Program-made: the position numbers and the translations under genes
The notes under the pieces: model-generated
Databases searched by the model: none
What the model saw: the letters and a program-made list of their open reading frames with translations, nothing else
What the model was told of the DNA's origin: nothing
Shown here: one piece after another, positions 1 to 64,000 of the stretch
How positions within the stretch are numbered: position 1 is the first letter of the stretch
Layout of the letters: each line of letters starts with the position of its first letter
DNA from: a virus
Lineage: Duplodnaviria; Heunggongvirae; Uroviricota; Caudoviricetes
Direction: 5' to 3' (one strand)
DNA length: 64,000 bases
Virus record (IMG/VR): IMGVR_UViG_2861084961_000001

Positions 1-130
1 GTTACGTCACTGGAACCCTATGGCTGTCAGCATAGACCCATCTAGTCAGATTCTCACCATCATCTCCAAAGAAGACCGCCACATTGAAGTGGGTGTTACA
101 ACATTTGATGCCAGGTCTACCAACCACTAA
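1..130 (+). CDS. 3' end of an unidentified gene (partial, open frame ending in TAA at 128-130)
   Basis: Open frame from window edge to stop at 128-130, followed by terminator hairpin. Confidence 0.3.
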   Translation, partial: LRHWNPMAVSIDPSSQILTIISKEDRHIEVGVTTFDARSTNH

Positions 131-138
131 TTCCTAAA

Positions 139-165
139 CCCGCTACGGCGGGTTTTTGTTATTAA
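139..165 (+). terminator. Rho-independent terminator hairpin (cccgctacggcggg + T-run)
   Basis: GC stem cccgc/gcggg with tacg loop followed by tttttgtt. Confidence 0.55.
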
Positions 166-291
166 GTCCTTACCAAATCTATGTACCTATCATTAAACCT
201 TTACACCACAGCCGTAGGCATTTAGGCTATATCACATATAAGAAAACAAGTTGTTTCAGACGATAATTATATACGCAAAGGGAACTCTCCA

Positions 292-960
292 ATGACCAAG
301 ATCTTTGTGGTTGGCGGCACAAAGGGCGGGCCTGGCAAATCCACCGTTGCCCAGCAAATTGCCGTTTGCCTGAAAGTCAAAAAGAAGAAGAAGGTTTATA
401 TCACTGATATAGATATTCAGCGCACGACAACAAGCTGGTGTGAAGACCGTCGACAGAACGAAGACCTTGAGCTGATTCCTTTTGCATACGTTCAGGATGA
501 CATCATTAAGCACCTAAAATCGCTTCAGGGTAGAGCTGAGTTTGTAGTGGTAGATGCTGGTGGCTTTGACTCCGAAATTCAGCGACAAGCGATGCTGATG
601 GCCGACGTTATCATTATCCCGCTTCGCCCTAAGCGTCGTGATTTGAAATCTCTGCGTGACATCGATCCTATTATCGACAATGTTCGCAATATAAACGACA
701 AAGTGAAGGTTCGCGCGGTCATGAACCAATGCCCGGCTTTGCCATCACAAGTGTCTCGCATTCTAGCGGCTAAAGAGATTGTCGAGACGTTTGGCATCGA
801 GTCTGCGCCTGTCAATCTATATAACCGCAACGTCTACGATGATGCGGAAGAGTCTGGTCGTTCTATCTTTGAAATGACCGGTAGCGAACGCGACAAAAAG
901 GCGGAAGCCGAGTTTGAAGAATTTGTAGATTATCTGTTGAGTCTGGAGGAAGAAGAATAA
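292..960 (+). CDS. parA: ParA/Soj-family partition ATPase
   Basis: N-terminal deviant Walker A VGGTKGGPGKST; 222 aa typical small ParA; followed by small overlapping partner gene. Confidence 0.85.
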   Translation: MTKIFVVGGTKGGPGKSTVAQQIAVCLKVKKKKKVYITDIDIQRTTTSWCEDRRQNEDLELIPFAYVQDDIIKHLKSLQGRAEFVVVDAGGFDSEIQRQAMLMADVIIIPLRPKRRDLKSLRDIDPIIDNVRNINDKVKVRAVMNQCPALPSQVSRILAAKEIVETFGIESAPVNLYNRNVYDDAEESGRSIFEMTGSERDKKAEAEFEEFVDYLLSLEEEE

Positions 961-1319
961 TGTCCATGAAAATGGGTGACCTAGCAAAGCGCAAAGATAC
1001 TGATGAACCGGCTAAGAATACAACTCCTTTGCGCCAACCACTCAGACCACAGGGACGCCCGACTCGTGGCAAAGAGAAAATTAAAAGCCGCACAATGTCA
1101 TTGGAAGACGAATACTTCGAACTGCTGGAGATGATGAAGTTCATCCCTCGCTTCGAGAAGTTCACTCGTTCTGACGTGATTCGAGCAGCCATTTTCCATC
1201 TGGCAGAGAAGTCACCGCAGGAAATCGAGGACATCGTGAAATTGAATGAGGCGATCACCGCTGCCGATGTCACGATGCGTACCGATGAAATCAAACGAGA
1301 GTTGATGAAGAAAGGTTAA
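960..1319 (+). CDS. Small partition partner protein (ParB/ParG-like centromere-binding candidate)
   Basis: 119 aa ORF start-overlapping parA stop (ATGA-type coupling); basic N-terminus; position typical of type Ib par operon. Confidence 0.45.
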   Translation: MSMKMGDLAKRKDTDEPAKNTTPLRQPLRPQGRPTRGKEKIKSRTMSLEDEYFELLEMMKFIPRFEKFTRSDVIRAAIFHLAEKSPQEIEDIVKLNEAITAADVTMRTDEIKRELMKKG

Positions 1320-1323
1320 AAAT

Positions 1324-1356
1324 CATGCATTGGCGCGTACATTGCGCCAATGCATG
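1324..1356. terminator. Perfect palindrome catgcattggcgc-gtacat-tgcgccaatgcatg, bidirectional terminator candidate between convergent genes
   Basis: 12-13 bp perfect inverted repeat between convergent parB-like (+) and GIY-YIG (-) genes. Confidence 0.5.
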
Positions 1357-1371
1357 AGTACAATGTCAGTT

Positions 1372-2139
1372 TTATGCCGCGCTAACACTATGTTCAGTCC
1401 TAACCACTCCAACCTTCACAAAAGGGCTACCGTAGCTTGGTGGCTTCTTGATTAATTTGCCTACATACAGTTTTCTAATATGCTCATCGGCTATTCTGCC
1501 AACAAATTCATAACGTTTTGTGTCGGGGCCAAGAGCTATATCCCTTGTAAAGTACTGCTGAGAACCGGCTTTGACCCAGCATTCAATCTGATAAACTTCC
1601 ATTATCAGCCCACCATATGTAGCGTAGGCATATTTGAGATTCTCGTCTCTTGGAACCTTTGCCCATACGCCACGCGTTGCTTCATATAATGCCAGAGCGG
1701 ACATTCCTGACTTGTAGGTGCTGTTTAGCAGGAAGGCAAGACCAGCGTGCTCAGGAGCAATTTCAGTTTCCTCTTGCAGCACTAAGTGATGGTAGGCGTC
1801 CAGTGATATTCTGCCCATCATGGAACCACTTCCTCGTACCTTATTCGTAAGCTCTCCGACCCCCATAAGGTCGATGCATGTCGCCTCAACAAGTTTGGCT
1901 GTGGTTTCATCCATACCATGACGAAGAATATCTATGCCTAATTTTTTATTAGCCAAAAGTTCTTTGATCCGCATGGATTTGGGAGAGTCATCGGGATACT
2001 TGATGTGATCGAGACAACGAGTCGATTTGCCTTTTCCTATGTAAAACGGTCTTTTCATCTTGTCTTCTGTATCATAGAGACAGTAAACATAGTATTTAGC
2101 CTTATCCAATGATCTCGCGTATACCGATAAATCGTCCAT
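1372..2139 (-). CDS. GIY-YIG domain protein (homing-endonuclease-like)
   Basis: N-terminal YVYCLYD...PFYIGKGKSTRCLDHIKY matches GIY-YIG nuclease motif; 255 aa; opposite strand to surrounding operons. Confidence 0.55.
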   Translation of the reverse strand: MDDLSVYARSLDKAKYYVYCLYDTEDKMKRPFYIGKGKSTRCLDHIKYPDDSPKSMRIKELLANKKLGIDILRHGMDETTAKLVEATCIDLMGVGELTNKVRGSGSMMGRISLDAYHHLVLQEETEIAPEHAGLAFLLNSTYKSGMSALALYEATRGVWAKVPRDENLKYAYATYGGLIMEVYQIECWVKAGSQQYFTRDIALGPDTKRYEFVGRIADEHIRKLYVGKLIKKPPSYGSPFVKVGVVRTEHSVSAA

Positions 2140-2248
2140 TATTGCATCTCTTAGCTACTGACTAATGCGTTCTATTTTACACATAAGTTTTTAATCAATT
2201 TAACAGGCTCAAAGTGTAGAGCTTCTGGGCGTCTAAGACGACAAGTTA

Positions 2249-2306
2249 TGCCTGCTTCTGTATATATAAATAATAAGTAACTTATTAAATATATACGGAA
2301 GCAGGT
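2249..2306. repeat. Large hairpin cctgcttctgtatat...atatacggaagcagg (15 bp stem, AT-rich loop); near-identical copy at 48859..48912
   Basis: Inverted repeat visible in sequence; second copy 46 kb away. Confidence 0.6.
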
Positions 2307-2412
2307 CTTTTAAAAGACACCACCAGAACAACTCCCTTCCGTTTCCACTTCCAAAAACTGCCACCAGTCGCTATCATCCGCTTATTGTGATAAGTAAGTA
2401 ACTACCTACCAG

Positions 2413-3162
2413 GTGAGCCACATGAGCCAAATCTTTTTCGACACCATCGACAACGACCAGTACGACTTCATGACAGAGTGGAATACCGCTGTTATGGATA
2501 AGTGGGTTGCTGAAAACATTGGTTTGTCGCGCTGCAAAGACGAGGCTGAACTTTTCGATACGAAGTGGTTTGATTACCGCGACATGCATCCTCTTATGGC
2601 CACCTGTCTATTTACGGAGGCATACAAACGTCAGTACTCAAATATCATGCTGACGCACGGTCGTGAACACTTTGAAACAGCTCCGTTCACCACCGGGTTA
2701 AAACGCCTGCCTTATCAGGAGTTGTCGACTGCCAATAAAACGTCGCTATGGAAAGCACGCCAGTTTGCTGACCGCTATTGCTGCTCATACGACTACTTTA
2801 TCTCCACTGTTCTTTCCGCAGCTGCACGACGTCTGTGGGACAAGCTGCCTCGCCCACAACATTTGTGGCAGCCAGAACTGATTGAGATATTTGAAGAGAA
2901 ATTAGCCAGACGCGCAACAACCCGTCTGGATGACTCTCTGGTTAGCTTTAAGCATATGGGAGACATGCAGTTCAACCCGATCCAGGAAAGCTATTTTGAG
3001 TGGATTCTGGAGCGTTTACGCACCATCCCCCGCAGCAAGCGCATACGCGCAATTTTCTCCGCTATCTGGCTAATGGAAATTGTTCCAGAGCGCCTTATTT
3101 CCGCCCACTTTCCAGAAGAACTGGAAGAAGCACGGCGGTTTATTGATCCCCTATCTAATTAA
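2413..3162 (+). CDS. Hypothetical protein (249 aa)
   Basis: Long ORF in operon context upstream of helicase; no recognisable motif. Confidence 0.45.
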   Translation: MSHMSQIFFDTIDNDQYDFMTEWNTAVMDKWVAENIGLSRCKDEAELFDTKWFDYRDMHPLMATCLFTEAYKRQYSNIMLTHGREHFETAPFTTGLKRLPYQELSTANKTSLWKARQFADRYCCSYDYFISTVLSAAARRLWDKLPRPQHLWQPELIEIFEEKLARRATTRLDDSLVSFKHMGDMQFNPIQESYFEWILERLRTIPRSKRIRAIFSAIWLMEIVPERLISAHFPEELEEARRFIDPLSN

Positions 3163-3205
3163 CTAATACTAGAAAACAATTTGTTTAAAAAACAAAGGAA
3201 AGCAC

Positions 3206-4546
3206 ATGACCGAACTTTGCCATACAGGACGCGGGCTGTCCGAAGAGTTTGATGAAGATTTCCAGAACAGACTGACGGCATATTTTTGTCGTGATCACGA
3301 GTTTCTTACTCGTGCGGGAGATCTGGTTGTGCCTAGCCAATTTGCCAATGCGGCCAATGCCATATTGGTTAATATGGTTTCGGGCTATTACCGTATGTAC
3401 AAGAGCGCGCCCTCTTCATCTGCAATTCTGGATATGCTTAAGCGTGCGAAACGCGATAAGACTATCCGTGAGGAACTATTCGCCGATGTTGTTGCTGCGT
3501 TTAAGCGCATCCTTGCAGAAAAATTGTCCGATACCTCGTACATGGTTGACCAGGTATCAACCTTCGCAAAAAGCGTAGCGTTTGATGATGCTCTGATTAA
3601 GGCTGCTGAACTGAAAGAGAAGGGCGACTTTCAGGGGGCGATGGCAATCATGGCCAAGGTTCAGCAGATTGGATCGAACGAAGCGACCGGAATCTATGAC
3701 TACTACACCTCCGCAAGTGAGCGATTGAAAGCGCGTGAATATGAGGCTTCAGAGGAGTATGTACCAAACAGTATTACAACTGGACTCCCTCTTCTCGATA
3801 GGTTGCTGTACCAAAAAGGCTGGGCAAAGCGCGAAATGGTGCTCTTCATGGGGTTCGCTAAATCCGGTAAATCGACCGCAATGGGTGAGTTTTCCATAAA
3901 CGCAACGCTTGCTGGCTACAATGTTCTGTATCTCTCGCTGGAGGTTCACACCAACATTTTGTCCGACCGCTTTGATGCAAGATTGTCGGAGACGGAAATG
4001 TCCAAGCTGGTGGAACGGCGCGATGAAGTTCATCGTAAGTTGGCAGAGTTGGGAGCCACGAAGGGGATTGGTAGTTTGTGGGTTGTTGAGCGTCCGTCAG
4101 GAAGTATGTCACCGGCAGATCTGGACCGTATGCTTAACAGCATGAAAGCCAATGGCATGGTGCCTGACATGGTTGTTGTCGACTACGCAGATTTGATGCG
4201 TGCCAGTTATGACCTTCGTGATGATCGCGCCAATATTCGTAGTATCTACACCGATTTACGTGCTCTTTATGACAAACATAACGTTGCTGGGATCACGGCA
4301 TCGCAGACAAACCGTGAAGGTGGCGCGTCAGAAGTTGCCACAATGATGCACGCTGCCGACAACATCGAAAAAGTACGTATTGCTGACCTGGTAATAACGA
4401 TCAACAAAACCGAAGAAGAAGAAGCGAAAGGAGAGGCTCGTCTCTACTTTGCTGGTTCGCGTAACCAGCAGGGAGGGATCAGCATTCGCGTTAAACAAAA
4501 TCTCGAACAAATGCGCTTCATTGAGCGAATCTTAGACGTTACCTAA
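3206..4546 (+). CDS. DnaB-like replicative DNA helicase
   Basis: RecA-fold C-terminal domain with Walker A GFAKSGKST and Walker B VVVDYADLM; conserved upstream AAAGGAAAGCACATG start context. Confidence 0.8.
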   Translation: MTELCHTGRGLSEEFDEDFQNRLTAYFCRDHEFLTRAGDLVVPSQFANAANAILVNMVSGYYRMYKSAPSSSAILDMLKRAKRDKTIREELFADVVAAFKRILAEKLSDTSYMVDQVSTFAKSVAFDDALIKAAELKEKGDFQGAMAIMAKVQQIGSNEATGIYDYYTSASERLKAREYEASEEYVPNSITTGLPLLDRLLYQKGWAKREMVLFMGFAKSGKSTAMGEFSINATLAGYNVLYLSLEVHTNILSDRFDARLSETEMSKLVERRDEVHRKLAELGATKGIGSLWVVERPSGSMSPADLDRMLNSMKANGMVPDMVVVDYADLMRASYDLRDDRANIRSIYTDLRALYDKHNVAGITASQTNREGGASEVATMMHAADNIEKVRIADLVITINKTEEEEAKGEARLYFAGSRNQQGGISIRVKQNLEQMRFIERILDVT

Positions 4547-4627
4547 AAAATAAGCGTGGAGAACACCTCCACGCTTGATTCATTGGTGAAACAACTTTTC
4601 TTTTGCCAAACCACAAAAGAAAAACAC

Positions 4628-5809
4628 ATGAGCCTTTATGTTATATCAACATTTAGGTTGGTCACAATATTGCCTGTTAAAAGTGGAATTATCGTGAGCG
4701 AGCTGAAAGAGCTAATTACCGAATTAGATTTTGAACAATGGTTGGATACTGAAGGTATCGTTTATCGACGTGGAGGCGTGAGTGCTCGCGGTCGTGAAGT
4801 GAATATCAAGGAGTGTCCGGTATGCGGCAGCTCCAACTGGAAGGTATATTTCAATCTGACCAGCGGCGTCGGTAAATGCTTCGCTGGTGATCATCCCGAA
4901 GAGATTCAGTTCAATAAGCTGGTCTTCCTCAAGCACTACAGCGGTAAATCACGACGACAGTTCGAGGAATATGTGCAGAACGCTCTTCTTTCCCAGGGGT
5001 GGGCACCAAAGAAAGAAGAGATAGTGCTTGCAAGCACAGTCGAGTTAGAGGGACCACTTGCACTCCCTCGTCATTACGAACTTCCTATAGATGGCCGTCT
5101 TCCAGACTATCTGGTTGAACGAAACATATCGCCTGAAATGGCAAAGTATTTTGACCTACGATACTGCGTCGAAGGCAAGCACGCTTATGTTGACCCGTAT
5201 ACAGATCAGGTTAAAGGACAGATATTCGATATGCGAATACTGATACCGGTTTACGATCTGGATGGGGTAATGAAGACATTTCAGGGGCGAGACATTACCG
5301 GTGCAGCAGAACGTCGCTACCTCTTTCCTATGCAGCTTCCAGCTTCAGGTAAGTTTCTCTACAACGGCCATAATGCGCTCGGCAAACAGACTGTAGTTGT
5401 CTGTGAGGGGGCGTTCGATGTTATGGGGGTTAAACGAGCTATTTTTGATGAAGAAACATTACGTGATTACGTGGAACCGATAGGAACGTTCGGGATGCAT
5501 CTATCTGGCAACACCACTCAAGATGCAGAAGATCAGTTGGGCGCGTTCCTGACGCTCAAGGCACGTGGATTACGTAATGTGATCATGATGTGGGATAGTG
5601 AAAAGCAAGCTATACGCAACACTATGGCCGCGGCCAGGCGACTGACCAGTATTGGTCTTAATGTCAAAGTAGCGTGTTTGGGCGAGGAAGGACTCGACCC
5701 CGGCGATGCAACGCCAGAACAAATTATCAAAGCCTATTATCGGGCAAAACCGTATACCAAACAGTTGGAGTTGCAAAGCAAGGTTTTAGGCATTAAGGCT
5801 CTATCGTAA
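4628..5809 (+). CDS. DNA primase (zinc-finger + TOPRIM)
   Basis: CPVCGSS...GKCFAGDH zinc-binding motif; TOPRIM-like VVVCEGAFDVM; start chosen at ATG 4628 preceded by conserved AAAGAAAAACACATG rather than the longer ORF start 4556. Confidence 0.75.
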   Translation: MSLYVISTFRLVTILPVKSGIIVSELKELITELDFEQWLDTEGIVYRRGGVSARGREVNIKECPVCGSSNWKVYFNLTSGVGKCFAGDHPEEIQFNKLVFLKHYSGKSRRQFEEYVQNALLSQGWAPKKEEIVLASTVELEGPLALPRHYELPIDGRLPDYLVERNISPEMAKYFDLRYCVEGKHAYVDPYTDQVKGQIFDMRILIPVYDLDGVMKTFQGRDITGAAERRYLFPMQLPASGKFLYNGHNALGKQTVVVCEGAFDVMGVKRAIFDEETLRDYVEPIGTFGMHLSGNTTQDAEDQLGAFLTLKARGLRNVIMMWDSEKQAIRNTMAAARRLTSIGLNVKVACLGEEGLDPGDATPEQIIKAYYRAKPYTKQLELQSKVLGIKALS

Positions 5810-5884
5810 CAAGTGCCGCTAAAATAAGTAGATGATTACTTATCTTTCTGTAAGAATACTTTCATCTGTTAGCTAGGAGTTGGT

Positions 5885-6667
5885 ATGAAAGACGAAATTC
5901 AGAAATTAGCCTGCGACATCATTGATAAAACTGGTTTAGAAATCAGCGAGAGCAATCGGCTAGACATCATTGAAAAAGCCGTAAAAACAGCAATGGATCA
6001 TATCGCCACTCGTTTGGTTGAGATCCCGCTACCAGGGCTACCTTATCTGAAGGTTAAGTTGTGCGTATGGGGCGAACCTGCACATGCACGACGTTCTGCA
6101 TTAGTTGTTTTTGTACGCAAAGAAAACTTACGTACTCTAAAAGTGCAGGTTGGGGCGTGGTTTGATGGCAGAGTCATCTATACAGATACCATTATCTGTC
6201 CTCCAGGTGACGAACATATTGAAGCCGTCATTCGAGAGTCAATTCGAGCTATGCGCAGTTTAGCTTTGCTGGAAGACAAGCAAAACTTTGAAGATTACTT
6301 GCTGTCGGTAAAAGCTGAACCAACATTGTCTCTAAAAGCCGATTTCGTCACCCCGACAAACCTATTGGAAGTCTTGCTTAATAAAGGGGCTAATGATGCC
6401 GTAAATGTAATCAGAGAGAGTGAGTATGCGTCTCTTTGCGACATGTGCAAAAGCCAGTTGGATCTGGTGCATATCGTTATTGATGCTGGGAAGGCATGTG
6501 ATGGCGTAATGGCGGAATTTGCTGGGAAGATGGTCAGGATTGCTAACGAATTACCGATGATAGAGCAAGAGGCTAAATCATACGCCACCAATCATGTCAC
6601 AGAGCTTCTTGTCCCCTATCGCTTAGAAAGCAATCAGCGCAAGATGATTAGCTGGGGAAGTTGGTAA
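5885..6667 (+). CDS. Hypothetical protein (260 aa)
   Basis: ORF in operon context. Confidence 0.45.
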   Translation: MKDEIQKLACDIIDKTGLEISESNRLDIIEKAVKTAMDHIATRLVEIPLPGLPYLKVKLCVWGEPAHARRSALVVFVRKENLRTLKVQVGAWFDGRVIYTDTIICPPGDEHIEAVIRESIRAMRSLALLEDKQNFEDYLLSVKAEPTLSLKADFVTPTNLLEVLLNKGANDAVNVIRESEYASLCDMCKSQLDLVHIVIDAGKACDGVMAEFAGKMVRIANELPMIEQEAKSYATNHVTELLVPYRLESNQRKMISWGSW

Positions 6668-6723
6668 TCTCTCCGCGCGTCGTTTTTTTACGCAAACAAT
6701 GATAGGTAAGTACAAGATTATCT

Positions 6724-7206
6724 ATGGTGATGGTTGTGAAAGCTGATTTGTCAAAAATCCCCTCTATTTCAGGAAATAATGGTTATTCACTTCGTTGTGA
6801 GGAAGTAAAGATAAACGGTGAGTCGGCATATTGCAGCTACTCCGTTTGCCAGCACACCATTCTTGCCTTCAAAGAAAACCGTCTTCCTCGAACTTCATTC
6901 CAGTCGTGCGCAACCGCTATCAAAGCAGGCAAATGCAAGGCGTTAAAAATGATGGTTGAAGAGATTCGTAAAGGAGAATCTCTGTATTTCGAAGATATGA
7001 CCGCGCTCATTAATGAGGTTGAAGAACGGAATAAACAAGCCAGAACTATAAAACGAAAACGTGACAGTGTAACGATTAATAGCATGGTTAAGAAGAGCGC
7101 CACATCACAAACAGCGATCACTGACGTGTATGCGGCGTTGCTTGAAGAAACAACAAAAGAAACACATGAGCAAATCGATCAACATATGGAGGCAAAACAA
7201 CAATGA
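6724..7206 (+). CDS. Hypothetical protein (160 aa)
   Basis: ORF; stop overlaps ligase start. Confidence 0.4.
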   Translation: MVMVVKADLSKIPSISGNNGYSLRCEEVKINGESAYCSYSVCQHTILAFKENRLPRTSFQSCATAIKAGKCKALKMMVEEIRKGESLYFEDMTALINEVEERNKQARTIKRKRDSVTINSMVKKSATSQTAITDVYAALLEETTKETHEQIDQHMEAKQQ

Positions 7207-8524
7207 AAAAGTTGATCGCACTTAAGCATAAGCTGGACGAAATGAAAGCTATGGGAACCAATGCAAAAAAAGAGGCATTGGCCAACATGGATGACTTCGA
7301 GCAAAGCATGGTTTCATTGATGCTCAACCCTTTCATCCGTTTTGGGGTAAAGAAATACAAAGTGGCAGAGCCGCTTAGTGAGTCCGTCCCAAGTGACGAA
7401 AAAGCCATTGATATACTGAATAAGCTGGCCTCTCGCGAGCTGACGGGGAACGCAGCAATAGCTGCTGTTGAGTCTATCGTGGCGTCAATGTGCGCCGATG
7501 GGCAGGACGTGTTCCGTCGTTTCCTCTTAAAAGACCCGAAAGCAGGTGTTGGGATTAGCCTATGCAACAAGGTTTTGAAAATCCCATTCCGAAATTCGAG
7601 GTGCAGCTGGCGTCACCGTATAAAGAAAAAGGCGACAAATACCCCTTCAAGCCAAATCCTAAAGCAAAATGGCCGATGATTGGCAGCCTTAAGCTCGATG
7701 GTTTGCGAGTAATTTGCGAGGTTATTGTTGACGAGGAAGAGGTGAACTTCCTTTCTCGTACTGGTAATCCAATCACGTCTCTCGATCACCTAAAGCCAGC
7801 CATGCTCGAATTAGGCAAACTTTCAGGCCACAAACACATCTTCTTCGATGGTGAAGGAACAGCCGGTTCATTTAACCAGTCCGTATCTGCATTGCGCAAA
7901 AAGAACGTGCAGGCAATTGGCGCTATTTATCATGTTTTCGACTTCTTCCTACCGGAATGGTGGGCACAGGCTAAATCCAAAGAGTATGCAAAGACAGGTA
8001 TGAAGCTGAAAGAGCGCCTGGCTATGCTCGTGGCGTTGTTCAAAAACGATCGCAGTGAAGACTATGCGCAAGACATTCACCTGCATCCGTTCTACATCAT
8101 CCATAGTCACGAAGACTTCATCGAACGCTTCATGAAACGCCTGGACGATAACGAAGAAGGGGAGATGGGCAAAGATCCGAACTCTGTTTACGAGTTTAAA
8201 CGTACCCGCAGCTGGTGGAAGTTAAAAGACGAAGATTCAGAAGATGGTGAAATTATCGACTTTGAGCCGGGTGACCCGGACTCTGGTTTTGCCAACACGC
8301 TTGGAAAAATTGTTATTCGCCTTGAAAACGGTGTGATTGTTCGTGCGAGCGGAATTAAGCATAAATATCTGGACGAGATCTGGAACAACAAAGAGAAGTA
8401 CCGTGGTCGTATTGTCGAGGTTCATTGTCACGAGAAAACGCCGGATGGCAGCTTACGCCACCCACGACTGAAATGGCCGCGTTGCTTACGCGATACAGAA
8501 GATCGAATCGGAGATAAAGAATGA
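7203..8524 (+). CDS. ATP-dependent DNA ligase (T4-type), reading frame broken at T-run 7573-7576
   Basis: N-terminal part LTGNAAIAAVE...GISLCNKV resembles T4 ligase N-domain; second frame carries adenylation motif SLKLDGLR (KxDG); inserting one T in the tttt run restores NKVFENPIPKF. Confidence 0.8.
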
Positions 8525-8700
8525 TGCTCGGCTGGATGATTGCATTTTTAGCAGTTGGTTTTTTTATCGGTATTGTGGTGATGTCCAGTTGCATTAATGA
8601 TTACATTAAAAACGGTGTTATAGAAAGACGCGGTCGTATTTATCGCATTGTAGAAATAACCAACACCGTGAAGGAGATTAAGGATGATCGTATTAAGTAA
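8521..8700 (+). CDS. Small single-pass membrane protein (59 aa), paralog of 8896..9048
   Basis: Hydrophobic N-terminus MMLGWMIAFLAVGFFIGIVV then RGRIYRIVEIT motif shared with next-but-one ORF. Confidence 0.4.
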   Translation: MMLGWMIAFLAVGFFIGIVVMSSCINDYIKNGVIERRGRIYRIVEITNTVKEIKDDRIK

Positions 8701-8899
8701 ACGGGAGAAGGAAACACTTCATGAAATCAGTAAGTGGCCGGAGTTCCCTGAGTACTGGAAGCCTAAAACGCGGGCTAAGTTAGAGCGGTTAGGGTTGGTT
8801 GCAAACGTTTCTGAAACGAAGTGTTCGGCCAACTACCAGTTAACTGATAAAGGGAAAGTATTGCTACAGCAATTAGTAGAATCAGGAGCGTTAAAATGA
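8684..8899 (+). CDS. Hypothetical small protein (71 aa)
   Basis: ORF with overlapping start/stop in small-gene cluster. Confidence 0.35.
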   Translation: MIVLSKREKETLHEISKWPEFPEYWKPKTRAKLERLGLVANVSETKCSANYQLTDKGKVLLQQLVESGALK

Positions 8900-9048
8900 T
8901 TCCATACATCTCATTAGCTTTTATGGGTGGCTTCCTTATCGGCTTCGGCATCTGTCGTGATTTAATTAAGCAGGAACTTAAAACCAAAACACTGTGCATC
9001 GGAAAGCGTGTGTATCGGGTAGTTCATGAAACAAAGGTTAGAAAATGA
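8896..9048 (+). CDS. Small single-pass membrane protein (50 aa), paralog of 8521..8700
   Basis: MIPYISLAFMGGFLIGFGIC then GKRVYRVVHET motif. Confidence 0.4.
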   Translation: MIPYISLAFMGGFLIGFGICRDLIKQELKTKTLCIGKRVYRVVHETKVRK

Positions 9049-9335
9049 GCAATTTAACTTCTTGGGACTGGTGGTTGGCCACCTATTTCTTAGCGGCCGG
9101 AGTCGCATTCGCCTTTTACGTAGGTCAGTTAGTCGTAAAACTGCTGCTGATTAAATTTGCCAGTCATAAACGTATCGATGATGGTCTGTGGCGTCTTGGC
9201 ACCCTGGTGGAAACTCGCTACGGGCAACTTAAGGAGAACGAAACCATTACTATCCAAGCGAAACGGTTCACTGCCACCATCACAAGAACACCTAGTCGTA
9301 GAGTGGCCTTGATCAAAAAAGTCACAACCGAATAA
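9045..9335 (+). CDS. Small membrane protein (96 aa)
   Basis: N-terminal hydrophobic segment WWLATYFLAAGVAFAFYVGQLVV. Confidence 0.4.
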   Translation: MSNLTSWDWWLATYFLAAGVAFAFYVGQLVVKLLLIKFASHKRIDDGLWRLGTLVETRYGQLKENETITIQAKRFTATITRTPSRRVALIKKVTTE

Positions 9336-10111
9336 AAATACAATAATAAGTATTTACTTACTTATCTTTTATGTATAAGATGACTTTGTTTTCGTTGAGA
9401 CGCGACTGTTTGAACTTAAATACAAGTGCAAACGAAGAAGTCTATCTGGCAGTAGCCTAATAAGCCAAACACCAGCGAGGTCAGTTTCCAGCCTCGTTAC
9501 CGAAATGGGACACACTGAGCGAGTGTGATTGCAGAACGCAGGAGGGAACATTCATGTTCCCTCCGATGAAGTAACAGAATGGGCGGTTGGTATATTTTCA
9601 ACTCCATATGACTCCCGGATTCTTAGCCACTGACCGCCCATCCTGTTACGTCATTTTGTTCAATTATGTCGTTTATACTGGGTTAAAAAGCGGCGACGTA
9701 GCCCGGCTGGTATGGTTAGCCAGCACACAACGTTGAGGCCATTACATTTTTATCAATTCTAAGGTTCTATTCACAGAGATACCGGCGAGCGTTGATATGT
9801 AACATGTTGGGCAAACATTCAATCGGAGTAGTGGCCTCAACGTTGTGAAGACAGGATTGTTGTGTAGGTTTAACCACTGTTGCCATTGGTGCCTGTTTTC
9901 ACAACAAATGATTCCATACATCACATTGTATAAATAACAAAGTAGGTGCTGTCCTCAGAAACATCATCTACTTAAAGATTTAGCCTTCTATTGAGCGAAG
10001 TCGAAAGCGTCTGGCACTAACGTAAAGTGCAAGTAGCGGTGCGTTTCCTGGCAGAAACTAACACCGCCGCGATTGGCACTGTTGAGTAATAAATACTGTC
10101 AGTGCTGAATT

Positions 10112-10186
10112 GATGGTGTAGCTCAGCGGTAGAGCAGTTGGCTGTTAACCAACTGGTCGGTGGTTCGAATCCACCCACCATCGCCA
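10112..10186 (+). tRNA. tRNA-Asn (anticodon GTT)
   Basis: Cloverleaf by eye: acceptor gatggtg/caccatc, anticodon loop ctGTTaa, T-loop ggttcgaat, CCA end. Confidence 0.8.
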
Positions 10187-10191
10187 ATTTA

Positions 10192-10278
10192 GGGGAGTTA
10201 GTCCGTAGAGGTAGCGGTGTAGACTGTAAATCTACTGTCATGGCGACTCGGGTGGTTCGACTCCATCACTCCCCACCA
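10192..10278 (+). tRNA. tRNA-Tyr (anticodon GTA), type II with long variable arm
   Basis: Acceptor ggggagt/actcccc, anticodon loop ctGTAaa, T-loop ggttcgact, CCA end. Confidence 0.75.
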
Positions 10279-10282
10279 AATT

Positions 10283-10358
10283 GCCGGTTTAGCTCAGTTG
10301 GTAGAGCGCCTGCCTTGTAAGCAGGATGTCAGCGGTTCGAGTCCGTTAACCGGCACCA
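10283..10358 (+). tRNA. tRNA-Thr (anticodon TGT)
   Basis: Acceptor gccggtt/aaccggc, D-arm agctcagttggtagagc, anticodon stem cctgc/gcagg with loop ctTGTaa, CCA end. Confidence 0.75.
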
Positions 10359-10582
10359 ATACAACGATAAGATCATTACGGTTAATCGTCGTTCATGTGC
10401 ACAATGACTGGTCGAAAGGTAGTGATCTTACCGTTGTGGTGGATTCGCAGACTGATGCGATAGCTTTCTTGGATGTTAGGGAAATGCGGCCGCAAATCTT
10501 CCCTTTCGCGAGCGGTGATCGTCCGTAGTCCTAATTGGCTGCACCGTATGCCGGAGATTCAGTACCGGCCACCACAACGGCC

Positions 10583-10669
10583 GGAGAGTAGGGAGCATGG
10601 TGCTCAAGCTGTCTTGAAAACCGCCCCATTGCGCAAGCGATGATGGTTCGATTCCATTACTCTCCGCCA
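10583..10669 (+). tRNA. Type II tRNA-like gene, anticodon TGA (Ser?), imperfect stems
   Basis: Acceptor ggagagt/actctcc, loop ctTGAaa, T-loop ggttcgatt, CCA; anticodon stem and variable arm pair poorly, may be non-canonical or pseudo. Confidence 0.5.
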
Positions 10670-10674
10670 GACAC

Positions 10675-10748
10675 AGCGTTGAGCGGTTTGGCCTTTTAAT
10701 CACCCAGATTAAGACTCCGCTAACATAAACCAGACCGCTCAACGCTGT
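10675..10748 (+). terminator. Long stem-loop (acagcgttgagcggtttgg ... ccagaccgctcaacgctgt) after tRNA cluster
   Basis: 19 bp inverted repeat directly after last tRNA. Confidence 0.45.
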
Positions 10749-10819
10749 GATAGACAATTACGGCAGACGTTCTTAACCATAGCTTGCTAACATCCTAGCA
10801 ACACTTTTTTCAGCGCAAA

Positions 10820-10845
10820 ATTCAAAGGGGCTTCGGCCCTTTTTG
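10820..10845. terminator. Bidirectional terminator hairpin aaaggggcttcggcccttttt
   Basis: GC stem gggc/gccc with ttcg loop flanked by A-run and T-run; lies just 3' of minus-strand gene 10846..11619. Confidence 0.65.
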
Positions 10846-11619
10846 TTAATGATTGCCTAGATATGATTTTAGTTCTTCTTTAATGATTAGTGAGTATTCT
10901 AAAATATCACTTAGTAAAAATTTTGCTCTGTTAAAATAACCACCAAAAGAACCAAAAATTTCAGATGGTCTTTCTAAGAGCATTACAATATCATCTTCTT
11001 GCACTTTAGCAATGTAACTTCTAACAGCTCTTTCTCCAATAACTCTTTTCTTACCGTTTATTTCAGATTCATCTAAAACCTTATTTATAAATTTTTCTGT
11101 ATCATTGAATCGTCCACTATTGTGTACTATTGTATGTCTTAGTAGTTCAATTAGCTTGATGTTAAAGCGATAGTTTTTACCAATCTTGTTGTTTATTTCT
11201 ATCTCTTTGAAGCCAGGTATTTTATTTCTGAAAATTTTAATTATTTTTTTCGATGGGTTACTTTTTGCTTTTAATAATTTGTAATAAACTTCCCCTTTCC
11301 CAATGTCATCATCTTCAACCTTACCAAAATAACTTGAGGACCAGAAATCATTTCGAACACATACAGTATAGACATATATTGCCTCAATATAGTCTTCCAG
11401 TAACTCATAGGCTTCAGTAATAACCCACTGATATTGTTTATTTTTCAAAACATTACACAATCTTATCTTTTCTTCTAAATCAATGGCGCTGTTACCTATC
11501 TCTAATGTTGAACCTGTATATGGGTTTGAACATAAATGGCGAGCTAACGTTGTGCCACACTTAATCTTAATAGTTTCATTAATATTAATAATAGTATCTG
11601 GATTCTGTGCATACTCCAC
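10846..11619 (-). CDS. AT-rich hypothetical protein (257 aa), possible HEPN/Abi-like
   Basis: Clean minus-strand ORF with GGAG RBS; markedly AT-rich compared with flanks; contains R-x4-H motif (LLRHTIVHNSGR). Confidence 0.5.
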   Translation of the reverse strand: MEYAQNPDTIININETIKIKCGTTLARHLCSNPYTGSTLEIGNSAIDLEEKIRLCNVLKNKQYQWVITEAYELLEDYIEAIYVYTVCVRNDFWSSSYFGKVEDDDIGKGEVYYKLLKAKSNPSKKIIKIFRNKIPGFKEIEINNKIGKNYRFNIKLIELLRHTIVHNSGRFNDTEKFINKVLDESEINGKKRVIGERAVRSYIAKVQEDDIVMLLERPSEIFGSFGGYFNRAKFLLSDILEYSLIIKEELKSYLGNH

Positions 11620-11925
11620 TTCTTTTAGAAGACGTTTATATTTTTCTTTGTTGTATCATTTATCTGATTTAAATAGTCAAAAAGTAAAGATATTTCTTCT
11701 CTAAATTCGTTGTATTTTTTTCAATCAAAGAATCAGACAACTTACCAATCATTAAAACCTCTATAAAATGTACATTTCAAGGCAATCCTTACTGTAATCT
11801 ATTGTCATAATCACTTCAATTGTTTACCAGTCAATCAATAAGTTACTACATACTTATCAAAAAAATCTGTTTGTAGTATAGTCTGATATGTTCGAATCAA
11901 TATTTATAAAGGTATTTGTTAGGTT

Positions 11926-12171
11926 ATGACGATCACTATCTACGGACGAGATAACTGCTCATACTGCAAACGTGCAGTCGAGCTGGCGAAGCAACTAAAG
12001 GGACATGGCTACGGTGATTATGAGTACATCGACATCACCACTGCCGGTATCGACAAGGAAAAACTAAGTGAAATTGTTGGTAAACCGGTAGAGACTATCC
12101 CCCAGGTGCTGATCGATGGCCAGCCGATTGGCGGATACACAGAACTGGCTGCATACGTCAGCACCCTCTGA
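11926..12171 (+). CDS. Glutaredoxin (Grx1/NrdC-like)
   Basis: 81 aa; CSYC active site near N-terminus; PVETIPQVLIDGQPIGGYTEL closely resembles E. coli glutaredoxin 1. Confidence 0.8.
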   Translation: MTITIYGRDNCSYCKRAVELAKQLKGHGYGDYEYIDITTAGIDKEKLSEIVGKPVETIPQVLIDGQPIGGYTELAAYVSTL

Positions 12172-12381
12172 TTTTAACGGCTCACAGGAGCCGTTTTTAT
12201 TCCCACCAAACTCACTCCTGTTTCCCTTAAAATTCAAAAAACGACGTCTAAATGATTCCATACCTACTATGTATGGAATCATTACTGAAAATGAGTTACT
12301 TTTACTCTTGATCCTATAAGAATCTATGCCTAATATACTGTTTACTTATACAGTGCATCGGCGTAACTCGGTGATTGTCAT

Positions 12382-13483
12382 ATGAAAAATAGCTTTGACA
12401 GAGCACGCGCTGCGGAGAACACCTCAAAAGAGGCGATTGAGTATCTCGAAAGAGCATCTCAAATGCAGGCCGTTATGATCTCCCAGGTCAGCAATGACAT
12501 GAGATTCTCGGACGCATTCATGTTATTCACTCGCTTATCTCTGCTGATAACCAGACGTCGGCCAGAGATCGCTGTTCATTGTATTTTGATACATGTTTTG
12601 CCGCACATTGCTGATGTAAAAGTAAGTGACATTAATAGGTTCATGGTGAACCAACTGGTCAACCCCCTAATACTGGATGGCAAAATTGTTATGGGCCGCC
12701 GCGTTTTCTCTCTGATGAAGCAGTTCCTTAGCTGGTGCGCCTTCCAGGGGATGATAGACGTGTCACCGTTAAACGATATGTCACTAAACAAAGTTGCCGG
12801 TGGCGCAAAGCCCACACCTCGCGAGCGTAAGCTGACCGACGCAGAGGTATGGGTGTTCTGGAATATATGGGACTACTTCAATGTGTGCGCTGGTACAAAA
12901 TGGGCGGCCAGGCTGTGTCTTGTATCAGCAAGACGACCTGACGAAGTACTGCGGGCTAAAAAAGTGAGTTCAATCTTAAGCGTGGAGTTTGGAATCAAGG
13001 CAAGAGAAACAAGTCAGCACGTGAGCATTCGCTGCCTTTAAGCACATTAATGCGCACATGCATTGAAGAGTTGTTCGAATACGGTAAAAACAGCCAGTGG
13101 CTCGTGCCTTCGAATAAAAAATCGGGAAAGACCTTCCTATGTCTAAAGTGGCAATAGCCCAGGCATTACGTCGTATTCTGGAACGACCAGAACTGATGGA
13201 GCTTGAGCCATTTACACCCCGAGATTTGCGCCGTACTGCGCGTAGTTACTTCCCAGCATTAGGCATAAGCCAGGAGGTATCACGCAAAATCATGAACCAC
13301 AGTCTTGAGGGGATAGATCGGGTCTACGACCGGCACGATTATATGGACGAGATGCGAGACGCCTTAGAAAGTTTCTCGACGTACATCGCATCAATCGTAG
13401 AGCAACCGGATTTAGACGAAATTGACCACAAATTCAAGGGAGATCGTCTATCAACAGAGCTTATTCGTGTAAATTTTTCATAG
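12382..13483 (+). CDS. Tyrosine recombinase/integrase (P4-like), frame broken twice (around 13041 and 13139)
   Basis: C-terminal HSLPLSTLMRT..., FTPRDLRRTARSY..., IMNHSLEGIDRVYDRHDY resemble integrase catalytic region (R..H..R..Y); three frames all shifting -1. Confidence 0.6.
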
Positions 13484-13864
13484 AGACTTTATGGCCTCAA
13501 CAACCTTTTGTGATGCGCCTTTCTCTTTACCGAATCGCTCGTTATATGCAGCAAGAACCTGTTTTTCGTCCTCGTTAAGAGGAGCGGTGCCTTCTTTGTA
13601 TAAAAATGCTGCGAGTTCAGGTTGGCGTTCTTCCAGCACCATCATCATAAGACGACTTGGCTCAATACCCAGCGCCAGCGCCAGCGGACGAACCTTATCG
13701 ATAGGCAAAGGAATTTTGCCACTTTTAATTAAAGAAAGGTTGTTGGCATTTTTATAACCAATAAGTCTGGCTATTTGGGCCTGACTCATAGGTGAGGATT
13801 CAATCAGCCCTGCGATAAAAGCAGCATAGCGACTTTCTATAAATTCAATCTTGTTGTCAGACAT
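13478..13864 (-). CDS. XRE-family HTH transcriptional regulator (CI/Cro-like repressor candidate)
   Basis: Helix-turn-helix SQAQIARLIGYKNANNLSLIKSGK; divergent from downstream operon; palindromic ggtaagtgcttacc in its upstream region. Confidence 0.7.
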   Translation of the reverse strand: MSDNKIEFIESRYAAFIAGLIESSPMSQAQIARLIGYKNANNLSLIKSGKIPLPIDKVRPLALALGIEPSRLMMMVLEERQPELAAFLYKEGTAPLNEDEKQVLAAYNERFGKEKGASQKVVEAIKSL

Positions 13865-13894
13865 TGTTACAACCTTTGCGCGTTTAATTCTCTC

Positions 13895-13908
13895 TGGTAA
13901 GTGCTTAC
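13895..13908. promoter_or_regulatory. Palindromic operator candidate GGTAAGTGCTTACC in the XRE regulator promoter region
   Basis: Perfect 14 bp palindrome; same half-site as dispersed intergenic motif. Confidence 0.5.
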
Positions 13909-14115
13909 CGATATTACATCAAAGGTTAGGGTTGTAAAGCTATTATCATTTTTTTCGGCAGGCACTTGTAAGACCGAGCAAAGGTCCATGCATGGAGAAA
14001 AACTAGCCCCAAATAGGTAAGAAAATTAACTTGCATCTGATATGGATGTATTCAGTATTGATACAAATTTTAGTAGTATTCCTTACCATAGTATAAGTTA
14101 GAATGGATTGATTGA

Positions 14116-14328
14116 ATGAAAACCACTATTTCCAGCCTAATCGCTCTTGAGATCGGACACGTACAGAAATTAGCTGATGAGTGTGTAGCTGACATCCTCA
14201 CCGATCTACCGAATGAGCAGATTCAGGTTGGTGTGAATGACACAACTGGCTTTATATTCGAACTTAACAACAAACGCTTCACACTTCTCAATACCGGCTC
14301 CGGGTCTTTAGCCATCAGAATCTGTTAA
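14116..14328 (+). CDS. Hypothetical small protein (70 aa)
   Basis: ORF only. Confidence 0.3.
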   Translation: MKTTISSLIALEIGHVQKLADECVADILTDLPNEQIQVGVNDTTGFIFELNNKRFTLLNTGSGSLAIRIC

Positions 14329-14426
14329 CCCCTCTTCTCCCTGCGCGAATGGCTTAGTTCCCTGTTCGCGCAGTGCTACATTAAACACACTAGTAAATAA
14401 TTTGTTTTCATAACAAAGGATTAGCC

Positions 14427-16534
14427 ATGTCTAAAAAACGTTCCATCAAAGAGGTTCAGGACTTCCGTGACAGTGTAAAACGAGTAGTCGCTCTCCTTTC
14501 AGGTAAAAACATCCCTGTTGCAGAACGAGGGGACGACGCTTATGTACGCTATAACGATGATGGAGAGCCAATTCTCGTAAACATCCCATCAATCCCGGAT
14601 AACGCAACACCGGCATTGATGAATGCTGTGCGCGGATTTCTCGATCATGAGGTTGCTCACATTTTGTTTACCGATATTCGTGTGTCCAACAAAATGAGAG
14701 AAAAAGGACGCGTTCCTTCCTGGTCACTATGGAATGCCTTAGAAGACGTGTTCATCGAGCGAAAAATGGGGCAGGTCTTTAACGGAACGAGACGTAATCT
14801 GATGGCAACTCAGCGCCTTATAATCGAAAAAGTCTTTAAACCAAAGGCTTCAGAGGCTATTGATTATTGTGGCAAAGATCAGCGCGCGCTTTTTCTAAAC
14901 TTCTTTCTCTGTCCGGTTGTAAGAGCCTGGGATGGCCAAGCACCGTTCGTAGATTTCATGGATGAATACTGGCCTGTCATTGAGAAACCAATTTCATTAT
15001 TAAAAGAACATGGTATCGATGTGGCCGTGCGTAACATGTCTTGCACCGAGGATTGTGTAAAGGTGGCTGCGACCATAGCTAAGATCCTCAAAGACACTGA
15101 AAGTGAAAGCAAAGGTAAGGAGTCAGCTCCGGGAAAAACTTCCGATCCTTCAGATACTGACCAAACGGATGCCTCTGGAGAAAACAATGAAGACAACGAA
15201 GATCATGAGACACCCTCAGCGTTAGATAATCACAAATCTATCGAATCAGAATCACACAGTAAGCACAAACATGATAATAACGACAGTGATGATTCAGATA
15301 ATTCTGAATCATCAGAAACAATATTCGATGATACAGAAAATGATAAAGAGGTATCAGATTCTGATGCTTCTGATAACGCGGCGTCAGAATCATTAACCGC
15401 TGACCACGAAAAAAGAAAAACGACAGAAGACGGCTCTTCAGATATTCCAACTCCGTCAAAAATGAGTCTGGAAGAGGCTTTAGAGGAGCTGGATAGCATA
15501 GAAGATGAAGTCGGAGGCATGACAGAAGATGCTCTATCCGAAACGATTAAAAGCGAGTTAACAGAAAGCTCGAAAGCGAATACAGGCCATACAATCGCTC
15601 ATACGACTTCATCGGCTCGATTGATCAGGCAGAAGCCCATATCAAACGGCTTATTAAAACATTCTCCGATATTGATTTAGGAGGATATCCAATCAGCCGC
15701 TATCGCATCGTTCCTGAAGGCAACCAGCTCTTCGACAAATATATTGAAAAGCATCTTTCGTCAGGTGTTTCGTCGACGCTGGCAAAAGACCTGGAGCGAG
15801 CAATAGCAAGCAGAAACAGAGTTCAGTTTATACCGGGCCAGCGTCGGGGGCGCATTCATGGTTCTAGTATCTACAGATTAGCAATGAATGATGATCGCGT
15901 GTTTCGTAAAAAAGAAGAATCTAAAGCCGTTAACGCCTGTGTTCAACAAGTGATTGATTTATCAGGTTCAATGAGTGGTATAACGATACAATTGGCTCTT
16001 GCAAGTGCATATACCATCGCCGATGCCCTTGATCGAATAAATGTTCCCAACATTATCACCGGCTTCACTACATTTGGTAGTCATATGGCGGCAGGAGAAC
16101 TTAAGGCTGTCAAGTATGAGTTCTCTCGCTTTGAATCTTTAATGCTACCTATCATCAAAAATTGGAATGAAAAGGCAAATTCTCGCGAAGTTCGCTCACG
16201 TATGGGGTGCGTAGGCTACACATTCCCACTTCTTAATAACGTGGATGGTGAAAGCATAGCCAGCCTTGCATCGTTATTTTCTGGTCGCATGGAGGACAAG
16301 AAGATCATGCTTGTTCTAAGCGATGGCGCGCCGTGGGCTGTTGGGAGAGGTTTTGACGCTCATTTGCGTTCGGTTGCGAAGCAAATTGAAACGCAGACTG
16401 ACATTGATTTGATGGCAATTGGCATCATGACTGACGCACCGGAGAGATTTTACGCAAACCATGCCCTGGTAACGAGCGTTGATAGTCTTGGTTCATCTGT
16501 AGTTACTGAACTATCTCGTATCATTTTGAAGTGA
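14427..16534 (+). CDS. CobT-like vWA-domain protein with acidic Ser/Asp-rich linker; frame broken near 15550-15600
   Basis: C-terminal vWA MIDAS motif VIDLSGSMSG; long D/E/S-rich low-complexity region; conserved AACAAAGGATTAGCCATG start context; second frame is open upstream of 15884. Confidence 0.6.
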
Positions 16535-16629
16535 TTAGAACAGCCTTAATGATAAGTAATCACTTACGTTATTTGATGGTATATTTATATAAGAAGTTGA
16601 AAGCTCATTAGAAAACAAAGGAAAAACGC

Positions 16630-16902
16630 ATGACTACTACTGCACTGCAAAATGAAAAAAATCCTTCTGATTACCTTGTTTGCAAGTGGTGCGGAAAATC
16701 ATTTCACTATTTTAAGTCCCATGTAGCCAATGGTAATTGCGAGGGCATTCCTGAGTCAGTAAAAGATGCCGATCCTGACACCGTACTGAAAATGTACACA
16801 ACGCAGTTTCCAGATGAGCCAACGCTATCGAAAAAGGCACTTGATGCAATTCAAGCTAAACGTGCCGAGCAAAAAGCGAAATGGCCAAATCATCTGGCGT
16901 GA
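16630..16902 (+). CDS. Small zinc-ribbon-like protein (90 aa)
   Basis: CKWCGKSFHYFKSH...CEG cysteine/histidine cluster; conserved start context. Confidence 0.4.
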   Translation: MTTTALQNEKNPSDYLVCKWCGKSFHYFKSHVANGNCEGIPESVKDADPDTVLKMYTTQFPDEPTLSKKALDAIQAKRAEQKAKWPNHLA

Positions 16903-17864
16903 CCAATAGCCCAGGCTATACAGGCACAGTTGAGTACAAGACAGATCTGGTCGCAGCTCACGAACTGCTAAATGTAACGGTGAAAGAACTCGGAACAAAA
17001 CGTGGGACGCCGCTCATGGTTAGCGTCAACGTCAATACGCCGTTTCCAGAGTTCGTTCCAGAAGTGAAGAAGGGATACGTATATGGCGACTTCGAACTGA
17101 TCAAAGACATTTTCATGATGCTTGAACTTGGCATACCAGGCTATTTGTGGGGTCATGCAGGAACAGGCAAATCTTCATTGCCTACACAACTATGTGCTTT
17201 GCTCAATCGTCCGTTAATCCGTGCCCAACATACAGCATCAATGGAAGAGGCTCATGTTACGGGACAAATTCTGGCGCGTGATGGCTCTACGTATTTCGAG
17301 CCTGGCTTGCTTGCGCTCGCAATGAAGCATGGCTGGGTTTACCTCGCGGATGAATACGACTTTGCGTTTCCACAGATTCTTGGCGTGTATCAGCCAGTGC
17401 TGGAAGGTGAAGCGTTGGTCATCAAAGAGGCGACTCCAGAATGGCGTCGCATTACTCCGCATGAACGGTTTGCTTTCATTGGCACTGGCAACACGAACGG
17501 ATCTGGTGATGAAACCGGCTTGTACCAGGGTACAAACATCCAGAACGCCGCTAACTTTTCGCGTTTTGGCATCGTTTCGAATGTGAAATACATGAGCAAA
17601 GAGGCAGAGATCAACATGTTGATAAATGCCGGCATCGTGGATGAATACGCTGAAAAGATGGTTAAGTTTGCCGGTATCGTTCGCGATGGATACGAAGAAC
17701 ACCTGATCAGTCAGCCGATTGGCCCTCGTGAACTTTTGTTGTCGGCCAAGATTGGAATGATGCGAGGCGACTTTGTGACAGGTATTGAGCGTTCTTTCAT
17801 TAACAAACTCCCTTCAGCTTCTGCGCAAGCGGCACGTGAAGTTGTTCAAAAAATATTTGGTTAA
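16881..17864 (+). CDS. MoxR/CobS-like AAA+ ATPase
   Basis: Walker A GHAGTGKSS, Walker B WVYLADEYD; size and pairing with vWA protein. Confidence 0.75.
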   Translation: MAKSSGVTNSPGYTGTVEYKTDLVAAHELLNVTVKELGTKRGTPLMVSVNVNTPFPEFVPEVKKGYVYGDFELIKDIFMMLELGIPGYLWGHAGTGKSSLPTQLCALLNRPLIRAQHTASMEEAHVTGQILARDGSTYFEPGLLALAMKHGWVYLADEYDFAFPQILGVYQPVLEGEALVIKEATPEWRRITPHERFAFIGTGNTNGSGDETGLYQGTNIQNAANFSRFGIVSNVKYMSKEAEINMLINAGIVDEYAEKMVKFAGIVRDGYEEHLISQPIGPRELLLSAKIGMMRGDFVTGIERSFINKLPSASAQAAREVVQKIFG

Positions 17865-18043
17865 TCGTGCGTAAAGGATGTTTCGGCTCTCTTATCGCTG
17901 CTTCTGAAACTGGCAAGGCTTGTCTGGTGTGTCCAGACAAGCCCGATTGTCACCAATCAGCAAAAGAAGTTGCGATTTCGATGTATGGGAAGTTCGTAGG
18001 CTTCCCCAATGACAAAATCAAAAAACCAGAAAGGTAAAAACAC

Positions 18044-21000
18044 ATGAAGGCTCTGATGGTTCGAACTGACTTCTCTCTTGGGGAGTCGGCTCTAAAAGCA
18101 GAAAACGCGGTGAAGATTGCCAGAGAAGCTGGCTACACCGCTGTAATTTCGGCAGATAGCATGAATATTGCGAGTGTTATTCCACTACAACGTGCCGCTG
18201 GTGACGACATGGCGGTTATTTGTGGTGTGAAACTAAACATTGTTGATGATCCCACATACGAGCACCGGGCTAAACTTGCTAAAGAGTCTATGGGATGTAT
18301 GGAATCATTAGAGCGTGGGCGGAACTACTCCTTTACCGCTCTAATTAAAAATGAGCAGGGATATCGAGACATCTGCGAACTAATGACGGCGGCCAACACA
18401 CGAGAACAGTTCTACTTTGTACCGCGTCTCTCGCTCGAACAGTTGGTTTCTACATATGCCAAAGGCAACATCATCCTGCTAACTTCCGACATCGGTAGCG
18501 TGTTCCAACGCAACGATTTTGCAAAAATCATAAGCTCACTGATTACAGCGGGTGGAAAAGACAACTTCTATAGTGTGGTTTATCCGCACCCTACCCATTC
18601 TACGACCAGATTAACGTCCGGGCGATGAAAGTCGCCAGCGCACTGAAAATAGAGCCAGTAGCGTTCTATCCCGCTTATTACGAATCGATCGACGATGCAG
18701 ACATTAAAGACATTGCGCACATGGTTACGAACAACATCAAAATCGACCAGCCGCATCGTCTGCGTATCCCCACCAGCGAGATAACGCCGTCAATTGTCGC
18801 CGCCATCTCCTTGAGGCGCTGAAAGCCTTCTCCGTTCGCATGGATGTGCCGGTAACAGCTGCAATGGCCTCAACAACGCAGGATACCATTATCGATGCCT
18901 GCACATGGCGCTGGCATGAATTGCCACCAGCACTGCCAAAGATGGCAGACGACGAGCCTGCAACTCTGATGAAACTGGCCGTTGCTGGGCTGCGTAAACG
19001 TCTTACCACAAAAGAGTTTGGCTACACACCACCGGCTTCTGAGAACAGGGTTTATGTTGAGCGACTTAAGTACGAAATGGATACGCTGACTCGCCTGGGA
19101 TTCTGTGGTTACTTCCTGATGGTGCGCGATCTGATGAATCATAGTCGTGAAACTGGCATTCCCGTTGGGCCTGGTCGTGGTTCCTCTGCTGGCTCTTTGG
19201 TGGCATGGTGCATAGGCATAACCAACGTCGACCCAATCCGTCACGGTCTTCTGTTTGAACGTTTCATCAACCCTGAGCGTCTCGACTTGCCGGATGCGGA
19301 TTTGGACTTCAGCCAGGCACGTCGCCATGAAGTGATCGAGTATCTGAATGAACGCTACGGCGAAGATTACGTTGCGGGTATTCCGAACTTCACATATCTG
19401 GGCGCAGCCTCTGCACTACGTGACACCGCTCGTATTTATGGTGTGGAGTCCGCAGATATGGCGGTATCAAAGAACTGAAGAACGTCGAGGATGATAGCCT
19501 TCCATTGGAAGAACTGCGCGAACAACTGGCAAGTCTCGACAAATACGCAACAAAATATCCTGATGCATTCAATGCAGCCTGCAAGTTACAAAGCCTTATG
19601 CGTGGCTTTGGTAGACATGCGGCAGGGATGATCGTAGCAGGTGTTCCTCTGACAGAACGTACACCGGTTGAACGACGTGGTGACGCGCGTTGTATCGCAT
19701 TTGACAAGCGTTACTGCGAGGCTATGGGCCTAATTAAGCTGGACGTGCTTGGCCTGGCAACTCTCGATTTGCTCGATAGTGCAAAACGCTACATAAAAGA
19801 GAACACAGGTGAAGATATCAATCTTGATGCCATTTCTCTTGAAGATCGCAAGGTGCTGGATGGTTTTGCTGCTGGGTACACTCAAGGTGTTTTCCAGCTT
19901 GAATCAGGCCCAATGCGCAAGCTGCTTAAAGATTTAGGTGGTGGAATTGAGCCAATGAGCTTTAAAACGGTCGTCGCTACGACTGCGCTCTTCCGGCCGG
20001 GGCCAATTCAGTCAGGCATGTTGGATGACTATGTTTCTGTAGCCAAAGGCTTTATGAAGCCGGAATCATTACACCCCGTTCTTGATGAACTTACCGCAGA
20101 AACAAATGGCGTGATTCTCTATCAGGAACAGACGATGAACGCGACTCGATTGCTTGCTGGCTTCACAATGGCTGAAGCTGACGGTGTTCGTAAAGCGATC
20201 GGCAAAAAGGACATGGAAAAATGAAGAGCATGGGCGAGAAGTTCATCGTTCAGGCTCAAGCTGGCTGGATAGACGTTGAGCTGGAAGATGGCACTACACA
20301 GCGCATTCACCGTGCGGAACATTTTAAATGCGAAGACGGAACTCTGAAAACTGTCGAAGAGGCACTTGAGTACGGCGCAAAACTACCTATAAACGCAGTA
20401 CGCGTTACAGCGTCACATCCAGGGCTATCAGAGATGAAAGCGAAGGAGATCTGGACCGCATTCGAAAAAAATGGAGCCTACCAGTTCAACAAATCACACT
20501 CTGTTGCTTACTCCTTAATCAGTTATCAATCTATGTGGTTGAAAACTCATTATCCCGCAGAGTTTTCGCTGCTGCTCTCACTATTCTTGGCGAAGATAAA
20601 CACCAGGGGCTGGTTAAAGATGCGCTGACCTATGGTATTCGCGTATTGCCACCAGACGTTAACGTGTCATCTAACCGAATCGAGATCCGCACGCTTGAAG
20701 ATGGCAGCCAGGTGCTGTATGCGCCCTTCTCTGCTGTGAAGGGGTGTTCTGAGAATGGCTGCCAGGCCATCATGAGAGCGCGAGAAAGGGTTGGCGGCAA
20801 ATTCGAGTCACTGGCGCAATTCGAAGAAGCTGTCGAGAAACGTGCCTGTAATAGTCGAGTGCGCGAATCACTGCAAAAAGTAGGTGCGTTTGCGTCCATA
20901 GAGCCAGGTAGTCTGCCAGCAACTGATCCAGAGCGTCTCCGCGACCAAGCAGAATTGATGGGAAACCTTGTCATAGATGCAGTTAAAGCCTCACGTCCGT

Positions 21001-21556
21001 TTGAGATGAACCCCAAACGTTCGGCTGAGATTAACGTGCTCATGACACGGATGGCGGCTGAAATGGGCTTAGGTGATGAACTAATCCGCCCAGCATTGGT
21101 ATTAAGCCGAAAATCATGATCATTCTGGACAATGCGAACGGCAATGATGCTCGAACCGGTTACTTCATGGAGAACGGATACGACGATTTTAAGGCCAAGC
21201 TATTGACGGCTGGAGATTTACGCATGGGCGATCTCTATGTCACAGGCGTTTGCAAAAAGGTGAAAGACAAAGAAAAGGACTACACCAAAGACGAGATCGG
21301 CCAGTTCACCGACTTTATGCGTGAAGAGATCAATCTGGTGCGTCCGACCTATGTGCTGACGTGTGGCAGCCGGGCAACGGCATTGTTTAACAACAAAAAC
21401 AAGCCATCCGATTTGGTCGGCAGGAAGGAGTATCTTCCAGACCTTGACGTTACTGTCTTTTACGGGTTTAACCCCAACATTCTTTACTTCAGACCTGAAG
21501 AGGGAGAACGACTAGAAGCGATATTAGCCGACGTAGCAGAAACTATTAAGACGTGA
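18044..21556 (+). CDS. dnaE: DNA polymerase III alpha-like (DnaE-type) replicative polymerase, split into 7 frames by -1 shifts
   Basis: PHP-like N-terminus, [42 protein letters not shown] polymerase core motif; summed length ~1170 aa matches DnaE; consecutive ORFs 18044,18625,18840,19505,20221,20535,21116 each shift frame by -1. Confidence 0.7.
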
Positions 21557-21659
21557 TCCAATAAACATGGCCATAAAGGCCATGTTTTCCCTTATCCCCT
21601 CACATCCCCCTATCTTCAAGCTCATTGCCTCATCATTACAATGATATAATCAATACAAA

Positions 21660-22115
21660 ATGATAAGTGATAAGGAAATGCGCATGATCGCCGATATTTA
21701 CGAGAAAATAATGTCTGATCTCGAGTTTGACCGAGACAATCTGGAAGAAGTCTGGCGTAGACAACCCCGCCTGTTGATGGAATATGGCTCAAAACTCGCT
21801 CATGCAGAAAAAAGTGTCGCAGAGGCAAAACTTAACCTTGAAGCTGTTGAAGCAAAGCTATACGACACAGAGCGTAAGAACTTGAGTATGAACGGCATTA
21901 AGTTCAACGAGTCTGTACTGGACGCTAAGGTTAAAACAAACCCACAGTATCTGTCTAAACGGCAGAAGTTGGATGAAGCACGGCACATCGCAGACATATA
22001 CAAACATGCTGTCGCCGCCTTTTCGCATCGCCGAGACATGATCGTTCAGGCGTCGAAGATGGCCATTGTTGAATTGGAGCGATTAGGCTCCGAACGCTTT
22101 ATTACTCCCCGTTGA
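21660..22115 (+). CDS. Hypothetical coiled-coil protein (151 aa), possible recombination mediator
   Basis: ORF between polymerase and SSB; helical/charged composition. Confidence 0.4.
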   Translation: MISDKEMRMIADIYEKIMSDLEFDRDNLEEVWRRQPRLLMEYGSKLAHAEKSVAEAKLNLEAVEAKLYDTERKNLSMNGIKFNESVLDAKVKTNPQYLSKRQKLDEARHIADIYKHAVAAFSHRRDMIVQASKMAIVELERLGSERFITPR

Positions 22116-22232
22116 TTTTTGATAGATAATAAGTAAGTACTGATCTATCATTGAGCAGCTCGAAAGAGCCACGAATGAACGAAAGCCCAACGCGCATAGC
22201 GCCATCGGCCAAATCACAACAAGGAGAAACAC

Positions 22233-23261
22233 ATGTCTAAGACATTACTTGATTTGCTTAACAAAACTCGTGAAGACATTGCCGCCAAACGTGGTAACAA
22301 CGTTGATCTGACTCGCTTAAAAGATGGCGTCAACTATATCCGTATCTTCCCGAATAAGGACGACCCAAACGGTAAGTTCTTCCAGACTTTCGGTATGCAC
22401 TACGTTAAGTATCAGAACGAGGACGGTAAAGAAGCAACCAACGCTTATATTTGTGAGCAACATACTCACGGTCGCGCTTGTCAGCTATGCGAAATGGTGA
22501 TGGAAGGTCGCGCTCGTCACAAGGGTAACAAAGCAATGGAAGAACGCATCGGTCAAATGCGTGCCACTCCTCGCTACCTGGTCAACGGCATTCTTTCAGC
22601 TCGTGAGGATTTCGCCGATGCAGAGAAATGCCAGTTAATCGAACTGCCTTCCACTGTATTCGATGATATCTGCAAAGCAATCACCGAAGACATCGCTGAT
22701 GATATCGGTAATCCACTGAGCAAAGAGGAAGGCTACGCATTCCTGATTAAACGTACTGGCTCTGGTCGCGATACCAAATATGACGTCTCGCCTAAGCGTA
22801 AAGTCTACAAAGGCGATATCGAAGATAAATTCTGGAATACCCAGCATGATCTGATCGCATACGCAAATCAGGCTGATGAAACTCGTCTTCTCTCGACAGT
22901 TCGCACTATGGGCCGTCTGATTGGCATCGCAGCACCAACTGCCTCTGCATCTGCACCAGCAATTTCCTCTACCGCGAAAACATCGGCCGCGGCACTGCCT
23001 GGATTTGGCTCTGTCACTGGTCATACGGAGGGTGCGACTGCTGTAGCAACCGCTCACACCCCAGCATCTGAACCAACCAGTCTGGTTGATGAAGAAATCC
23101 TCCGAGCCGTTGAAACTGAATTTAAACCAGAGGCAAGTTCCGCTGCCGTTGCCGTATCAGTCAAAGAGTCTGAAGCAGTCGCAGCGACATCTGTAGCAGC
23201 CGCATCTGCGACGGAAGATGAAGGTCTGGATGATCTACTGAGAGAGCTTGACTCTCTGTAA
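22233..23261 (+). CDS. gp32-like single-stranded DNA-binding protein
   Basis: IRIFPNKDDPNGKFF and Cys/His cluster CEQHTHGRACQLC resemble T4 gp32 zinc-binding core; acidic Ala/Ser-rich C-terminal tail. Confidence 0.7.
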   Translation: MSKTLLDLLNKTREDIAAKRGNNVDLTRLKDGVNYIRIFPNKDDPNGKFFQTFGMHYVKYQNEDGKEATNAYICEQHTHGRACQLCEMVMEGRARHKGNKAMEERIGQMRATPRYLVNGILSAREDFADAEKCQLIELPSTVFDDICKAITEDIADDIGNPLSKEEGYAFLIKRTGSGRDTKYDVSPKRKVYKGDIEDKFWNTQHDLIAYANQADETRLLSTVRTMGRLIGIAAPTASASAPAISSTAKTSAAALPGFGSVTGHTEGATAVATAHTPASEPTSLVDEEILRAVETEFKPEASSAAVAVSVKESEAVAATSVAAASATEDEGLDDLLRELDSL

Positions 23262-23277
23262 TCCCATTACGTGACCA

Positions 23278-23306
23278 GTAAGGCGTCTACGGACGCCTTA
23301 CTTTTT
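23278..23306 (+). terminator. Terminator hairpin gtaaggcgtctacggacgccttac + T-run
   Basis: Stem ggcgtc/gacgcc, tacg loop, ttttt. Confidence 0.7.
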
Positions 23307-23321
23307 GGAAGGAATGTACCG

Positions 23322-24266
23322 GTGAATTATCTCTTCGTAGATGGCAATAGCCTGGGTTATTACCACCAACAATCTGACAAATTGCACAACGGCGAAATGG
23401 AAGTACAGGCTGCTTTCGGCTTTGTTAAGAACGTCCGTCGTTATGCCTCCATCCTCCATGCCCGACCTATGATTCTTTGGGATGGATTTAGTGACAAGCG
23501 TCGCGACTTTTACCCGGACTACAAAGCAAATCGCGACGACGATCCTGATATGAAAAAGATGAAGGAAGGCTTTGCTATCCAGAAGCCATACATCCTCAAA
23601 ATGATGACCGCGCTTGGAGTTACCCAACTCATTGCAAAAGATGCAGAAGCGGATGATCTGGCCGGGCTGCTGGTATCCCGCATGGCACCGCAGCCAACCG
23701 TTGAACACATCTATCTGTTAACAGGCGATAGCGACTGGCTTCAGTTAGTTCGTGAAAACGTAAGCTGGGTAAGCCTGCGTGAAGACGCCAAAAACAAGCA
23801 GGTTAATTTTGAGCAATTTGCGAAGCTGACAGGATTCGCCACGCCTCGCGCATTTTTGGAAGCAAAAGCATTACAAGGCGATAACTCGGACAACATTAGC
23901 GGTGTTGGTGGCATTGGTGCTGGCGGTGCGAAAGAGCTGCTGCATGAATGGGGAAGTGTCGCAACGATGGTACGCGGCATCAACGACGGCTCAATCGTGG
24001 TTAATAAAGGGCGTCATAAGACCGCCTTCAACAAACTAGCGAAGAATGCCTTCAACGAGAAAACAGGCTGTCGAATGCTCGAAGCGTTCAAGAGAAACAT
24101 CACGCTAATGAACCTGATTGAGACGAAGTTTCCGCCTACCGAAATCGAAACAATCAAAGGCAATCGTGACGTGAAAGCATTCGAGCAACTGTGCTACGAG
24201 CTGAATTTCCGTTCGTTCCTTGAAGACCTTGAAGTGTTTGTTCTTCCATTCGAAAGGTATTGCTAA
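23322..24266 (+). CDS. 5'-3' exonuclease / flap endonuclease (phage RNase H-type)
   Basis: VNYLFVDGNSLGYY N-terminal FEN motif, YLLTGDSDWLQLV; start placed at GTG 23322 after terminator and GGAAGG RBS (longer ORF from 23271 would overlap the terminator). Confidence 0.75.
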   Translation: MNYLFVDGNSLGYYHQQSDKLHNGEMEVQAAFGFVKNVRRYASILHARPMILWDGFSDKRRDFYPDYKANRDDDPDMKKMKEGFAIQKPYILKMMTALGVTQLIAKDAEADDLAGLLVSRMAPQPTVEHIYLLTGDSDWLQLVRENVSWVSLREDAKNKQVNFEQFAKLTGFATPRAFLEAKALQGDNSDNISGVGGIGAGGAKELLHEWGSVATMVRGINDGSIVVNKGRHKTAFNKLAKNAFNEKTGCRMLEAFKRNITLMNLIETKFPPTEIETIKGNRDVKAFEQLCYELNFRSFLEDLEVFVLPFERYC

Positions 24267-24532
24267 TGCTTAAATCGATTATTAATGGCGCTACAACCAC
24301 CCCTGCCCAACTGGCAAAAGAGATTGTCTTTTATCACGGTGAGTACGCTGTCATCGCACTGCCGTCAATTCTAGGCACTGCCGGAATGAAAGCGACAGAT
24401 CGCGAGTTTGGATTAGTCAGCGAGCAGGTCGTAAAAATCCTCGCTCGTGTATCCAGACTCCTTAACCACGATGCGATTGTATTCGACGAATCCGCCGCTT
24501 TAAAACGAATCAACGAAACAAAAGGAGCCTGA
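24260..24532 (+). CDS. Hypothetical protein (90 aa)
   Basis: ORF start-overlapping upstream stop. Confidence 0.35.
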   Translation: MLMLKSIINGATTTPAQLAKEIVFYHGEYAVIALPSILGTAGMKATDREFGLVSEQVVKILARVSRLLNHDAIVFDESAALKRINETKGA

Positions 24533-24534
24533 TC

Positions 24535-25608
24535 ATGGCAAAAGGAAAATCCGCACTGGCACTTGCTCTGAAAAAGAAAATCGGTAGCAACGACGAAATT
24601 CAGAAAGTAACTCATTGGATTGACACAGGCTTTCCTCCGTTAAACAAAGCTATTTCCGGTCGTTACGATGGCGGTTTCCCATGTGGTCGTATCGTCGAAG
24701 TATTCGGGCCGCCAAGCGCGGGGAAAACTTTTTTGGCAACGGCAGCAATGATCTCCGCTCAGAAACAAGATGGCCTGGCGGTATTCCTCGATCATGAGAA
24801 CAGTTTTGACGTTGGCCTGGCTGTCGCCAATGGTCTGAACGCAGATGAGGATGACGGCCAGTGGGTATACAAGCAGCCTGATACCTTCGAAGACTCTGTA
24901 GAGTTGATCGGCACAATACTTAAATTGGTACGTGATGAAGAGCTTATCCCTGAATCAGCACCTATCTGTATCGTGGCTGACTCACTTGCGTCTATGGTTC
25001 CGAACTCCAAAGCCGAGAAGTTCGAAAAGATGGCTGAAGGCACTGCCAAAGACAAAGATCAGCTAAACATGAACGACAATACGGCGCTGGCTCGTGCAAC
25101 GAGTGCGAACTTCCCCACTCTGGCTTTGTGGGCACGCAAATACAACGCCTGCATCATCTTCTTGAATCAGGTTCGCACAAAAATCGGTGTAATGTTTGGC
25201 GACCCTACTACGTCACCAGGCGGCGATTCACCGAAGTTTTACGCTTCTGTGCGCATCCGTCTCGGTGCATCGGTGATGAAGGATGGTAAAGAGAAGATCG
25301 GTCAGGACGTAGGCGCAGAGTGCATCAAAAACAAAGTTGCACCACCGTATGGCAAATGCACCTGGAAATTCTACTTCGATCCTACTCGTGGCCTCGACGT
25401 TATCGAGTCGCTCGTCGAGTACATGCTGGAAGAAGGATACCTGCCAAAGAACGCCAGCGGTCGAGTAGAAATTGGTGACAAGAAATACACCAAATCACAG
25501 ATCGTCGAGATGTATCGGGAGAAGCCACTAGCTGAAATCATTGCAGCTTTACAGGCAATCGACGACCGGAGAGCAAAAGATACCCCCACCGAGTCAGTAG
25601 AAGGGTAA
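24535..25608 (+). CDS. RecA/UvsX-like recombinase
   Basis: GRIVEVFGPPSAGKTFLA Walker A in RecA core context; 357 aa. Confidence 0.85.
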   Translation: MAKGKSALALALKKKIGSNDEIQKVTHWIDTGFPPLNKAISGRYDGGFPCGRIVEVFGPPSAGKTFLATAAMISAQKQDGLAVFLDHENSFDVGLAVANGLNADEDDGQWVYKQPDTFEDSVELIGTILKLVRDEELIPESAPICIVADSLASMVPNSKAEKFEKMAEGTAKDKDQLNMNDNTALARATSANFPTLALWARKYNACIIFLNQVRTKIGVMFGDPTTSPGGDSPKFYASVRIRLGASVMKDGKEKIGQDVGAECIKNKVAPPYGKCTWKFYFDPTRGLDVIESLVEYMLEEGYLPKNASGRVEIGDKKYTKSQIVEMYREKPLAEIIAALQAIDDRRAKDTPTESVEG

Positions 25609-25613
25609 ACACA

Positions 25614-25636
25614 AGGCGTCCATAGGACGCCTTTTT
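25614..25636 (+). terminator. Terminator hairpin ggcgtccataggacgcc + T6
   Basis: Stem ggcgtcc/ggacgcc followed by tttttt. Confidence 0.75.
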
Positions 25637-25700
25637 TATCTCTTGAAAATATATAAGTACTTACTTATTATTTTCGCATAACAACCACATAGGAAAACAC

Positions 25701-25901
25701 ATGATCAAAATCTATCTATTGGCAGTAGCCACAGGCCTTTCTGTGGCTCTCATCTACGGATTACTGGTTCCGTCGCTGATTTCTGCAAAGAGTGATTTGG
25801 CCGTCATGCTTGGAGTTCTCGTTGGTTTTGGCACTCCTGTAATCGGTCTTATTGCTGGTCGTAAGTTTATTAACTCATTAATCAAAGCAAAGGGGAAATA
25901 A
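25701..25901 (+). CDS. Small two-helix membrane protein (66 aa), possible NfeD-like partner of SPFH protein
   Basis: Two hydrophobic segments; immediately upstream of SPFH gene; conserved GGAAAACACATG start context. Confidence 0.4.
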   Translation: MIKIYLLAVATGLSVALIYGLLVPSLISAKSDLAVMLGVLVGFGTPVIGLIAGRKFINSLIKAKGK

Positions 25902-25904
25902 GTA

Positions 25905-26734
25905 ATGAAGAAAGGTTTACTTGCAGTTGCTCTGGCGGCTATTTGCACAATGGGTCTTACTGGCTGTGATCGCGTGGAGCCTGGATACGTTGGCATCAAA
26001 GTAAACAAATTAGGTGAAGACAAAGGGATTGGTGAAGTGGTTGGCGTTGGTCGCCAATGGACAGGTCTTAACACCGAACTTTACGTATTCCCGACCTTCA
26101 AACAAATGAAGACCTACGACGAGCCGTTCACATTCCAGATGAGTGACGGTACTGCTATTGGTCATAAAATTGGCGTTGCGTATCTGGTTAATCGTGACAA
26201 GGTAACGACGGTGTTCCAGACCTATCGCAAAGGCGTAGACGATATCACCGAATCAGATCTGCGTCAGAAAATTGCCGACTCTCTAAACCGTTTGGCCAGC
26301 CGTATGACCACTGACTCATTTATCGACGGTGGTAAGGCGCAATTGCTGGACAACGCACTGAAAGATATTCAGAAAGAGATGTCTCCGGTTGGTATTGAGG
26401 TACTGAGCCTATCATGGGTTGGAAGCCTGATTACCCAAAAACCGTCATTGAATCTATCAACGCCAAAGTAACGGCTAACCAGCGTACTCTGCAACGTCAG
26501 CAGGAAGTCGAACAACGTAAAGCTGAGGCGAATATGCTGCGTGAACAGGCTAATGGTGAAGCTGATGCTATTCGTGCTCGTGCGCAAGCAGAAGCAGACG
26601 CTATTCGTCTGCGCGGTGAAGCTCTGCGTCAAAACCCGAACGTTATGGAACTGGAAGCCATCAATAAATGGAATGGCCAGTTACCGCAGTACATGACTCA
26701 AGGGGCTAACACTCCTTTCATTACAGTGAAATAA
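25905..26734 (+). CDS. SPFH/band-7 family lipoprotein; frame broken near 26400-26470
   Basis: Lipoprotein signal MKKGLLAVALAAICTMGLTGC; C-terminal coiled-coil with EAxA repeats; -1 frame relation between the two ORFs. Confidence 0.55.
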
Positions 26735-26753
26735 CTCTCTTTAAGAAGATCAG

Positions 26754-26778
26754 GCGTCCAGTTGGACGCCGTTTTATT
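26754..26778 (+). terminator. Terminator hairpin ggcgtccagttggacgcc + T-rich tail
   Basis: Same GGCGTCC stem family as terminators at 23278 and 25614. Confidence 0.65.
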
Positions 26779-26829
26779 CTCGTTATTATCACACACAAGA
26801 AAACAATTTGTTAAAAGGTTAAGTTAATT

Positions 26830-27654
26830 ATGCCCAACCACATTACAAACGAAATCCGAGTCATAGGTGGTACAAATAAACAACGCTTAGATTTCATACG
26901 TGCCATAACTAACAAAAAAGGTCTAATTGACTTTAATACCATTTGCAGACGTCCGAAAAGTATAGAAATGGAAGAAAACAATCATATCAGGCGCATGGCC
27001 TCTGCAATGGCGGGCGAAACAGTTTACGACTACATGTTCGGTGAATTAAAGACTCCAGAACAGGTCGAATTAGCTATGCGTGAATCTGGAATGACACGCA
27101 AGGAAATTCGCAAAATCAAAGAGCAGGCTCTTATGCGGCTTGAGAATTATCGTCGCTATGGCTATTACTCATGGTTTGACTGGTCGCGAGCTAATTGGGG
27201 AACAAAATGGAATGCCTACAACATCGAAATGCCCGTAAAACGTATCCCTACACGTATTAAGTACGGCCATAATTTCCGCCATACACACGTTCGAGCATAT
27301 GCAAAACGAATCTATAAAAAACGTCTTGCAAGACATGCCGCAACTGGTGGTGAGTTGGTGATTCGCTTTGAAACAGCCTGGTCTATGCCAAAACCAATTT
27401 ATCAAGCGATGGCTAGAAAGTTCCCGCACCTTGAATTTGTAATACGTTATGCAGACGAAGACTTCGGCAATAACTGCGGATTCATTTTACTTCGCAACGG
27501 CAAATGGGAATATGACTACATTGCACCGGCGAATAACGAACAATCGTCAGAAGAAAAAATCAAATGGCGCAAGTTCGCCTTTGAGTTATGTTGTCCTGGT
27601 ATTACTCCACAAGAATACGGTCTAAATGAAGAATACGAATACGCCGGATATTAA
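26830..27654 (+). CDS. Hypothetical protein (274 aa)
   Basis: ORF preceded by AGAAAACAATTTGTT motif; Trp-rich segment YSWFDWSRANWGTKWNAY. Confidence 0.45.
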   Translation: MPNHITNEIRVIGGTNKQRLDFIRAITNKKGLIDFNTICRRPKSIEMEENNHIRRMASAMAGETVYDYMFGELKTPEQVELAMRESGMTRKEIRKIKEQALMRLENYRRYGYYSWFDWSRANWGTKWNAYNIEMPVKRIPTRIKYGHNFRHTHVRAYAKRIYKKRLARHAATGGELVIRFETAWSMPKPIYQAMARKFPHLEFVIRYADEDFGNNCGFILLRNGKWEYDYIAPANNEQSSEEKIKWRKFAFELCCPGITPQEYGLNEEYEYAGY

Positions 27655-27779
27655 AAAATTGTCATTTAGCTTTACGCATGAAGCATAGAGGTTAATAAGA
27701 TGAAAAGAAAATTGAAGAACCAAAAACAACCCTTAATAAACATGGGGAAAAAATTCAAACACATCCAGCGTTCGGTCTT

Positions 27780-28439
27780 GTGAAAACAAGCCGTGTTAGC
27801 ACAACTGGCATTCGCCTATTTGATTCAGAACTGGAACATAGAGACTATATTGAAATAGGCGTTTACGAGGCAGAGCTGTCCTTAGACAATGAACGAACCC
27901 GGCCACAAAGAAGTAGCAATAGACGGCCTTTAGTTGAAATTAGACTTAGCCAGGCACAATGGGCTGCTATGGTTAGCAGTTTTGGTGTGGGCGAAGGTGT
28001 GCCATGCACTATTTCATATAAAACCATTGGCGACTCAATTAGAGTTCATGATATTGCCGAGCAAAAAAGTATTCGGCAAAAATTCAACGATCAAATAAAG
28101 GCAGCTACGAATAGTGAGATTGATCGACTTAATCAGCAAGTTTCAGAGCTAGGTGAGCTTGTGAAAAAAGGAAGAGCTGGAAAACGTGACCTTGAAGAAC
28201 TATATAGAAAACTTGCATCTGCTGTAGCTAACCTTCCTGAAAATCTGTGCTTTGCTACCGAATTAATGCAGGAGCAAATGGATGAAATTGTCTCATCTGG
28301 AAAGGCGGAGATTGAGGCGTATGTTGCAGGCACTGTTATGCGTAAAGGATTAGCAGCATTAGGTACAGAATCATGCATTAACGATGATCCTACAGTCTCT
28401 ATCACCAAAATGGAAAGCGGTAAAGAATTACTGCCATAA
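27780..28439 (+). CDS. Hypothetical coiled-coil protein (219 aa as given; may start upstream at ATG 27700 via a frame break)
   Basis: ORF; upstream in-frame continuation and ATG 27700 in -1 related frame near an A-run. Confidence 0.4.
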   Translation: MKTSRVSTTGIRLFDSELEHRDYIEIGVYEAELSLDNERTRPQRSSNRRPLVEIRLSQAQWAAMVSSFGVGEGVPCTISYKTIGDSIRVHDIAEQKSIRQKFNDQIKAATNSEIDRLNQQVSELGELVKKGRAGKRDLEELYRKLASAVANLPENLCFATELMQEQMDEIVSSGKAEIEAYVAGTVMRKGLAALGTESCINDDPTVSITKMESGKELLP

Positions 28440-28506
28440 ATGTATCTGAGGTACTGACAATGCTTTTAATTCAACCTGGGTTCGGTTTAAAGATAAAAAA
28501 GGACAT

Positions 28507-28848
28507 ATGTTTGGTGAGAGAGATTCCAAACGAAAAATTCTGTCTATTCGATTGCCATTTATCACCATTCATTGGTTAAACAGAGAGTCAACCGATTATT
28601 GGTATAAATGTGCAAGAGCAGCATTTAACGACCCTGACTGGTTTATAGAAAACCACCACGCGGTTCGTCAGGCAAAAAGAAAGGCAAATACGACATATAT
28701 GAAGGCATATCAGGATGCCTGGGAAGAACATCGTGGTCGATACCAAAAAAACATTGAAAAACTTGAATCTGAAAATATGGACCTAAGAAGAAAACTCGGT
28801 GAAGCACGGCGAGATATTGAAGCATATAAACGTCTTGTATCGGAGTGA
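28507..28848 (+). CDS. Hypothetical protein (113 aa)
   Basis: ORF in AT-rich block. Confidence 0.35.
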   Translation: MFGERDSKRKILSIRLPFITIHWLNRESTDYWYKCARAAFNDPDWFIENHHAVRQAKRKANTTYMKAYQDAWEEHRGRYQKNIEKLESENMDLRRKLGEARRDIEAYKRLVSE

Positions 28849-29010
28849 ATATGACTTTACATTGTTTTTCAAAGGGCATTGCTTTTCACTATACAGAAAC
28901 AGAAATAATAATGGGGCATTCTACATATGTAGTAAATGTGGCAGAACAAAATATCTTCCAGATGTCAAATTTGAAGGTCCTTAAATGTTTGCATTAAATG
29001 GGCAATACAG

Positions 29011-29427
29011 ATGATCGCAACAGACTTTTCTAAATTAAGTGATTTTGAAATTAACAGACGAGTATGTGAGGCTTTAGATATGGAGGAGTATTTCTTCATA
29101 CCTGATGACGAAGCAGATTTCGATTCGGAGATCCCCACTGATGAAAGAGGTCCTGTTTGGCAAACGTCAAAAAGGGATATTAATGGCTTCCGTGCTTCAA
29201 ACGGAAATTGCTTCAATCCTTGCAACAATCCGGCAGACGCAAAGCCTATTATCGTAGAGAATAGAATTGGCATCATTCCAGCGCCAGAAAATGGATTATG
29301 GAAGGCTGCGCATAGAAAGGTTGGTAACGATAATACTCCATACCATATGACTCAAAATGTAAATCCACTCCGCGCCGCTATGATTGTCTTTCTGATGATG
29401 AAAGAAAGTGAGAGTTGTACCGATTAA
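29011..29427 (+). CDS. Hypothetical protein (138 aa)
   Basis: ORF. Confidence 0.35.
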   Translation: MIATDFSKLSDFEINRRVCEALDMEEYFFIPDDEADFDSEIPTDERGPVWQTSKRDINGFRASNGNCFNPCNNPADAKPIIVENRIGIIPAPENGLWKAAHRKVGNDNTPYHMTQNVNPLRAAMIVFLMMKESESCTD

Positions 29428-29725
29428 TGAATATATACGATTTTTTAAAAAACCTAACACATGTGTCAGAAAAGGGTATAGACCGTCAGTCATCGATTGC
29501 TGGTCGCTATCAGCAAATAATCTCAACAATGTATTCAAAATGCATTGGGAGTTTCTTTGTGAAGCGCGCGGCGTTCTCGACATGACAGTCAGAGAAGCAA
29601 TTATCTGGATTCTTTGGTTTCCGGTAAGAACATTTATGACTCTGACGTACCCATTTACCTTCTGGATTTGGGGAACCGTCCTTTATTTCATATTAAAAGG
29701 AGAAGTAAAACATGGCAGCAATTAA
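29408..29725 (+). CDS. Hypothetical membrane protein (105 aa)
   Basis: Hydrophobic C-terminal half WILWFPVRTFMTLTYPFTFWIWGTVLYFIL. Confidence 0.35.
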   Translation: MRVVPINEYIRFFKKPNTCVRKGYRPSVIDCWSLSANNLNNVFKMHWEFLCEARGVLDMTVREAIIWILWFPVRTFMTLTYPFTFWIWGTVLYFILKGEVKHGSN

Positions 29726-30137
29726 GAAACTCTACGATGCCGCAAACGCGGCTCTGAATGTTATTGATGATGAAGTATCAAAAGGCTTTCCTGAACCTGA
29801 TTGGGCGCATCAGCTACGAAACGCTATCGCCGAAATGAAGCCACCAGCTCCGACCACCGACGAGACAGACTGGCAGCGATTTATCCGTATGTACGCTCAG
29901 GAAATAGGTCCAACGCCAACGGCAGAGCAAGCAATGCTGCTGAAATACTTCAAAGAGGCGGGAGAGGATTTACCAATTGATGACTCAGCATATTGGTTCC
30001 ACTGCGCATGGCGTAAATATGACGTGATATTCACACAAGGCATGGGGAGCAAAGATATGGTTGTGTGGCATCTACTCCATATAGACACAGCCGTTGACAG
30101 AGTTATTGAACAGTTTTTCCCTAAACAAGAAGATTGA
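29712..30137 (+). CDS. Hypothetical protein (141 aa)
   Basis: ORF overlapping neighbours in operon fashion. Confidence 0.4.
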   Translation: MAAIKKLYDAANAALNVIDDEVSKGFPEPDWAHQLRNAIAEMKPPAPTTDETDWQRFIRMYAQEIGPTPTAEQAMLLKYFKEAGEDLPIDDSAYWFHCAWRKYDVIFTQGMGSKDMVVWHLLHIDTAVDRVIEQFFPKQED

Positions 30138-30192
30138 TCGCCTATTCATAACTAACAAAATAAGTAAACACTAACCACAAAAGGAAAAACAC

Positions 30193-30468
30193 ATGAGAGT
30201 TTTAGTTCGAATCGTTACCAGCACTGTCTATGACGTGTTTCCGCTTTTTATGGTCAAAGCCGATGGCCTTAACGACGAAGAAACTGACGCACTGATCCAG
30301 CGTATTCTCGTTGAATATACAGGTCATGACGCTGATTCAGTGATGGTTGATGATGATGGTGTTTGTTGGCATAACGGCAACTGTTGGTACGTAGAAGAGA
30401 CTCAACAAATCAGTGATGAAGATGCCGCACATCTTGAGCGTATTCTAAGCATCAGCACTTTTGAGTGA
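30193..30468 (+). CDS. Hypothetical acidic protein (91 aa)
   Basis: Conserved AAAGGAAAAACACATG start context. Confidence 0.45.
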   Translation: MRVLVRIVTSTVYDVFPLFMVKADGLNDEETDALIQRILVEYTGHDADSVMVDDDGVCWHNGNCWYVEETQQISDEDAAHLERILSISTFE

Positions 30469-30682
30469 GTTTACAGTAAAATTTATATAAGTTAGTATCT
30501 ACCTATCATGAAGATTTTATTGAATACTTGTTGCTCATCGTGTCAATAGCTTTTGTCATCGACTGCATTTTCACTGGTGTCATTCGTAAAGTCTTTTCCC
30601 CGGTGAACGACGTAGTCATAAACGCTTTGGCTATCGTGCTCGTATTTAATTCAGCATTTGATGTAATCAAAGAGGTGGCAGC

Positions 30683-31018
30683 ATGAAGGCCATCCCATTC
30701 GCGCTGTTGTTCCTTTCTTCGATCGTTGTGGCCGACACCACTGTTTATCAGTGTGAAATGTCTGTAGCCGACGTTAAGAATGGCGCTCTTACCGACGTCA
30801 TAAAAGCACCATATGGAGCGATGGTCGTAGACAGCGGCGACCAGTTCTATGTTGTGCGTGACGATCGAGTATTGTCATCCCCATATCTCACAAACCGTAA
30901 TGGCAAATTAACCGGCGTCGGAGAAGACCACTTCGTATACAACAAATACAAGGGCTTCTATGGCGTTCACGCTTCTCAGCAAAGCTACCTTTTCGATGAC
31001 TGCAAGGAGGTTGGATAA
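30683..31018 (+). CDS. Secreted/periplasmic hypothetical protein (111 aa)
   Basis: N-terminal signal peptide MKAIPFALLFLSSIVVADTT. Confidence 0.45.
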   Translation: MKAIPFALLFLSSIVVADTTVYQCEMSVADVKNGALTDVIKAPYGAMVVDSGDQFYVVRDDRVLSSPYLTNRNGKLTGVGEDHFVYNKYKGFYGVHASQQSYLFDDCKEVG

Positions 31019-31230
31019 TGGCATTAACACTAGCAGGTCTGGAAATCGAGAAAACAAGCGGATACTGGCGTGCTAAGGGTTTCAAGCAGCCTGGCGTTCT
31101 TGAGCGTCTGGAGCGTGAAGATGGGTATATCGTCCACCAGCGGCGTGAATGGCGCATGTACGATCCAGAAACAGGAAAACTGACTACAAAAGCCGGAACA
31201 CTTTGGGGTCTGTTAAAGAAAATACACTAA
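31018..31230 (+). CDS. Hypothetical protein (70 aa)
   Basis: ORF start-overlapping upstream stop; followed by hairpin actgcggctcgttccgcagt. Confidence 0.35.
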   Translation: MALTLAGLEIEKTSGYWRAKGFKQPGVLERLEREDGYIVHQRREWRMYDPETGKLTTKAGTLWGLLKKIH

Positions 31231-31278
31231 ATGCAAACTGACTGCGGCTCGTTCCGCAGTCATATTTCATAGTCGTCA

Positions 31279-31809
31279 CCGCTGACAGCATACACAATCA
31301 ACTGCCGCTGATAGCATATCGAGAGTCTATCTCACCGCTCACAGCATACTTTACTCGATTTTTACCGCTGACAGCATACTTAAGGCATTGCATGAATAAT
31401 GTGTACCGGTATGGGTATAACCAGAACAAAATTACCGCTGGCAGCATACGAAGGTCTGACATATGCCATTAATTACCGCTGATAGCATATCCAAACAAAA
31501 TTCCTCAATAAAACACCGCTGACAGCATACGTTCTATCAGGGAGCAGCAGGCAATAAATGCCTTTCACTACAAGTAATCAGCGCAATGGCAATAGAATGT
31601 TAGTGAGCGCAAACCTATATGGAATGCACTCTTCGAGGTTAGTAACCACTGGGGAGGTATAAAAGAGCATTGAGTGGTGATAGATGATTTACCGCTCACG
31701 GCATACGTTCATCTCACTATACCGCTGGTAGCATATCTTTAACCGTTCACAGCATACTTTTCAGAAAAATAGCCGCTGATAGCATACATTTCACCGCTGA
31801 CAGCATATC
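31279..31809. repeat. Iteron array: 12 copies of ~15-19 bp repeat CCGCTGACAGCATAC (variants) in two groups (7 + 5), downstream of repA
   Basis: Counted by eye at approx 31279, 31305, 31335, 31366, 31435, 31474, 31516, 31691, 31722, 31742, 31773, 31793. Confidence 0.85.
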
Positions 31810-32901
31810 AAAGCAGTTTGAGACTATTGGAAAGGATCTCAATCATCTTGATATTTTCAGGCGTCAAATTCTGTGAAAGTTCGGTTATCTTATTGATAAT
31901 GTTCTGTTTGGCATCAATTTCCCCGGCTTTCTCATCTGGTTTTTTGGGTTCGATGTCTTCAGGTTTTGGCGGTGCGACTTTGAGTTTTGGATTGCGGCTG
32001 TGAATCTGGATATAGATCGACCGCCCTCGCTTAATCTCGCTGTATTCGAGATAACCCAAATCTTGGAGAGCTTTTAAGCCGTTACGTATAGTCTGATTCT
32101 GCGAGCTGACATTCCTGCTACTCAAATTGAGTCGCGCACGCAATCGAGCAAGCGATACCGGCGCAGGCTTGGTTGGAAGACTTTCGATGAAGGTGTACAG
32201 AGCCTGTGCTGTTTCTTTGCGTGGTAGCTTATTGATAACCTTTAACTGTAAAAGAACCTTATGGTCAAAGCGATATAGTTCGGCCAGCTTCGGTTCTGCA
32301 TAGAACACCACCGTATCTTTCTGCTCGTTGTAGTCCACGCTATTGATGAGGTGCACCATCAGAAGCGAGATCTTGTTAGAGCCGTCGACATTCTTTTCTT
32401 CATACGTTCTCTGGAAAGACAGAGTGGTACGCATAATCTTCAAAAGACTGTTTGTAAGCCGGTCGCGGAGTGTTTTGCGGATCTGTGACGATGGATAGCC
32501 ACAAAACTTCGCAAATTTCGTGATGCTTAACTCGACACGACCGTTAGGTTCGCCGTATTCTGCCAGCGAACGCACAACGCCCACCCACGTTTTGAAATCA
32601 TGATCCATGTCGAGACGAGGACCGGTTATCTTGATATCGGAATAGCCTTCAGAACGGGCTACTTCGAGCTGAACAAGCTCCTTTGAAGCATCGATCTCAT
32701 TTGGCTTGTTACGCTTGCTGTATTTTGTCCCTTGAGCGTTGGCACGAACAACCCCAGCCGCATCAACGCAATTGGTTGGACTGTATTGTTGCTATTAGGG
32801 ACAAGTTCCCCTGTGTACAATTCAAGGGAACCTTCTTCAAAGTTGTCGAGATTATCTTCTACTTCTTTGTTATTTTTACCTTTTTTATTTTTTGTGGACA
32901 T
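31808..32901 (-). CDS. repA: Replication initiator RepA (iteron-binding), probable frame break near 32650-32760
   Basis: Minus-strand ORF 31808..32608 flanked on both sides by iterons; N-terminal Lys-rich segment MSTKNKKGKNNK starting at 32901 is in -1-related frame; larger ORF start at 33021 lies inside iterons and is rejected. Confidence 0.7.
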
Positions 32902-32922
32902 GTGGACACCTTTGTCATTCAA

Positions 32923-33023
32923 CCGCTGACAGCATACTTGATTTGCCGCTGGCAGCATACCAAAAACAGTTGGCAGCATACGGCGAACCGTTGACAGACT
33001 ATCAATTACCGCTGGCAGCATAC
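32923..33023. repeat. Upstream iteron group (4-5 copies) overlapping repA promoter
   Basis: aaccgctgacagcatac, tgccgctggcagcatac, agttggcagcatac, ccgttgacagactat, ccgctggcagcatac. Confidence 0.8.
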
Positions 33024-33059
33024 ATGAACATGGCTTCAGACCAGTCGTGGCGCGGCTTA

Positions 33060-33140
33060 CAGCGATCGGGGATCTTATTTGATCTATACAAGGATCTATC
33101 TATGGATCTCTTTATTAGGATCTATCCTGTGGATATGTAA
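33060..33140. promoter_or_regulatory. Origin-like AT-rich segment with six GATC sites in ~60 bp and a DnaA-box-like TGTGGATAT
   Basis: GATC at ~33064, 33071, 33081, 33093, 33105, 33119; tgtggatat at 33129-33137 (8/9 match to reverse DnaA box). Confidence 0.6.
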
Positions 33141-33221
33141 TAATTAAAACAGGCATTTACTACCTTCGGCGCACCTGGTGGGTTATCGTTGCCTCGGCTA
33201 ACAATCACAGAAAAATGACAT

Positions 33222-33866
33222 ATGGATCTAAAACGCACGCGCTGGGTTCGTCGTCTTGAAGACGGCTCCTACACTATCGAATCAAATTCCAACCTGAATA
33301 AGCAGAAGCTGCTTTGTGACATCTGCGGTATAGCGGCGAAGTGCCCGATCTACGAAACCAGAATTAAACTTGATAAGGCTGGTGTGAATTTTCATTTAAA
33401 CAGTTGCATCAGGTACGTTCCATTGCTCGCATTTCGTAAACCGATCATCGGATTGGATGCCCCCTACTTCAACACACTCCGTTCAGGTGTGACGTGGCGA
33501 GATCGTTTATCACCAGACAAGCTGATTTGCCTTGTATCCGCAGACACAGGGAAAATCATCCGTTTTGGGAAAGTAGACAAGGTTTACTCAGGTCCAGTAG
33601 ACGAAATGTTGCGGAAACACAGCCGGTTTAATCATCTCTGTATGGGGGGTGAGAAAATCGAAAAGGTGGAAGAAGTGATCCGTAAATCCTACGGACACTT
33701 CCTGACCAAAGATAGCCTGCTCACCGCAATCTACATCAGACATGTAAAACGTGAGTTCGACCTCGAATACCACAGTGAAGAAGAGCTTAACCTTGTTGAC
33801 CCACGTCCAAAAGCTGGCGTCATAAGCATAAACGCAGCGCGTAAAAAGCCCACTGACGCGCTGTAA
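33222..33866 (+). CDS. Hypothetical protein (214 aa)
   Basis: ORF. Confidence 0.45.
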   Translation: MDLKRTRWVRRLEDGSYTIESNSNLNKQKLLCDICGIAAKCPIYETRIKLDKAGVNFHLNSCIRYVPLLAFRKPIIGLDAPYFNTLRSGVTWRDRLSPDKLICLVSADTGKIIRFGKVDKVYSGPVDEMLRKHSRFNHLCMGGEKIEKVEEVIRKSYGHFLTKDSLLTAIYIRHVKREFDLEYHSEEELNLVDPRPKAGVISINAARKKPTDAL

Positions 33867-34120
33867 CCCTCCAGATCGCATATTGGCGTAGATAGAATCT
33901 ACGCCCCCTCAAAATAGCTCTCATAGCGTTCTACAGTGATTCTGTCTTATTTTTAGTCATACAGACAAGCAAAGTTGCGCCACGATAAATAGGTATATAC
34001 TTACTTATAAATTTTGTATATTAAGACGCTCGTTTCATTCCTAACATACCGTTATGCATAGTTGTTTACCTTCTCATTGCTCTTAAAATTTGTATCAAAA
34101 TAACCACAAAGGAAAAACAC

Positions 34121-35436
34121 ATGACTTTGCCATACGGCGTCATTTCTGACTGCCACTACCACAAATGGGATGCGTTCTCCACGACGAACGCTGAGGGGCT
34201 TAACTCCAGACTTGAAATACAGTTGGAAGCAACGAAAGAAGCAGCCATCGCCATGAAGAAGGCCGGTTGTAAGTACATGTTGGTTGCCGGTGATACATTT
34301 CACGTCCGAGGAACTGTGTCCCCTTCTGTTTTGCATTACGTAACTGAAACGTACAAGTGGATTATCAACGAGCTTGATCTGACAGTAGTAATGCTGGCCG
34401 GTAATCACGATCTTGAAACCAACGATTCAGTATATAGCGCCAACGCAGCAGCATCGCTGAGTTCTATCGGCGTGGTAATCGTATGTGGCAAGCGCCCACA
34501 CTCAATAAAAATTGGTGATGTCACTGTCCACCTGATTAGCTGGCGTAACAATCATGCGGAGCTTATCAGCGATCTGAAAGCATTACGTAAGAGCGTAGAA
34601 GGTGATAATCATGACGTTGTTATCCATACATCCATTAACAAAGCCATTCCAACAATGCCTGACGTCGGTATCGATGCGCAGGAGTTAAAGGATATCGGCT
34701 TTCGTCTCGTGCTTAGTGGGCATTACCACAACCACAAAGAGGTCATTCCTGGAGTTATCAGTGTCGGTGCACTGACCATCAAAATTGGGGAGATGTTGGA
34801 TCTCTGGCTGGTTACATGATCGTAAACCCGGACGGCAGTTTCAGTCACTACGAAACCAGTGCGCCTAAATTCATTAACCTGGAAGATTATGTTGCCGATG
34901 ATCAAATTCGCGGCAACTACGTGCGTTTCCGCGCCGTAATGAGAACGATGAAGAAGGCATTAAGTACCAGAACATCCTCAAAACAATGGGTGCAAAGGTG
35001 TTGTGTGCAACTTCATCCGTAAGTCATCAATGATGGAAGGGACAGCAAGCACAACGGAAACCAGCAAAATCGATAGCCTGGGAGAGTCGGTATCTGCTTA
35101 TTGCAAGATTGTCCACGATACTGACGGCGGATTTGATCTGAGCAAGTTGGATATTTTGTGTCAGGAAATCCTCACCGAAGCGGAGAGTTCGGAGGCTGTG
35201 TGAGGCAAAGTCGTTATGGGAGCTTTCGAGACTTTGCCATCACGATGAAAAGACTTGAACGAGGCCAGACGGTGATGTTTCACAAGCCCTACCCGCCACA
35301 AGGAAATCCCGTAGCGTTTTATCTTGGAAGGTTAACCAGAAAAGGCGTATTGAGGCGCAGATCCTTCCCGGCGCATACGGAGTTCAGATTGAAAGAAGGT
35401 CAAAAGCTAACACACGGTATCAAAGGTGTTATATGA
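34121..35436 (+). CDS. SbcD/Mre11-like nuclease (calcineurin-like phosphoesterase), C-terminal part frame-broken
   Basis: Phosphoesterase motifs DCHYH, AGDTFH, GNHD, GHYH; conserved start context; C-terminal fragments 34816, 35003, 35158. Confidence 0.7.
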
Positions 35437-37346
35437 AGTTTTTAAAACTCCAGGTTGAGAATTTTATGGCTATCGCCAGCGCGGAGGTCGAGTTAGATCA
35501 GCGTGGTTTAGTGCTAATTCAGGGCATTAATAGTGATGATAGTTCCGCATCAAGTAATGGCTCTGGAAAGTCAACTCTAATGAATAGCCTGATGTGGTGT
35601 CTTTATGGCGAAACAGCTCATGGTGTGAAGGGTGACGATGTGTTGTCTACCGACCATGAAAAGAACTGTCGTGTTGCAGTAACCATCGAGGATGAAGGCA
35701 AGAGATATGCGATCATTCGTCACCGTAACACAAAGAGTTCAAAAATCGTCTTATCGTTCGTGGTGAAGATGGCGATATGACGAAAGGCAAAGATGCGCTG
35801 ACGCAGGAGTTCGTCGAGCGTCTGATCGGTGCATCTAAAGAGGTTTTCATGGCTTCCATCTATGCGAGCCAAGAAGCTATGCCAGATCTACCTGGAATGT
35901 CCGACAAAAACCTCAAAACCATCGTAGAAGAAGCCGCTGGCGTTGACAGACTGACACGCGCCTACGCTATTGCTCGTGAACGAGCTAACGCAGCTGCCGC
36001 ACGCATGGACGTGGTTAAAACCAAATTGGAGTCGACAATCTCGACCATTGAGGCAACACAGTCAGAAATTGAGTCCGCGAAAGCCTCCTCTGAATCATGG
36101 GAACAAGAGCGTTCTAAACGTTATGACGATGCCCTAGCTGGGCTGGCAAGTGCCGAAGTTGAGTTAACGGAAGTTGAACTTGAGATCCGCACTCTTCCCG
36201 AACAGATCCGTGATACCGAGAAGGCAATCGAAAGTGAGCGCAAAAAGTTAGCCTCAAAAGAAGAACATGATGCCAAGTTGCTCAAAGTGCGTGGTGCGAT
36301 AACTGATATTCGGGCAAGCATCAAAGCTACAGAAATAGTCAGGCTGATGCAATGAGCCGCGCGCGCAATTTTAAGACCAAAGCAGAAGAGGTTGGTACTA
36401 AAGTAGGATCACCATGCCCTACTTGTGGCAAAGCCTACTGCGAAGAAGATCTATCAACGGTGAAGGAGAATTTCATTGAACAAGCACGTCAGGAAATTGG
36501 TCAGGCGAAGACACTTGCAGAGGCAATGGCTAAACACAAAACGAATCTTGAGAAGGCGTTAAGCATTGAGTCTGCCCTTGTTAAAACGACACCTGATGTA
36601 ACGGCTATCATTGCCCGGATTGAAGAGCTTACTAAACAACTTTCATCTTTGCGTCATCGTGAGAAGGAGGTTGTTGCTATTGAGTCTCTTGTGACTCGTG
36701 CTCGTACTGAGGTCGATCGTATATCAAAAGAGATTAATCCGTTTATTGCTCTTATCGCCAGACACGAAGATAACCTGGTATCCAGTAAGTCTACCTTCAA
36801 GTCCTTAAAAGATGAGTTGAAGGCTATTCAGGAACAAACGTTGCTATTGGAAAAAGCTCGTCAGGTCTACTCTCCTGCCGGGGTGCGTTCTCATATTTTG
36901 ACGTCTGTTACGCCTTTCCTGAATACACGCACTGCCGAGTATCTCAATACGTTGTCTGACGGGAATATTACTGCTGAGTGGTCGACGATGGATGTCACTA
37001 AAAAGGTGAGTATCGCGACAAATTCAACATTAGTGTGCAGAAGAAAGGTTCAAGTAAGTCGTTCCAAACCCTCTCTGGTGGTGAGAAGCGGAAGGTTCGC
37101 ATTGCGTGTTCTTTGGCATTGCAGGATCTGGTTAGTAACCGGGCGAGTAAAAACATCGATTTGTTTATCGGCGACGAAATTGACGATGCACTCGATACAG
37201 CCGGTCTTGAACGCCTCATGGGTATTCTGGAGTCCAAAGCTCGCGAGCGAGGTACTGTGCTGATTATCTCCCATAAAGAGATGAAGTCATGGTTCCGGGA
37301 AACTATTACGCTGGAAGTTAAAGAGGGGCGCAGCTATGTCGTTTAA
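35433..37346 (+). CDS. SbcC/Rad50-like ATPase, split into 4 frames by -1 shifts
   Basis: Walker A GSGKST, coiled-coil, zinc-hook CPTCGK, ABC signature LSGGEKR, D-loop DLFIGDEIDDALD across ORFs 35433, 35777, 36352, 37035. Confidence 0.7.
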
Positions 37347-38078
37347 ATTAAGCCGCACGCAGTTTTTGCAGGTATTTGCAGTGATGCAGTCGATAAAACT
37401 GATCAATGGGCATACTTCCAATGGTGCGGCTCCACGTATTCTGTGGGGCAGCAACAATATTGACGGAGTACAATTCGCCGCGTTGCTTGGTCTAATATCC
37501 GAGACACCATTGATGCAAAGTTTGAAATCACTACCACCTGGATGTATTGCGCCGATCCTGATTAATCCTTTTGTTGAGGGGGATATCTTCCCAACGTCGG
37601 GCCTGGGTTTATTGCATCCCATGAAACTGAAGATCTTAACATTAATAGCGAAGGGTTCTTTGGGGGAATGGGTGCGCATCACTGTATGGCTTTCACGAAC
37701 CTTATTCGACTTGCCAATAAGCGGGTGGATAGTTTGGCATCTCCAGGTGATGCTTTTACTGATTTCCTTATCCAAAGGAGGGATAAAAAGTACAGTGCGG
37801 ACAAACTACAGTTTATTGGTAAGTATGGAGAAATGGTAGAAATCGAACTTCAGCTCCCTCATGTTTTAGCAAACGATAGTGCAGACAGTCGGAGGCTGTT
37901 GGGCATCATGCGTCATTTCATAGCAAGTGGCGTTAAACATGCCGTAGATAAACGTGTCACGCAGGAAAATGAGTATTCAGACTTTGCAAACTATCCCCAA
38001 CCAACGTTGCAAACGGCAATAATAGCCAATTCGTTGGAGGCGAGATTATTGGAAAACCCTATATGGGGAACATGGTAA
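37336..38078 (+). CDS. Hypothetical protein (two overlapping ORFs in -1 relation)
   Basis: ORFs 37336..37839 and 37668..38078; first frame looks partly non-protein-like, true frame path uncertain. Confidence 0.3.
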
Positions 38079-38124
38079 GGAGACTATATGAGTAAAAAAT
38101 CAGCGTAGTTGGTGTTGATCCTCA

Positions 38125-38654
38125 ATGAGTAACTTTGGGCTTGCTGTGGGCACTTTAGACCTTGAAACGGACGAACTTGAGATTCACGGCCTTACTCTTG
38201 TTGAGACTAAAGCGGGGAGTAACAAAAAGACAGTTCGTGTGAACAGCGACGATCTGCGCCGTGCCAGTGAAATATGGCGTGTTGCGAAGCCAATCATTGA
38301 TAAGGCAAATATGGTTTTTTGTGAGCTACCGGTTGGGAGCCAAACTCTCGTTCGCAGACGTCTTACGGAATTTGTATCGGTGTACTTGCGTGTGTGGATA
38401 AGCCATTGATCCAGGTTACTCCAAACGAAATTAAGCATTTTGTCGGCAATAAACTTACTACATCGAAAGAAGAGATTATCCAGTGGGCTACGAAAAAACA
38501 CCCTAAAGCACCGTGGCTGCGTCGTAAGCAATCTGGACAGGATGTTCTCGTGAACAAAAACGAACATTTGGCTGATGCGGTGGCTGCCATCCATACCGGT
38601 ATGCAAACGGATCAGTTCCGCCAGGTGCGCGATGTTCTTAAGTCTCTCATTTGA
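38125..38654 (+). CDS. RuvC-like Holliday junction resolvase candidate (frame break near 38400)
   Basis: C-terminal EHLADAVAAIHTG resembles RuvC D..DA.A.A..H motif; combined length ~176 aa. Confidence 0.45.
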
Positions 38655-38688
38655 TTTCATTGATAGGTAAGTGCTTATCTATTAACAT

Positions 38689-38720
38689 GGGCCACTATAT
38701 TTAGTGGCCCTCTTTATTTG
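38689..38720 (+). terminator. Terminator hairpin gggccactatatttagtggccc + T-rich
   Basis: 7 bp GC stem, followed by tctttattt. Confidence 0.6.
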
Positions 38721-38727
38721 GTGATAC

Positions 38728-41043
38728 ATGATAAGCATCGTAAAACGTAACGGCCAAACAGAGCCGTTATCCGAAGAAAAATACAACCGCGTCGTAATGT
38801 ATGGCGTAGAAGGCATTCGTGGTGTAAGCGCATCCGCTGTAGCAATGGGAGCTGCGGCCAGCATTTTTGATGGGATTACCACCAGCCAGTTGCATGAGGC
38901 TTTGGTTAAATCTGCCGCTGATTTGATCTCACCAGATGCACCAAATTACTCACAGGTGGCTGCCCGCCTGAACATTTTTAAAATCCGCAAAGATGCCTTC
39001 GGTCGTTACGACTATCCGAACTTCTACCAACACATTGTCAAGAACGTTAACAAGGGCGTTTATGACAAGGATTTGCTGACACATTATTCGTTTGAAGAGA
39101 TCGAAGAACTCGGCAATTACATTAAGCCTAAACGTGACGATCTTTTTGGCTATGCAGCTACGGTGCAATTGCAAAGCAAATACCTCGTTCAAAACCGTGT
39201 TACTGGTGAGATTCATGAGGGGCCGCAACATATCTATATGCTGGTAGGCATGTGTCTGTTCCAGAATTGGGAAGACGACTGCGCTGGCAAAACACGTATG
39301 GAGATGGTCAAAGGTTTCTATGACGTTACAAGTACGTTCAAACTGTCTCTGCCCACACCAATCATGGCCGGCGTCCGTACTCCAACCCGTCAGTTCTCCA
39401 GTTGTGTGCTGATTGAGTCTGGCGATAGTCTGAAAGGGATTAGCGCAGCTTCAGCCGCAATTATCGACTACGTTTCACGTCGTGCTGGAATTGGTATTGG
39501 TTTTGGCCGTATCCGTGCGCTGGGCAGTGAGATCCGCAATGGTGAAGCCACCCATACCGGAGTTATTCCATTCCTGAAGCATTTCCAGACGGCTGTTAAA
39601 TCTTGCTCGCAAGGTGGTGTCCGTGGTGGCGCAGCAACAGCGTTTTACCCGATTTGGCATCTTGAAGTTGAAAGTCTGCTGGTGGTGAAAAATAACCGTG
39701 GTATCGATGAAAACCGCGTTCGCCATCTTGATTACGGTGTCATGAGTAACCGTCTGATGTACCGTCGACTCGTCAGAAGCGAGAACATCACTCTGTTCAG
39801 CCCGCATGATGTGCCTGATATGTACGAAGCCTTCTTCACAGACCAGGATCTGTTTGAAAAGCTGTACCATAAATACGAAGCCGATGATTCAATTCGCAAG
39901 AAGTCAGTGCCTGCCATTGAGCTGTTCTCATCTCTGATGCAGGAACGAGCGTCCACGGGCCGAATTTATATTGCGAACGTCGATCATATTAACGAGCATG
40001 GCGCTTTCATTCCTGCTCTTGCACCTGTCCGCCAGTCAAACCTGTGTATGGAGATCACCCTACCCACCCGTCCACTGACATTTACCGACGACCCGAACGG
40101 TGAGATCGCGCTTTGCACTTTATCCGCTTTTAACCTCGGAGCCATCCGTTCACTGGAGTCTCTTAAAGAGGTGGCGTTCTATGCCGTCGCTGCACTGGAT
40201 TCGTTACTGGATTATCAAGACTATCCGATGGAGGCAGCCGAAGTGCCTGCCAAAGCTCGTCGTAGCCTGGGAATCGGTGTAACCAACTTTGCTTATTACC
40301 TGGCAAAGAATGGCGTTCGTTATTCTGATACCGCTGGCAATAAACTGGTGCATGAAACGTTCGAAGCTATCCAGTATTACCTTCTCGATGCCAGCTGCCA
40401 ACTTGCTGAAGCTAAAGGTGAGTGTGACTGGTTTGAGCAGACCAAATACGCAATTGGTCAGTTGCCGATCGACCATTACCGTTCTTCATTAGACGAAAGT
40501 GGTGAAACCAACTTTGAGTTAAAGATGCCGTGGGAAGAACTGCGTGAACGTATTGCAAAATTCGGTCTTCGCAACTCCACACTGACGGCACAAATGCCAT
40601 GCGAGACTTCCAGCCAGATCACTAATTCCACCAACGGCATCGAACCGCCTCGTGGACCGGTGTCGGTGAAATCTTCTAAGGACGGCATCGTTAAGATGGT
40701 CGTGCCTGAGTTTGAAAAACTGAAGGAACAGTATGAATACCTGTGGGATATGCCGGACAACCGCGGCTATCTGACAAAGGTGGCGATCATCCAGAAGTTC
40801 TTTGACCAGGCTATTTCAGCCAATACCAACTATGACCCTTCTCGCTTTGAAGGCGATAAAGTCCCAATGATGACGCTACTGTCAGATTTGCTTCTCGCCT
40901 ACAAGATGGGAGTTAAAACGCTTTACTACCACAACACCAGAGATGGGGCAGGAAAGCGTGATGACGACGAACCGCAGAATCCACTGACGCAAGCTGTAGC
41001 CGTCGAGCCAGAAGATGAGTGCGACGGAGCCTGCAAAATCTGA
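38728..41043 (+). CDS. nrdA: Ribonucleotide reductase class Ia large subunit NrdA (T4-like)
   Basis: 771 aa intact ORF; N-terminal ATP cone; TPIMAGVRTPTRQFSSCVLIESGDSLKGI and NLCMEI, CETSSQITNSTNGIEPPRGP active-site regions closely match T4/E. coli NrdA. Confidence 0.95.
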   Translation: MISIVKRNGQTEPLSEEKYNRVVMYGVEGIRGVSASAVAMGAAASIFDGITTSQLHEALVKSAADLISPDAPNYSQVAARLNIFKIRKDAFGRYDYPNFYQHIVKNVNKGVYDKDLLTHYSFEEIEELGNYIKPKRDDLFGYAATVQLQSKYLVQNRVTGEIHEGPQHIYMLVGMCLFQNWEDDCAGKTRMEMVKGFYDVTSTFKLSLPTPIMAGVRTPTRQFSSCVLIESGDSLKGISAASAAIIDYVSRRAGIGIGFGRIRALGSEIRNGEATHTGVIPFLKHFQTAVKSCSQGGVRGGAATAFYPIWHLEVESLLVVKNNRGIDENRVRHLDYGVMSNRLMYRRLVRSENITLFSPHDVPDMYEAFFTDQDLFEKLYHKYEADDSIRKKSVPAIELFSSLMQERASTGRIYIANVDHINEHGAFIPALAPVRQSNLCMEITLPTRPLTFTDDPNGEIALCTLSAFNLGAIRSLESLKEVAFYAVAALDSLLDYQDYPMEAAEVPAKARRSLGIGVTNFAYYLAKNGVRYSDTAGNKLVHETFEAIQYYLLDASCQLAEAKGECDWFEQTKYAIGQLPIDHYRSSLDESGETNFELKMPWEELRERIAKFGLRNSTLTAQMPCETSSQITNSTNGIEPPRGPVSVKSSKDGIVKMVVPEFEKLKEQYEYLWDMPDNRGYLTKVAIIQKFFDQAISANTNYDPSRFEGDKVPMMTLLSDLLLAYKMGVKTLYYHNTRDGAGKRDDDEPQNPLTQAVAVEPEDECDGACKI

Positions 41044-41147
41044 CATATGGTGGGGGGTATCCCACCTTCTCTTTGATTTGTAAGCCTTGTTTAAACAAAT
41101 AAGATAACAACTTGTTTAAACACATCAAAAAGCAAAAGGAAAAACAC

Positions 41148-42290
41148 ATGTCATATTCAACGTTCCGTTTGGGTGCTAATGATGCAACCAAAGAGCCTAT
41201 GTTCCTCGGACAATCTGTCAACGTGGCACGTTACGATCAGCAAAAATACCGTGATTTTGAAAAGTTGATTGAACGTCAATTGTCTTTCTTCTGGCGGCCG
41301 GAAGAAGTTGATATTTCGAGCGATCGTATCGACTTCAACACGAAGCTGCGGGACCACGAACGTCACATTTTTCTGAGCAATCTCCGTTATCAAACGTTAC
41401 TCGATTCAGTTCAGGGACGTAGCCCAAATGCAACGTTGCTGCCGCTTATCTCTATTCCTGAACTGGAAACGTGGGTTGAAACATGGTCTTTCTCTGAGAC
41501 TATCCATAGCCGCAGCTACACCCACATTATTCGTGGCATGGTGGACGATCCGAGCATTGTTTTTGACGGTATTGTTACGGATGAAGAAATCATCAACCGA
41601 GCGATCAGTATCTCTGCTGAATATGACAGGCTTTATGGGATGACCTGCGAGCGCCAGTCGTTAGGTGAGAAGGAGTTTGAACGTCTGTACGTAAATGAAT
41701 ATGGCTGGGAGCCATACCCTTTGCACCGTCAGCTTTTCCGCACGTTGGTGTCCATTAATGCGCTTGAGGCGATCCGTTTCTATGTAAGTTTTGCATGTAC
41801 GTTTGCCTTTGGCGAACGGAAGTTGCTTGAGGGTAACACCAAAATTATGCGCTTTATTGCCCGTGATGAAGCTCTGCATTGCGAAGGAACTGAACGCATG
41901 ATCCGCTTCATGCGTACCGGTCGCGAAGGTTTATTGTGGAAAGAGATTGCTGCTGATGAAGAAAATGTCATTTACGACACCATGAAATCAGTCGCCGAAC
42001 AAGAAATGAACTGGGCAGACTATCTCTTCAAAGACGGTTCGATGATTGGTTTAAACGCGGATATTCTGAAGACCTATGTAAAATACCGCACCAATCTGGC
42101 TATGAATCGTCTTGGCCTGAAGGCTTTATTTCCAGAGGTTACCACCGATCCGCTGATCTGGATGAACAAGTGGTTGTTAACCGACACACTGCAAATTGCA
42201 CCACAAGAGGCAGAGCAAAGCACATATCTGGTAGGTCAGATCGATTCTACCGTGGATAAGGCTTCTCTAAGCCAGTTTGCTGACCTGTAA
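41148..42290 (+). CDS. nrdB: Ribonucleotide reductase small subunit NrdB
   Basis: [22 protein letters not shown]-terminus like E. coli NrdB; di-iron motifs in EAIRFYVSF and RDEALHCEG; start at ATG 41148 after conserved AAAGGAAAAACACATG. Confidence 0.9.
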
Positions 42291-42367
42291 ACCGATACAA
42301 AGCATTATGTGGCCTGGCAACGCTGGGCCACAATGGATCACAAGAATTAAGAAGGAACAAAACTAGC

Positions 42368-43237
42368 ATGAACTTTACCAAACTGACTGACCACCTGAAA
42401 CTTGCCACCGATCGACTCATTGGATTTAAACCAGAACCATATGAGTTGCATGAAGGTCATGGTGTAGCTACTGAAAGTATTTACAAGATGGTCGATCAGT
42501 TTCATGAACTCTTCCAGCATCCGAGACGCGTTATGCCGACACCAGAGCTGCTTCGTCTCCGTGCAAGCCTGATTCATGAAGAAGCTGTAGTGGAAGGTAT
42601 TCCAGCCGCAATGAATGGGGATATTGAGCAACTGCTGGATGCAATGGCCGACTTTTTATACGTTGGTGTTGGTACGATGGTCGCCATCAAAGGTGGTATT
42701 TCTACCGGCATGACCTATTACACGCAGGAACAGAGCATTGATCGCTTTATGCAGACAATTTTTGTGCCTGGTAACACTGTTTTCGATGATATGGCAATGC
42801 CATTTCAGGAAGCTCGTGAGGCGTCATGTATGCTCGAAGAGCTGGCAGATAAACTTGAGAACAAGACTGTTAAGGATTCTGAGCTGATTCAGGAACTGCG
42901 CCGTGTCATGAACAAAATCTATGTGGCGTGCATGATGACCTATCGACTGGCTGATTTCCTCGGTATCAATGTCGTCGAGCTGGTTGGCGAAATTCATCGG
43001 TCCAACATGACAAAATTATGGCCTGCAGATGCCGAAGAGCGTCGCCATGCTGTGGCCAACTGCAAATACGACTCTTCTGACCTGGGATTTCGCCATGCTG
43101 ATGGCACCGATAAGATGATCGGTTTTCGAATTTCCGATGGAAAAATTCTGAAGTCTCCAACCTATAGTGATGTCGATTTATCCTCCTTTGTTGAGCAAGC
43201 TAAAGCCTCAGCAATGTACGGAATGATCAAAAAATAA
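42368..43237 (+). CDS. MazG-like all-alpha NTP pyrophosphohydrolase candidate (dCTPase/dUTPase-like)
   Basis: LIHEEAVVEGIPAAMNGDIEQLLDAMADFLYV resembles MazG EExxE...D motif; location inside nucleotide-metabolism block. Confidence 0.4.
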   Translation: MNFTKLTDHLKLATDRLIGFKPEPYELHEGHGVATESIYKMVDQFHELFQHPRRVMPTPELLRLRASLIHEEAVVEGIPAAMNGDIEQLLDAMADFLYVGVGTMVAIKGGISTGMTYYTQEQSIDRFMQTIFVPGNTVFDDMAMPFQEAREASCMLEELADKLENKTVKDSELIQELRRVMNKIYVACMMTYRLADFLGINVVELVGEIHRSNMTKLWPADAEERRHAVANCKYDSSDLGFRHADGTDKMIGFRISDGKILKSPTYSDVDLSSFVEQAKASAMYGMIKK

Positions 43238-43306
43238 TTGTAGGTAGTTATCTATCTATGTATATTGTGTCGGCGCGTTAAATTTCTGAAACAACTATCC
43301 GTTTTT

Positions 43307-43331
43307 GGTGGCCTATGGCCACCATTTTTTT
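43307..43331 (+). terminator. Terminator hairpin ggtggcctatggccacc + T7
   Basis: 7 bp GC stem, tat loop, tttttttt. Confidence 0.75.
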
Positions 43332-43408
43332 ATCTATCTGGTCTTGTTCTCTCAATAAATGTAAACTCACACGATGAATAAGTAATTACTTATCTCTGTG
43401 AGGTTTTT

Positions 43409-44511
43409 GTGTCACTCCTTTTGAATCGTGAGCATACGAACGGTCAGGTAACAAACGCATCGTATGCAAAAGTTATTGAGACGGTGCTTAAAGCGGCGTG
43501 CAGGCTGATGATCGCACAGGCACTGGTACTTTAAGCACCTGCTACGTTCCCTCTTACTACATGCTTACTGGTGGGACTGTGCCGCTTATTTCTGGAAAGG
43601 CGGTAAATCTTAAGCCACTACTTGTCGAACTTGAGTGGTATCTGAAAGGCACGGGTAACATCCAATTTCTCAAGGATAACGGCGTGAAGATTTGGGACGC
43701 ATGGGCCGATGAGAATGGTGATTTGGGGCCGGTTTACGGCAAGCAGTGGCGTCGCTGGGAAGATACCCGCATCGTGAGCCATAGTGAGTATCTGAGCAAG
43801 ATCGATACGTTCCGTGAACGCGGGTACAAAGTCGAGGGATACCTGGGTATCAGTGAAGATCGCGTAGTGCTGTCCCGTGAAATCGATCAGCTACAGCGTA
43901 TTGTCGATACACTGCGCACGAACCCTACCGATCGTCGCATCATGCTTAACGCATGGAACGTAGGCGAGCTTGAGGATATGAAACTGCCACCTTGCCACTT
44001 TGTCTTCTCTTTGTGGAGTCGTGAGCTTGATTTTGAAACCCGTTTAACGATGGCAACTGACATTGGTCTTCAACACAGTCGCCTCGGTTACGAGTCTATC
44101 TATACCAAGATGCTATACGATCTGGAGATGGTCGGCAGTGTTACTGAAACTGAACTGGATGAACTTGGAATCCCCAAACGCATCCTCAACTCCTGCCTCG
44201 TACAGCGTAGCGTAGACACTTTTGTTGGTATGCCATTCAATATTGCTGGTTATGGCATTCTCACTCATTTTCTCGCGAAGATTACGGGTCACATGGCCGG
44301 TGCCTTTGTGCATTTTGGCTTTGACGTGCATTTGTACAACAACCACATGGAAGGTGTGTGTGAGCTAATGAAACGACAGGCTCCAGAGCATTCAGATCCG
44401 GTCGTTATTTTCCCTCATGAATGGTCAGAGTTGGATGATTTCAAATGGGACGAGGTTCTAATTCTTGGCTATGCCCCTCTACCGTGGATCAAGGTTCCAG
44501 TGGCGGTGTGA
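43409..44511 (+). CDS. thyA: Thymidylate synthase (ThyA-type) with two internal insertions; N-terminal frame break at A-run 43490-43492, start uncertain
   Basis: DRTGTGTLS, WDAWADENGDLGPVYGKQWR, catalytic LPPCHF, PFNIAGY (Asn retained); adding one A at 43490-43492 joins VIETVLK to SGVQADDRTGTGT. Confidence 0.8.
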
Positions 44512-44512
44512 T

Positions 44513-44926
44513 ATGGCAAGAGGTATGTATGTCTTATGCGAAATTGAAGGTGTGCTGGCAAATACCAGCCATCGTAAATCTGTATCTGACGCGGATGCAG
44601 GCCAGCTCATTGCCGGTGATGAACTCATTTTCCCCACCAGCCGTATGTTGCGTGGTTTTGCTCGCTCAGGGGCTGAAGTGGTGCTTATCAGTAGCCGCTC
44701 TGAAACTCTTGAAGCGCCCACTAAACGATGGCTGAAAGATTTTGGTGTTGATTACGACTGGCTTCATCTCGTACCGAATGGCATCAGTTATGAGAAGCAT
44801 ATTAAGCGCACATTAGCGGAGCATAAAGGCGATCTGCTTATCGCTGCGCTGGTGCACGATCCTCGACTCCGTGCCGCTTTAGCTGACTCTCATCATAGAC
44901 CGGTCATCTATGAGGTGGGCAAATGA
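44513..44926 (+). CDS. HAD-like hydrolase fold protein (possible deoxyribonucleotidase) with E-for-D substitutions in motif I
   Basis: YVLCEIEGVLAN in place of canonical DxDGVL; VVLISSRSE motif II-like. Confidence 0.35.
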   Translation: MARGMYVLCEIEGVLANTSHRKSVSDADAGQLIAGDELIFPTSRMLRGFARSGAEVVLISSRSETLEAPTKRWLKDFGVDYDWLHLVPNGISYEKHIKRTLAEHKGDLLIAALVHDPRLRAALADSHHRPVIYEVGK

Positions 44927-45398
44927 AGATGATAGCTGCTGTTGGCCGTAACTATGAGATCGGCATAGCGAACGAACTGCCCTGGCGTTGTTCTACCGAT
45001 CTGAAGCTATTTAAGAGACTCACCAAAAACGCCACTGTCGTTATGGGCGTAAAACGATGGAAAGTCTCAAACGTCCTCTTCCAGAGCGTCATAACCTCGT
45101 TTTGACGCGCTCTCATGGCTTTGTACCAAATGGATTCTACCCTGCTGGTGTGGATGATGTGTTGCGATTACCAGAGCCTGTGTGGGTGATTGGCGGGGAA
45201 CAAATTTACTCGCTATTCATGCCGCATGTTGAAGAGATTTGGCTCTCCCACATCGGCGTTGATGTACCAAACGCTGATGCATTCTTCCCGGCAAGCATGA
45301 TGCGTAACTTAGGCTTTGTGCCTGTTGAAACAGCTTATACCCAACGAGCCAGCGAGGAAGAGCCTGGCTTTTCGCAGATCGTATACAGAAGGTCGTAA
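44923..45398 (+). CDS. folA: Dihydrofolate reductase, frame broken at A-run 45051-45054
   Basis: MIAAVGRNYEIGIANELPW and VMGVK...ESLKRPLPERHNLVLT, VWVIGGEQIY match DHFR; adding one A restores GVKTMESLKRPLPER. Confidence 0.8.
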
Positions 45399-46041
45399 TG
45401 GATTACCGGATTGGGATCACTGGTGCTCAGGGCAGTGGGAAAACAACCCTGGCTAAATATATCGACAAACATTACGGAATCCCTTACGTGGATGCTGGTG
45501 TCGGAAGTTTGATGAGCCGCCTCGGTGTTCGAGTAGGTGAGTCTATGCCTCTATATGAGCGGCTTCAGATTCAAATGGAAATAGCAAAGCATATAGAGCT
45601 ACTTACGCGTGGTGTTGAAGGCTTTGTTATCGATCGCACACCTGCTGATGTTATGGCCTACACGTTGGATTTGGTCGGTCATACCAATGAAGATCGGTGT
45701 ATTGAGTTAGCCCTCGATATCGAAAAGTTTTGCCACAAAACTGCTATTTCAAACTTTAACGCCATTGCTGGCCTACGCCCGGAGTCGCTCTCACAGAGCG
45801 AGATTACTTGCGATCACAACGAGCATCATTAGACCGTCTGTATGTTGCTCGTATTGATGCGTTGATGTGCGGGGAACTGACAAAAATTCACCTGCATCCG
45901 CAAAGGGGAGATCTGCAAACCTTCGTCGTTTCCAACCGATATCGCACGGTTGAAGCAAGAGCCAGATCAGTGATGAGAATGCTAGATAACGCTGTAGAAA
46001 AGATAGAAAACCGGTTCTGTGGCCGAGTGACCGTTCATTAG
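45398..46041 (+). CDS. P-loop kinase (dNMP kinase-like candidate), frame break near 45810
   Basis: Walker A GITGAQGSGKTTLA; two ORFs in -1 relation. Confidence 0.5.
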
Positions 46042-46102
46042 AAATTGTTCGCCTCTTCTACATTGCGACAATAAAACTCTCAAAATGGGTTAAGGATAAA
46101 AA

Positions 46103-46522
46103 ATGTTTAGTGAAATGTTGCTTGAAGATGAACTGGATCGGAAAACAACAGAGGCTTTGATTCGTGTAGCGGACGAACATTCCCGGTCGCTTATGACCGA
46201 TCGAGAGGCTCGTCTGGCTATTCGAGCCATATTCGAAACTGCGCAGGGGCTTGTTGGCGCACAAGTAGGTGAAGCCATTAACATCGCCATGTCTCAGTTC
46301 AGTGAAGGCAGTAAAAAGCCTCTGTTTCCTATGCATTTGATGCTGGCTGGTGGCACGGTGCTTTATATCTCTGTTTGTCTGGATAGCAACCAAATCAACA
46401 TTCTCAACACAGCATCAGGTAAGTGGAAAGATCCGATTGTCTGTGAAACCAGTGAAGAAACTTTGAAAAAAGCGGCTCAATTTGTACGTAGCGCACTACT
46501 TAAGGGCGCTAAGAAGTTGTAA
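46103..46522 (+). CDS. Hypothetical protein (139 aa)
   Basis: ORF with RBS-like AAGGATAAAAA upstream. Confidence 0.45.
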   Translation: MFSEMLLEDELDRKTTEALIRVADEHSRSLMTDREARLAIRAIFETAQGLVGAQVGEAINIAMSQFSEGSKKPLFPMHLMLAGGTVLYISVCLDSNQINILNTASGKWKDPIVCETSEETLKKAAQFVRSALLKGAKKL

Positions 46523-46531
46523 GGAGTTCTG

Positions 46532-47088
46532 ATGACAACGATTGTTGCAGGCATCGATATCGAGTCTACGGGACTGGATTTCCTTGCTGGTCATAAAATT
46601 ATTGAAATCGCAATTACCCGCTATGAACTGGAGACACAGAGACATATTGATAGTCTGGAGATGCGTTTTAACCCTCGCAGAAACATAGATCCGAAAGCTC
46701 AAGCCGTTCATGGCATTTCATTGGAACAGCTCGCAGCTGAACCTTTGTTGTCAAATCATGCCAGCGAAATTGGCGCTTATATGGGGGCATGTAGTGCGTG
46801 GATTGCTCATAACGGCGAAGCGTTTGATATACCATTTATTCGACACGAGTTTTCAGGGTATGGAGTAAGACTGCCAGACGTTCCTGTTATAGATACTATG
46901 TTATCGGGATTGTGGCCACAGAAGACGGTAAACGTCCCCGCCTTGAAGAGTTGGCCTTCTCTCTTGGCTTTATATACGATCATGCCAAAGCACATAGTGC
47001 CTTATATGACACAAACTTAATGATGCAATGCTTCTTTAAGGCACGTAATAAGTACGGATTTTTTAAATTACCCTCTGAAATTGTGTAA
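46532..47088 (+). CDS. DnaQ-like 3'-5' exonuclease (DEDDh), frame break near 46940-46960
   Basis: Exo I GIDIESTGLD, Exo II HNGEAFDIPFI, and Exo III HSALYDTNLM in the -1 frame downstream of a cccc run. Confidence 0.65.
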
Positions 47089-47248
47089 AGCAAAAGCCTA
47101 CTTTAAAGAGAGTTTAAAGTAGGCTTTCTTTTAAAGAACAGTCGCCTTTCAATCATTTCCTGCCTGTATTTAATACTTTTCCGCCTGATAGGTTTAGTCA
47201 AAATATAGCCATCGAAACGCAAATGTAACCAAACAGAAGGAGACTTAC

Positions 47249-48057
47249 ATGAGTTCGGTTGAAAATGTAATGACAAATGATGATCTGGACGAACTGACAG
47301 CTATGTTGCAATCACTTGATGAACCGGTAAAAAAAGCTGCACAGGTTGAGAATACTGATGATATTGACGATCTGCTTCTAGGCCTCGATGCTGGCGTAGC
47401 CATGAGTTCTGATGATGTTGCCGAAGAACTGTTCAATGAAGAAAAAGCAGGTGATTTTAGCTCCGCTTTAAATGAGTTGGAGTTAGCGCATGAGCCTATA
47501 AACGTAATTAACGCTGAAAGTGGTGAAGCTGCCGAAAATGAGCCAGAACAGTTGGGGATCATTGAGGTTGAAGAGTGTGTTGAGGTTAATGATGAATTAA
47601 AAGTTCAACAGTCAAATGATAGCAATACAAATAAAAAGCTCGTGCTGCAAGAGGTCCTCGTTTTACTTTAAGTGATAAAGATGATTCGTTTTTCAATAAA
47701 GCAGGCTTAGAAAAAGATATTTTCTTAGACGCTTATGAAAACGCGCCTGTCAAAGCGAAGGATAAGATATTAAACCTTCTTAATTGGTTTAGCGGAGGTC
47801 CAGATATTAGTGTTTACACGGTAATTTCCATGAGACACCTTCTCACAGAAAAGAAGGCTACAAGTAATAGTATTAAGATTGCTTTAATGAGCAATCCAGA
47901 AAAACCGTATCCGCTTAACACTGCGTCAACTCAGGCTGGGCAAATGATGGCTGTATTTCCAGCTACAGGAATTGCCGTTAGAGACGGTGGAAATCTAACA
48001 TTGAACGAAGAATCACCGATCGTTAAGAAGTTTGTCGCGGAGTACACTATTGGATGA
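47249..48057 (+). CDS. Highly acidic N-terminal protein (DNA-mimic-like anti-restriction candidate), frame break near 47650
   Basis: N-terminal 130 aa rich in D/E; C-terminal part continues in -1 frame; sits immediately upstream of orphan methyltransferase. Confidence 0.4.
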
Positions 48058-48227
48058 CGTTCCCCTACTGAAAATAAAGCCCATAGAGAGCTTTATAGTG
48101 CTGGGTAAGCTAACCCATACCCAGCACCACAAAAACGCGCCAGAGAGCTTCTTGTTCGCATTTCTGGCGCGTTTTATTTGATTGCCATACATAAAATCAA
48201 ATGCAAAAATAGGTAATCACTTACCTA

Positions 48228-48833
48228 TTGAGAAAGAAGATGATTGCAGCCGAAAAAATCAAACAGCGAAAGCGCGACAACTCTCTTCGTGACCTCTGGA
48301 GAACACCTGATTGGCTGTTTTCTGCCATTCAACGTTATCTTGGGGTGACATTTGATGTTGACGTTGCCTGCAACAAGGACAATGCAAAGCTGCCTAATTT
48401 CATAGGCGTTGAGCGTGATGCTTTGAAATCTGAATGGGGACAGCCAGGTACAATTGCCTTCCTCAATCCACCCTACTCCAAAATCTCCCCCTGGATTGAT
48501 GCTGCTATACGTGAGCAGGCTCGCGGAGTTACAACAGTGATGCTAATTCCTCAATCCCTCGATACAAAGTGGTATGAGCGTGCAACAGAGTATGCGAATG
48601 AGACGATTATTCTGTCTGGTGGCCGCGTAGCGTTTGTCGAGCCTGACGTCAATTTGGGTCAGGTAGAAGTAAACATCAACCCCGGTGGCAGTATGCTCGT
48701 TGTTTTTCGAGGATTCTGTCAGGACGCTGGGCACTCTATAAGCAAGATCCCTTTGGACGTAATGAAAAGTCTGGGAGGGTATGATCCTGCGAATGTGGTC
48801 AGGAAAAAAAGACCATCAAAGAAGGCTGCTTAG
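48228..48833 (+). CDS. Phage-type DNA N6-adenine methyltransferase (orphan)
   Basis: Catalytic motif FLNPPYS; ~200 aa; no adjacent restriction endonuclease. Confidence 0.7.
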   Translation: MRKKMIAAEKIKQRKRDNSLRDLWRTPDWLFSAIQRYLGVTFDVDVACNKDNAKLPNFIGVERDALKSEWGQPGTIAFLNPPYSKISPWIDAAIREQARGVTTVMLIPQSLDTKWYERATEYANETIILSGGRVAFVEPDVNLGQVEVNINPGGSMLVVFRGFCQDAGHSISKIPLDVMKSLGGYDPANVVRKKRPSKKAA

Positions 48834-48858
48834 TTTGTTCTGGCGAGTGTAATTAACC

Positions 48859-48912
48859 TGCTTCTGTATATAAATAACTACATATTAATTATTAATATAC
48901 GGAAGCAGGCTG
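48859..48912. repeat. Large hairpin cctgcttctgtatat...atatacggaagcagg, second copy of element at 2249..2306
   Basis: Near-identical stems in both copies. Confidence 0.6.
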
Positions 48913-49018
48913 TTTTGTATCAGAGACTCCCAGACCTGAACACCACTACAGAATCCACTAGAACCCCTTCTCAGACGCTTTAAAATCGATTTTATGAACC
49001 ACTTTAAGGAAAACTAAC

Positions 49019-49249
49019 ATGTCATACCCGACCAATGTTGTTGCGCTCGTAGAGAGCGATTTTCTGGCTAAGGCTCGTGAAATGATGAAAGATCGCGAGC
49101 AGGCTTTCAACTTGTACGAATGGGCAATTAAGTGCTTGCATCTTGGGGAGCATCGCGAACTTGTTGAACAGCTTTTAGGTGAGTTGATCAACGAGGTGTT
49201 TGCCTTGAATGTTCAACTACATGGTCGAGAAAATAACCAATCGAAATGA
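49019..49249 (+). CDS. Hypothetical protein (76 aa)
   Basis: ORF with RBS AAGGAAAACTAACATG. Confidence 0.4.
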   Translation: MSYPTNVVALVESDFLAKAREMMKDREQAFNLYEWAIKCLHLGEHRELVEQLLGELINEVFALNVQLHGRENNQSK

Positions 49250-49830
49250 TAGATAAGTACAAACTATTCATAAGATGGATTGTAAGTGCTAAGATCTGAT
49301 AGTTTCCAGTCGTAGACTGGAGACTCGACCTGATGGGTGGGGGTAAGCGTCACTGGCGTCAGGTTTAAAAAAGCTCACTACCAGCGTAGAACCGGTGCCG
49401 TTTAGGTGTCGGGGAAGGGGGAACCAAAGTGAGCGGAGACAAGGGTCACTTTATGATTGTCGAGTCTGGGATGTTTCGAGAGGTTGAATCCAGTACTCCC
49501 CTTCATAAAGTGTGGGAAGATCTCGGTTCTGGGGTGCTGTCATCCATAACTTCCCAAGTCTAAGCTGGCAGTAGACTTAGACCATAGCTTTTCAGGTTAT
49601 GAAACGACCAGGTTGGTGAGGAATTTTATACTCACCTCCCTGGGAGAGTATTACCTGAAAAGACAACCTCTCACTTCGTTCGAGGTGAACTTCACTCACT
49701 TCGTTCGTTCAGTTCAGGTTTATAAAAACCTGTACTGGGAAGTAATTTGTTTATTTTAATAATTATTACACGCACGCGTGTGCGCACGCGCGAGGAAAAA
49801 ATCGGCGCGGCGCTTGATTCAGGAGTTTAT

Positions 49831-50421
49831 ATGACGTCGAAGACACCAGCCCGGTCGCAAGCAAAAACTCGCAAAAAAGACAAAAACAAAAATTCTCCCC
49901 GCACCAATCCCACAACGCCTGTCGTAGAGTTCAATCCCCAGCTTAAAACCGTGAAAATCTTCAGTGATGGCTCTTGCCTTAAAAATCCGGGTGGCCCGGG
50001 CGGTTACGGTATAGTTCTCCAGTATCGTGGTGAGGAACGCGAGTTCTCAGATGGTTTTCATAGCACCACCAATAACCGCATGGAGATGATGGGGGCACTT
50101 ATCGGGCTGGAGCGTTTGAAATATCCATGCAACGTTATTTTGCACTCTGATAGCCAGTATCTGAAAAACGGCATGACACAGTGGATGAAATGGTGGAAAC
50201 GCAATGGATGGATGACTTCTGACAAAAAACCGGTAAAGAATGTTGATCTGTGGAAGCGTCTGGATGAGGCCGCAAGTCGACATAATGTTCGCTGGAAGTG
50301 GGTTAAAGGTCACGCCGGGCATCGTGAAAATGAAATATGTGATCGACTCGCGAAGATCGCAGCTTTTTCCGCAGCAGATATGCCTCACAAGAAAGATATT
50401 GGTTTTGTTTATAACAAGTAG
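49831..50421 (+). CDS. rnhA: Ribonuclease HI with short basic N-terminal extension
   Basis: [62 protein letters not shown] closely match E. coli RNase HI; start at ATG 49831 rather than ORF start 49747. Confidence 0.85.
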
Positions 50422-50569
50422 TAAGTAAGTGTTTACCTATCATTTTAAATCATGTATCTTATCGGCGTCAGGATGACAATGTGTCGGTAAGACACAGTTC
50501 CAGGATGGAACGAGAAAGGCGGCTGGCAATCGCCAGCCGCAACTCTTTCTGACACTGGATGGAGTCCAC

Positions 50570-51064
50570 ATGGCACGTCAAACCTATTTCACTTCTGCAA
50601 CTAAACGTCCTCGTTCTTTACGTCAAATTTTGGCCGAATTATTTAGCGGTCGTGTTATGTCACGTCTTGATGAACTAGAGACTACCGTTCGGTTGCTGAA
50701 TGAACGTTTAGATAATCAAGCGTCAGTTGTTGCGAACGTGGGGGCGATTGTTGCCTCTGGTTCTTCACGCGAAGCGAAAAGTACACGGCCTTTAGTGAAG
50801 GAGAAAAACAACAAGGACAGTTCGAATGGAAAATTTTCAAAGAAAGAGGCTGAAACCAATGGCCTACGTTCTCATTATAGTTTCACTGGCGACGGTAGCC
50901 GTTCCAGCCGGCCAGAGCCTTTTGATGCCGGATTCATCCATCACCACACCTTCGTCGACGACAATTACCACCACTCCAGTGGAGCGTCCTGTCACTCTGG
51001 ATGGGATGGCGGTGGATGCGATACCTCAAGTTCATCCAGTTACTCAGGATCATGCTGTGACTAA
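50570..51064 (+). CDS. Hypothetical Ser/His/Cys-rich protein (164 aa)
   Basis: ORF. Confidence 0.4.
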   Translation: MARQTYFTSATKRPRSLRQILAELFSGRVMSRLDELETTVRLLNERLDNQASVVANVGAIVASGSSREAKSTRPLVKEKNNKDSSNGKFSKKEAETNGLRSHYSFTGDGSRSSRPEPFDAGFIHHHTFVDDNYHHSSGASCHSGWDGGGCDTSSSSSYSGSCCD

Positions 51065-51073
51065 GGCGGTTGT

Positions 51074-51262
51074 ATGAACTGGTTTTCAAATCACTTTGGA
51101 AAAATTTGGCTGGCAATTCTTGCCCTCATGGCCGCCGGTTGGGTATCGAACATTATAAAACTTGTTTGCTCTGGCGATCTCCAGTTTCAGGCTGGCATGA
51201 CCTTGGCTCGTGTAGTTGGGATTTTTGTTTTTCCAGTTGGTTCGGTACTTGGTTATTTCTGA
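51074..51262 (+). CDS. Small membrane protein (62 aa)
   Basis: Two hydrophobic segments. Confidence 0.35.
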   Translation: MNWFSNHFGKIWLAILALMAAGWVSNIIKLVCSGDLQFQAGMTLARVVGIFVFPVGSVLGYF

Positions 51263-51355
51263 CGGCTGTTAGTGCATATGCATTGACCATCTCTGCGTAA
51301 GCAATTTATGTAATTAGAAAACAACTTGTTTTGACAAATAATAAAAGGAAAACAC

Positions 51356-51780
51356 ATGTTAGGTTTCTTCAAAAAGAAAACTCGTAAAGCTGTTATCGAA
51401 GTCAAAAAATGGAGAACCGTGATGCGGTTGAGGCCACCGTGTGGGGCGCGTACATGATCTCCTATGCCGACGGCACATGTGACGCAAAAGAAATTGCCAT
51501 TCTTGAGAAGACAATTGCAGCTCTGCCTGCGTTTTCTCCGTTTGCTGGTGAAATTGCCCAAATGAGCGCCAATATCCGTGCTCGTTACGAAGCGTCCCCT
51601 CGTTCTGCTAATGCACAGGCTATTCGTGAGCTGTCTGATATTGCGGGTACTCCAGAGGCGGTCGATGTTCTGTGTCTGTGCCTTGATATTGCCGATCAGG
51701 ACGGCATTGGTGAACAAGAAGAGCAGGCACTGAAAAAGATCGCCCAGGCGCTTCAGTTGTCACTGGATGCTTATCTCTAA
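51356..51780 (+). CDS. TerB-like domain protein, frame broken at A-run 51404-51409
   Basis: ATVWGAYMISYADGTCDAKEIAILEK...DQDGIGEQEEQALKKIAQAL resembles TerB; ATG 51356 follows conserved AAAAGGAAAACACATG. Confidence 0.5.
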
Positions 51781-52076
51781 TGCTTGAGAGATTCCGGCTT
51801 GTGATCGTCATTGCTCTTCTGGTGATGGCGGTGTTGGTGGATTTACGGGAAAGATGATGTCTGTCATTTCTGATGGCGTCCTCATTGGTTTGGCGATCTA
51901 CTTCGCTTATCCGTTAGTTCGTAAAGCAAAGTGTTAATGACAAGGGCCAAATGGCCCTTGTGTTTCGTTGACCGAAATAGAGAGTTTGCACCTTTACGTT
52001 TAGCTTGCTCCCCTTTTATGCCACATCACAATAAAGCCAATAAGAAAACAACTTGTTTAAGCATTAGGAAAAACAC

Positions 52077-52643
52077 ATGTGCAAGAAATGCAAAGCGATA
52101 GCTGATGAACAAAACGCCTTATTCGAAGAAATGGATGCTAATGAACTGGTCAAAATGTTAGCCATTCTTCGAGGAATAGAAGACGTTTCCATATTTGAGA
52201 GAGTGGTTACAGCACTTAATTTTGAGTCCACCTTTGAAGAGCCAACTCAGGTTGTAGCTTTAGCACATCATTTCGGTGTTCATTATCTTGCTGAAAAAGA
52301 GAGAGCTGATAAGTTGCAAGCGACTTTGGATATGGTGAGCGAGACTCAAGGAACTCATGACGGTAACAAAAGTGAGACGATTATTGCCAGCAAAGATCGT
52401 GAAATTGCCGGGCTTAAATCCTCTCTAACGATGTTGATGTCTGCAATTAACCTTATGTCTTCTAAAGCAGGTTATAAAATGCCATCACTAAACAGCGACG
52501 ATCCGATGGCCGTTCGCCAGCTTTTAGGTGCAATGGCCGACCAGCTCGACGACACAAAGAGTCGCCTTGAAGACATGATGCGGGAGCTCACGCATCGCCA
52601 TGACTTGAATAAGCAGCCACACAAAACGCAATACGCACTCTAA
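52077..52643 (+). CDS. Hypothetical coiled-coil protein (188 aa)
   Basis: Conserved start context. Confidence 0.45.
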   Translation: MCKKCKAIADEQNALFEEMDANELVKMLAILRGIEDVSIFERVVTALNFESTFEEPTQVVALAHHFGVHYLAEKERADKLQATLDMVSETQGTHDGNKSETIIASKDREIAGLKSSLTMLMSAINLMSSKAGYKMPSLNSDDPMAVRQLLGAMADQLDDTKSRLEDMMRELTHRHDLNKQPHKTQYAL

Positions 52644-52784
52644 TACTGCACCAGTCGACAGGGGGCGAAAGCCCCCATTTTTACGCCTTAAATCTGCTGT
52701 AACGCCTATGAATGCAGCTTTTATGCCTTTTCAAGTTTGCGATAATTACACCAATAAGAAAACAAATTATTTAATGGTGTAATT

Positions 52785-54470
52785 ATGAATACAGCCCTTT
52801 CCATCATCGACGATGCCAGCTCAAACACGGCTATCGACTATCGTCAGGAAATGAATGTCATCCACGAAATCGTGGACGAGTGCGAGAAAGAGATCGCCTT
52901 CATGTATCAGGTACACGACTTCGTTTATGGCGACGAACGCCACAACATGATTAATCGCCTGCTGAGACTAAACCATCGACCAGATGAAGATCGCTCGCGT
53001 TTAAATCGAGGTTGGTTGGATAAAGTTGATCTGGAATGGGTGAAACAGAATATTTGGGCCGAGTACTGGAGGAAGGTCACGGACATGACTAACGTTTTGC
53101 TGATCATGCCAGCTTCCCGTCGAGATGAGTGGCGCGAGCAGTTTATAGAGGGCAAACAGGAAGTCATCAAAACTGACAGAACCGGCTACCAGATGAAGGT
53201 TAAAGAGTTCGTTGGTGTACCGGAGTTCAAAGCAGAAACGGTCATACCCACGATGCTTAATTTGCTGAATGACAGGCACAAATATCTCTCTGAGCGCGTG
53301 TATGGCTTGTTTAAGGCGCTGAGTCCTGCGCACAAGACAAATAAGACAAACGGTTTCAGCGAGCGTCTGATAATCGCTGACTGCATTTCTGATTTCTGGC
53401 GGGACAGCGTTAGCGTGAACTATCGCAAAGAGGACTACATCGACGATCTGCGTGTCTTGCTTCATTTCTTCGCGCACAAAGAATTTATTACCATCAACCG
53501 CACTGCTGAGGTGCTATCAGCTGCGTATCGGGCAAACGACTGCCAGACCGGTGACTGGATGAACGTCGATGGAAATCTGATGCGCGTGAAGATGTTCAAG
53601 AACGGCAACGTTCACTTTGAAATACATCCTGACGTGGCCTGGAAGTTGAATGAGGTGCTGGCTTACAGTATGCCTGCTGCAATCCCCGCGCCATGCCGAA
53701 CTGCGCCAAAAACACGGGCACCAAAGCAGTTCGGTTTAATCCAGAAGACGATCTCCGTGCCGGTTCGCACTGCGCTTCGTGACGGGCGATTGAGCAAAGA
53801 CAAAGGCGTATGGTACTTCTCTGATTCAGCTCTCCAGAAGTCGCAGGTGGAAGAGCTTGAGCGCACACTGAGCTTCATTGGCGGCGTGCAGGAGAAAAAG
53901 CACTGGCAGTTCCCGTATGACATCGGCCATACGCTAAATACGATTGTGGCTACCGGTTTAATACCGGATACAAAATCACACCAGTTCTACCCTACCCCAC
54001 GCTTGATTGCTGAGTACGTTGCCAGAGCCACTGAATTGAAGCCTGGTGAGAAGCTGCTTGAGCCTCACGCCGGACGTGGGGATCTTCTGGCCTATATTAA
54101 CGCCGATCTGGAAGATGTTACCTGCATAGAAATCGCACCTCTCTTCGCTGATATCCTGCGTGGAAAAGGGTATACGAACACGATTTGCTGCGACTTCATA
54201 AAGTGGTCTGAGGACAACGCAGGTTATCAGTTCGACAAAATCGTTATGAACCCGCCGTACTCGCTTGGTCGTCATAGGGAGCACACGATGGCTGCGCTGG
54301 GGCATCTGAAAGTCGGCGGGCGTCTTGTAGCAGTATTGCCGGGCACTGCGCCAATACTGGACTGGATGACGATGGATAATTACGTTTATGCCAGAGGGAA
54401 GTCGTTTACCAACGAGTTTGAAGACACAGGGATCACAGTCAGCGTATACGTTTTCAAACGCGTTAAATGA
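52785..54470 (+). CDS. Large protein with C-terminal N6-adenine DNA methyltransferase domain and ~400 aa N-terminal domain of unknown function
   Basis: FYPTP, LLEPHAGRGDLLAYI (SAM-binding) and VMNPPYS (catalytic) in C-terminal third; 561 aa intact ORF. Confidence 0.7.
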   Translation: MNTALSIIDDASSNTAIDYRQEMNVIHEIVDECEKEIAFMYQVHDFVYGDERHNMINRLLRLNHRPDEDRSRLNRGWLDKVDLEWVKQNIWAEYWRKVTDMTNVLLIMPASRRDEWREQFIEGKQEVIKTDRTGYQMKVKEFVGVPEFKAETVIPTMLNLLNDRHKYLSERVYGLFKALSPAHKTNKTNGFSERLIIADCISDFWRDSVSVNYRKEDYIDDLRVLLHFFAHKEFITINRTAEVLSAAYRANDCQTGDWMNVDGNLMRVKMFKNGNVHFEIHPDVAWKLNEVLAYSMPAAIPAPCRTAPKTRAPKQFGLIQKTISVPVRTALRDGRLSKDKGVWYFSDSALQKSQVEELERTLSFIGGVQEKKHWQFPYDIGHTLNTIVATGLIPDTKSHQFYPTPRLIAEYVARATELKPGEKLLEPHAGRGDLLAYINADLEDVTCIEIAPLFADILRGKGYTNTICCDFIKWSEDNAGYQFDKIVMNPPYSLGRHREHTMAALGHLKVGGRLVAVLPGTAPILDWMTMDNYVYARGKSFTNEFEDTGITVSVYVFKRVK

Positions 54471-54531
54471 TAGGTAAATACTTACTTAATTTATGTAAGA
54501 ATGTAGTAACTAAACGATAAGAGAAAAACAC

Positions 54532-55236
54532 ATGAGCAACCTCCAGTTAGAGCATTTTAACGTCACAGGCCATTCCGATTTTCCTTTCAAGTTTACATTG
54601 AAAGGTTATGCGGAGGATGCGGTAGGCCAGATCATTATTGATAAAGGTATCGTTAAGTTTGAGGGGAATTTTGATGAATCCGCGAAAACATTCATAGACT
54701 TCGTTGCCAAACGTTGGAGCGAGCAATGGAAAGACCTGGAAAAGCGCGCCAATGAGTTTGATCGGTTCATGGATGCAATGGATACAGCAAAAGAGGCTCT
54801 GGCTGCCGGGACTCCGTTAGATCTGGAGTCACTTTTCAACGGCACAATGGCCTCTGCGATGTTCGCCACCATGTTCGCGGGTGAGTTCGTCCGCAGCGGT
54901 GCCAAAAACTACCTTGAGCTGGATTACAACGTCCCTGAAATTGGCGATTTCGTCGTTACCATCCAACGAAAAGAAGGTAAGACGCCAGGTGAACGCGTCG
55001 CAGAACTTGAGGCCGTTGTGGAGCAGCGTAACGGCGAGTGCGTTCGTTTGATCAACGAACGTAATGCTCTTCGTGAAGAAAAAATATGCACAGGTAGCAA
55101 TACACGTAATGCAGCGGATATCTACTTCCAGTTAGTTGAGGAATGCCAGATTCCACCAGGTGGCTCTCTTGTCGATTACGTCAGACATTTAATGGCGGAA
55201 GTTAACTCCAGCCATAAAGATGGTGAGGTGCGCTGA
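54532..55236 (+). CDS. Hypothetical protein (234 aa)
   Basis: Conserved start context AGAAAAACACATG. Confidence 0.45.
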   Translation: MSNLQLEHFNVTGHSDFPFKFTLKGYAEDAVGQIIIDKGIVKFEGNFDESAKTFIDFVAKRWSEQWKDLEKRANEFDRFMDAMDTAKEALAAGTPLDLESLFNGTMASAMFATMFAGEFVRSGAKNYLELDYNVPEIGDFVVTIQRKEGKTPGERVAELEAVVEQRNGECVRLINERNALREEKICTGSNTRNAADIYFQLVEECQIPPGGSLVDYVRHLMAEVNSSHKDGEVR

Positions 55237-55616
55237 TGTTTGGCATTGATGCACAGCGTATAGCAGCTTTTGCAAAAAGCCCTCTTGATAATCCCTTGTC
55301 TCGTAGTGAGCAAATGGAGCTGGCAAGGCTTTTTCTTCACATTCAAAAACAGGCAGACGTTTTCAATAACATGCCTGATCAACCTATTCTGGATGGTCAC
55401 ATCCAGATGGTCATTAACAGTCATGAGAAAGGCTGGGCTGCAATCGTCCCCTGCACAATTACATACAAGTTGGCGAAAGAGGTTCAAGAGTTTCGAAAAG
55501 CCAGTGTCGAATCGGAGTCTACCAAAGCCGCAATAAACACTCTTATTCGCATGGGGTTCACATGGGACGGTGGAGTTTACTGGCAAGCACCTCAACCCAT
55601 TTTATCCGGCAATTAG
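55236..55616 (+). CDS. Hypothetical protein (126 aa)
   Basis: Start-overlaps upstream stop. Confidence 0.4.
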   Translation: MFGIDAQRIAAFAKSPLDNPLSRSEQMELARLFLHIQKQADVFNNMPDQPILDGHIQMVINSHEKGWAAIVPCTITYKLAKEVQEFRKASVESESTKAAINTLIRMGFTWDGGVYWQAPQPILSGN

Positions 55617-55735
55617 GCGCTACAAATCCTTCTGCATGAATAAATAAAGGCCATAACTTATGGCCTTAAATAAATTGTTTTCTACCTTTTCTTATTTGTG
55701 AAAATAACCACAACTAGAAAACAACGGAGTTAAGA

Positions 55736-56377
55736 ATGTCTAGTATTTCCGAAGCTCATATGTTCGCCGCTGGCGCTCATGGTGGCGTTGGTCAGAAAAG
55801 AAAATATACCGGCGAAGACTACATCAACCACCCGGTTGCTGTACGAGAGATTGTTGCATTGCATGACGGAACCGTGGATATGCAAATCGCGGCGCTTCTG
55901 CATGATGTGGTCGAAGACACCCATGTAACCATAGAGATGGTTCGTGATCACTTCGGTGAGCGCGTAGCTGAAATGGTTCAGGCTCTGACCAACATTGCAA
56001 GGCCAGAAGACGGCAATCGAATACAGCGTTTCATCATCAATGTCCGGGAGCTGGAGCAAAATCTCGACATGCAGACGCGCATGATCAAGCTGGCTGACCT
56101 GCTCGACAATACCTCTTCTATCGTGAGTCGCGATCCTGAGTTTTCAGCTATCTACCTTGCAGAGAAAGAGCTGATGCTGGACGTACTTTTTAACGGGAAG
56201 GAGATTGGTGCCAACGCTGATGTTGTCGAGTACATGGAGAGGATAGGTATAGAACACCCGTTGCTATTAAGCGCAATGGCGAAAGTCACTGAAGGTATTG
56301 CGCTTCTGAAACCGGAACACATCAAACGTTATGAAAAACACAAATCGCTGATCTGGAGCGCGTGGGAGGCTGCATGA
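55736..56377 (+). CDS. HD-domain hydrolase resembling RelA/SpoT-type (p)ppGpp hydrolase (small alarmone hydrolase candidate)
   Basis: INHPVAVREIV...AALLHDVVEDT HD motif and downstream ADLLDN; ~213 aa, no synthetase domain. Confidence 0.65.
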   Translation: MSSISEAHMFAAGAHGGVGQKRKYTGEDYINHPVAVREIVALHDGTVDMQIAALLHDVVEDTHVTIEMVRDHFGERVAEMVQALTNIARPEDGNRIQRFIINVRELEQNLDMQTRMIKLADLLDNTSSIVSRDPEFSAIYLAEKELMLDVLFNGKEIGANADVVEYMERIGIEHPLLLSAMAKVTEGIALLKPEHIKRYEKHKSLIWSAWEAA

Positions 56378-56520
56378 AGGTAGAAAAAATAGATGTTCTT
56401 TCCTTTGTGCTGACGGATCTGGAACGTCTCGATCCGGTTCGAGTGATGATTGAAAACTACGAACCTGGTAAGGGAAGAATCACCATCACCTGCTACGGAA
56501 AAGCGTGGACTGCGGCTTAG
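56374..56520 (+). CDS. Small hypothetical protein (48 aa)
   Basis: ATGA start-stop overlap with upstream gene. Confidence 0.3.
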   Translation: MKVEKIDVLSFVLTDLERLDPVRVMIENYEPGKGRITITCYGKAWTAA

Positions 56521-56526
56521 TTTGCT

Positions 56527-56916
56527 ATGGGCGGTGATGATGTGCAGACGTTCATCAAGCGAGTTAGCAACGACTATCTAATCGACAATTTCGACCCTCA
56601 ACTGCTAAGCACGGTCGACGATGACAACGATGCAAATCTGCTTTTCGTGAAGTCAGAAATCATAAAGTTACGAAGAGAGAGAGAAATCGACGCCGTACTA
56701 GCTCGTGAAATGTGGGACGAGGCGGAAAACGCCGATGACGTAAAAGAAAGCTGCTGTTGTTTCGGCGTCGGTAACAAACTGTTGAATCTCTTTGGTGATG
56801 ATCCGTGGTATGCCGACTGGCCAACTGTACCAAACCCGAAATACCAGTATCTGGAACGCATTGTGAACGCGGTACGTGAAGGGCTGAAAGAGTTAGACAA
56901 GTTAGAGGCATCGTAA
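56527..56916 (+). CDS. Hypothetical protein (129 aa)
   Basis: ORF in tightly coupled operon. Confidence 0.4.
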   Translation: MGGDDVQTFIKRVSNDYLIDNFDPQLLSTVDDDNDANLLFVKSEIIKLRREREIDAVLAREMWDEAENADDVKESCCCFGVGNKLLNLFGDDPWYADWPTVPNPKYQYLERIVNAVREGLKELDKLEAS

Positions 56917-57371
56917 TGAGAGAGAAAATCAAGAACCCGGTCGTCGTATTGTATAAACGGGAAACCAGCGATTCTTATGCGGTATCCATCACTGATGGAA
57001 GCCAGAACATGCACGATGGTCTGCTAATGGCCGCCGTATCTCCTGATGATTCGGACTACCCTTTCGCCACTTTCGCTATGGTTGGTTACTACATGGCTGC
57101 CGAAATTGAGAAGTTGCGGGCGCAGAGAGACGCATTAGCGGCGGAGAATGCAGCCCTGAAAGAATCTGAGCGAGCATTCGATGCGATGTGTGCCGAGGAA
57201 CACGGAGATAATTGGGTTAGCGAATTAACGGAGACTCCAGCCACCGATGCTTTTCTGGCTGAAGTACGTGCGCAGGGCGTGGAGATGTTTGCGGAGTGTG
57301 CATACACACTTGAACATCATGATCACGCAGTAGCTTTTGCCGCCGAGCTACGTAAAGGAGATAGACAGTGA
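56916..57371 (+). CDS. Hypothetical protein (151 aa)
   Basis: ORF; start overlaps upstream stop. Confidence 0.4.
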   Translation: MREKIKNPVVVLYKRETSDSYAVSITDGSQNMHDGLLMAAVSPDDSDYPFATFAMVGYYMAAEIEKLRAQRDALAAENAALKESERAFDAMCAEEHGDNWVSELTETPATDAFLAEVRAQGVEMFAECAYTLEHHDHAVAFAAELRKGDRQ

Positions 57372-57841
57372 GTGAGATTAACTACCTGGCGTTACGTGAG
57401 CGTTATTCACCAAAACCAGCGCCTAGATGCTCTGTTTGTGGCGAGGAAATGTCAATACAGCGCATATCTGGAGCACATGTCGTTTATGCCTGCTCCGGTG
57501 AGGGTGATGACGGATATTTTAAGATAGGACGTACTTTTGCAGACGAACATTATGAAAAATCACGCGTAACAGTAGTTGATGATAGTGATCCCGATGTGAT
57601 TGCACTGCTGGAAGAACTGGATAAAAGACGACATTACATCGGACGTCTTGAGCAGGAGAACGTAGAGATGGCCCTAACGCTTGAGAAGCTGCGTGTTGAG
57701 ATGAAGGCAGCCAAATCAAAACTCAACGAGCAGCGTGAGTATTACGAAGGTGTTATCTCGGATGGAAGCAAGCGCATAGCCGCTCTTCTTTGCAAGGACA
57801 ATCTTGTCAGCACCACGAACATTGAAGGTGAAAGAAGATGA
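57368..57841 (+). CDS. Hypothetical protein with CxxC pair and coiled-coil (157 aa)
   Basis: ORF; start overlaps upstream stop. Confidence 0.4.
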
Positions 57842-58161
57842 CCACATCGCATTCTGCTATTACCCAGGAAAAAGCCTTCAACATACTCGAACGACTAGAG
57901 ACGCTCGCTACGGAGGAGGAGATATCCCTGGAGAAACTGGTTGAGTTCAGCCGTGTGATATTGCGTCGCAAGAACGATATGGAGCGGCTGACATCTGGCG
58001 CTCCATCCTTATCAGCCAGGCGAACACTTTGTTGCAGCTTCTGCAACAAATCCCAGTACGCCGTCAAAAAGTTAATTGCTGGGGACGCCGTTTTCATCTG
58101 CGACGAGTGTGTGGATGTGTGCAACAGAATTATCCGGGGAGAGAAAGAGGGATCAGCATGA
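57838..58161 (+). CDS. ClpX N-terminal zinc-binding-domain-like protein (stand-alone, 107 aa)
   Basis: [38 protein letters not shown] closely parallels E. coli ClpX ZBD ([37 protein letters not shown]); no AAA+ module follows. Confidence 0.65.
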
Positions 58162-58709
58162 AATTTTCCAAATTTTCTGAGTCGGTGAATCGTATTTTGT
58201 CCAACAACCACAGCCATCGTCGCGATATGGATGTAACGATCGTTGTTCATTCGCCTGGTCGCATCGGTTCAACACCATCAGTTGAGGTTCAGTCAATTCA
58301 GGCGGGTTTTGATTGGGATGCCGGGCAAGTGATGATTTTTCCAGCACAGCCACTGACCACGCTAACACCGGAGCAGGTTGCTGATATTACTGAAAGTGTG
58401 CACAAAGGCCAGTCATGGCACGCGTATCAGGAATACAAGAAGCATAAAGAGCAGTTGGAAAAATTGTCGATGGAGTTGGAAGCCGCTAAACAGAGGGAAA
58501 AAGATCTGTTTATGGAAAATGTTCGACTTAAGTCAGGTATAGCCGGTCTGATACACCTCGGTATTCGATATGCGGATGTCGAGGTCATGAAAATAGCTGG
58601 AGATGCCCAGCTTTCTACTCCCTGTACTGACAGCATCATAAACAGTATTGCATCAGGCGTTTTCACCAAAGAGGGTCAGCATGATGAGAACAGTAGAAGT
58701 TCGCGCTGA
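58158..58709 (+). CDS. Hypothetical protein (183 aa)
   Basis: ATG 58158 overlapping upstream stop; longer ORF start 58029 rejected. Confidence 0.4.
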
Positions 58710-58869
58710 AGATGTAACCCCAGGCGATGTGGTCATAACATCTAAAGGCAAACGATGTGCGGTTAAATCTTTCTGGATGAACGGTGAAAAAGTGACTCTG
58801 TTCGGTACGGATGGTTCCGAAACTGATTATGACTACGACGAATTGCTTGTTGTTGAGAGAGCTACCTAA
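58681..58869 (+). CDS. Small hypothetical protein (62 aa)
   Basis: ORF; internal ATG chosen. Confidence 0.3.
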   Translation: MMRTVEVRAEDVTPGDVVITSKGKRCAVKSFWMNGEKVTLFGTDGSETDYDYDELLVVERAT

Positions 58870-59405
58870 TGACCACCTTTACCAAAGAACAGTTAATCTC
58901 CCATGCACGCGAAAGCGTTAGTTATCTGGAAGACTTGAAAGGACGTGTTAGTAAAGAAGGAGCGGACTGCAAAGTTGTTCATGAGATGGTTGAACGAGAT
59001 CTAAAACTGGCTCGAATTGCGCTGACCTCACTGGAGGCAGAGCCAGTGGCGTGGCAGGTAACACTCACAAAAAACGATCAGGAATCAGTCTCTATTATTT
59101 ACCGTGACTGTGCAGAGAAAGATACATGGGTTCGGATATATGAGTCACTCGGTTCTGTCGCACATGTTGCCCCGCTTTACATGGCGCAGCCAGAACCGTC
59201 GAAGGAGGAGAAAGGACGTTCAGTCATCCAGGGTAAAGCCGATAATTCACCATTGCCGCGCTACCAGGTTATCGAATTAACAATGCTGGTTAAACAATTG
59301 GTCAGCCAACTGAAAAAAGCAAAACCTGATTGCAAATTACCGGATAGGGCGATGGATTATCTTTTGCGGAACGGACTGCTAAGTGTGGAGGATGCCTTAC
59401 GATGA
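58869..59405 (+). CDS. Hypothetical protein (178 aa)
   Basis: ORF. Confidence 0.4.
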   Translation: MTTFTKEQLISHARESVSYLEDLKGRVSKEGADCKVVHEMVERDLKLARIALTSLEAEPVAWQVTLTKNDQESVSIIYRDCAEKDTWVRIYESLGSVAHVAPLYMAQPEPSKEEKGRSVIQGKADNSPLPRYQVIELTMLVKQLVSQLKKAKPDCKLPDRAMDYLLRNGLLSVEDALR

Positions 59406-59680
59406 TTGAAATGACAAAAGAAGAACTAACACAGGCAACAAAGGATTACGGAAAAATGCACATCGCACATCGTATGGCGAATGTGTTACTGGCCTTGTCT
59501 GAACAAAAGCCATCTGCGTTTGTAATGAAAGATGATTTGGCCGATCCGGCAATTGTTTCGACTCCGGCATATTTAGATATTGAGGATGCGGAACAAAAAA
59601 CGATTGGGATATTGTCGCGCTTTATGCCGATCCCTTTCCTGTCATCGGCGACACTACTGCTCTTGTGGACGATATTTTAA
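59402..59680 (+). CDS. Hypothetical protein (92 aa)
   Basis: ORF; start-stop overlap. Confidence 0.35.
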   Translation: MIEMTKEELTQATKDYGKMHIAHRMANVLLALSEQKPSAFVMKDDLADPAIVSTPAYLDIEDAEQKTIGILSRFMPIPFLSSATLLLLWTIF

Positions 59681-59988
59681 ACATTCTCGCGCTTCTTGAG
59701 GCTGGCGATTGGTCAGAACATTGCACTAAAACGGAGTTAGGCGGTCGGCTTGAAAGAGAGATTACACAACTTATTGGTGATGCCCAAAATGATTTGTCAC
59801 CTGAGCATCTCCCCTGCGATGTAGTCCTTGTGCCAGGGATGAGGATACACGAAGGCGTCAGAACGAAAACATTATTAACCGCATTACAGAGAAGAGCCGA
59901 ACTAAGCTCGCGGATAAAGTTGATGCCATCCAAAATATTTGATGTCGTCAAATTTACGCCATCGCAACATACTGAGAGAGATAAATGA
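59665..59988 (+). CDS. Hypothetical protein (107 aa)
   Basis: ORF. Confidence 0.35.
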   Translation: MDDILNILALLEAGDWSEHCTKTELGGRLEREITQLIGDAQNDLSPEHLPCDVVLVPGMRIHEGVRTKTLLTALQRRAELSSRIKLMPSKIFDVVKFTPSQHTERDK

Positions 59989-60611
59989 GCACGGTAGCGA
60001 AAGATCTCACAGAAGATATTCTCAATGAAATTATTGTTGGTGCAAATACCTCGCTTGAGCAACTTCTTGCGTTAGCACTGAGAGCCGAACGTCGAGACAG
60101 AAATCGTTTTTATGAGCGATTACCTGGGAAACGACCAGATAGATCAGATGAAGAAGGTTGCGATATAGACTACATGGAGCCTTCAGAGATTTATCAACTT
60201 GGTAAAGATGACGGCTGGAACGCTTATCACGATGCTGTGATGAAGTTGGATGAAAAAGTTAAACCTCTTTCTCGAACGGTAGATCACGGTTTCCGCGATA
60301 ACTGCGAATGCTCTAGTTGCCAGACCACGGCCCGTATTTGTTCCGAATTGACAGATAAATCCAGCCTAATCTACGAAGTTAATGTAGGCGGTAATACATG
60401 GGTCGAATGCACAAGAGCTGCATACGTAAGAGCAAAAGACAAGGGTGAATTAACCAGAGTTGTTGCCCATCACCCAAATAATGAGCTTAAAGATCACCAA
60501 ATTCGAGAACTGGTGAACGAGTTGAGGGATATTGCGGTTCAGTACCACGGAACGCAGCAATTGCGGGAGAAGATTGCCAGAGCAGTGAACAACTCAGTCC
60601 GTAAAAAATAA
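59985..60611 (+). CDS. Hypothetical protein with Cys cluster (208 aa)
   Basis: ORF; CECSSCQ motif; last gene before noncoding junction. Confidence 0.4.
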   Translation: MSTVAKDLTEDILNEIIVGANTSLEQLLALALRAERRDRNRFYERLPGKRPDRSDEEGCDIDYMEPSEIYQLGKDDGWNAYHDAVMKLDEKVKPLSRTVDHGFRDNCECSSCQTTARICSELTDKSSLIYEVNVGGNTWVECTRAAYVRAKDKGELTRVVAHHPNNELKDHQIRELVNELRDIAVQYHGTQQLREKIARAVNNSVRKK

Positions 60612-60720
60612 GCAATAGTACGATAAAGAGGCCCCATGCTCTTGATGGGGCCTGTAGCAACTAGCGTTATGGACGCTGGTTTACGTACTCAATGATCGCT
60701 TTGATAATCGCGAACATCGG

Positions 60721-61024
60721 CGGCACGATTTTGAACAGTAAGTTAACCATAACAGGCCTCACTTAGTTTTATCGCGCCTAGCTGCAAATACCTTTGGGCT
60801 TGCCTTTGCAGTTGCAATATCTGTAGTCGCCAGATACTTACGGCACGATTTCGAGTTAAGGTAAGGTTTTAGAGTCACCAAAAACCTGGACTTAAATCTT
60901 CTTTGAGAACAACGATGTTTAGTAAATGGTCATTATTACCTGGTATGACCACTCAACGTTTCTTGATGAATCCAGTACATTCGGTTAATCTTAATTCAGT
61001 CGCCAGATACTTATGGCTCAGGAA
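60721..61024. repeat. Interleaved direct repeats: composite agtcgccagatacttacggcacgattt (60825-60851) with its right half repeated at 60721-60731 and left half at 61008-61023
   Basis: Exact 11 bp and 16 bp matches read from sequence. Confidence 0.6.
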
Positions 61025-61049
61025 CAGAGCCGCAAACTCTGTTTCCTTT

Positions 61050-61082
61050 TAAAAAGCCCAGCCTAGTCAACTGGGCTTTTTA
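61050..61082. terminator. Hairpin aaaaagcccagcctagtcaactgggcttttt (bidirectional terminator candidate), preceded by second hairpin ggaacagag...ctctgtttcc
   Basis: GC stem flanked by A-run and T-run. Confidence 0.6.
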
Positions 61083-61379
61083 ATGTCTATTTTTAACCCA
61101 ATGAACCTTCAATACCGCAACATCAGTGTCTTGCGAATTAAGATAGTGTGTATAGGTTATACATGCAAGTGCATAACTCTGTGGATAACTCAGGAAGGAA
61201 AAAGTAGCTTCCGCGCAATTTAGGCCAGACAAGGCTTTCGCAAAAATCAACGGAGAGAAAAAAATTTGTTAAAAATAACGTTTGTTGGAATTGTATATAT
61301 TTATGCCTTTCAATAGTTAGCATCTTATTAACATCTTTTTTAAGAGATAGAGTTCAAAAATATATAGCTTCAACATATA

Positions 61380-61395
61380 CTGTATGCATATACAG
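61380..61395. promoter_or_regulatory. LexA (SOS) box CTGTATGCATATACAG upstream of UmuD'-like gene
   Basis: Perfect CTGT-N8-ACAG palindrome 19 bp upstream of ATG 61414. Confidence 0.8.
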
Positions 61396-61413
61396 TATTA
61401 AGAGGCGAGTATT

Positions 61414-61803
61414 ATGGGCTTCCCTTCTCCTGCGGCGGATTATGCTGAGAGCCGTATTTCTCTTGATCAGCAGATAATTAGACATCCTTCAGCGACCTAC
61501 TTCTTGAGGGCAGCTGATAGCCATCATCGTGAGGGAATATTGCAGGGTGCATTGCTGGTGGTCGATTCCTCACTCACTCCTGTTGATGGATCTCTTCTTG
61601 TATGTGCTCTGGATGGGGAATATCGCGTAAAAAGATACCGGAAGTATCCACGTCAGCATCTGGAGGATTTAAGAACTGGTAAGAAGGAAGCATTGCCAAA
61701 GGATGATGATGGATGCACGGGCAGCAATGCCGTGTTTGGTGTGATCACTCACATTATCAACGACGCAAGAAGTGGCGAGTTTGATGATTGTCCTGTGATG
61801 TAG
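61414..61803 (+). CDS. UmuD'-like protein (HumD-like; starts at the position corresponding to the UmuD self-cleavage site)
   Basis: MGFPSPAADYAESRISLDQQIIRHPSATYF matches UmuD residues ~25 onward; Ser-containing ADS motif; no umuC-like gene follows. Confidence 0.7.
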   Translation: MGFPSPAADYAESRISLDQQIIRHPSATYFLRAADSHHREGILQGALLVVDSSLTPVDGSLLVCALDGEYRVKRYRKYPRQHLEDLRTGKKEALPKDDDGCTGSNAVFGVITHIINDARSGEFDDCPVM

Positions 61804-61815
61804 GAGAACTGTTTA

Positions 61816-61839
61816 GGTGGTGCATTGCACCACCTTTTT
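61816..61839. terminator. Bidirectional terminator hairpin ggtggtgcattgcaccacc + T-run between convergent umuD'-like and mrp
   Basis: 9 bp stem with T-run on plus strand and A-run equivalent on minus strand. Confidence 0.65.
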
Positions 61840-61840
61840 A

Positions 61841-62941
61841 TCACACTGCGCGGAATGCGATTTCGCCAGGTATTACTTCACCTTGCCAATACATTTGGGC
61901 AGCAACGCGATCTGCGAGGTCACGATAAATAGCCGTAAATTCGCTATCTGGACGACTAATAACGGTTGGTGTTCCGTTATCCAGATCCTCACGAAGAGAG
62001 ATATGAAGTGGCATTTGGCCTAACAACTGCGTGTTGTATTTCTCGGCCAGTTTCTGTGCGCCACCGGTGCCAAAAATTGGCTCGTGATGACCGCAGTTAC
62101 TGCAAATATGCACACTCATGTTTTCGACGATACCTAGTACCGGCACTTCGACTTTTTCGAACATCACAATGCCTTTCTTCGCATCGATCAGCGCGATGTC
62201 TTGCGGCGTAGTTACCACAACCGCACCAGTTACAGGAATGTTCTGCGCCAGCGTCAATTGAATATCACCAGTGCCCGGCGGCATATCGAGAACGAGATAG
62301 TCCAGATCAGGCCACAGTGTTTCCTGCAACATCTGCATCAGCGCCTTGCTGGCCATCGGTCCACGCCACACCATTGCATTGTCGTCGGTGACCAGATAAC
62401 CAATAGAGTTGGTTGCCAGGCCATGAGACATGATAGGTGCCATGTGAGTACCGTCCGGTGAGGTTGGACGTTGGTTTTCCGCACCCAGCATGGTTGGAAT
62501 TGATGGACCGTAGATATCGGCATCCAAAATACCAACTTTCGCACCTTCAGCAGCCAACGCCAGTGCCAAGTTTACTGCTGTGGACGATTTGCCTACACCG
62601 CCCTTGCCTGAGCTGACGGCGATGATGTTCTTAACGCCATTAATGCCTGGTTGGTTTTTGACGCGCTTAAGCGTGGCAATGTTGTACGACAGCTTCCAGT
62701 CGATAGCCTTTGCGCCAGTGATACGGAGCAGATCACCACTACATTGCTCTTTCAGGTCTTCAAAAGGCTTATTCCACACGAAAGGCATGATTAGTTCGAC
62801 ATGCAGTGTGTCATCCATCAACGCAACATGGTGTAACGCTTTAAGCGTAGTCAGGTTGTGCTTCAGGGTTGGGTGCTGAAAATTAGCCAGCGTACCGGCT
62901 ACCATTGCTCTCAGGGCATCCGGCGATTTGGACTCGCTCAT
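61841..62941 (-). CDS. apbC: Fe-S cluster carrier ATPase ApbC/Mrp
   Basis: 366 aa; P-loop GKGGVGKS, CxxC; chromosomal gene divergent from metG as in E. coli. Confidence 0.9.
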   Translation of the reverse strand: MSESKSPDALRAMVAGTLANFQHPTLKHNLTTLKALHHVALMDDTLHVELIMPFVWNKPFEDLKEQCSGDLLRITGAKAIDWKLSYNIATLKRVKNQPGINGVKNIIAVSSGKGGVGKSSTAVNLALALAAEGAKVGILDADIYGPSIPTMLGAENQRPTSPDGTHMAPIMSHGLATNSIGYLVTDDNAMVWRGPMASKALMQMLQETLWPDLDYLVLDMPPGTGDIQLTLAQNIPVTGAVVVTTPQDIALIDAKKGIVMFEKVEVPVLGIVENMSVHICSNCGHHEPIFGTGGAQKLAEKYNTQLLGQMPLHISLREDLDNGTPTVISRPDSEFTAIYRDLADRVAAQMYWQGEVIPGEIAFRAV

Positions 62942-63098
62942 CCCGTCTCCTTTATTTTAATTTGCGCAATTGTCGCCTTGTAGTGTACTCCAGCTACGAC
63001 ATTTAATCATTTATGAGAAATGCTGTTATCACATGGCAGACATAAGGCCATTTTGTTACTATCAAGCCCCTTTTCACTACAAAGAAGTAATGCCTACT

Positions 63099-64000
63099 AT
63101 GACCCAAGTCGCGAAGAAAATTCTGGTGACGTGCGCGCTGCCGTACGCTAACGGCTCAATCCACCTCGGCCATATGCTGGAGCACATCCAGGCTGATGTC
63201 TGGGTTCGTTACCAGCGAATGCGCGGCCACGAGGTTAATTTCATCTGTGCCGACGATGCCCACGGTACGCCGATCATGCTGAAAGCACAGCAGCTTGGTA
63301 TCACACCGGAACAGATGATTGGCGAAATGAGCCAGGAACACCAGACTGATTTCGCAGGCTTTAACATCAGCTATGACAACTATCACTCGACGCACAGCGA
63401 AGAGAACCGCCAGCTGTCTGAGCTTATCTATACTCGCCTGAAAGAGAACGGTTTTATTAAAAACCGCACTATCTCTCAGTTGTACGACCCGGAAAAAGGC
63501 ATGTTCCTGCCGGATCGTTTTGTGAAAGGCACCTGTCCGAAATGTAAAGCGCCAGATCAATACGGCGATAACTGTGAAGTTTGCGGCGCGACCTACAGCC
63601 CGACTGAACTGATTGAGCCGAAATCGGTAGTTTCTGGCGCTACGCCGGTAATGCGTGATTCTGAACACTTCTTCTTTGATCTGCCCTCTTTCAGCGAAAT
63701 GTTGCAGGCATGGACCCGCAGCGGTGCGTTGCAGGAGCAGGTGGCAAACAAAATGCAGGAGTGGTTTGAATCTGGTCTGCAACAGTGGGATATCTCCCGC
63801 GACGCACCTTACTTCGGTTTTGAAATTCCGAACGCGCCGGGTAAATATTTCTACGTCTGGCTGGACGCACCGATTGGCTACATGGGTTCCTTCAAGAATC
63901 TGTGCGACAAGCGCGGCGACACTACCAGCTTCGATGAATACTGGAAGAAAGACTCCACCGCCGAGCTGTACCACTTCATCGGTAAAGATATCGTTTACTT
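63099..64000 (+). CDS. metG: Methionyl-tRNA synthetase (5' portion, continues beyond window)
   Basis: [43 protein letters not shown] with HLGH motif and zinc knuckles CPKC...CEVC; essentially identical to E. coli MetG as recalled. Confidence 0.95.

Follow-up and report, generated by a model that had tools for sequence, protein, structure and literature searches.

Dispersed intergenic palindromes in an SSU5-type phage-plasmid as candidate operators of one global repressor

The XRE gene and its promoter

The DNA analysed here, a stretch of 64,000 nucleotides referred to as the window, belongs to an SSU5/pSLy3-type phage-plasmid of E. coli and is 97% identical to phage Cyrano. SSU5-like phage-plasmids are frequent in clinical Enterobacteriaceae, and the module composed of an integrase gene and a gene for an XRE-type regulator is present in more than 780 PLSDB plasmids, including pHCM2 of S. 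Typhi and pMT1 of Y. pestis. In the searchable literature we found no description of lysis-lysogeny control in the SSU5 family, and nothing relevant on the palindromic motif described below or on an SSU5 repressor.

The regulator, a homologue of CYRAN_45, scores below the cut-offs of the relevant Pfam profiles (18.9 bits versus 30.2 for HTH_19 and 16.4 versus 27 for HTH_37) and has no NCBIfam match and no sequence match in the PDB; it does match PHROG 8, 'transcriptional regulator', at 6.6e-12. Its AlphaFold2 model, with pLDDT values of 86-90 across residues 11-80, is placed by Foldseek next to C.AhdI (TM 0.80, rmsd 1.5 A), P22 c2 (0.80, 1.6 A) and 434 Cro (0.78, 1.9 A), all with weak E-values (at least 6e-3). 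As modelled, the protein has the five-helix lambda-repressor-like (Cro/C1) HTH fold, and its best-conserved portion is the helix-turn-helix region. It has no S24 cleavage domain; the element's UmuD-like S24 protein is encoded by a separate gene, at 61414-61803.

The predicted promoter of the XRE gene (Table 1) is the sole sigma-70-like match within 13400-14400, and it is kept in E. coli, Klebsiella, pMT1, and pHCM2, while the rest of the intergenic spacer has diverged. One base past its -10 hexamer begins a 14-bp core palindrome, which covers the predicted start of the XRE transcript and is conserved as (C/T)(G/A)GTAAG(C/T)ACTTACC in the same four lineages. This is the perfect copy of the motif that the first-pass annotation had recognized at the XRE promoter, with the difference that it occupies 13896-13909 and not 13895-13908. 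A site of the same family on the gene's own promoter is what would be expected of an autoregulated prophage repressor. Neither Klebsiella nor pMT1 nor pHCM2 conserves the two half-sites that had been added to it (14013 and 14081), which probably occur by chance.

Table 1. Features of the XRE locus and sites of the palindrome family, in positions of the window (a dot: no strand assigned)
Feature	Position	Strand	Remarks
XRE/Cro-C1-type HTH protein, 128 aa, CYRAN_45 homologue	13478..13864	-	candidate global repressor
Predicted XRE promoter	13911..13938	-	-35 TTTACA (13938-13933), 16-nt spacer, -10 TAATAT (13916-13911)
Core palindrome GGTAAGTGCTTACC	13896..13909	.	14 bp, 6-bp arms, 2-bp centre; proposed autoregulatory operator
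70-aa gene divergent from XRE, phrog_2627	14116..14328	+	function unknown; candidate early or cro-like immunity gene
ATAAGTAAGTAACTACCTAC	2390..2409	.	ends 12 nt before ATG of CYRAN_31 homologue; promoter does not fit; orthologous sites in SSU5, Klebsiella
ATAAGTAGATGATTACTTAT	5824..5843	.	after primase gene; extended -10 TGTAAGAAT 5 nt on; promoter-overlapping putative operator
ATAGGTAAGTACAAGATTAT	6702..6721	.	right half degenerate; upstream of gene preceding ligase gene
ATAAGTATTTACTTACTTAT	9346..9365	.	followed by TGTATAAGAT; 20/20 identical in SSU5; putative promoter/operator of conserved leader and tRNA cluster (10112-10669)
ATAAGTTACTACATACTTAT	11838..11857	.	upstream of glutaredoxin gene
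ATAAGTAATCACTTACGTTA	16552..16571	.	between cobT and cobS; TGGTATATT 5 nt later
ATAAGTAAGTACTGATCTAT	22129..22148	.	between uvsY and gp32-like SSB gene
ATATATAAGTACTTACTTAT	25649..25668	.	12 nt past intrinsic terminator following recA; 20/20 identical in SSU5
ATAAGTTAGTATCTACCTAT	30487..30506	.	ends 1 nt before ATG of CYRAN_60 homologue
ATAGGTATATACTTACTTAT	33989..34008	.	followed by TGTATATT; upstream of sbcD; putative promoter/operator; orthologues TGTCATAAT in SSU5, TGCCATAAT in Klebsiella
ATAGGTAAGTGCTTATCTAT	38663..38682	.	upstream of nrdA; GC hairpin and T-run follow
Variant, perfect 16-bp palindrome ATAAGTAATTACTTAT	43376..43395	.	half-sites 4 bp closer; upstream of thyX
ATAGGTAATCACTTACCTAT	48209..48228	.	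ends 11 nt before ATG of adenine methyltransferase gene
GTAAGTAAGTGTTTACCTAT	50421..50440	.	after RNase H gene; conserved TGTATCTT downstream
ATAGGTAAATACTTACTTAA	54470..54489	.	extended -10 TGTAAGAAT 4 nt on; upstream of Ead/Ea22-like gene; putative promoter/operator
Weak or possible site ATAAGTAAACACTAACCACA	30160..30179	.	good left half, poor right half
Further weak candidates	43240-43259, 49249-49268

A dispersed palindrome read at the DNA level

The 20-bp palindrome, ATARGTAAGTACTTAYCTAT, is found at approximately 16 places in the window, all of them intergenic. The first-pass annotation, which had described such a dispersed intergenic motif, had also named the result that would speak against it, a frequency no higher than in shuffled DNA of the same composition; this control has now been run, and it does not refute the motif. 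With intergenic DNA alone being shuffled (9.9 kb, 41% GC), 0.71 +/- 0.88 sites are expected (maximum 5) versus 14 observed, and the 54.6 kb of coding DNA in the window contain none. Allowing up to three mismatches, the 20-mer ATAGGTAAGTACTTACCTAT is matched 6 times versus 0.00 in 100 dinucleotide shuffles, and the degenerate pattern ATARGTANNNNNNTAYYTAT, with up to two mismatches, produces 43 strand-hits (about 20 loci) versus 1.88 +/- 1.68 in the shuffles, with 20 out of 20 candidate loci being intergenic. An unbiased k-mer scan ranks TAAGTAAGTA at the top (6 observed, 0.06 expected). We conclude that the motif is real, its frequency being far beyond chance expectation. The original list of its positions did require some revision: the site at 2273 belongs to another inverted repeat, a longer one at 2252-2305, of which it forms the AT-rich loop, those given as 22121 and 33977 are centred at 22129 and 33989, and the sites at 2390, 11838, and 30487 had been missed.

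The sites are all situated between co-directional genes and precede lytic genes only, at distances from the start codon that vary from 1 to 129 nt. Such a placement, with several sites abutting ribosome-binding sites or start codons (1-13 nt), could be taken to indicate RNA hairpins in long plus-strand transcripts, acting as signals for processing or stability or as targets of a translational repressor, of the FljA-like type for example; the FljA of Salmonella acts on fliC mRNA. However, mismatches of the A·C type (48) are as frequent as those of the G·U type (47), and positions 4 and 17 show no correlation over 80 sites, i.e., the half-sites vary independently and the arms do not covary. The near-equal G·U and A·C counts, along with the independent half-sites, point to a DNA site bound by a dimer and not to an RNA hairpin, and on this mismatch symmetry we rejected a structured RNA element. 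Moreover, what is conserved across sites and genomes is the sequence itself, beyond its pairing, the promoter-type sites are upstream of their own transcription start sites, the distances to start codons are as variable as stated above, and the copy at the oppositely oriented XRE promoter spans the transcription start, so that it cannot be transcribed whole. A scan of the window against Rfam recovered tRNAs only, the palindrome having no match. Altogether, we consider the hairpin reading very unlikely.

Nor do these palindromes qualify as intrinsic terminators, in agreement with their initial assessment as poor ones, since their AT-rich stems are in most cases not directly followed by T-runs; the terminators near 25649 and 38663 are separate GC hairpins, distinct from the palindrome. 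Sites for a tyrosine recombinase were likewise rejected, as the arms are too short for a recombinase core and recombination among 25 palindromic sites would scramble the genome, and restriction-modification sites were considered and dropped. Iterons were rejected as well: the true iterons of the element (ACCGCTGACAGC) are a separate repeat around repA.

As to the relation of the sites to promoters, TG is enriched at offset +5 past the palindrome (9 of the 22 Klebsiella sites), and at those sites the palindrome covers the -35 region of a promoter with an extended -10. A subset of sites at a fixed distance to an extended -10, with no recognizable -35 and with only lytic genes downstream, would also fit an activator box that replaces the -35 of middle or late promoters, comparable to the P1 Lpa inverted repeat or the T4 MotA box, and is bound by an activator of the lytic phase. 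However, most sites have no -10 element at the proper distance, and at several the start codon follows too closely for a promoter to fit in between (10 nt in the terL-portal gap, 11 nt at 48209). The copy at the XRE promoter, in turn, lies over the start site, from where binding would repress, and sites centred near -30 typically repress by steric hindrance. We find an activator box highly improbable.

Conservation of the sites and the nature of the binder

Conservation of motif positions in homologous elements, another check proposed at the outset, is now evident from the whole genomes of Cyrano, SSU5, and Klebsiella pJN2-26, each with approximately 21-23 clear sites (25-28 pattern matches) in orthologous gaps. 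These full genomes reveal additional sites within the late structural operon (in the terL-portal gap, after the major capsid gene, and before the holin gene). The palindromes are conserved at 0.90 identity in SSU5 and at 0.85 in Klebsiella, versus 0.73 and 0.68 in their flanks. A more distant case is presented by an Acinetobacter relative, whose XRE protein is 48% identical and whose genome has another palindrome, ATCAGTCAGTACTGACTGAT, dispersed over orthologous gaps in about 30 copies, with three copies lying upstream of its XRE gene: the motif and the XRE-promoter site change jointly.

A motif that is constant in elements from E. coli, Klebsiella, and Salmonella (SSU5), extends to Y. pestis as the XRE-promoter copy of pMT1, and is changed in Acinetobacter could also be bound by a host transcription factor common to enterobacteria and different in Acinetobacter. 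Against such a factor, a scan for exact ATARGTAAGTACTTAYCTAT in one genome per species (185,579 species), admittedly a weak test due to exact matching, recovered 5 loci. Kluyvera accounts for two of these, on contigs as large as a phage-plasmid (109 and 92 kb), and K. pneumoniae for one, on a scaffold of 5.3 Mb; those in Flavobacterium and Sodaliphilus correspond to the approximately two expected by chance. We know of no enterobacterial regulator with this consensus, and a host factor as the binder seems to us scarcely credible.

Within the element itself, the XRE protein, taken at first as the only obvious repressor, is not the sole candidate regulator: outside the window, one protein of the FljA family (CYRAN_114; PF03614 at E 1e-80) and two tandemly encoded ParB_N proteins (CYRAN_119/120; domains at E 3e-13 and 1e-8) are also candidates. 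If one of these, or an unrecognized protein, were the binder, it would switch off the repressor gene from its site at the XRE promoter. A site is present immediately upstream of the parB-like gene in both E. coli (17 nt) and Acinetobacter, and precedents for a ParB-type binder exist in the dispersed palindromic sites of KorB (OB of IncP RK2) and of SopB (the centromere repeats of N15), scattered at variable distances from promoters and with global effects on expression. Phyletic patterns do not separate the candidates in enterobacterial relatives, since the XRE, ParB-like, and FljA-like proteins are equally widespread, each being present throughout; the ParB-like proteins are also found in Acinetobacter. 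What discriminates among the three is only the absence of the FljA-like protein in Acinetobacter (zero matches), which nevertheless has an analogous regulon, and the expression data for the lysogen.

These data come from the published RNA-seq of the LF82 (Cyrano) lysogen, for which the authors used a cut-off of 49 (PMC9928086, table S1). The XRE gene is expressed at 96 versus a median of 9.8, i.e., 10-fold above background, while CYRAN_119, at 5.0, is at the detection floor, CYRAN_120, at 9.5, is at background, and CYRAN_114 is at 18 (PMC9928086). Genes directly behind the sites have a median of approximately 8, and no gene over the cut-off is directly behind a site (PMC9928086). The one clear exception, and a point against XRE operators, is CYRAN_34, behind the homologue of the 5824 site, at 44; otherwise, the candidate repressor is on and its presumed targets are silent. 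The ParB-like genes, by comparison, are not expressed when the genes following the sites are silent, unlike KorB and SopB, whose binder is a ParB-family protein expressed during plasmid maintenance; the maintenance partition operon is here a separate parA module. Furthermore, a protein positioned over the -35 of lytic promoters would repress them, making this position unfit for a factor produced only in the lytic phase. Another binder encoded by the element therefore appears rather unlikely.

Two more observations concern variation in the module. SSU5, which was isolated as a plaque-forming phage, is missing exactly the integrase-XRE-70-aa module, a point in favour of the XRE repressor; up to the module's edge its sequence is 94% identical to pHCM2 and pMT1. 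Judging from this comparison, the loss looks recent, and so the intact sites of SSU5 in the absence of the XRE gene are uninformative rather than contrary. In the E. coli lineage P0032 (L021), whose XRE recognition helix is changed, a variant present in no PLSDB record, the dispersed sites (in 20 kb of sequence) drift toward TATGTATGTA; the operator at the XRE promoter, however, retains the GGTAA...TTACC type, so that this lineage gives a mixed picture of covariation. A point against XRE operators is that the half-site spacing differs at 43376, 25649, and few others, which a rigid dimer would not easily accommodate.

On balance, we infer that the palindromes are probably the operators of a single global repressor that the phage-plasmid encodes, most likely the 128-aa XRE protein acting as a dimer; with the palindrome in approximately 16 gaps and also at the XRE start site, binding to it is most likely how this repressor would keep a dormant virus of 100 kb silent. 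The analysis itself establishes the site family, its restriction to intergenic DNA, its conservation, the DNA-level pattern of mismatches, the site at the XRE promoter, the joint change in Acinetobacter, and the pattern of expression in the lysogen. The initial proposal, of a single repressor controlling many operons, is thus supported in part: there is one family of DNA sites, with the core on the XRE transcription start in four lineages. However, as many sites are off promoters, within the late operon or with only 1-13 nt separating them from a start codon, a model of one operator per operon promoter is too simple, and a stoperator-like roadblock role is needed.

A proposed mode of silencing and its precedents

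In the plasmid-prophage state, the repressor would be produced from its own sigma-70 promoter, which it would limit by way of the 14-bp core palindrome over the transcription start, and it would fill the stronger 20-bp sites spread among the plus-strand (lytic) genes. Initiation may be blocked where a site covers the -35 of an extended -10 promoter (5824, 9346, 16552, 33989, and 54470), and read-through transcription may be roadblocked at tiny gaps within operons or at sites abutting ribosome-binding sites (2390, 30487, 48209, and, in the full genome, the terL-portal gap), as some sites leave no space for a promoter and would thus act as roadblocks.

One precedent is P1, a plasmid prophage with a genome of approximately 100 kb that is silenced by a single repressor, C1, at many scattered operators, with c1 having an operator of its own. 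The likeness we propose is in the overall design, a plasmid prophage kept silent through one repressor, dispersed operators, and an operator on the repressor gene. The details differ: P1 operators are asymmetric 17-mers (ATTGCTCTAATAAATTT) located at promoters, and C1 is not of the XRE type and works with Lxc, Coi, and Ant, while the motif here is an unrelated palindrome, found also inside late operons, and the candidate repressor has a predicted Cro/C1 HTH fold.

Another precedent is presented by the stoperators of Cluster A mycobacteriophages, 20-30 repressor sites across the genome in short intergenic gaps, with few true promoter operators and with most sites blocking elongation. The sites of the SSU5 family, at the numbers per genome given above, are similarly placed in short gaps and in many cases off promoters, and Cluster A also includes extrachromosomal phages with parABS. 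In Cluster A, as exemplified by L5 gp71 and Bxb1 gp69, the motif and the repressor diverge together between lineages (PMC6550527). Unlike the L5 sites, which are 13-14 bp long, have no dyad symmetry, are oriented with transcription and are bound by a monomer, the 20-bp palindromes, with half-sites varying independently and with similar mismatch counts on the left and the right (35/36 in SSU5, 45/47 in Klebsiella), suggest a dimer and no orientation; the hosts here are Gram-negative, and the predicted fold of the repressor also sets it apart. That fold is shared with the lambdoid cI, 434, and P22 c2 repressors and with the controller (C) proteins of restriction-modification systems, which bind palindromic operators of 14-20 bp and autoregulate via an operator on their own promoter. 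The operators of these systems, however, are limited to one or two immunity regions versus the 25-30 present genome-wide here, and the candidate has no S24 cleavage domain. Since P1 and L5 already exemplify control by one repressor at many scattered operators, the system described would be a useful extension and not a new principle.

More tentatively, it is possible that all SSU5-family phage-plasmids, including pHCM2, pMT1, and the resistance-carrying elements of Klebsiella and E. coli, are silenced by such a symmetric 'stoperator' system, in which a small XRE dimer would act on about 25-30 palindromes, at promoters and as roadblocks within operons, and the co-divergence of repressor and palindrome would create enterobacterial and Acinetobacter immunity groups. 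If this were true, a defined operator motif, a named candidate repressor and a testable map of promoters and roadblocks would be at hand, immunity groups could be predicted from sequence, the behaviour of SSU5 as a lytic phage would be explained, and mycobacteriophage stoperators would gain a palindromic counterpart in Gram-negative hosts. Induction would then proceed not through self-cleavage of the repressor but through the separate UmuD-like S24 protein or the divergent 70-aa gene. The Cyrano homologue of the latter, CYRAN_46, is at log2 4.3 in LB and reaches 10.8 at 6 h in macrophages (PMC9928086).

A dispersed palindrome in the non-coding DNA of a phage-plasmid

The repeats scattered through the window align as one family, a 20-bp imperfect palindrome, ATARGTAAGTACTTAYCTAT, often with A-rich sequence or 'tG' just before it, and three tests set it well clear of chance expectation: the perfect palindrome at ≤3 mismatches gives 6 matches (0.00 in shuffles), a degenerate pattern at ≤2 mismatches gives 43 strand-hits (1.88 ± 1.68 in shuffles), and in a search that presupposed no motif TAAGTAAGTA ranks first among over-represented 10-mers (6 observed, 0.06 expected). 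All candidate loci are intergenic, though non-coding DNA makes up only about 10% of the window, and a scan of the 54.6 kb of coding DNA found none. The first-pass annotation, which had proposed palindromic operators in the promoter of the XRE-family regulator gene and at about 15 intergenic sites, thus withstands both the unprejudiced motif search and a shuffle confined to the AT-rich intergenic DNA (0.71 ± 0.88 sites expected, maximum 5, against 14 observed). Its coordinates needed revision: one repeat family is present there, but the site at 2273 is the loop of a separate, longer inverted repeat (2252-2305), those at 2390, 11838 and 30487 had been overlooked, the promoter copy had been placed at 13895-13908, one base off (Table), and no conservation in relatives was found for the half-sites at 14013 and 14081.

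The window shares 97% identity with Escherichia phage Cyrano (pLF82), 99% with E. coli plasmid NZ_AP017612 and about 78% with Salmonella phage SSU5 and Klebsiella phage-plasmids, and on these identities it is therefore assigned to the SSU5-supercommunity phage-plasmids, E. coli (pSLy3) type. By our heuristic gene calls it holds the non-structural half of the element (parA, helicase, primase, ligase, four tRNAs, integrase, the XRE gene, cobT/S, dnaE, uvsY, gp32, recA, repA, sbcCD, nrdAB, thyX and accessory genes), nearly all on the + strand. Indels relative to Cyrano occur about once per 400-500 nt (19 gap openings in 8 kb of alignment, 39 in 19.6 kb), and several ORFs are split as a result, which points either to indel errors in the assembly or to decay of the genes.

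Conservation of the palindrome extends over the whole element. The pattern matches 28 times in the complete genome of Cyrano, 25 in SSU5 and 27 in Klebsiella pJN2-26, or about 21-23 clear sites per genome once doubtful matches are removed, with several perfect Klebsiella copies. The sites fill orthologous gaps across the three, the positional conservation that the first-pass annotation had thought worth checking, and at 14 orthologous sites the palindrome is more conserved (identity of the window to SSU5 0.90, to Klebsiella 0.85) than the 30-nt flanks on each side (0.73 and 0.68). The late structural operon also holds palindromes, and an accessory region of roughly 20 kb (window 54.5-64 kb; Cyrano 84.6-105 kb) has none.

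Site position and the nature of the target

If a hairpin in + strand RNA were under selection, G·U pairs would be tolerated and A·C pairs depleted, but the mismatched arm positions over 80 sites are of G·U type in 47 cases and of A·C type in 48, which speaks against a hairpin. No correlation of R at position 4 with Y at position 17 was found over the same sites; the halves vary independently around one consensus, as predicted for a dimeric DNA-binding protein. The sequence itself is kept across sites, not pairing alone, the XRE-promoter copy lies on the opposite strand, straddling the start site, and an Rfam scan of the window returned tRNAs only; on these grounds the RNA reading was rejected. 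So was that of intrinsic terminators, since the stems are AT-rich, as the first-pass annotation had remarked, and T-runs are absent; the terminators adjoining sites 25649 and 38663 are separate GC hairpins.

The sites occupy two kinds of position. In a subset, an extended -10-like element follows the palindrome by 4-6 nt (Table), kept in SSU5 and Klebsiella as TGTAAGAAT, TGTCATAAT and TGCCATAAT; TG stands at offset +5 in 9 of 22 Klebsiella sites (background about 1-3). At these promoter-type sites the palindrome is centred near -30, over the -35 region, with no recognisable -35 hexamer, a well-known arrangement for steric repression. Elsewhere the distance to the start codon leaves no room for a promoter; at the DNA level, such sites could act only on transcription that comes in from upstream.

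Palindrome sites and other features (window coordinates unless stated)
Feature	Position	Detail
XRE promoter (-)	13938-13911	TTTACA, 16 nt, TAATAT; sole sigma-70-like match within 13400-14400
Core palindrome (14 bp)	13896-13909	starts one base after the -10 hexamer
Promoter-type sites	5824, 54470	TGTAAGAAT
Promoter-type site	16552	TGGTATATT
Promoter-type site	33989	TGTATATT
Promoter-type site	9346	TGTATAAGAT
Sites without promoter room	2390; 48209; 30487	12; 11; 1 nt to start codon
Late-operon site		terminase-portal (terL-portal) gap; ends 10 nt before portal ATG; no promoter room
Late-operon site		after major capsid gene
Late-operon sites		before tail genes
Late-operon site		before holin gene
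Split ORFs	12382-13483; 14427-16534; 16881-21556	integrase; cobT; dnaE; single ORFs in Cyrano
Longer inverted repeat	2252-2305; 48858-48909	CTGCTTCYGTATAT, AT-rich loop of about 25 nt, ATATACRGAAGCAG, then T-rich sequence
Same, Cyrano	31175, 78095, 108357	
ACCGCTGACAGC x5	31278, 31364, 31515, 31793, 32922	flanking repA (31808-32608, -)
S24 peptidase gene	61414-61803	UmuD-like, no HTH domain (PF00717; PHROG 811)
70-aa gene	14116-14328	divergent from XRE; phrog_2627
Non-coding stretch	49270-49746 (SSU5 78710-79146)	about 450 nt upstream of RNase H gene; conserved block ctgatgggtgggggtaagcgtcactggcg
Leader	9366-10111	from 9346 site/promoter to tRNA cluster; TTGTTTTCGTTGAGACGCGACTGTTTGAAC...; no long ORF
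(GGA)AAAACACATG x11	4622, 7160, 18038, 22227, 25695, 30187, 34115, 41142, 51350, 52071, 54526	start-codon context
AATGATTCCATAC, inverted pair	12252/12271	
AATGATTCCATAC, single copies	8896, 9908, 18297	

The XRE protein as candidate repressor

Three candidate binders are annotated. The FljA-family protein (PF03614, E 1e-80) is present in all enterobacterial relatives but has no Acinetobacter matches, although Acinetobacter has an analogous regulon; two ParB_N proteins are present everywhere, with a palindrome just upstream of them; and XRE is present in all plasmid forms. Published RNA-seq of the LF82 lysogen, from Cyrano and not the window's exact element (PMC9928086, table S1), separates the three: against a prophage median of 9.8, XRE (CYRAN_45) stands at 96, the FljA-like CYRAN_114 at 18, and the ParB-like CYRAN_119 and CYRAN_120 at 5.0 (detection floor) and 9.5, leaving XRE the sole HTH candidate expressed well above background. 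These data fit a repressor present in the lysogen, with a median of about 8 for genes directly behind palindromes and one clear exception, CYRAN_34 (44), which follows the site whose centre deviates most. Of the genes that exceed the authors' cut-off of 49 (toxin-antitoxin pairs, the parA operon, repA, XRE and some accessory genes), none is situated directly behind a palindrome.

The core palindrome, one base past the -10 hexamer, therefore covers the predicted start site of the XRE transcript. The sequence CTTTACAA...TGTAATATC(G/A)GTAAG(C/T)ACTTACCA is kept in E. coli, Klebsiella, Y. pestis pMT1 and S. Typhi pHCM2 (the last two compared around the XRE gene), while the rest of the spacer has diverged. 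The XRE proteins of these lineages are 57-66% identical overall, with a nearly invariant helix-turn-helix stretch, GYKN.N.LSLIKSGKIPLP. Pfam matches fall below threshold; the predicted structure, confident over residues 11-80, superposes on C.AhdI, P22 c2 and 434 Cro (TM 0.78-0.80, rmsd 1.5-1.9 A).

One relative is the distant, syntenic Acinetobacter baumannii phage-plasmid CP137931, whose XRE homologue is 48% identical, with FKRPNVLSMIKSG replacing YKNANNLSLIKSG in the helix. The enterobacterial palindrome was not found in it; it has about 30 intergenic copies of another 20-bp palindrome, ATCAGTCAGTACTGACTGAT (GTCAGTACTGAC, 16 observed, 0.01 expected), at like places (the terL-portal gap, after the capsid gene, before the holin gene), upstream of cobT, cobS and parB-like, and in three copies in the spacer upstream of XRE, so that the palindrome scattered over the genome and the copies at the XRE promoter have changed together. 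A Klebsiella quasipneumoniae relative, with XRE only 47% identical, keeps both the helix NANNISLIKSG and the enterobacterial motif type. In the E. coli lineage L021 (contig ABZCOC010000014.1), the recognition helix has changed to YKYQNQVSFIKSG and the dispersed intergenic sites drift towards TATGTATGTA left halves; its own XRE-promoter operator remains of the GGTAA...TTACC type despite the changed helix, and it may represent a separate immunity group.

SSU5, which was obtained as a plaque-forming phage, is missing precisely the integrase-XRE-70-aa module and is 94% identical to pHCM2 and pMT1 up to the module edge, looking as a repressor-less derivative would; its intact sites therefore say nothing on decay. 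An exact-match scan for the near-perfect palindrome in 596 Gb (one genome per species) gave five loci, two on phage-plasmid-sized Kluyvera contigs, one on a K. pneumoniae scaffold of 5.3 Mb, and two matching the roughly 2 expected by chance; the scan, a weak test for a host-chromosome regulon, gave no sign of one.

The palindromes are very probably DNA binding sites of an element-encoded global regulator. The fuller statement, that they are bound by XRE as a global repressor through both initiation block and roadblock, we hold with moderate confidence, XRE binding and the roadblock being what we infer. In the plasmid-prophage state, an XRE dimer made from its own promoter would limit that promoter via the weaker 14-bp core and occupy the stronger 20-bp sites, blocking initiation at promoter-type sites and read-through at intra-operon sites, so that the lytic genes on the + strand, roughly 85 kb, would be silent and site-free units expressed. 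Of the single repressor with dispersed operators proposed earlier, the DNA-site family, the XRE-promoter copy and the lysogen expression speak in favour; the intra-operon sites are not promoter operators.

The nearest parallel in function is the Cluster A mycobacteriophage stoperator system, with 20-30 sites genome-wide, few at promoters and most blocking elongation, and a motif that diverges together with the repressor (PMC6550527). Those sites differ in being asymmetric 13-14-mers, oriented with transcription and monomer-bound, whereas the present ones are palindromic and of dimer type. The closest phage-plasmid parallel is the P1 C1 network, with asymmetric 17-mers and a protein unrelated to XRE. 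KorB of RK2 and SopB of N15 set a precedent for dispersed palindromes but depend on ParB-family proteins, and the ParB-like genes here are silent in the lysogen. Lambdoid cI, 434 and P22 c2 repressors and R-M C-proteins resemble XRE in fold and self-operator, but their operators are confined to the immunity region. What would be new here is the use of palindromic, dimer-type, genome-wide operators plus roadblocks in a large, so far uncharacterised Gram-negative phage-plasmid family; no prior description was found in the searchable literature.

Other elements in the window

The UmuD-like S24 protein may be an SOS-sensing partner of XRE, a protein lacking a cleavage domain; ciprofloxacin induces Cyrano. 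In the lysogen the Cyrano homologue of the S24 gene, CYRAN_98, reaches about 15 times background expression. The 70-aa gene is a candidate early gene of cro-like or antirepressor kind, its Cyrano homologue rising from log2 4.3 in LB to 10.8 in macrophages at 6 h. The longer inverted repeat, with three copies in Cyrano, two in SSU5 and three in Klebsiella, all at module boundaries, resembles a bidirectional terminator or the site of another protein, and the repeats around repA are probably iterons of the plasmid replicon. The stretch upstream of the RNase H gene, whose conserved block has no Rfam match, may be an undescribed RNA, and the leader before the tRNA cluster, whose conservation in both SSU5 and Klebsiella is high, may be a small RNA or a leader that undergoes processing. 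The repeated start-codon context looks like a shared translation-initiation region (9 of the related 10-mer observed, 0.19 expected), and AATGATTCCATAC is over-represented in Klebsiella pJN2-26 too.

What the first reader, a model, noticed from the sequence alone, without database searches (positions are those of the whole stretch)
12382..13483. Tyrosine integrase next to the tRNA cluster inside a plasmid-like element
An integrase with a recognisable catalytic region (R..H..R..Y context) lies about 1.7 kb from the tRNA genes. Phage-plasmids normally replicate extrachromosomally, yet this window ends in chromosomal genes. The integrase could be a remnant of an integrative ancestor or could mediate the apparent chromosomal association. 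Its frame breaks follow the same -1 pattern as the other genes, so it may be intact.
Basis: partly seen in the sequence, partly recalled or inferred. Interest (0 to 1): 0.45.

Follow-up and report, generated by a model that had tools for sequence, protein, structure and literature searches.

The report
Plasmid recombinase with lox-like site
The "integrase" is a real gene, probably intact once two sequencing-type frame errors are discounted, on a phage that lives as a plasmid; it most likely acts on a small lox-like site just upstream to keep the plasmid as single circles, and nothing here points to insertion into the chromosome or a tRNA gene.

Summary
The gene at 12382-13483 is a tyrosine recombinase. 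Its two frame breaks are one-base losses in A7 runs. The window has 55 such one-base deletions against 5 insertions relative to a 99%-identical closed plasmid, so they are probably sequencing errors. The corrected 367-aa protein passes the Pfam integrase model. It keeps R185, K211, R284, H307 and Y316; the first His is Arg in the whole family. dN/dS is 0.02-0.07.

The chromosomal reading fails. The window is collinear with ~110-kb circular SSU5-like phage-plasmids, which carry the apbC-metG genes at its end as cargo. In 5,426 complete E. coli genomes the gene occurs 254 times, never on a chromosome. No tRNA-derived repeats exist.

The protein lacks an arm-binding domain. A perfect 13-7-13 inverted repeat lies 130 bp upstream (12251-12283). 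An equivalent site precedes the homolog in all 63 species-level loci examined, including solitary copies on Pantoea and Rahnella megaplasmids. The arms change symmetrically and the spacer varies.

Best reading: a Cre/loxP-like multimer-resolution module, probably LexA-controlled in the phage-plasmids. This is untested. Three isolated half-sites remain unexplained. Ordinary gene; modestly new site prediction.

The parts
12382..13483 (+). Tyrosine recombinase gene ('integrase'), 367 aa once two one-base homopolymer deletions are restored
   Evidence: PF00589 39.8 bits; catalytic R185/K211/R284/H307/Y316; dN/dS 0.02-0.07; AF2 model pLDDT 82.9 whose best fold match is lambda Int residues 75-356
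12958..12963 (+). A6 run that is A7 in intact orthologs; first apparent frameshift
   Evidence: window-wide bias of 55 deletions to 5 insertions
13116..13121 (+). A6 run that is A7 in intact orthologs; second apparent frameshift
12251..12283 (.). Predicted recombination site (lox-like): AATGATTCCATAC-CTACTAT-GTATGGAATCATT. It has 13-bp perfect inverted arms and a 7-bp asymmetric spacer, and lies 99-131 bp upstream of the recombinase ATG
   Evidence: one copy in the window, 0 expected; an equivalent site lies upstream of the homolog in 63/63 loci with symmetric arm changes and 12 spacer variants; homology between >98%-identical relatives ends at its left edge
12336..12355 (.). LexA-box-like motif TACTGTTTACTTATACAGTG, overlapping a weak promoter (TTGATC 12308-12313, 17 nt, TAATAT 12331-12336) in front of the recombinase gene
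   Evidence: It is one of only two such motifs in 64 kb; the other precedes the umuD-like gene. It is conserved in the Escherichia, Yersinia, Kluyvera and Klebsiella elements. The promoter was read by eye and scores 8/12, below the scan threshold
8895..8907 (+). Isolated exact copy of the 13-bp arm (half-site), pointing toward the core site; function unknown
9907..9919 (+). Isolated exact copy of the 13-bp arm (half-site), about 200 bp upstream of the tRNA cluster; function unknown
18297..18309 (-). Isolated exact copy of the 13-bp arm (half-site) inside the dnaE-like gene, pointing toward the core site; function unknown
13478..13864 (-). Convergent HTH regulator gene overlapping the recombinase 3' end by 6 bp (annotated 'putative repressor' in phage Cyrano). 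It is a neighbour in the phage-plasmids only, not part of the conserved recombinase-plus-site unit
   Evidence: phrog_8; absent next to the megaplasmid homologs

Best explanation
The gene encodes a working tyrosine recombinase of an SSU5-like phage-plasmid. In this window it looks broken only because two A7 runs were read as A6.

The protein has the core-binding and catalytic domains of lambda/P4-type integrases. In place of an arm-binding domain it has a short helical N-terminus. It should therefore act like a 'simple' recombinase such as Cre.

Inferred mechanism: two monomers bind the two 13-bp inverted arms of the site at 12251-12283. Two such sites synapse, and strands are exchanged across the 7-bp spacer.

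Each replicon carries one site. The natural substrates are therefore the two directly repeated sites of a plasmid dimer or multimer. The job is to return the multicopy plasmid prophage to monomers so that it segregates stably. A possible second job is to circularise incoming phage DNA.

In the phage-plasmids the gene appears to sit behind a LexA-repressed promoter. Expression would then be low in the lysogen and rise with the SOS response.

Shown: gene integrity, family membership, plasmid-only distribution, and the universally conserved adjacent site.

Inferred: binding to that site, strand exchange, dimer resolution as the biological role, and LexA control.
For: Integrity:
- Both breaks are A7-to-A6 changes.
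- The whole window shows 55 one-base deletions against 5 insertions relative to pEA26_1, 41 of them in homopolymers of 4 or more.
- Intact 1104-bp genes occur in 251 of 252 E. coli carriers.
- dN/dS is 0.017-0.073.

Family:
- PF00589 hit at 39.8 bits.
- Invariant R185, K211, R284 and Y316; H307 nearly invariant.
- The AF2 model matches lambda Int 75-356 at TM 0.73-0.75.

No arm-binding domain:
- No PF13356 hit, whereas the nearest outgroup integrases (34% identity or less) have one.
- Residues 1-120 of the model are all helical.

Extrachromosomal distribution:
- 0 of 254 places are on E. coli chromosomes.
- 928 PLSDB plasmids carry one copy each, 931 places in all.
- None of 64 species-representative contigs exceeds 1 Mb. 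Named plasmids among them include pPANA1, pA and pC3_1.
- Homologs at 45-47% identity are solitary genes, without phage or mobile-element context, on a 723-kb Rahnella replicon and a 508-kb Pantoea plasmid.

Site:
- A perfect 13-7-13 inverted repeat, unique in the window, with 0 expected by chance.
- An 11-7-11 site lies 46-254 bp upstream of the gene in 63 of 63 loci. The arms are TGATTCCATAC in close relatives and TGACTCCAGAC in distant ones, with both changes mirrored in both arms.
- There are 12 different AT-rich spacers, in either orientation, and the flanks are not conserved.
- The upstream glutaredoxin gene has its own GC-rich terminator, so the repeat is not that terminator.

LexA:
- The motif occurs only before this gene and before the umuD-like gene.
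- It is kept in Klebsiella, Yersinia and Kluyvera elements.

Context from the literature:
- Cyrano, a 97%-identical relative, is a plasmid of 5.5 copies per cell that is induced by ciprofloxacin (PMC9928086).
Against: - No experiment links this protein to this site or to dimer resolution.
- SOS-controlled expression is not the obvious design for a housekeeping resolution function.
- Three or four isolated exact half-sites, conserved within 10 kb of the gene in the phage-plasmids, have no role in a plain Cre-like model.
- The variable cargo region abuts the left arm exactly, and one close relative has the spacer reverse-complemented. Both hint at reactions other than resolution.
- The first catalytic His is replaced by Arg. 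The change is family-wide and so presumably tolerated, but its effect is untested.
- One homolog lies on a 905-kb Biostraticola contig of unknown replicon type.
- Palindrome-next-to-gene predictions for Cre-type enzymes were confirmed experimentally in only about half of cases (PMC10250229).
Confidence: 0.6

Rival explanations
1. Cargo-exchange or cointegration platform. The recombinase and its site mainly mediate intermolecular recombination between replicons or circular DNA carrying a compatible site. This swaps or captures the accessory ('moron') genes that lie directly left of the site, in an integron-like way and under SOS control. The isolated half-sites would be relics or accessory sites of such events.
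For: - Homology among >98%-identical elements (window, Cyrano, PhiR41_1, an E. coli draft contig) stops exactly at the outer edge of the left arm.
- Each of these elements carries different genes there, such as a YafO toxin, an Ail/Lom protein, phrog_35492 and others.
- PhiR41_1 has the spacer inverted.
- A LexA box lies in front of the gene, as for integron integrases. The comparison with integrons is from my own knowledge; the box itself is.
- Inward-facing conserved half-sites are clustered within 10 kb of the gene.
Against: - No second full site was found in the window or in the 114.7-kb relative, so no cassette is bounded by two sites.
- A conserved functional site next to any permissive insertion region would give the same homology break.
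- The megaplasmid homologs keep the site but show no half-sites and no obvious cargo array.
Confidence: 0.15
2. True integrase. The element occasionally integrates into the host chromosome, at a tRNA gene or elsewhere, using the inverted repeat as the attP core.
For: - The protein belongs to the lambda/P4 integrase lineage by fold and by weak profile hits.
- It sits next to a repressor-like gene, as in lysogeny modules.
- SOS control would suit excision.
- Rare chromosomal regions resembling phage-plasmids have been reported, though they were attributed to recombination not driven by integrases (PMC12977533).
Against: - 0 of 254 occurrences are chromosomal in 5,426 complete E. coli genomes.
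- The 43-bp site region matches only plasmids.
- There is no arm-binding domain.
- No tRNA-derived repeats were found.
- Most relatives have no tRNA nearby.
- The chromosomal-looking genes at the window's end are plasmid cargo.
- Solitary homologs with the same site lie on megaplasmids.
Confidence: 0.08
3. The main role is circularisation of infecting linear phage DNA, as Cre does for P1 (from my own knowledge of P1). Plasmid maintenance would be secondary.
For: - The element is a functional phage in close relatives: Cyrano virions are produced (PMC9928086), and PhiR41_1 is recorded with E. coli K-12 MG1655 as its host.
- The site architecture is Cre/lox-like.
Against: - The same recombinase-plus-site unit is conserved on non-phage megaplasmids.
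- The terminase and portal genes lie more than 40 kb from the site in pEA26_1, so the site is unlikely to lie regularly within a terminal redundancy.
- The packaging mode was not determined here.
Confidence: 0.08
4. The gene is a decaying pseudogene in this isolate, and the frameshifts are real.
For: Two frameshifts are present in the sequence as given.
Against: - Both are A7-to-A6 changes, with only one substitution elsewhere in 1,104 bp.
- The same error type hits genes across the window, including the dnaE-like and cobT-like genes, at a ratio of 55 to 5.
Confidence: 0.04

Closest known systems
Cre/loxP of phage-plasmid P1, and Cre-type relatives Dre/rox and Panto/pox
   Same: A single tyrosine recombinase without an arm-binding domain. 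One palindromic site with 13-bp arms and an asymmetric spacer lies close to the gene. The system is carried by a plasmid prophage. The expected role is multimer resolution (role of Cre: PMC7969092; site architecture: PMC10250229).
   Different: It is not a sequence relative. No PDB chain, Cre included, matched the protein by phmmer at E up to 1. Cre chains rank below lambda Int, Tn1549 Int, Xer and IntI in the fold search, at E about 0.1 and 10-15% identity. The spacer is 7 bp rather than 8, so published lox-like site hunts with an 8-bp filter would not have picked it up (PMC4957104, PMC10250229). The first catalytic His is Arg. The gene appears to be LexA-controlled. Activity is untested.
P4-type / lambda-type phage integrases (PF00589 with PF22022 and an arm-binding domain PF13356)
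   Same: Best fold match is lambda Int residues 75-356 (TM 0.73-0.75). There are weak hits to the P4-type central domain PF22022 and to NCBIfam PRK09692. The nearest sequence outgroup consists of arm-domain integrases at 25-34% identity.
   Different: It lacks the N-terminal arm-binding domain. No integrated copies, no tRNA target and no att duplications were found. Its site is a simple symmetric core without nearby arm-type repeats.
Plasmid and chromosome dimer-resolution systems using tyrosine recombinases (XerCD/dif-cer, single-recombinase XerH/difH, XerS/difSL)
   Same: One inverted-repeat core site per replicon, with a 6-8 bp central region, and conservation on large low-copy replicons. 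XerH and XerA are among the fold matches. Background: PMC5357621.
   Different: The recombinase is plasmid-encoded and adjacent to its site. The site sequence is unrelated to dif, as far as I recall the dif sequence. There is no evidence of FtsK or accessory-protein control.
Integron integrases (IntI)
   Same: A tyrosine recombinase with a LexA box in its promoter and variable cargo directly next to its site. IntI4 is among the fold matches. LexA control of IntI is from my own knowledge.
   Different: No attC-like cassette array was seen, and the site is a plain double-stranded palindrome. The IntI-specific insertion was not examined.

Membership tests
Tyrosine recombinase superfamily (Pfam PF00589) | Profile match above the curated cut-off | tested here: met
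   The corrected window protein scores 39.8 bits against a cut-off of 27.1. The intact ortholog scores 39.9 bits.
Tyrosine recombinase superfamily (Pfam PF00589) | Catalytic residues R-K-H-R-H/W-Y | tested here: inconclusive
   R185, K211, R284, H307 and Y316 are present and invariant or nearly so in 35 homologs. The first His is Arg281 (PRDLRRT) in all of them. Five of six are canonical; the effect of His to Arg is untested.
Tyrosine recombinase superfamily (Pfam PF00589) | Two-domain fold (core-binding plus catalytic) | tested here: met
   AF2 model with pLDDT 82.9. Foldseek probability 1.0 to lambda Int, Tn1549 Int, Xer and IntI.
Heterobivalent phage integrases (lambda/P4 type) | N-terminal arm-type DNA-binding domain | tested here: not met
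   There is no PF13356 or other arm-domain hit. The outgroup integrases have about 60-90 extra N-terminal residues that align to gaps. The model's N-terminus is helical with no beta-sheet.
Heterobivalent phage integrases (lambda/P4 type) | Element found integrated in the chromosome, flanked by att duplications (often a tRNA 3' end) | tested here: not met
   0 of 254 places are on chromosomes. The site region matches plasmids only. The longest tRNA-derived matches are 10-12 nt, within the shuffle range of 10-14.
Heterobivalent phage integrases (lambda/P4 type) | Partner excisionase (Xis/RDF) | not tested
   No adjacent small gene was examined for this. The only conserved neighbour is an HTH regulator on the opposite strand.
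Cre-type recombinases (sequence family of Cre, Dre, Panto) | Sequence or structural kinship with Cre | tested here: not met
   phmmer found no PDB hit at E up to 1. A profile search found only weak integrase and XerH fragments. Cre chains score E about 0.1 or worse in Foldseek, behind more than 35 other chains.
Simple (lox/FRT/dif-like) site-specific recombination modules, a functional class | Single site near the gene made of two inverted recombinase-binding arms around a 6-8 bp asymmetric spacer | tested here: met
   A 13-7-13 site at 12251-12283. It is conserved in 63 of 63 loci, with symmetric arm changes and 12 spacer variants.
Simple (lox/FRT/dif-like) site-specific recombination modules, a functional class | The recombinase binds and recombines that site; resolves replicon dimers | not testable with these tools
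   This needs binding and excision or resolution assays.
SSU5-like phage-plasmids (element that carries the gene) | Collinearity with circular ~100-115-kb plasmid prophages related to SSU5/pHCM2/pMT1 | tested here: met
   63.2 kb of the window is collinear with pEA26_1 at 97.7-99.9% identity. There are matches to phages Cyrano, PhiR41_1 and CMS-2020a. Cyrano is described as SSU5-like (PMC9928086).

The most novel reading that the evidence does not exclude
The recombinase, its lox-like site and the conserved inward-facing half-sites form an SOS-switched cargo-exchange platform. It shuffles accessory-gene modules between phage-plasmids, and perhaps other replicons carrying compatible sites. This would explain why the hypervariable moron region begins exactly at the site's left arm, and why spacer orientation flips between near-identical elements. 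It would be an integron-like gene-capture device built on a different recombinase clade and a double-stranded palindromic site.
Probability: 0.12. Interest if true: 0.7.

Novelty: new member of a known kind. Interest (0 to 1): 0.35.

Why it matters
For the finding as written, the answer is deflationary. There is no sign of a chromosome junction, a tRNA att site or a relic integrase. Annotated 'integrases' on SSU5-like phage-plasmids should not be read as evidence of integration.

The useful by-product is a concrete, testable prediction. A clade of 360-380-aa arm-less tyrosine recombinases, found on at least 928 plasmids of Enterobacterales, appears to have its own compact 33-bp target. These plasmids include SSU5/pHCM2/pMT1-type phage-plasmids and Pantoea and Rahnella megaplasmids. 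Two natural specificity variants exist: TGATTCCATAC and TGACTCCAGAC arms.

If confirmed, three things would follow:
- It would explain how these multicopy plasmid prophages stay monomeric.
- It would add a 7-bp-spacer recombinase/site pair to the Cre-like toolbox.
- It would give a handle on the cargo hot spot next to the site, where toxins and virulence-type genes are found.

Tried and rejected
1. tRNA att hypothesis. I searched each of the four tRNA genes against the rest of the window. The longest matches were 10-12 nt, no better than shuffled controls. tRNA scans of 16 related loci showed 13 without any tRNA. Rejected.

2. Chromosomal junction at the window's end. Rejected, because apbC-metG lie inside closed plasmids and a phage genome, and the window's copy is plasmid-type by identity.

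3. Chromosomal attB in E. coli. The 43-bp site region matched only the carrier plasmids. Sensitivity is limited to near-full-length matches, so a very degenerate attB cannot be excluded.

4. Long contigs that carry close homologs (up to 897 kb). The look-up tool collapsed them with similar places, so I could not inspect them. The 905-kb Biostraticola contig was only checked for the site and for tRNAs, and its replicon type is unknown.

5. Inverted repeat as a terminator. Rejected: the upstream gene has its own GC-rich terminator at 12176-12195, and stem sequences would not stay invariant across genera.

6. Inverted repeat as an operator of the neighbouring HTH repressor. Unlikely, because the site follows the recombinase gene onto megaplasmids that lack that neighbour.

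7. Genome-wide operator model for the half-sites, on the pattern of P1 C1 operators (from my own knowledge). Not supported: all five copies in the 114.7-kb relative lie within 10 kb of the gene.

8. Identity with known Cre-type systems (Panto/pox and the 2023 YR set). Panto is 41% identical to Cre with a 13-8-13 site, and those searches required 8-bp spacers. A full-text search for the arm sequences found only unrelated primers.

9. The second match of the int-region query reported in the PhiR41_1 record, as a possible terminal redundancy. The record is circular with a single int gene in the 100 kb fetched. Not pursued further.
Full report
**What is at the coordinates.** ORF listing and three-frame translation show one recombinase-like reading frame at 12382-13483 (+). 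It is broken twice, each time by a shift of -1. The closest database match is plasmid pEA26_1 of Escherichia albertii (NZ_CP117610.1, 114,713 bp, circular), at 99.4% identity. There the gene is an uninterrupted 1104-bp 'site-specific integrase'.

A base-by-base alignment shows only three differences in the gene: one substitution and two one-base gaps. Both gaps are A7 runs read as A6, at window 12958-12963 and 13116-13121.

Across the window, 63.2 kb is collinear with pEA26_1 at 97.7-99.9% identity. It carries 55 one-base deletions against 5 one-base insertions, and 41 of the deletions fall in homopolymers of four or more. That bias is the signature of homopolymer under-calling. Real decay would not hit replication and structural genes alike in this way.

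**Is it a tyrosine recombinase?** With one A restored at each run, the 367-aa protein hits PF00589 at 39.8 bits (cut-off 27.1). It hits the P4-type central domain PF22022 weakly. The uncorrected fragments do not reach PF00589.

In alignments of 27 and 35 homologs, R185, K211, R284 and Y316 are invariant and H307 is nearly so. The His of the HxxR box is Arg (PRDLRRT) in every member, so this is a family trait and not damage.

An AlphaFold model built on the 35-sequence alignment has mean pLDDT 82.9. Its best solved-structure matches are lambda integrase residues 75-356 (TM 0.73-0.75 on the target), then Tn1549 Int, Xer proteins and an integron integrase. Cre is far down the list. No PDB chain matches by sequence alone.

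Pairwise dN/dS against the Cyrano, Yersinia, Kluyvera and Buttiauxella orthologs is 0.017-0.073. The gene is under strong purifying selection.

**What element carries it, and is there a chromosome junction?** The region matches 514 PLSDB plasmids, mostly ~100-115-kb non-mobilizable plasmids of Escherichia and Klebsiella. It also matches nine phage records, including Cyrano, PhiR41_1 and CMS-2020a. Cyrano (pLF82) is described as an SSU5-like phage-plasmid at 5.5 copies per cell that is induced by ciprofloxacin (PMC9928086). pLF82 shares most of its genes with pHCM2 and pMT1 (PMC2941450).

The 'chromosomal genes' at the window's end are apbC (61841-62941, -) and the start of metG.
- In pEA26_1 and in phage PhiR41_1 both genes are full length and sit inside the circular element, followed by more phage genes.
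- The window's copy is 95-99% identical to 222 plasmid copies.
- It is only about 88% identical to the apbC-metG locus found on every E. coli chromosome.

So the window does not run into a chromosome. It contains a captured paralogous segment that is part of this plasmid lineage.

**Is the recombinase ever used for chromosomal integration?** In 5,426 complete E. coli genomes the gene occurs in 252 genomes at 254 places, all on plasmids and none on a chromosome.
- A scan of one genome per species (GTDB representatives) found 64 loci in Enterobacterales. None was on a contig above 1 Mb, and several were on named plasmids.
- A protein search of PLSDB found 928 plasmids with essentially one copy each (931 places). 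The hosts were Klebsiella 344, Escherichia 228, Enterobacter 92, Pantoea 74, Yersinia 63, Salmonella 49 and others.
- The four tRNA genes 1.7 kb upstream are complete, CCA-ended tRNA genes of the element.
- No tRNA-derived repeat longer than chance exists in the window.
- 13 of 16 related loci have no tRNA within 6-10 kb of the gene.

The integration and tRNA-att interpretation is not supported.

**A conserved lox-like site.** The family lacks the arm-binding domain PF13356. Its nearest outgroup, P4-type integrases at 34% identity or less, carries that domain. The model's first 120 residues are helical. An arm-less recombinase is expected to use a simple site.

Such a site lies 99-131 bp upstream of the ATG: AATGATTCCATAC-CTACTAT-GTATGGAATCATT at 12251-12283. 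It has perfect 13-bp inverted arms and a 7-bp asymmetric spacer. It occurs once in the window, with none expected by chance.

I then scanned the 400-500 bp upstream of every homolog fetched. All 63 full-length species-level loci have an 11-7-11 site 46-254 bp upstream of the gene.
- Seven loci with close homologs (57% identity or more: Yersinia pestis, Kluyvera, Buttiauxella, Chimaeribacter) have TGATTCCATAC arms. Citrobacter and Klebsiella phage-plasmids fetched separately have them too.
- Fifty loci with distant homologs (45-52% identity: Pantoea, Rahnella, Erwinia, Xenorhabdus, Photorhabdus, Ewingella, Hafnia, Morganella) have TGACTCCAGAC arms.
- The two differences between the arm types are mirrored in both arms.
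- Six loci have one or two asymmetric mismatches.
- Twelve different AT-rich spacers occur, in both orientations (for example CTATTAA and TTAATAG).
- Flanking DNA is not conserved.

Invariant symmetric arms with a free spacer next to the gene are what a recombinase core site looks like. Neither a terminator nor a host-factor site would behave this way. The upstream glutaredoxin gene has its own GC-rich terminator at 12176-12195.

In Rahnella victoriana (723-kb replicon) and Pantoea vagans (508-kb plasmid) the gene and site form a solitary unit among ordinary metabolic and transport genes. There is no phage, repressor or mobile-element context. The unit therefore travels with large plasmids as such.

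**Most likely function.** One site per replicon is the arrangement of plasmid multimer-resolution modules, of which Cre/loxP of P1 is the model (PMC7969092). So are a recombinase without arm binding, an exclusively extrachromosomal distribution and strong purifying selection.

I therefore think the protein resolves dimers of the multicopy plasmid prophage at 12251-12283. It may also help circularise incoming DNA. These steps are inferred; nothing here demonstrates binding or strand exchange.

For Cre-type enzymes, sites predicted simply as palindromes near the gene were confirmed in about half of tested cases (PMC10250229). Here the cross-genus conservation and symmetric arm changes make the assignment considerably stronger than a single-locus prediction.

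**Regulation.** A LexA-box-like motif, TACTGTTTACTTATACAGTG, lies at 12336-12355. It overlaps the -10 region of a weak promoter that I read by eye (TTGATC, 17 nt, TAATAT), 27-46 bp before the ATG.

The pattern TACTGT-N8-ACAGT occurs only twice in 64 kb. The other copy (61378-61397) lies directly before the UmuD-like S24 peptidase gene, a classic SOS gene, and serves as an internal positive control. The motif is kept at the same position in Yersinia, Kluyvera and Klebsiella phage-plasmids and, more weakly, in Buttiauxella. It is absent from the megaplasmid homologs.

The recombinase is thus probably SOS-controlled in the phage-plasmids. That fits ciprofloxacin induction of Cyrano (PMC9928086), but it is not an obvious feature of a housekeeping resolution system.

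**Unexplained features.**
- The exact 13-bp arm also occurs alone at 8895 (+), 9907 (+) and 18297 (-). These three copies share AATGATTCCATACATCnCAT.
- In the complete 114.7-kb pEA26_1 the 13-mer occurs only five times (0.003 expected), all within 10 kb of the gene.
- The isolated copies point toward the core site. They are retained at equivalent positions in Citrobacter and Kluyvera elements and in Klebsiella phage pJN2-26, whose int region is only about 73% identical at the DNA level. The downstream copy in the dnaE-like gene is also kept in the Y. pestis locus. All four of these elements, Y. pestis included, have a further copy inside the recombinase gene.
- The megaplasmid loci have none.
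- Among >98%-identical E. coli elements, homology ends exactly at the outer edge of the left arm. Different accessory genes lie beyond it in each element. PhiR41_1 has the spacer reverse-complemented.

These observations leave room for a second activity, module exchange or capture at the site. I give that about a 12-15% chance of being the main role.

**Comparison with what is known.** Functionally the module resembles Cre/loxP and the single-recombinase Xer systems. By descent it belongs to the lambda/P4 integrase branch and has lost the arm-binding domain. It is not a Cre-family member.

Published searches for new lox-like systems required an 8-bp spacer and Cre-type proteins (PMC4957104, PMC10250229), so they would not have found it. 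Full-text searches for the arm sequences, and for SSU5/pMT1/pHCM2 recombinase function, found no description. The phage-plasmid literature lists tyrosine recombinases as persistent SSU5-group genes without assigning a site or a role (PMC7969092). It also states that phage-plasmids typically lack integrases (PMC12977533).

**Verdict.** The gene is probably intact. The chromosomal and tRNA interpretation is not supported. The gene itself is ordinary and widely annotated. The adjacent conserved site, its two natural specificity variants, the likely LexA control and the dispersed half-sites are modestly new and directly testable.

Noticed in passing
window 61841-64000 (apbC 61841-62941 on the - strand; metG from about 63099 on the + strand): The phage-plasmid carries a full-length ApbC/Mrp gene and a methionyl-tRNA synthetase gene as cargo. 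Related copies occur on 222 E. coli plasmid records and in phage PhiR41_1. The window's copy is about 88% identical to the E. coli chromosomal locus, so it is an older or foreign capture and not a recent pick-up.
   Followed up: partly
window 61378-61397 and 61414-61803: A near-consensus LexA box (TACTGTATGCATATACAGTA) lies directly upstream of a UmuD-like S24 peptidase gene. It is the only other LexA-type motif in the window besides the one before the recombinase gene.
   Followed up: partly
window 8895-8907 (+), 9907-9919 (+), 18297-18309 (-): Three isolated exact copies of the 13-bp arm of the lox-like site all point toward it. Equivalent copies are found in the Citrobacter, Kluyvera and Klebsiella elements, and the downstream one also in the Y. 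pestis locus. They occur nowhere else in the 114.7-kb relative. Function unknown.
   Followed up: partly
window 10680-12250 (including ORF 10846-11619 on the - strand, phrog_35492, and glutaredoxin 11926-12171): This is a hypervariable accessory-gene slot between the tRNA cluster and the lox-like site. Near-identical relatives carry different genes here: a 1317-bp gene in pEA26_1, the highly expressed CYRAN_43 in Cyrano, a YafO toxin in an E. coli draft contig, and Ail/Lom and PhoH in Citrobacter. Homology resumes exactly at the left arm of the site.
   Followed up: partly
L080 (Escherichia phage PhiR41_1), about 130 bp upstream of int at locus position 36640: The 7-bp spacer of the site is the reverse complement (ATAGTAG) of that in 98.6%-identical relatives (CTACTAT), while the arms and the right flank are unchanged. 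Across genera both spacer orientations also occur (CTATTAA and TTAATAG).
   Followed up: no
whole window, for example cobT-like 14427-16534, dnaE-like 18044-21556, and 7573, 16871, 18020, 49796, 51404: Many genes are split by one-base deletions in homopolymers: 55 deletions against 5 insertions relative to pEA26_1. The source assembly appears to be unpolished, so any apparent pseudogene in it should be treated with caution.
   Followed up: yes
window 10112-10669: The cluster holds four complete CCA-ended tRNA genes (Asn-GTT, Tyr-GTA, Thr-TGT, Ser-TGA). Cyrano has three (no Tyr), Klebsiella pJN2-26 has two, and the Y. pestis locus has none within 6 kb. The tRNA set is therefore variable cargo.
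   Followed up: partly
L011 (Rahnella victoriana CP089920.1, 722,843 bp), L012 (Pantoea vagans CP028350.1, 507,680 bp), L050 (P. ananatis pPANA1): Homologs at 45-50% identity, each with a TGACTCCAGAC-N7-GTCTGGAGTCA site, are solitary conserved units on very large plasmids of Erwiniaceae and Yersiniaceae, with no phage context. Chimaeribacter genomes carry two family members each: one on a phage-plasmid-like contig and one with a slightly asymmetric site (L062, L066, L070).
   Followed up: partly

What the first reader, a model, noticed from the sequence alone, without database searches (positions are those of the whole stretch)
14427..17864. CobT-like vWA protein with a long acidic Ser/Asp-rich linker, a small zinc-ribbon protein and a MoxR/CobS-like AAA+ ATPase
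This is a three-gene module: a vWA protein with MIDAS motif DxSGS and about 170 aa of D/E/S-rich low complexity, a 90 aa Cys/His protein, and an AAA+ ATPase. It resembles the CobS/CobT pairs recalled from some phages and MoxR-vWA chaperone systems. Its function in phages is unknown, and the acidic tract is unusual.
Basis: partly seen in the sequence, partly recalled or inferred. Interest (0 to 1): 0.55.

Follow-up and report, generated by a model that had tools for sequence, protein, structure and literature searches.

The report
Phage CobT/CobS-like ATPase–protease gene pair
This is the already catalogued two-gene "CobT/CobS-like" module of SSU5-type phage-plasmids of E. coli (an AAA+ motor plus a vWA adaptor with a conserved zinc-protease-like head); it looks like three or four genes here only because two single-base sequencing errors break the reading frames, and its real job is still untested.

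Summary
The window is an SSU5-like E. coli phage-plasmid, 98-99% identical to more than 200 sequenced plasmids and phages. In intact relatives the interval holds two genes. One is a 702-aa CobT-related protein: N-domain, about 170-aa acidic linker, then vWA/MIDAS. The other is a 411-aa CobS-like AAA+ ATPase.

The "90-aa Cys/His protein" is the N-terminal zinc-knuckle domain of the ATPase. The vWA protein is itself split in two. Both breaks are one-base shortenings of A-runs. They belong to 29 clean single-base differences across the window, and in all 29 the window is shorter. I read this as sequencing error.

The acidic tract is a family hallmark and is also present in canonical CobT. Neither protein reaches the NCBIfam ortholog cut-offs for cobaltochelatase CobT or CobS. 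E. coli has no CobN partner and lacks the substrate.

The N-domain carries an HExxH...E zincin signature in 149 of 150 diverse relatives. Canonical CobT has DSMALR at that position.

In three phage lineages the pair sits inside the DNA-replication module. I infer an ATP-driven, MIDAS-targeted protein remodelling and processing machine that acts early in infection. The module is known and its function is untested, so interest is low to moderate.

The parts
14427..16534 (+). CobT-related gene: zincin-like N-domain, acidic linker, vWA/MIDAS. It is 702 aa when the frame is repaired. In the window it is split between frame 0 (14427-15680) and frame 2 (open 15551-16534).
   Evidence: Pfam CobT covers residues 9-294 at 5e-27 and CobT_C covers 492-701 at 2e-83.
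14646..14660 (+). HEVAH, the HExxH motif (residues H74, E75, H78).
   Evidence: One search gives the coordinates. The motif is present in 149 of 150 representatives at 50% clustering or below. It is invariant in 59 diverse full-length proteins. It lies in helix 62-81 of the AF2 model.
14742..14759 (+). EDVFIE motif (E106, D107, E111) on the helix after the HExxH helix. It is the candidate third zinc ligand, as in gluzincins.
   Evidence: The residues are invariant in A2. They lie in helix 97-117 of the model. One search gives the coordinates.
15096..15611 (+). Acidic Ser/Asp/Glu-rich linker, residues about 224-395. It is 30% D+E, 27% S+T and only 13% hydrophobic.
   Evidence: One search gives the composition. 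An equivalent linker is present in canonical CobT and in the relatives. There is no tandem-repeat structure.
15573..15575 (+). Frameshift site 1. The window has an A3 run where pGD31-F25 and phage Cyrano have A4.
15956..16327 (+). MIDAS residues of the vWA domain: DLSGS at 15956-15970, FTT at 16064-16072 and LSDG at 16316-16327.
   Evidence: One search gives the coordinates. The residues are nearly invariant in A2. They align to the solved CobT vWA domain.
16630..17864 (+). CobS-like AAA+ ATPase gene, 411 aa when the frame is repaired. In the window it is split into ORFs 16630-16902 and 16881-17864.
   Evidence: It matches solved CobS 9ujv at 1e-25 and phrog_249 at 2e-105.
16681..16740 (+). 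Zinc knuckle of the ATPase N-domain: C18-x2-C21, then H31, then C37. Distant relatives have C-x2-C-x9-H-x4-H.
   Evidence: See alignments A1 and A3. The AF2 model shows a beta-hairpin plus helix with pLDDT 79-94 over residues 12-86. One search gives the coordinates.
16871..16875 (+). Frameshift site 2. The window has an A5 run where phage Cyrano has A6 and pGD31-F25 has AAATAA.
17151..17360 (+). Walker A (GHAGTGKS, 17151-17174) and Walker B (ADEYD, 17346-17360).
   Evidence: One search gives the coordinates. K181, D241 and E242 are invariant in 40 relatives.
14116..14328 (+). Conserved 70-aa ORF directly upstream on the same strand (phrog_2627, unknown function). It is the probable first gene of the same transcription unit.
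17867..18037 (+). Small Cys-rich ORF (phrog_6337) between the ATPase gene and dnaE. Its start lies 2 nt after the ATPase stop codon.
18044..21556 (+). Phage-plasmid dnaE (Pol III alpha) immediately downstream. In the window it is fragmented by six more homopolymer deletions.

Best explanation
The interval holds the two-gene viral-type CobT/CobS module of an SSU5-like phage-plasmid of E. coli. It appears as four ORFs because two homopolymer bases are missing from the assembly.

Gene 1 (702 aa) has three parts: an N-terminal zincin-like domain with an invariant HExxH...E site, a disordered acidic linker of about 170 aa, and a C-terminal vWA domain with a complete MIDAS.

Gene 2 (411 aa) is a MoxR/CobS-clade AAA+ ATPase. 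It carries a lineage-specific N-terminal beta-beta-alpha zinc knuckle.

Shown here: the identity and architecture of the genes, the conservation of the catalytic-looking residues, the artefactual splitting, and the placement in the replication module.

Inferred, by analogy with the CobST, BchID, NorQD, CbbQO and RavA-ViaA systems: the ATPase forms a hexameric ring that docks the vWA protein. The MIDAS then captures an acidic residue of a target protein, and ATP hydrolysis is transmitted through the charged linker to remodel that target.

The active-looking HExxH domain is absent from true CobT. It suggests that the captured target is also cleaved or processed.

The pair sits among replication genes in three phage lineages, and the host lacks CobN. 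The target is therefore more likely a host or phage protein handled at the replication or host-takeover stage than a corrin ring.

My confidence is about 0.95 for identity, architecture and artefact. It is about 0.4 for the remodeller-plus-protease mechanism, and lower still for any specific target. The single figure given (0.5) is for the whole statement taken together.
For: Identity:
- The interval is 98-99% identical in DNA to phage Cyrano, PhiR41_1 and 215 E. coli plasmids, and about 75% identical to Salmonella phage SSU5.
- The relatives annotate two CDS, of 702 and 411 aa.

Artefact:
- A one-base repair restores each full-length protein.
- All 29 clean single-base indels shorten the window.

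Domains:
- Pfam finds CobT, CobT_C and AAA_5.
- Solved CobS and CobT structures are matched.

Zincin signature:
- HE[VIC][AGS]H is present in 149 of 150 representatives.
- H74, E75, H78, E106, D107 and E111 are invariant in 59 sequences that share 30-66% identity with the window N-domain.
- The AF2 N-domain model has pLDDT 94. Its order of three strands, HExxH helix and Glu helix is that of zincins.
- T4-like cyanophage homologues are annotated as 'peptidase' (phrog_459).
- Iyer et al. 2021 describe a phage MoxR + vWA pair with an N-terminal metallopeptidase domain (PMC7824862).

The ATPase looks active: Walker A and B and several arginines are invariant.

Not a cobaltochelatase:
- NCBIfam CobT scores 69 bits against a cut-off of 759, and CobS scores 86 against 558.
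- Canonical CobT has DSMALR where this family has DHEVAH.
- CobNST acts on HBAD of the aerobic pathway, which had to be engineered into E. coli (PMC6249242).

Replication context:
- SSU5-like elements: integrase, repressor, CobT, CobS, DnaE, SSB, 5'-3' exonuclease, RecA.
- T4-like cyanophage P-SSM7: the pair lies between gp46/nrdC and gp45/gp44/gp62.
- ICP2-like Vibrio podovirus: the pair lies directly upstream of primase, helicase and DNA polymerase.
Against: - There are no experimental data for any viral CobT/CobS pair.
- An HExxH...E site could bind a metal for another purpose than proteolysis.
- Gene neighbourhood in phages partly reflects expression timing rather than function. The SSU5-like, Rhizobium-phage and metagenomic examples belong to one extended lineage, so there are effectively three independent contexts.
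- Co-transcription is only inferred, from the shared strand, the short gaps and the absence of predicted terminators between the genes.
- Absence of CobN from E. coli rests on established knowledge and on the window and plasmid annotation. I did not search all host genomes.
Confidence: 0.5

Rival explanations
1. Auxiliary metabolic gene. The pair are working cobaltochelatase S and T subunits. They take over a host CobN (or ChlH-type) subunit to raise cobalamin synthesis during infection.
For: - This is the reading given for the viral cobST cluster in PMC8651126 and for ICP2 in PMC3037004.
- Homology to CobS and CobT is real.
- The acidic linker, the MIDAS and the ATPase motifs are all retained.
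Against: - Scores are far below the NCBIfam equivalog cut-offs.
- The N-domain keeps an HExxH site that canonical CobT lacks.
- The ATPase lacks a detectable CobS_N domain and has a zinc-knuckle extension instead.
- No CobN is encoded in the window or in the annotated parts of pGD31-F25 that I saw.
- E. coli has neither CobN nor the aerobic-pathway substrate. This rests on established knowledge and on PMC6249242.
- The element's own ribonucleotide reductase is class Ia, which does not depend on B12.
- About 1000 plasmids of Klebsiella, Escherichia, Acinetobacter, Yersinia and Salmonella carry the module.
Confidence: 0.07
2. Virion-assembly chaperone and protease. The MoxR-vWA pair folds or assembles structural proteins, and the metallopeptidase domain processes them. 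This is the proposal made for T4-like jumbo phages, and it parallels tail development in Acidianus two-tailed virus.
For: - The proposal is in PMC7824862, which cites the ATV MoxR-vWA tail system.
- It fits the general remodeller logic and the conserved HExxH site.
Against: - In all three lineages examined the pair lies in the replication or early region, next to DnaE, or clamp and clamp loader, or primase, helicase and polymerase. It does not lie with head or tail genes.
- In the phage-plasmid it follows the repressor and integrase region directly.
- Position is suggestive only and is not a measurement of expression.
Confidence: 0.15
3. Metal-centre maturation factor. Like NorQ/NorD, CoxD/CoxE or CobST itself, the pair inserts or exchanges a metal in a phage-encoded enzyme of the same module. 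Candidates are the class Ia RNR beta subunit and the PHP domain of DnaE. The HExxH...E site would serve as a metal-handling site rather than a protease.
For: - The MoxR/chelatase-clade pairs listed in PMC7159879 include metal-cluster and Mg2+ insertion systems alongside other roles.
- NorQ and NorD are weak sequence matches.
- Metal-dependent replication and nucleotide enzymes are neighbours.
Against: - No single metalloenzyme is shared by the three contexts. The polymerases are DnaE, a T4-type replisome and a DNA polymerase of a different PHROG family, respectively.
- Among the sequences examined here, the HExxH...E pattern was lost precisely in the one family member known to act in metal insertion, canonical CobT.
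Confidence: 0.15
4. The reading frames are truly broken. The element is a decaying phage-plasmid in which cobT, cobS, the integrase gene and dnaE are pseudogenes. A variant of this idea is that the shifts are programmed frameshifts like the one reported for chlD.
For: - The window sequence as given contains the frameshifts.
- Programmed frameshifting is reported for a chelatase gene (Antonov 2020, cited in PMC8651126).
Against: - All 29 clean single-base indels go in one direction and 24 lie in runs of 3 or more bases. Decay would give both insertions and deletions, as well as nonsense mutations.
- The repaired proteins are 99% identical to intact ones.
- The closest relatives shown have the intact run at both sites.
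- Essential replication genes are hit repeatedly.
Confidence: 0.03

Closest known systems
The CobT-related / AAA ATPase pair of SSU5-like phage-plasmids (Salmonella phage SSU5, E. coli phage Cyrano, pGD31-F25 and similar plasmids; PHROG phrog_1576 + phrog_249)
   Same: It is essentially the same genes. DNA identity is 98-99% to the E. coli members and about 75% to SSU5, with the same order of repressor, small ORF, CobT, CobS and dnaE.
   Different: The only difference is the two single-base homopolymer deficits that split the frames in this assembly.
Aerobic cobaltochelatase subunits CobT and CobS (EC 6.6.1.2; TIGR01651 / TIGR01650; PDB 9uka, 9ujv)
   Same: The families are homologous. The shared features are the CobT N-domain, the acidic linker, the vWA/MIDAS domain, the MoxR/chelatase-clade AAA+ module and adjacent genes.
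   Different: - Scores are about a tenth of the ortholog cut-offs for CobT and about a sixth for CobS.
- The viral type keeps DHEVAH where canonical CobT has DSMALR.
- The viral ATPase has a zinc-knuckle N-terminal extension of about 140 aa in place of the short CobS_N domain.
- There is no CobN partner in the element and none known in the host.
MoxR AAA+ plus metallopeptidase-vWA pair of T4-like (group 2.2) jumbo phages and cyanophages (Iyer et al. 2021; cyanophage 'peptidase' T4-GC146 + cobS)
   Same: - The architecture matches: HExxH N-domain (HEVGH57 in P-SSM7), a vWA domain with DxSGS, and a nearby CobS-like ATPase of the same PHROG, phrog_249.
- The pair also lies among replication genes.
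   Different: - The sequences are distant. ATPase identity is about 30%, and the vWA proteins fall in different PHROGs (459 versus 1576).
- The cyanophage ATPase lacks the zinc knuckle.
- Two small genes separate the pair in P-SSM7.
- I could not fetch the accessions named in the paper, so equating them with this family is an inference.
Cellular MoxR-vWA remodelling pairs (NorQ/NorD, CbbQ/CbbO, RavA/ViaA, BchI/BchD)
   Same: They share the two-component logic: an AAA+ ring plus a MIDAS-bearing adaptor with a charged linker (PMC7159879). CbbQ, NorQ and NorD are weak sequence matches.
   Different: Those systems have defined cellular clients. The client here is unknown. The PDB matches to these cellular pairs covered only the AAA+ and vWA regions, and I did not examine their other domains.

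Membership tests
Cobaltochelatase subunit CobT (TIGR01651, EC 6.6.1.2) | Whole-protein score at or above the NCBIfam equivalog cut-off | tested here: not met
   69 bits against a cut-off of 759.05
Cobaltochelatase subunit CobT (TIGR01651, EC 6.6.1.2) | CobT N-domain, then acidic linker, then CobT_C vWA domain with MIDAS | tested here: met
   Pfam PF06213 at 5e-27 and PF11775 at 2e-83. MIDAS residues are conserved.
Cobaltochelatase subunit CobT (TIGR01651, EC 6.6.1.2) | N-domain sequence of the canonical type (RGxGDSMALR, with no HExxH) | tested here: not met
   hhalign maps H74, E75 and H78 onto S, M and R of a canonical CobT. That CobT lies next to a canonical CobS in GCA_012103055.1.
Cobaltochelatase subunit CobT (TIGR01651, EC 6.6.1.2) | Works with CobN on hydrogenobyrinic acid a,c-diamide | not testable with these tools
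   No ORF longer than 771 aa and no CobN annotation were seen in the window or in the viewed parts of pGD31-F25. Absence from E. coli rests on established knowledge and on PMC6249242.
Cobaltochelatase subunit CobS (TIGR01650) | Whole-protein score at or above the equivalog cut-off | tested here: not met
   86.1 bits against a cut-off of 558.55
Cobaltochelatase subunit CobS (TIGR01650) | CobS_N (PF12556) followed by an AAA_5 module, about 330 aa in total | tested here: not met
   Only AAA_5 is detected. The N-terminal 154 aa match no Pfam family. Canonical CobS in L013 is 328 aa with CobS_N.
MoxR/chelatase-clade AAA+ ATPase | AAA_5-type module with intact Walker A and Walker B | tested here: met
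   AAA_5 at 1e-15. The best PDB matches are CobS, midasin, CbbQ and NorQ. K181, D241 and E242 are invariant.
MoxR/chelatase-clade AAA+ ATPase | Helix-2 insert that defines the clade | not tested
   I did not examine it at residue level. The model is confident over the AAA+ core.
Viral metallopeptidase-vWA + MoxR pair (phrog_1576 / phrog_459 / phrog_17276 with phrog_249) | HExxH-bearing N-domain fused to a MIDAS vWA domain | tested here: met
   BFVD structural matches are to CobT or VWFA proteins of sipho-, podo- and cyanophages and of haloarchaeal viruses.
Viral metallopeptidase-vWA + MoxR pair (phrog_1576 / phrog_459 / phrog_17276 with phrog_249) | Adjacent CobS-like AAA+ gene on the same strand | tested here: met
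Zincin (gluzincin-like) metallopeptidases | HExxH on one helix plus a downstream Glu on the next helix, both conserved | tested here: met
   Invariant H74, E75, H78 and E106/E111. They lie on helices 62-81 and 97-117, which follow a three-stranded sheet.
Zincin (gluzincin-like) metallopeptidases | Significant structural similarity to a solved zincin | tested here: inconclusive
Zincin (gluzincin-like) metallopeptidases | Zinc binding and peptidase activity | not testable with these tools
   This needs biochemistry.
Anti-phage defence systems (PADLOC) | Match to a defence-system protein model | tested here: not met
   No hit for either protein

The most novel reading that the evidence does not exclude
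The viral CobT/CobS-type pair has nothing to do with cobalamin. It is an ATP-driven, MIDAS-targeted zinc protease and unfoldase that phages deploy at the onset of replication. It would cleave or strip a conserved host protein so that the phage replisome can take over; candidates are a replisome, nucleoid or defence component. In SSU5-like elements that replisome is a phage DnaE that must work with host Pol III subunits. The zinc knuckle on the ATPase could place the machine on DNA.
Probability: 0.15. Interest if true: 0.65.

Novelty: already known. Interest (0 to 1): 0.25.

Why it matters
The pair occurs in about 1000 sequenced enterobacterial and Acinetobacter plasmids. These include Yersinia plasmids and clinical Klebsiella and E. 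coli phage-plasmids. It also occurs in nearly 500 phage genomes, most of them T4-like cyanophages. Most records label it 'porphyrin/cobalamin biosynthesis', and ocean virome studies count it as an auxiliary metabolic gene.

If it is really a protein remodeller and protease of the replication stage, those metabolic interpretations are wrong, and a widespread piece of phage biology remains unexplored.

For this window the practical point is smaller. The apparent three-gene novelty is an assembly artefact, and the genes are ordinary members of a catalogued family.

Tried and rejected
- A separate zinc-ribbon gene. I rejected this because the 90-aa ORF is residues 1-82 of the 411-aa ATPase in every intact relative. 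The Cys/His motif is conserved as the N-terminus of full-length homologues down to 44% identity.
- Programmed frameshifting. I rejected this because the relatives have intact frames and the same kind of one-base deficit hits integrase, dnaE and many other genes.
- Repeat structure in the acidic linker. There is only a trivial 9-nt, 2.6-copy match.
- A defence-system identity. PADLOC gives no hit.
- Promoter and terminator scans. Counts are at or below the shuffled expectation, so the scan says nothing beyond the lack of a terminator between the genes.
- Foldseek of the N-domain against PDB. Nothing is significant, and the solved CobT did not appear in the list.
- The afdb50 fold library was not available.
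- hhalign of the family profile against a truncated canonical CobT returned only the C-terminal match. I solved this by recovering the true N-terminus from genomic DNA.
- Literature searches found no experiment on the function of the viral pair or on its expression timing.
- The Xanthomonas phage JGB6 hit looked like a CobS-DnaE fusion. It is a heavily fragmented and mis-annotated record.


Full report
**What is at the coordinates**

ORF listing of 12000-20500 shows four + strand ORFs in the flagged interval, not three:
- 14427-15680 (417 aa)
- 15884-16534 (216 aa, carrying DLSGS)
- 16630-16902 (90 aa)
- 16881-17864 (327 aa)

Translating all three frames around 15400-16000 shows that the second ORF's frame is open from 15551. 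It reads on from the first ORF's sequence with a one-base slip near 15575. The "vWA protein" of the finding is therefore itself split.

**Where the window comes from**

The interval is 98-99% identical to Escherichia phages PhiR41_1 and Cyrano. It is also 98-99% identical to plasmids in 215 of 5426 complete E. coli genomes, never to chromosomes. It is about 75% identical to Salmonella phage SSU5. The window is therefore an SSU5-like phage-plasmid.

In plasmid pGD31-F25 and in phage Cyrano the same stretch holds two annotated genes. One is a 702-aa "cobaltochelatase CobT-related protein". The other is a 411-aa "AAA family ATPase". A 70-aa ORF lies upstream and dnaE lies downstream.

**The frameshifts are artefacts**

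Alignment of the window to pGD31-F25 shows two differences inside the interval:
- The window lacks one A in the run at 15573-15575. It has A3 where the relatives have A4.
- The window lacks one base in the run at 16871-16875. It has A5, where Cyrano has A6 and pGD31-F25 has AAATAA.

Putting one base back at each site gives full-length proteins. They match the pGD31-F25 proteins at 695/703 and 410/412 positions, stop included.

Across 48 kb of alignment there are 29 single-base indels with identical 8-nt flanks. The window is shorter in all 29 and longer in none. Twenty-four of them lie in runs of three or more bases. The same defect breaks the integrase gene twice and dnaE six times.

One-directional loss in homopolymers is the signature of base-calling or assembly error, not of decay or programmed frameshifting. 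The "three-gene module" is a two-gene module. The "90-aa Cys/His protein" is the N-terminus of the ATPase.

**Domain content**

For the intact 702-aa protein:
- Pfam gives CobT (residues 9-294, 5e-27) and CobT_C, the vWA domain (492-701, 2e-83).
- PHROG gives phrog_1576, of unknown function.
- The solved cobaltochelatase CobT (9uka) matches at 2e-16 for the single sequence and 3e-64 for the family profile.

For the 411-aa protein:
- Pfam gives AAA_5 (1e-15).
- PHROG gives phrog_249, labelled "porphyrin biosynthesis".
- Solved CobS (9ujv) matches at 1e-25, followed by midasin, CbbQ and NorQ.

The linker (residues 224-400) is 30% D+E, 27% S+T and 13% hydrophobic. It has no repeat structure.

The linker is not unusual for this family. 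The solved CobT has the same kind of tract. Nearly all full-length relatives have a 100-aa window that is 40-66% D/E.

**Not orthologues of the chelatase subunits**

The NCBIfam equivalog models score 69 bits (cut-off 759) for CobT and 86 bits (cut-off 558) for CobS.

A search of 1.8 billion cluster representatives with the N-domain gave 1122 hits. Of the best 150, 149 carry HE[VIC][AGS]H at about residue 70, and the exception is a fragment. All but one of the full-length proteins carry DxSGS.

In 59 diverse full-length sequences that share 30-66% identity with the window N-domain, the invariant N-domain residues include D73, H74, E75, H78, E106, D107 and E111.

To compare with a true CobT I recovered the N-terminus of a canonical gene. 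That gene lies beside a canonical 328-aa CobS (CobS_N + AAA_5) in GCA_012103055.1. Profile alignment places S, M and R of its "RGLGDSMALR" opposite H74, E75 and H78. The "EQARVE" helix is retained (consistent). The viral type therefore keeps a zincin-like HExxH...E site that the real chelatase subunit has lost.

**Structure of the N-domain and of the ATPase**

The AF2 model of the N-domain is confident (pLDDT 94, pTM 0.89). It shows a helix, three strands, the HExxH helix (62-81) and the Glu helix (97-117). This is the order seen in zincins.

Fold searches give only weak support:
- Foldseek against PDB is not significant.
- Against viral models, the domain matches CobT/VWFA proteins of siphoviruses, podoviruses, cyanophages, Gordonia phages and haloarchaeal viruses.

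The ATPase model (pLDDT 88) shows a confident N-terminal beta-hairpin plus helix. This holds C18, C21 and H31; the fourth ligand is C37, or His in distant relatives. Two helices follow, then a disordered stretch (87-98), then the AAA+ core.

The Cys/His pattern, the YxxxFPDAPTLS motif and all the ATPase motifs are conserved down to 44% identity. The CobS-like proteins of cyanophage and of the ICP2-like phage lack this knuckle.

**Context**

In the phage-plasmid the gene order is: integrase, divergent repressor, 70-aa ORF, CobT, CobS, small Cys-rich ORF, dnaE. After two or three genes annotated hypothetical come a 5'-3' exonuclease and RecA. The wider plasmid annotation also lists helicase, primase, ligase, class Ia RNR, thymidylate synthase and DHFR.

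Metagenomic relatives at about 46% identity and a Rhizobium phage keep the CobT-CobS-...-DnaE-SSB order. They belong to the same extended lineage.

Two independent lineages agree:
- In the T4-like cyanophage P-SSM7, the "peptidase" (HEVGH57, DWSGS400) and cobS lie between gp46/nrdC and the clamp and clamp-loader genes.
- In an ICP2-like Vibrio podovirus, CobT (HECYH64) and CobS lie directly upstream of primase, helicase and DNA polymerase.

Within the window the genes share a strand. The gaps are 95 nt and 2 nt, and no terminator is predicted in them. Co-transcription is likely but not shown.

**Literature**

- Liu et al. [quoted passage not shown] They propose hijacking of host CobN (PMC8651126).
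- Seed et al. 2011 made the metabolic suggestion for ICP2 (PMC3037004).
- Iyer et al. 2021 describe a phage MoxR + vWA pair with an N-terminal metallopeptidase domain and propose virion assembly and processing (PMC7824862).
- I found no experiment on any viral pair.

**Mechanism**

What is shown is the anatomy, the conservation and the context. The rest is inference from the MoxR/chelatase clade, summarised in PMC7159879.

In that scheme the ATPase ring docks the vWA protein. The MIDAS captures an acidic residue of a client. ATP hydrolysis then acts on the client through the charged linker.

The conserved HExxH...E site argues that the client is also cleaved. The chelatase reading is unlikely here for four reasons:
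- The host lacks CobN and the aerobic-pathway substrate (established knowledge; PMC6249242).
- The element encodes a B12-independent RNR.
- The ortholog cut-offs are missed.
- The N-domain differs at its key site.

The assembly reading is weakened by the consistent early/replication position of the pair, though position is not function. A metal-maturation role for a neighbouring enzyme remains possible.

I rate identity and artefact at about 0.95. I rate the remodeller-plus-protease mechanism at about 0.4. I cannot name the client.

**Verdict**

- The module is already known and catalogued. About 1000 plasmid records and nearly 500 phage genomes carry it.
- Its three-gene appearance is an assembly artefact.
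- Its acidic linker is typical of the family.

What remains interesting is general to the family rather than to this window. This is a very common phage gene pair that is routinely counted as a cobalamin gene. It looks instead like an AAA+-driven zinc protease of the replication stage, and nobody has tested it.

Noticed in passing
whole window; for example 12963 and 13121 (integrase), 18025, 18596, 18771, 19471, 20217, 20566 and 21091 (dnaE region), 37004, 38099, 51409: The assembly has systematic single-base deficits in homopolymers. There are 29 clean cases over 48 kb aligned to pGD31-F25, and the window is shorter in every one. Many genes in the window therefore appear split: integrase into 2-3 pieces and dnaE into about 7. 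Any ORF-based reading of this window needs frame repair first.
   Followed up: yes
L002 (phage Cyrano OV696614) 4128-7567: The Cyrano record annotates the pair as 'dimethylbenzimidazole phosphoribosyltransferase' and 'cobalamin synthetase'. Those are the unrelated Salmonella-nomenclature CobT and CobS enzymes, so this is a name-collision annotation error. Most plasmid records say 'porphyrin biosynthesis protein'.
   Followed up: partly
window 17867-18037: A small Cys-rich ORF (56 aa as read; C5, C19, C22, C28, H29) lies between the ATPase gene and dnaE and matches phrog_6337. It is not annotated in the RefSeq plasmid. Its 3' end is affected by the A7-to-A6 deficit at 18019-18025. More distant relatives have a sigma-70-like gene at this position (L005, L012).
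   Followed up: partly
window 13896-13909, also about 14015-14022 and 14082-14091: A perfect palindrome, GGTAAGTGCTTACC, lies in the intergenic region between the divergent repressor gene (13478-13864, minus strand) and the ORF70-cobT-cobS-dnaE gene string. Further GGTAAG / CTTACC half-sites occur nearby. These are possible operator sites.
   Followed up: no
window about 52700-61400: This accessory region has no counterpart in pGD31-F25, which carries a type I restriction-modification system in roughly that position. Here it encodes a DUF4942 protein (561 aa), an HD-domain protein, an Ead/Ea22-like protein and several ORFs with no Pfam match.
   Followed up: partly
window 10112-10669: A tRNA cluster (Asn-GTT, Tyr-GTA, Thr-TGT, Ser-TGA) lies upstream of the glutaredoxin and integrase genes, as in related phage-plasmids.
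   Followed up: no
L013 (GCA_012103055.1) about 2470-4380: The canonical cobT gene used for comparison is itself frameshifted in its genome assembly. Its gene call is truncated to 459 aa, and the true N-terminus is in another frame upstream. Most top canonical CobT hits in the protein database were N-terminally truncated fragments.
   Followed up: partly
L009 (Xanthomonas phage JGB6 OQ436456): The record has heavily fragmented genes. The CobS-like ORF is annotated as 'DNA polymerase III subunit alpha'. This is another low-accuracy assembly of an SSU5-like layout.
   Followed up: no
alignment A1 rows P0163, P0164 and P0170; L012 6977-8212: In some distant CobS-like relatives and in the Rhizobium phage, the second Cys of the zinc knuckle is replaced by Asp (C-x2-D). 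The knuckle may therefore be degenerate or may use a different ligand set in those lineages.
   Followed up: no
plasmid census: The CobT-like protein is encoded on 1012 PLSDB plasmids: Klebsiella 347, Escherichia 228, Acinetobacter 147, Enterobacter 92, Yersinia 63 including Y. pestis, and Salmonella 49. Most are non-mobilizable, and the records listed are mostly about 100-120 kb. This suggests that phage-plasmids with this module are very common in clinical isolates.
   Followed up: partly
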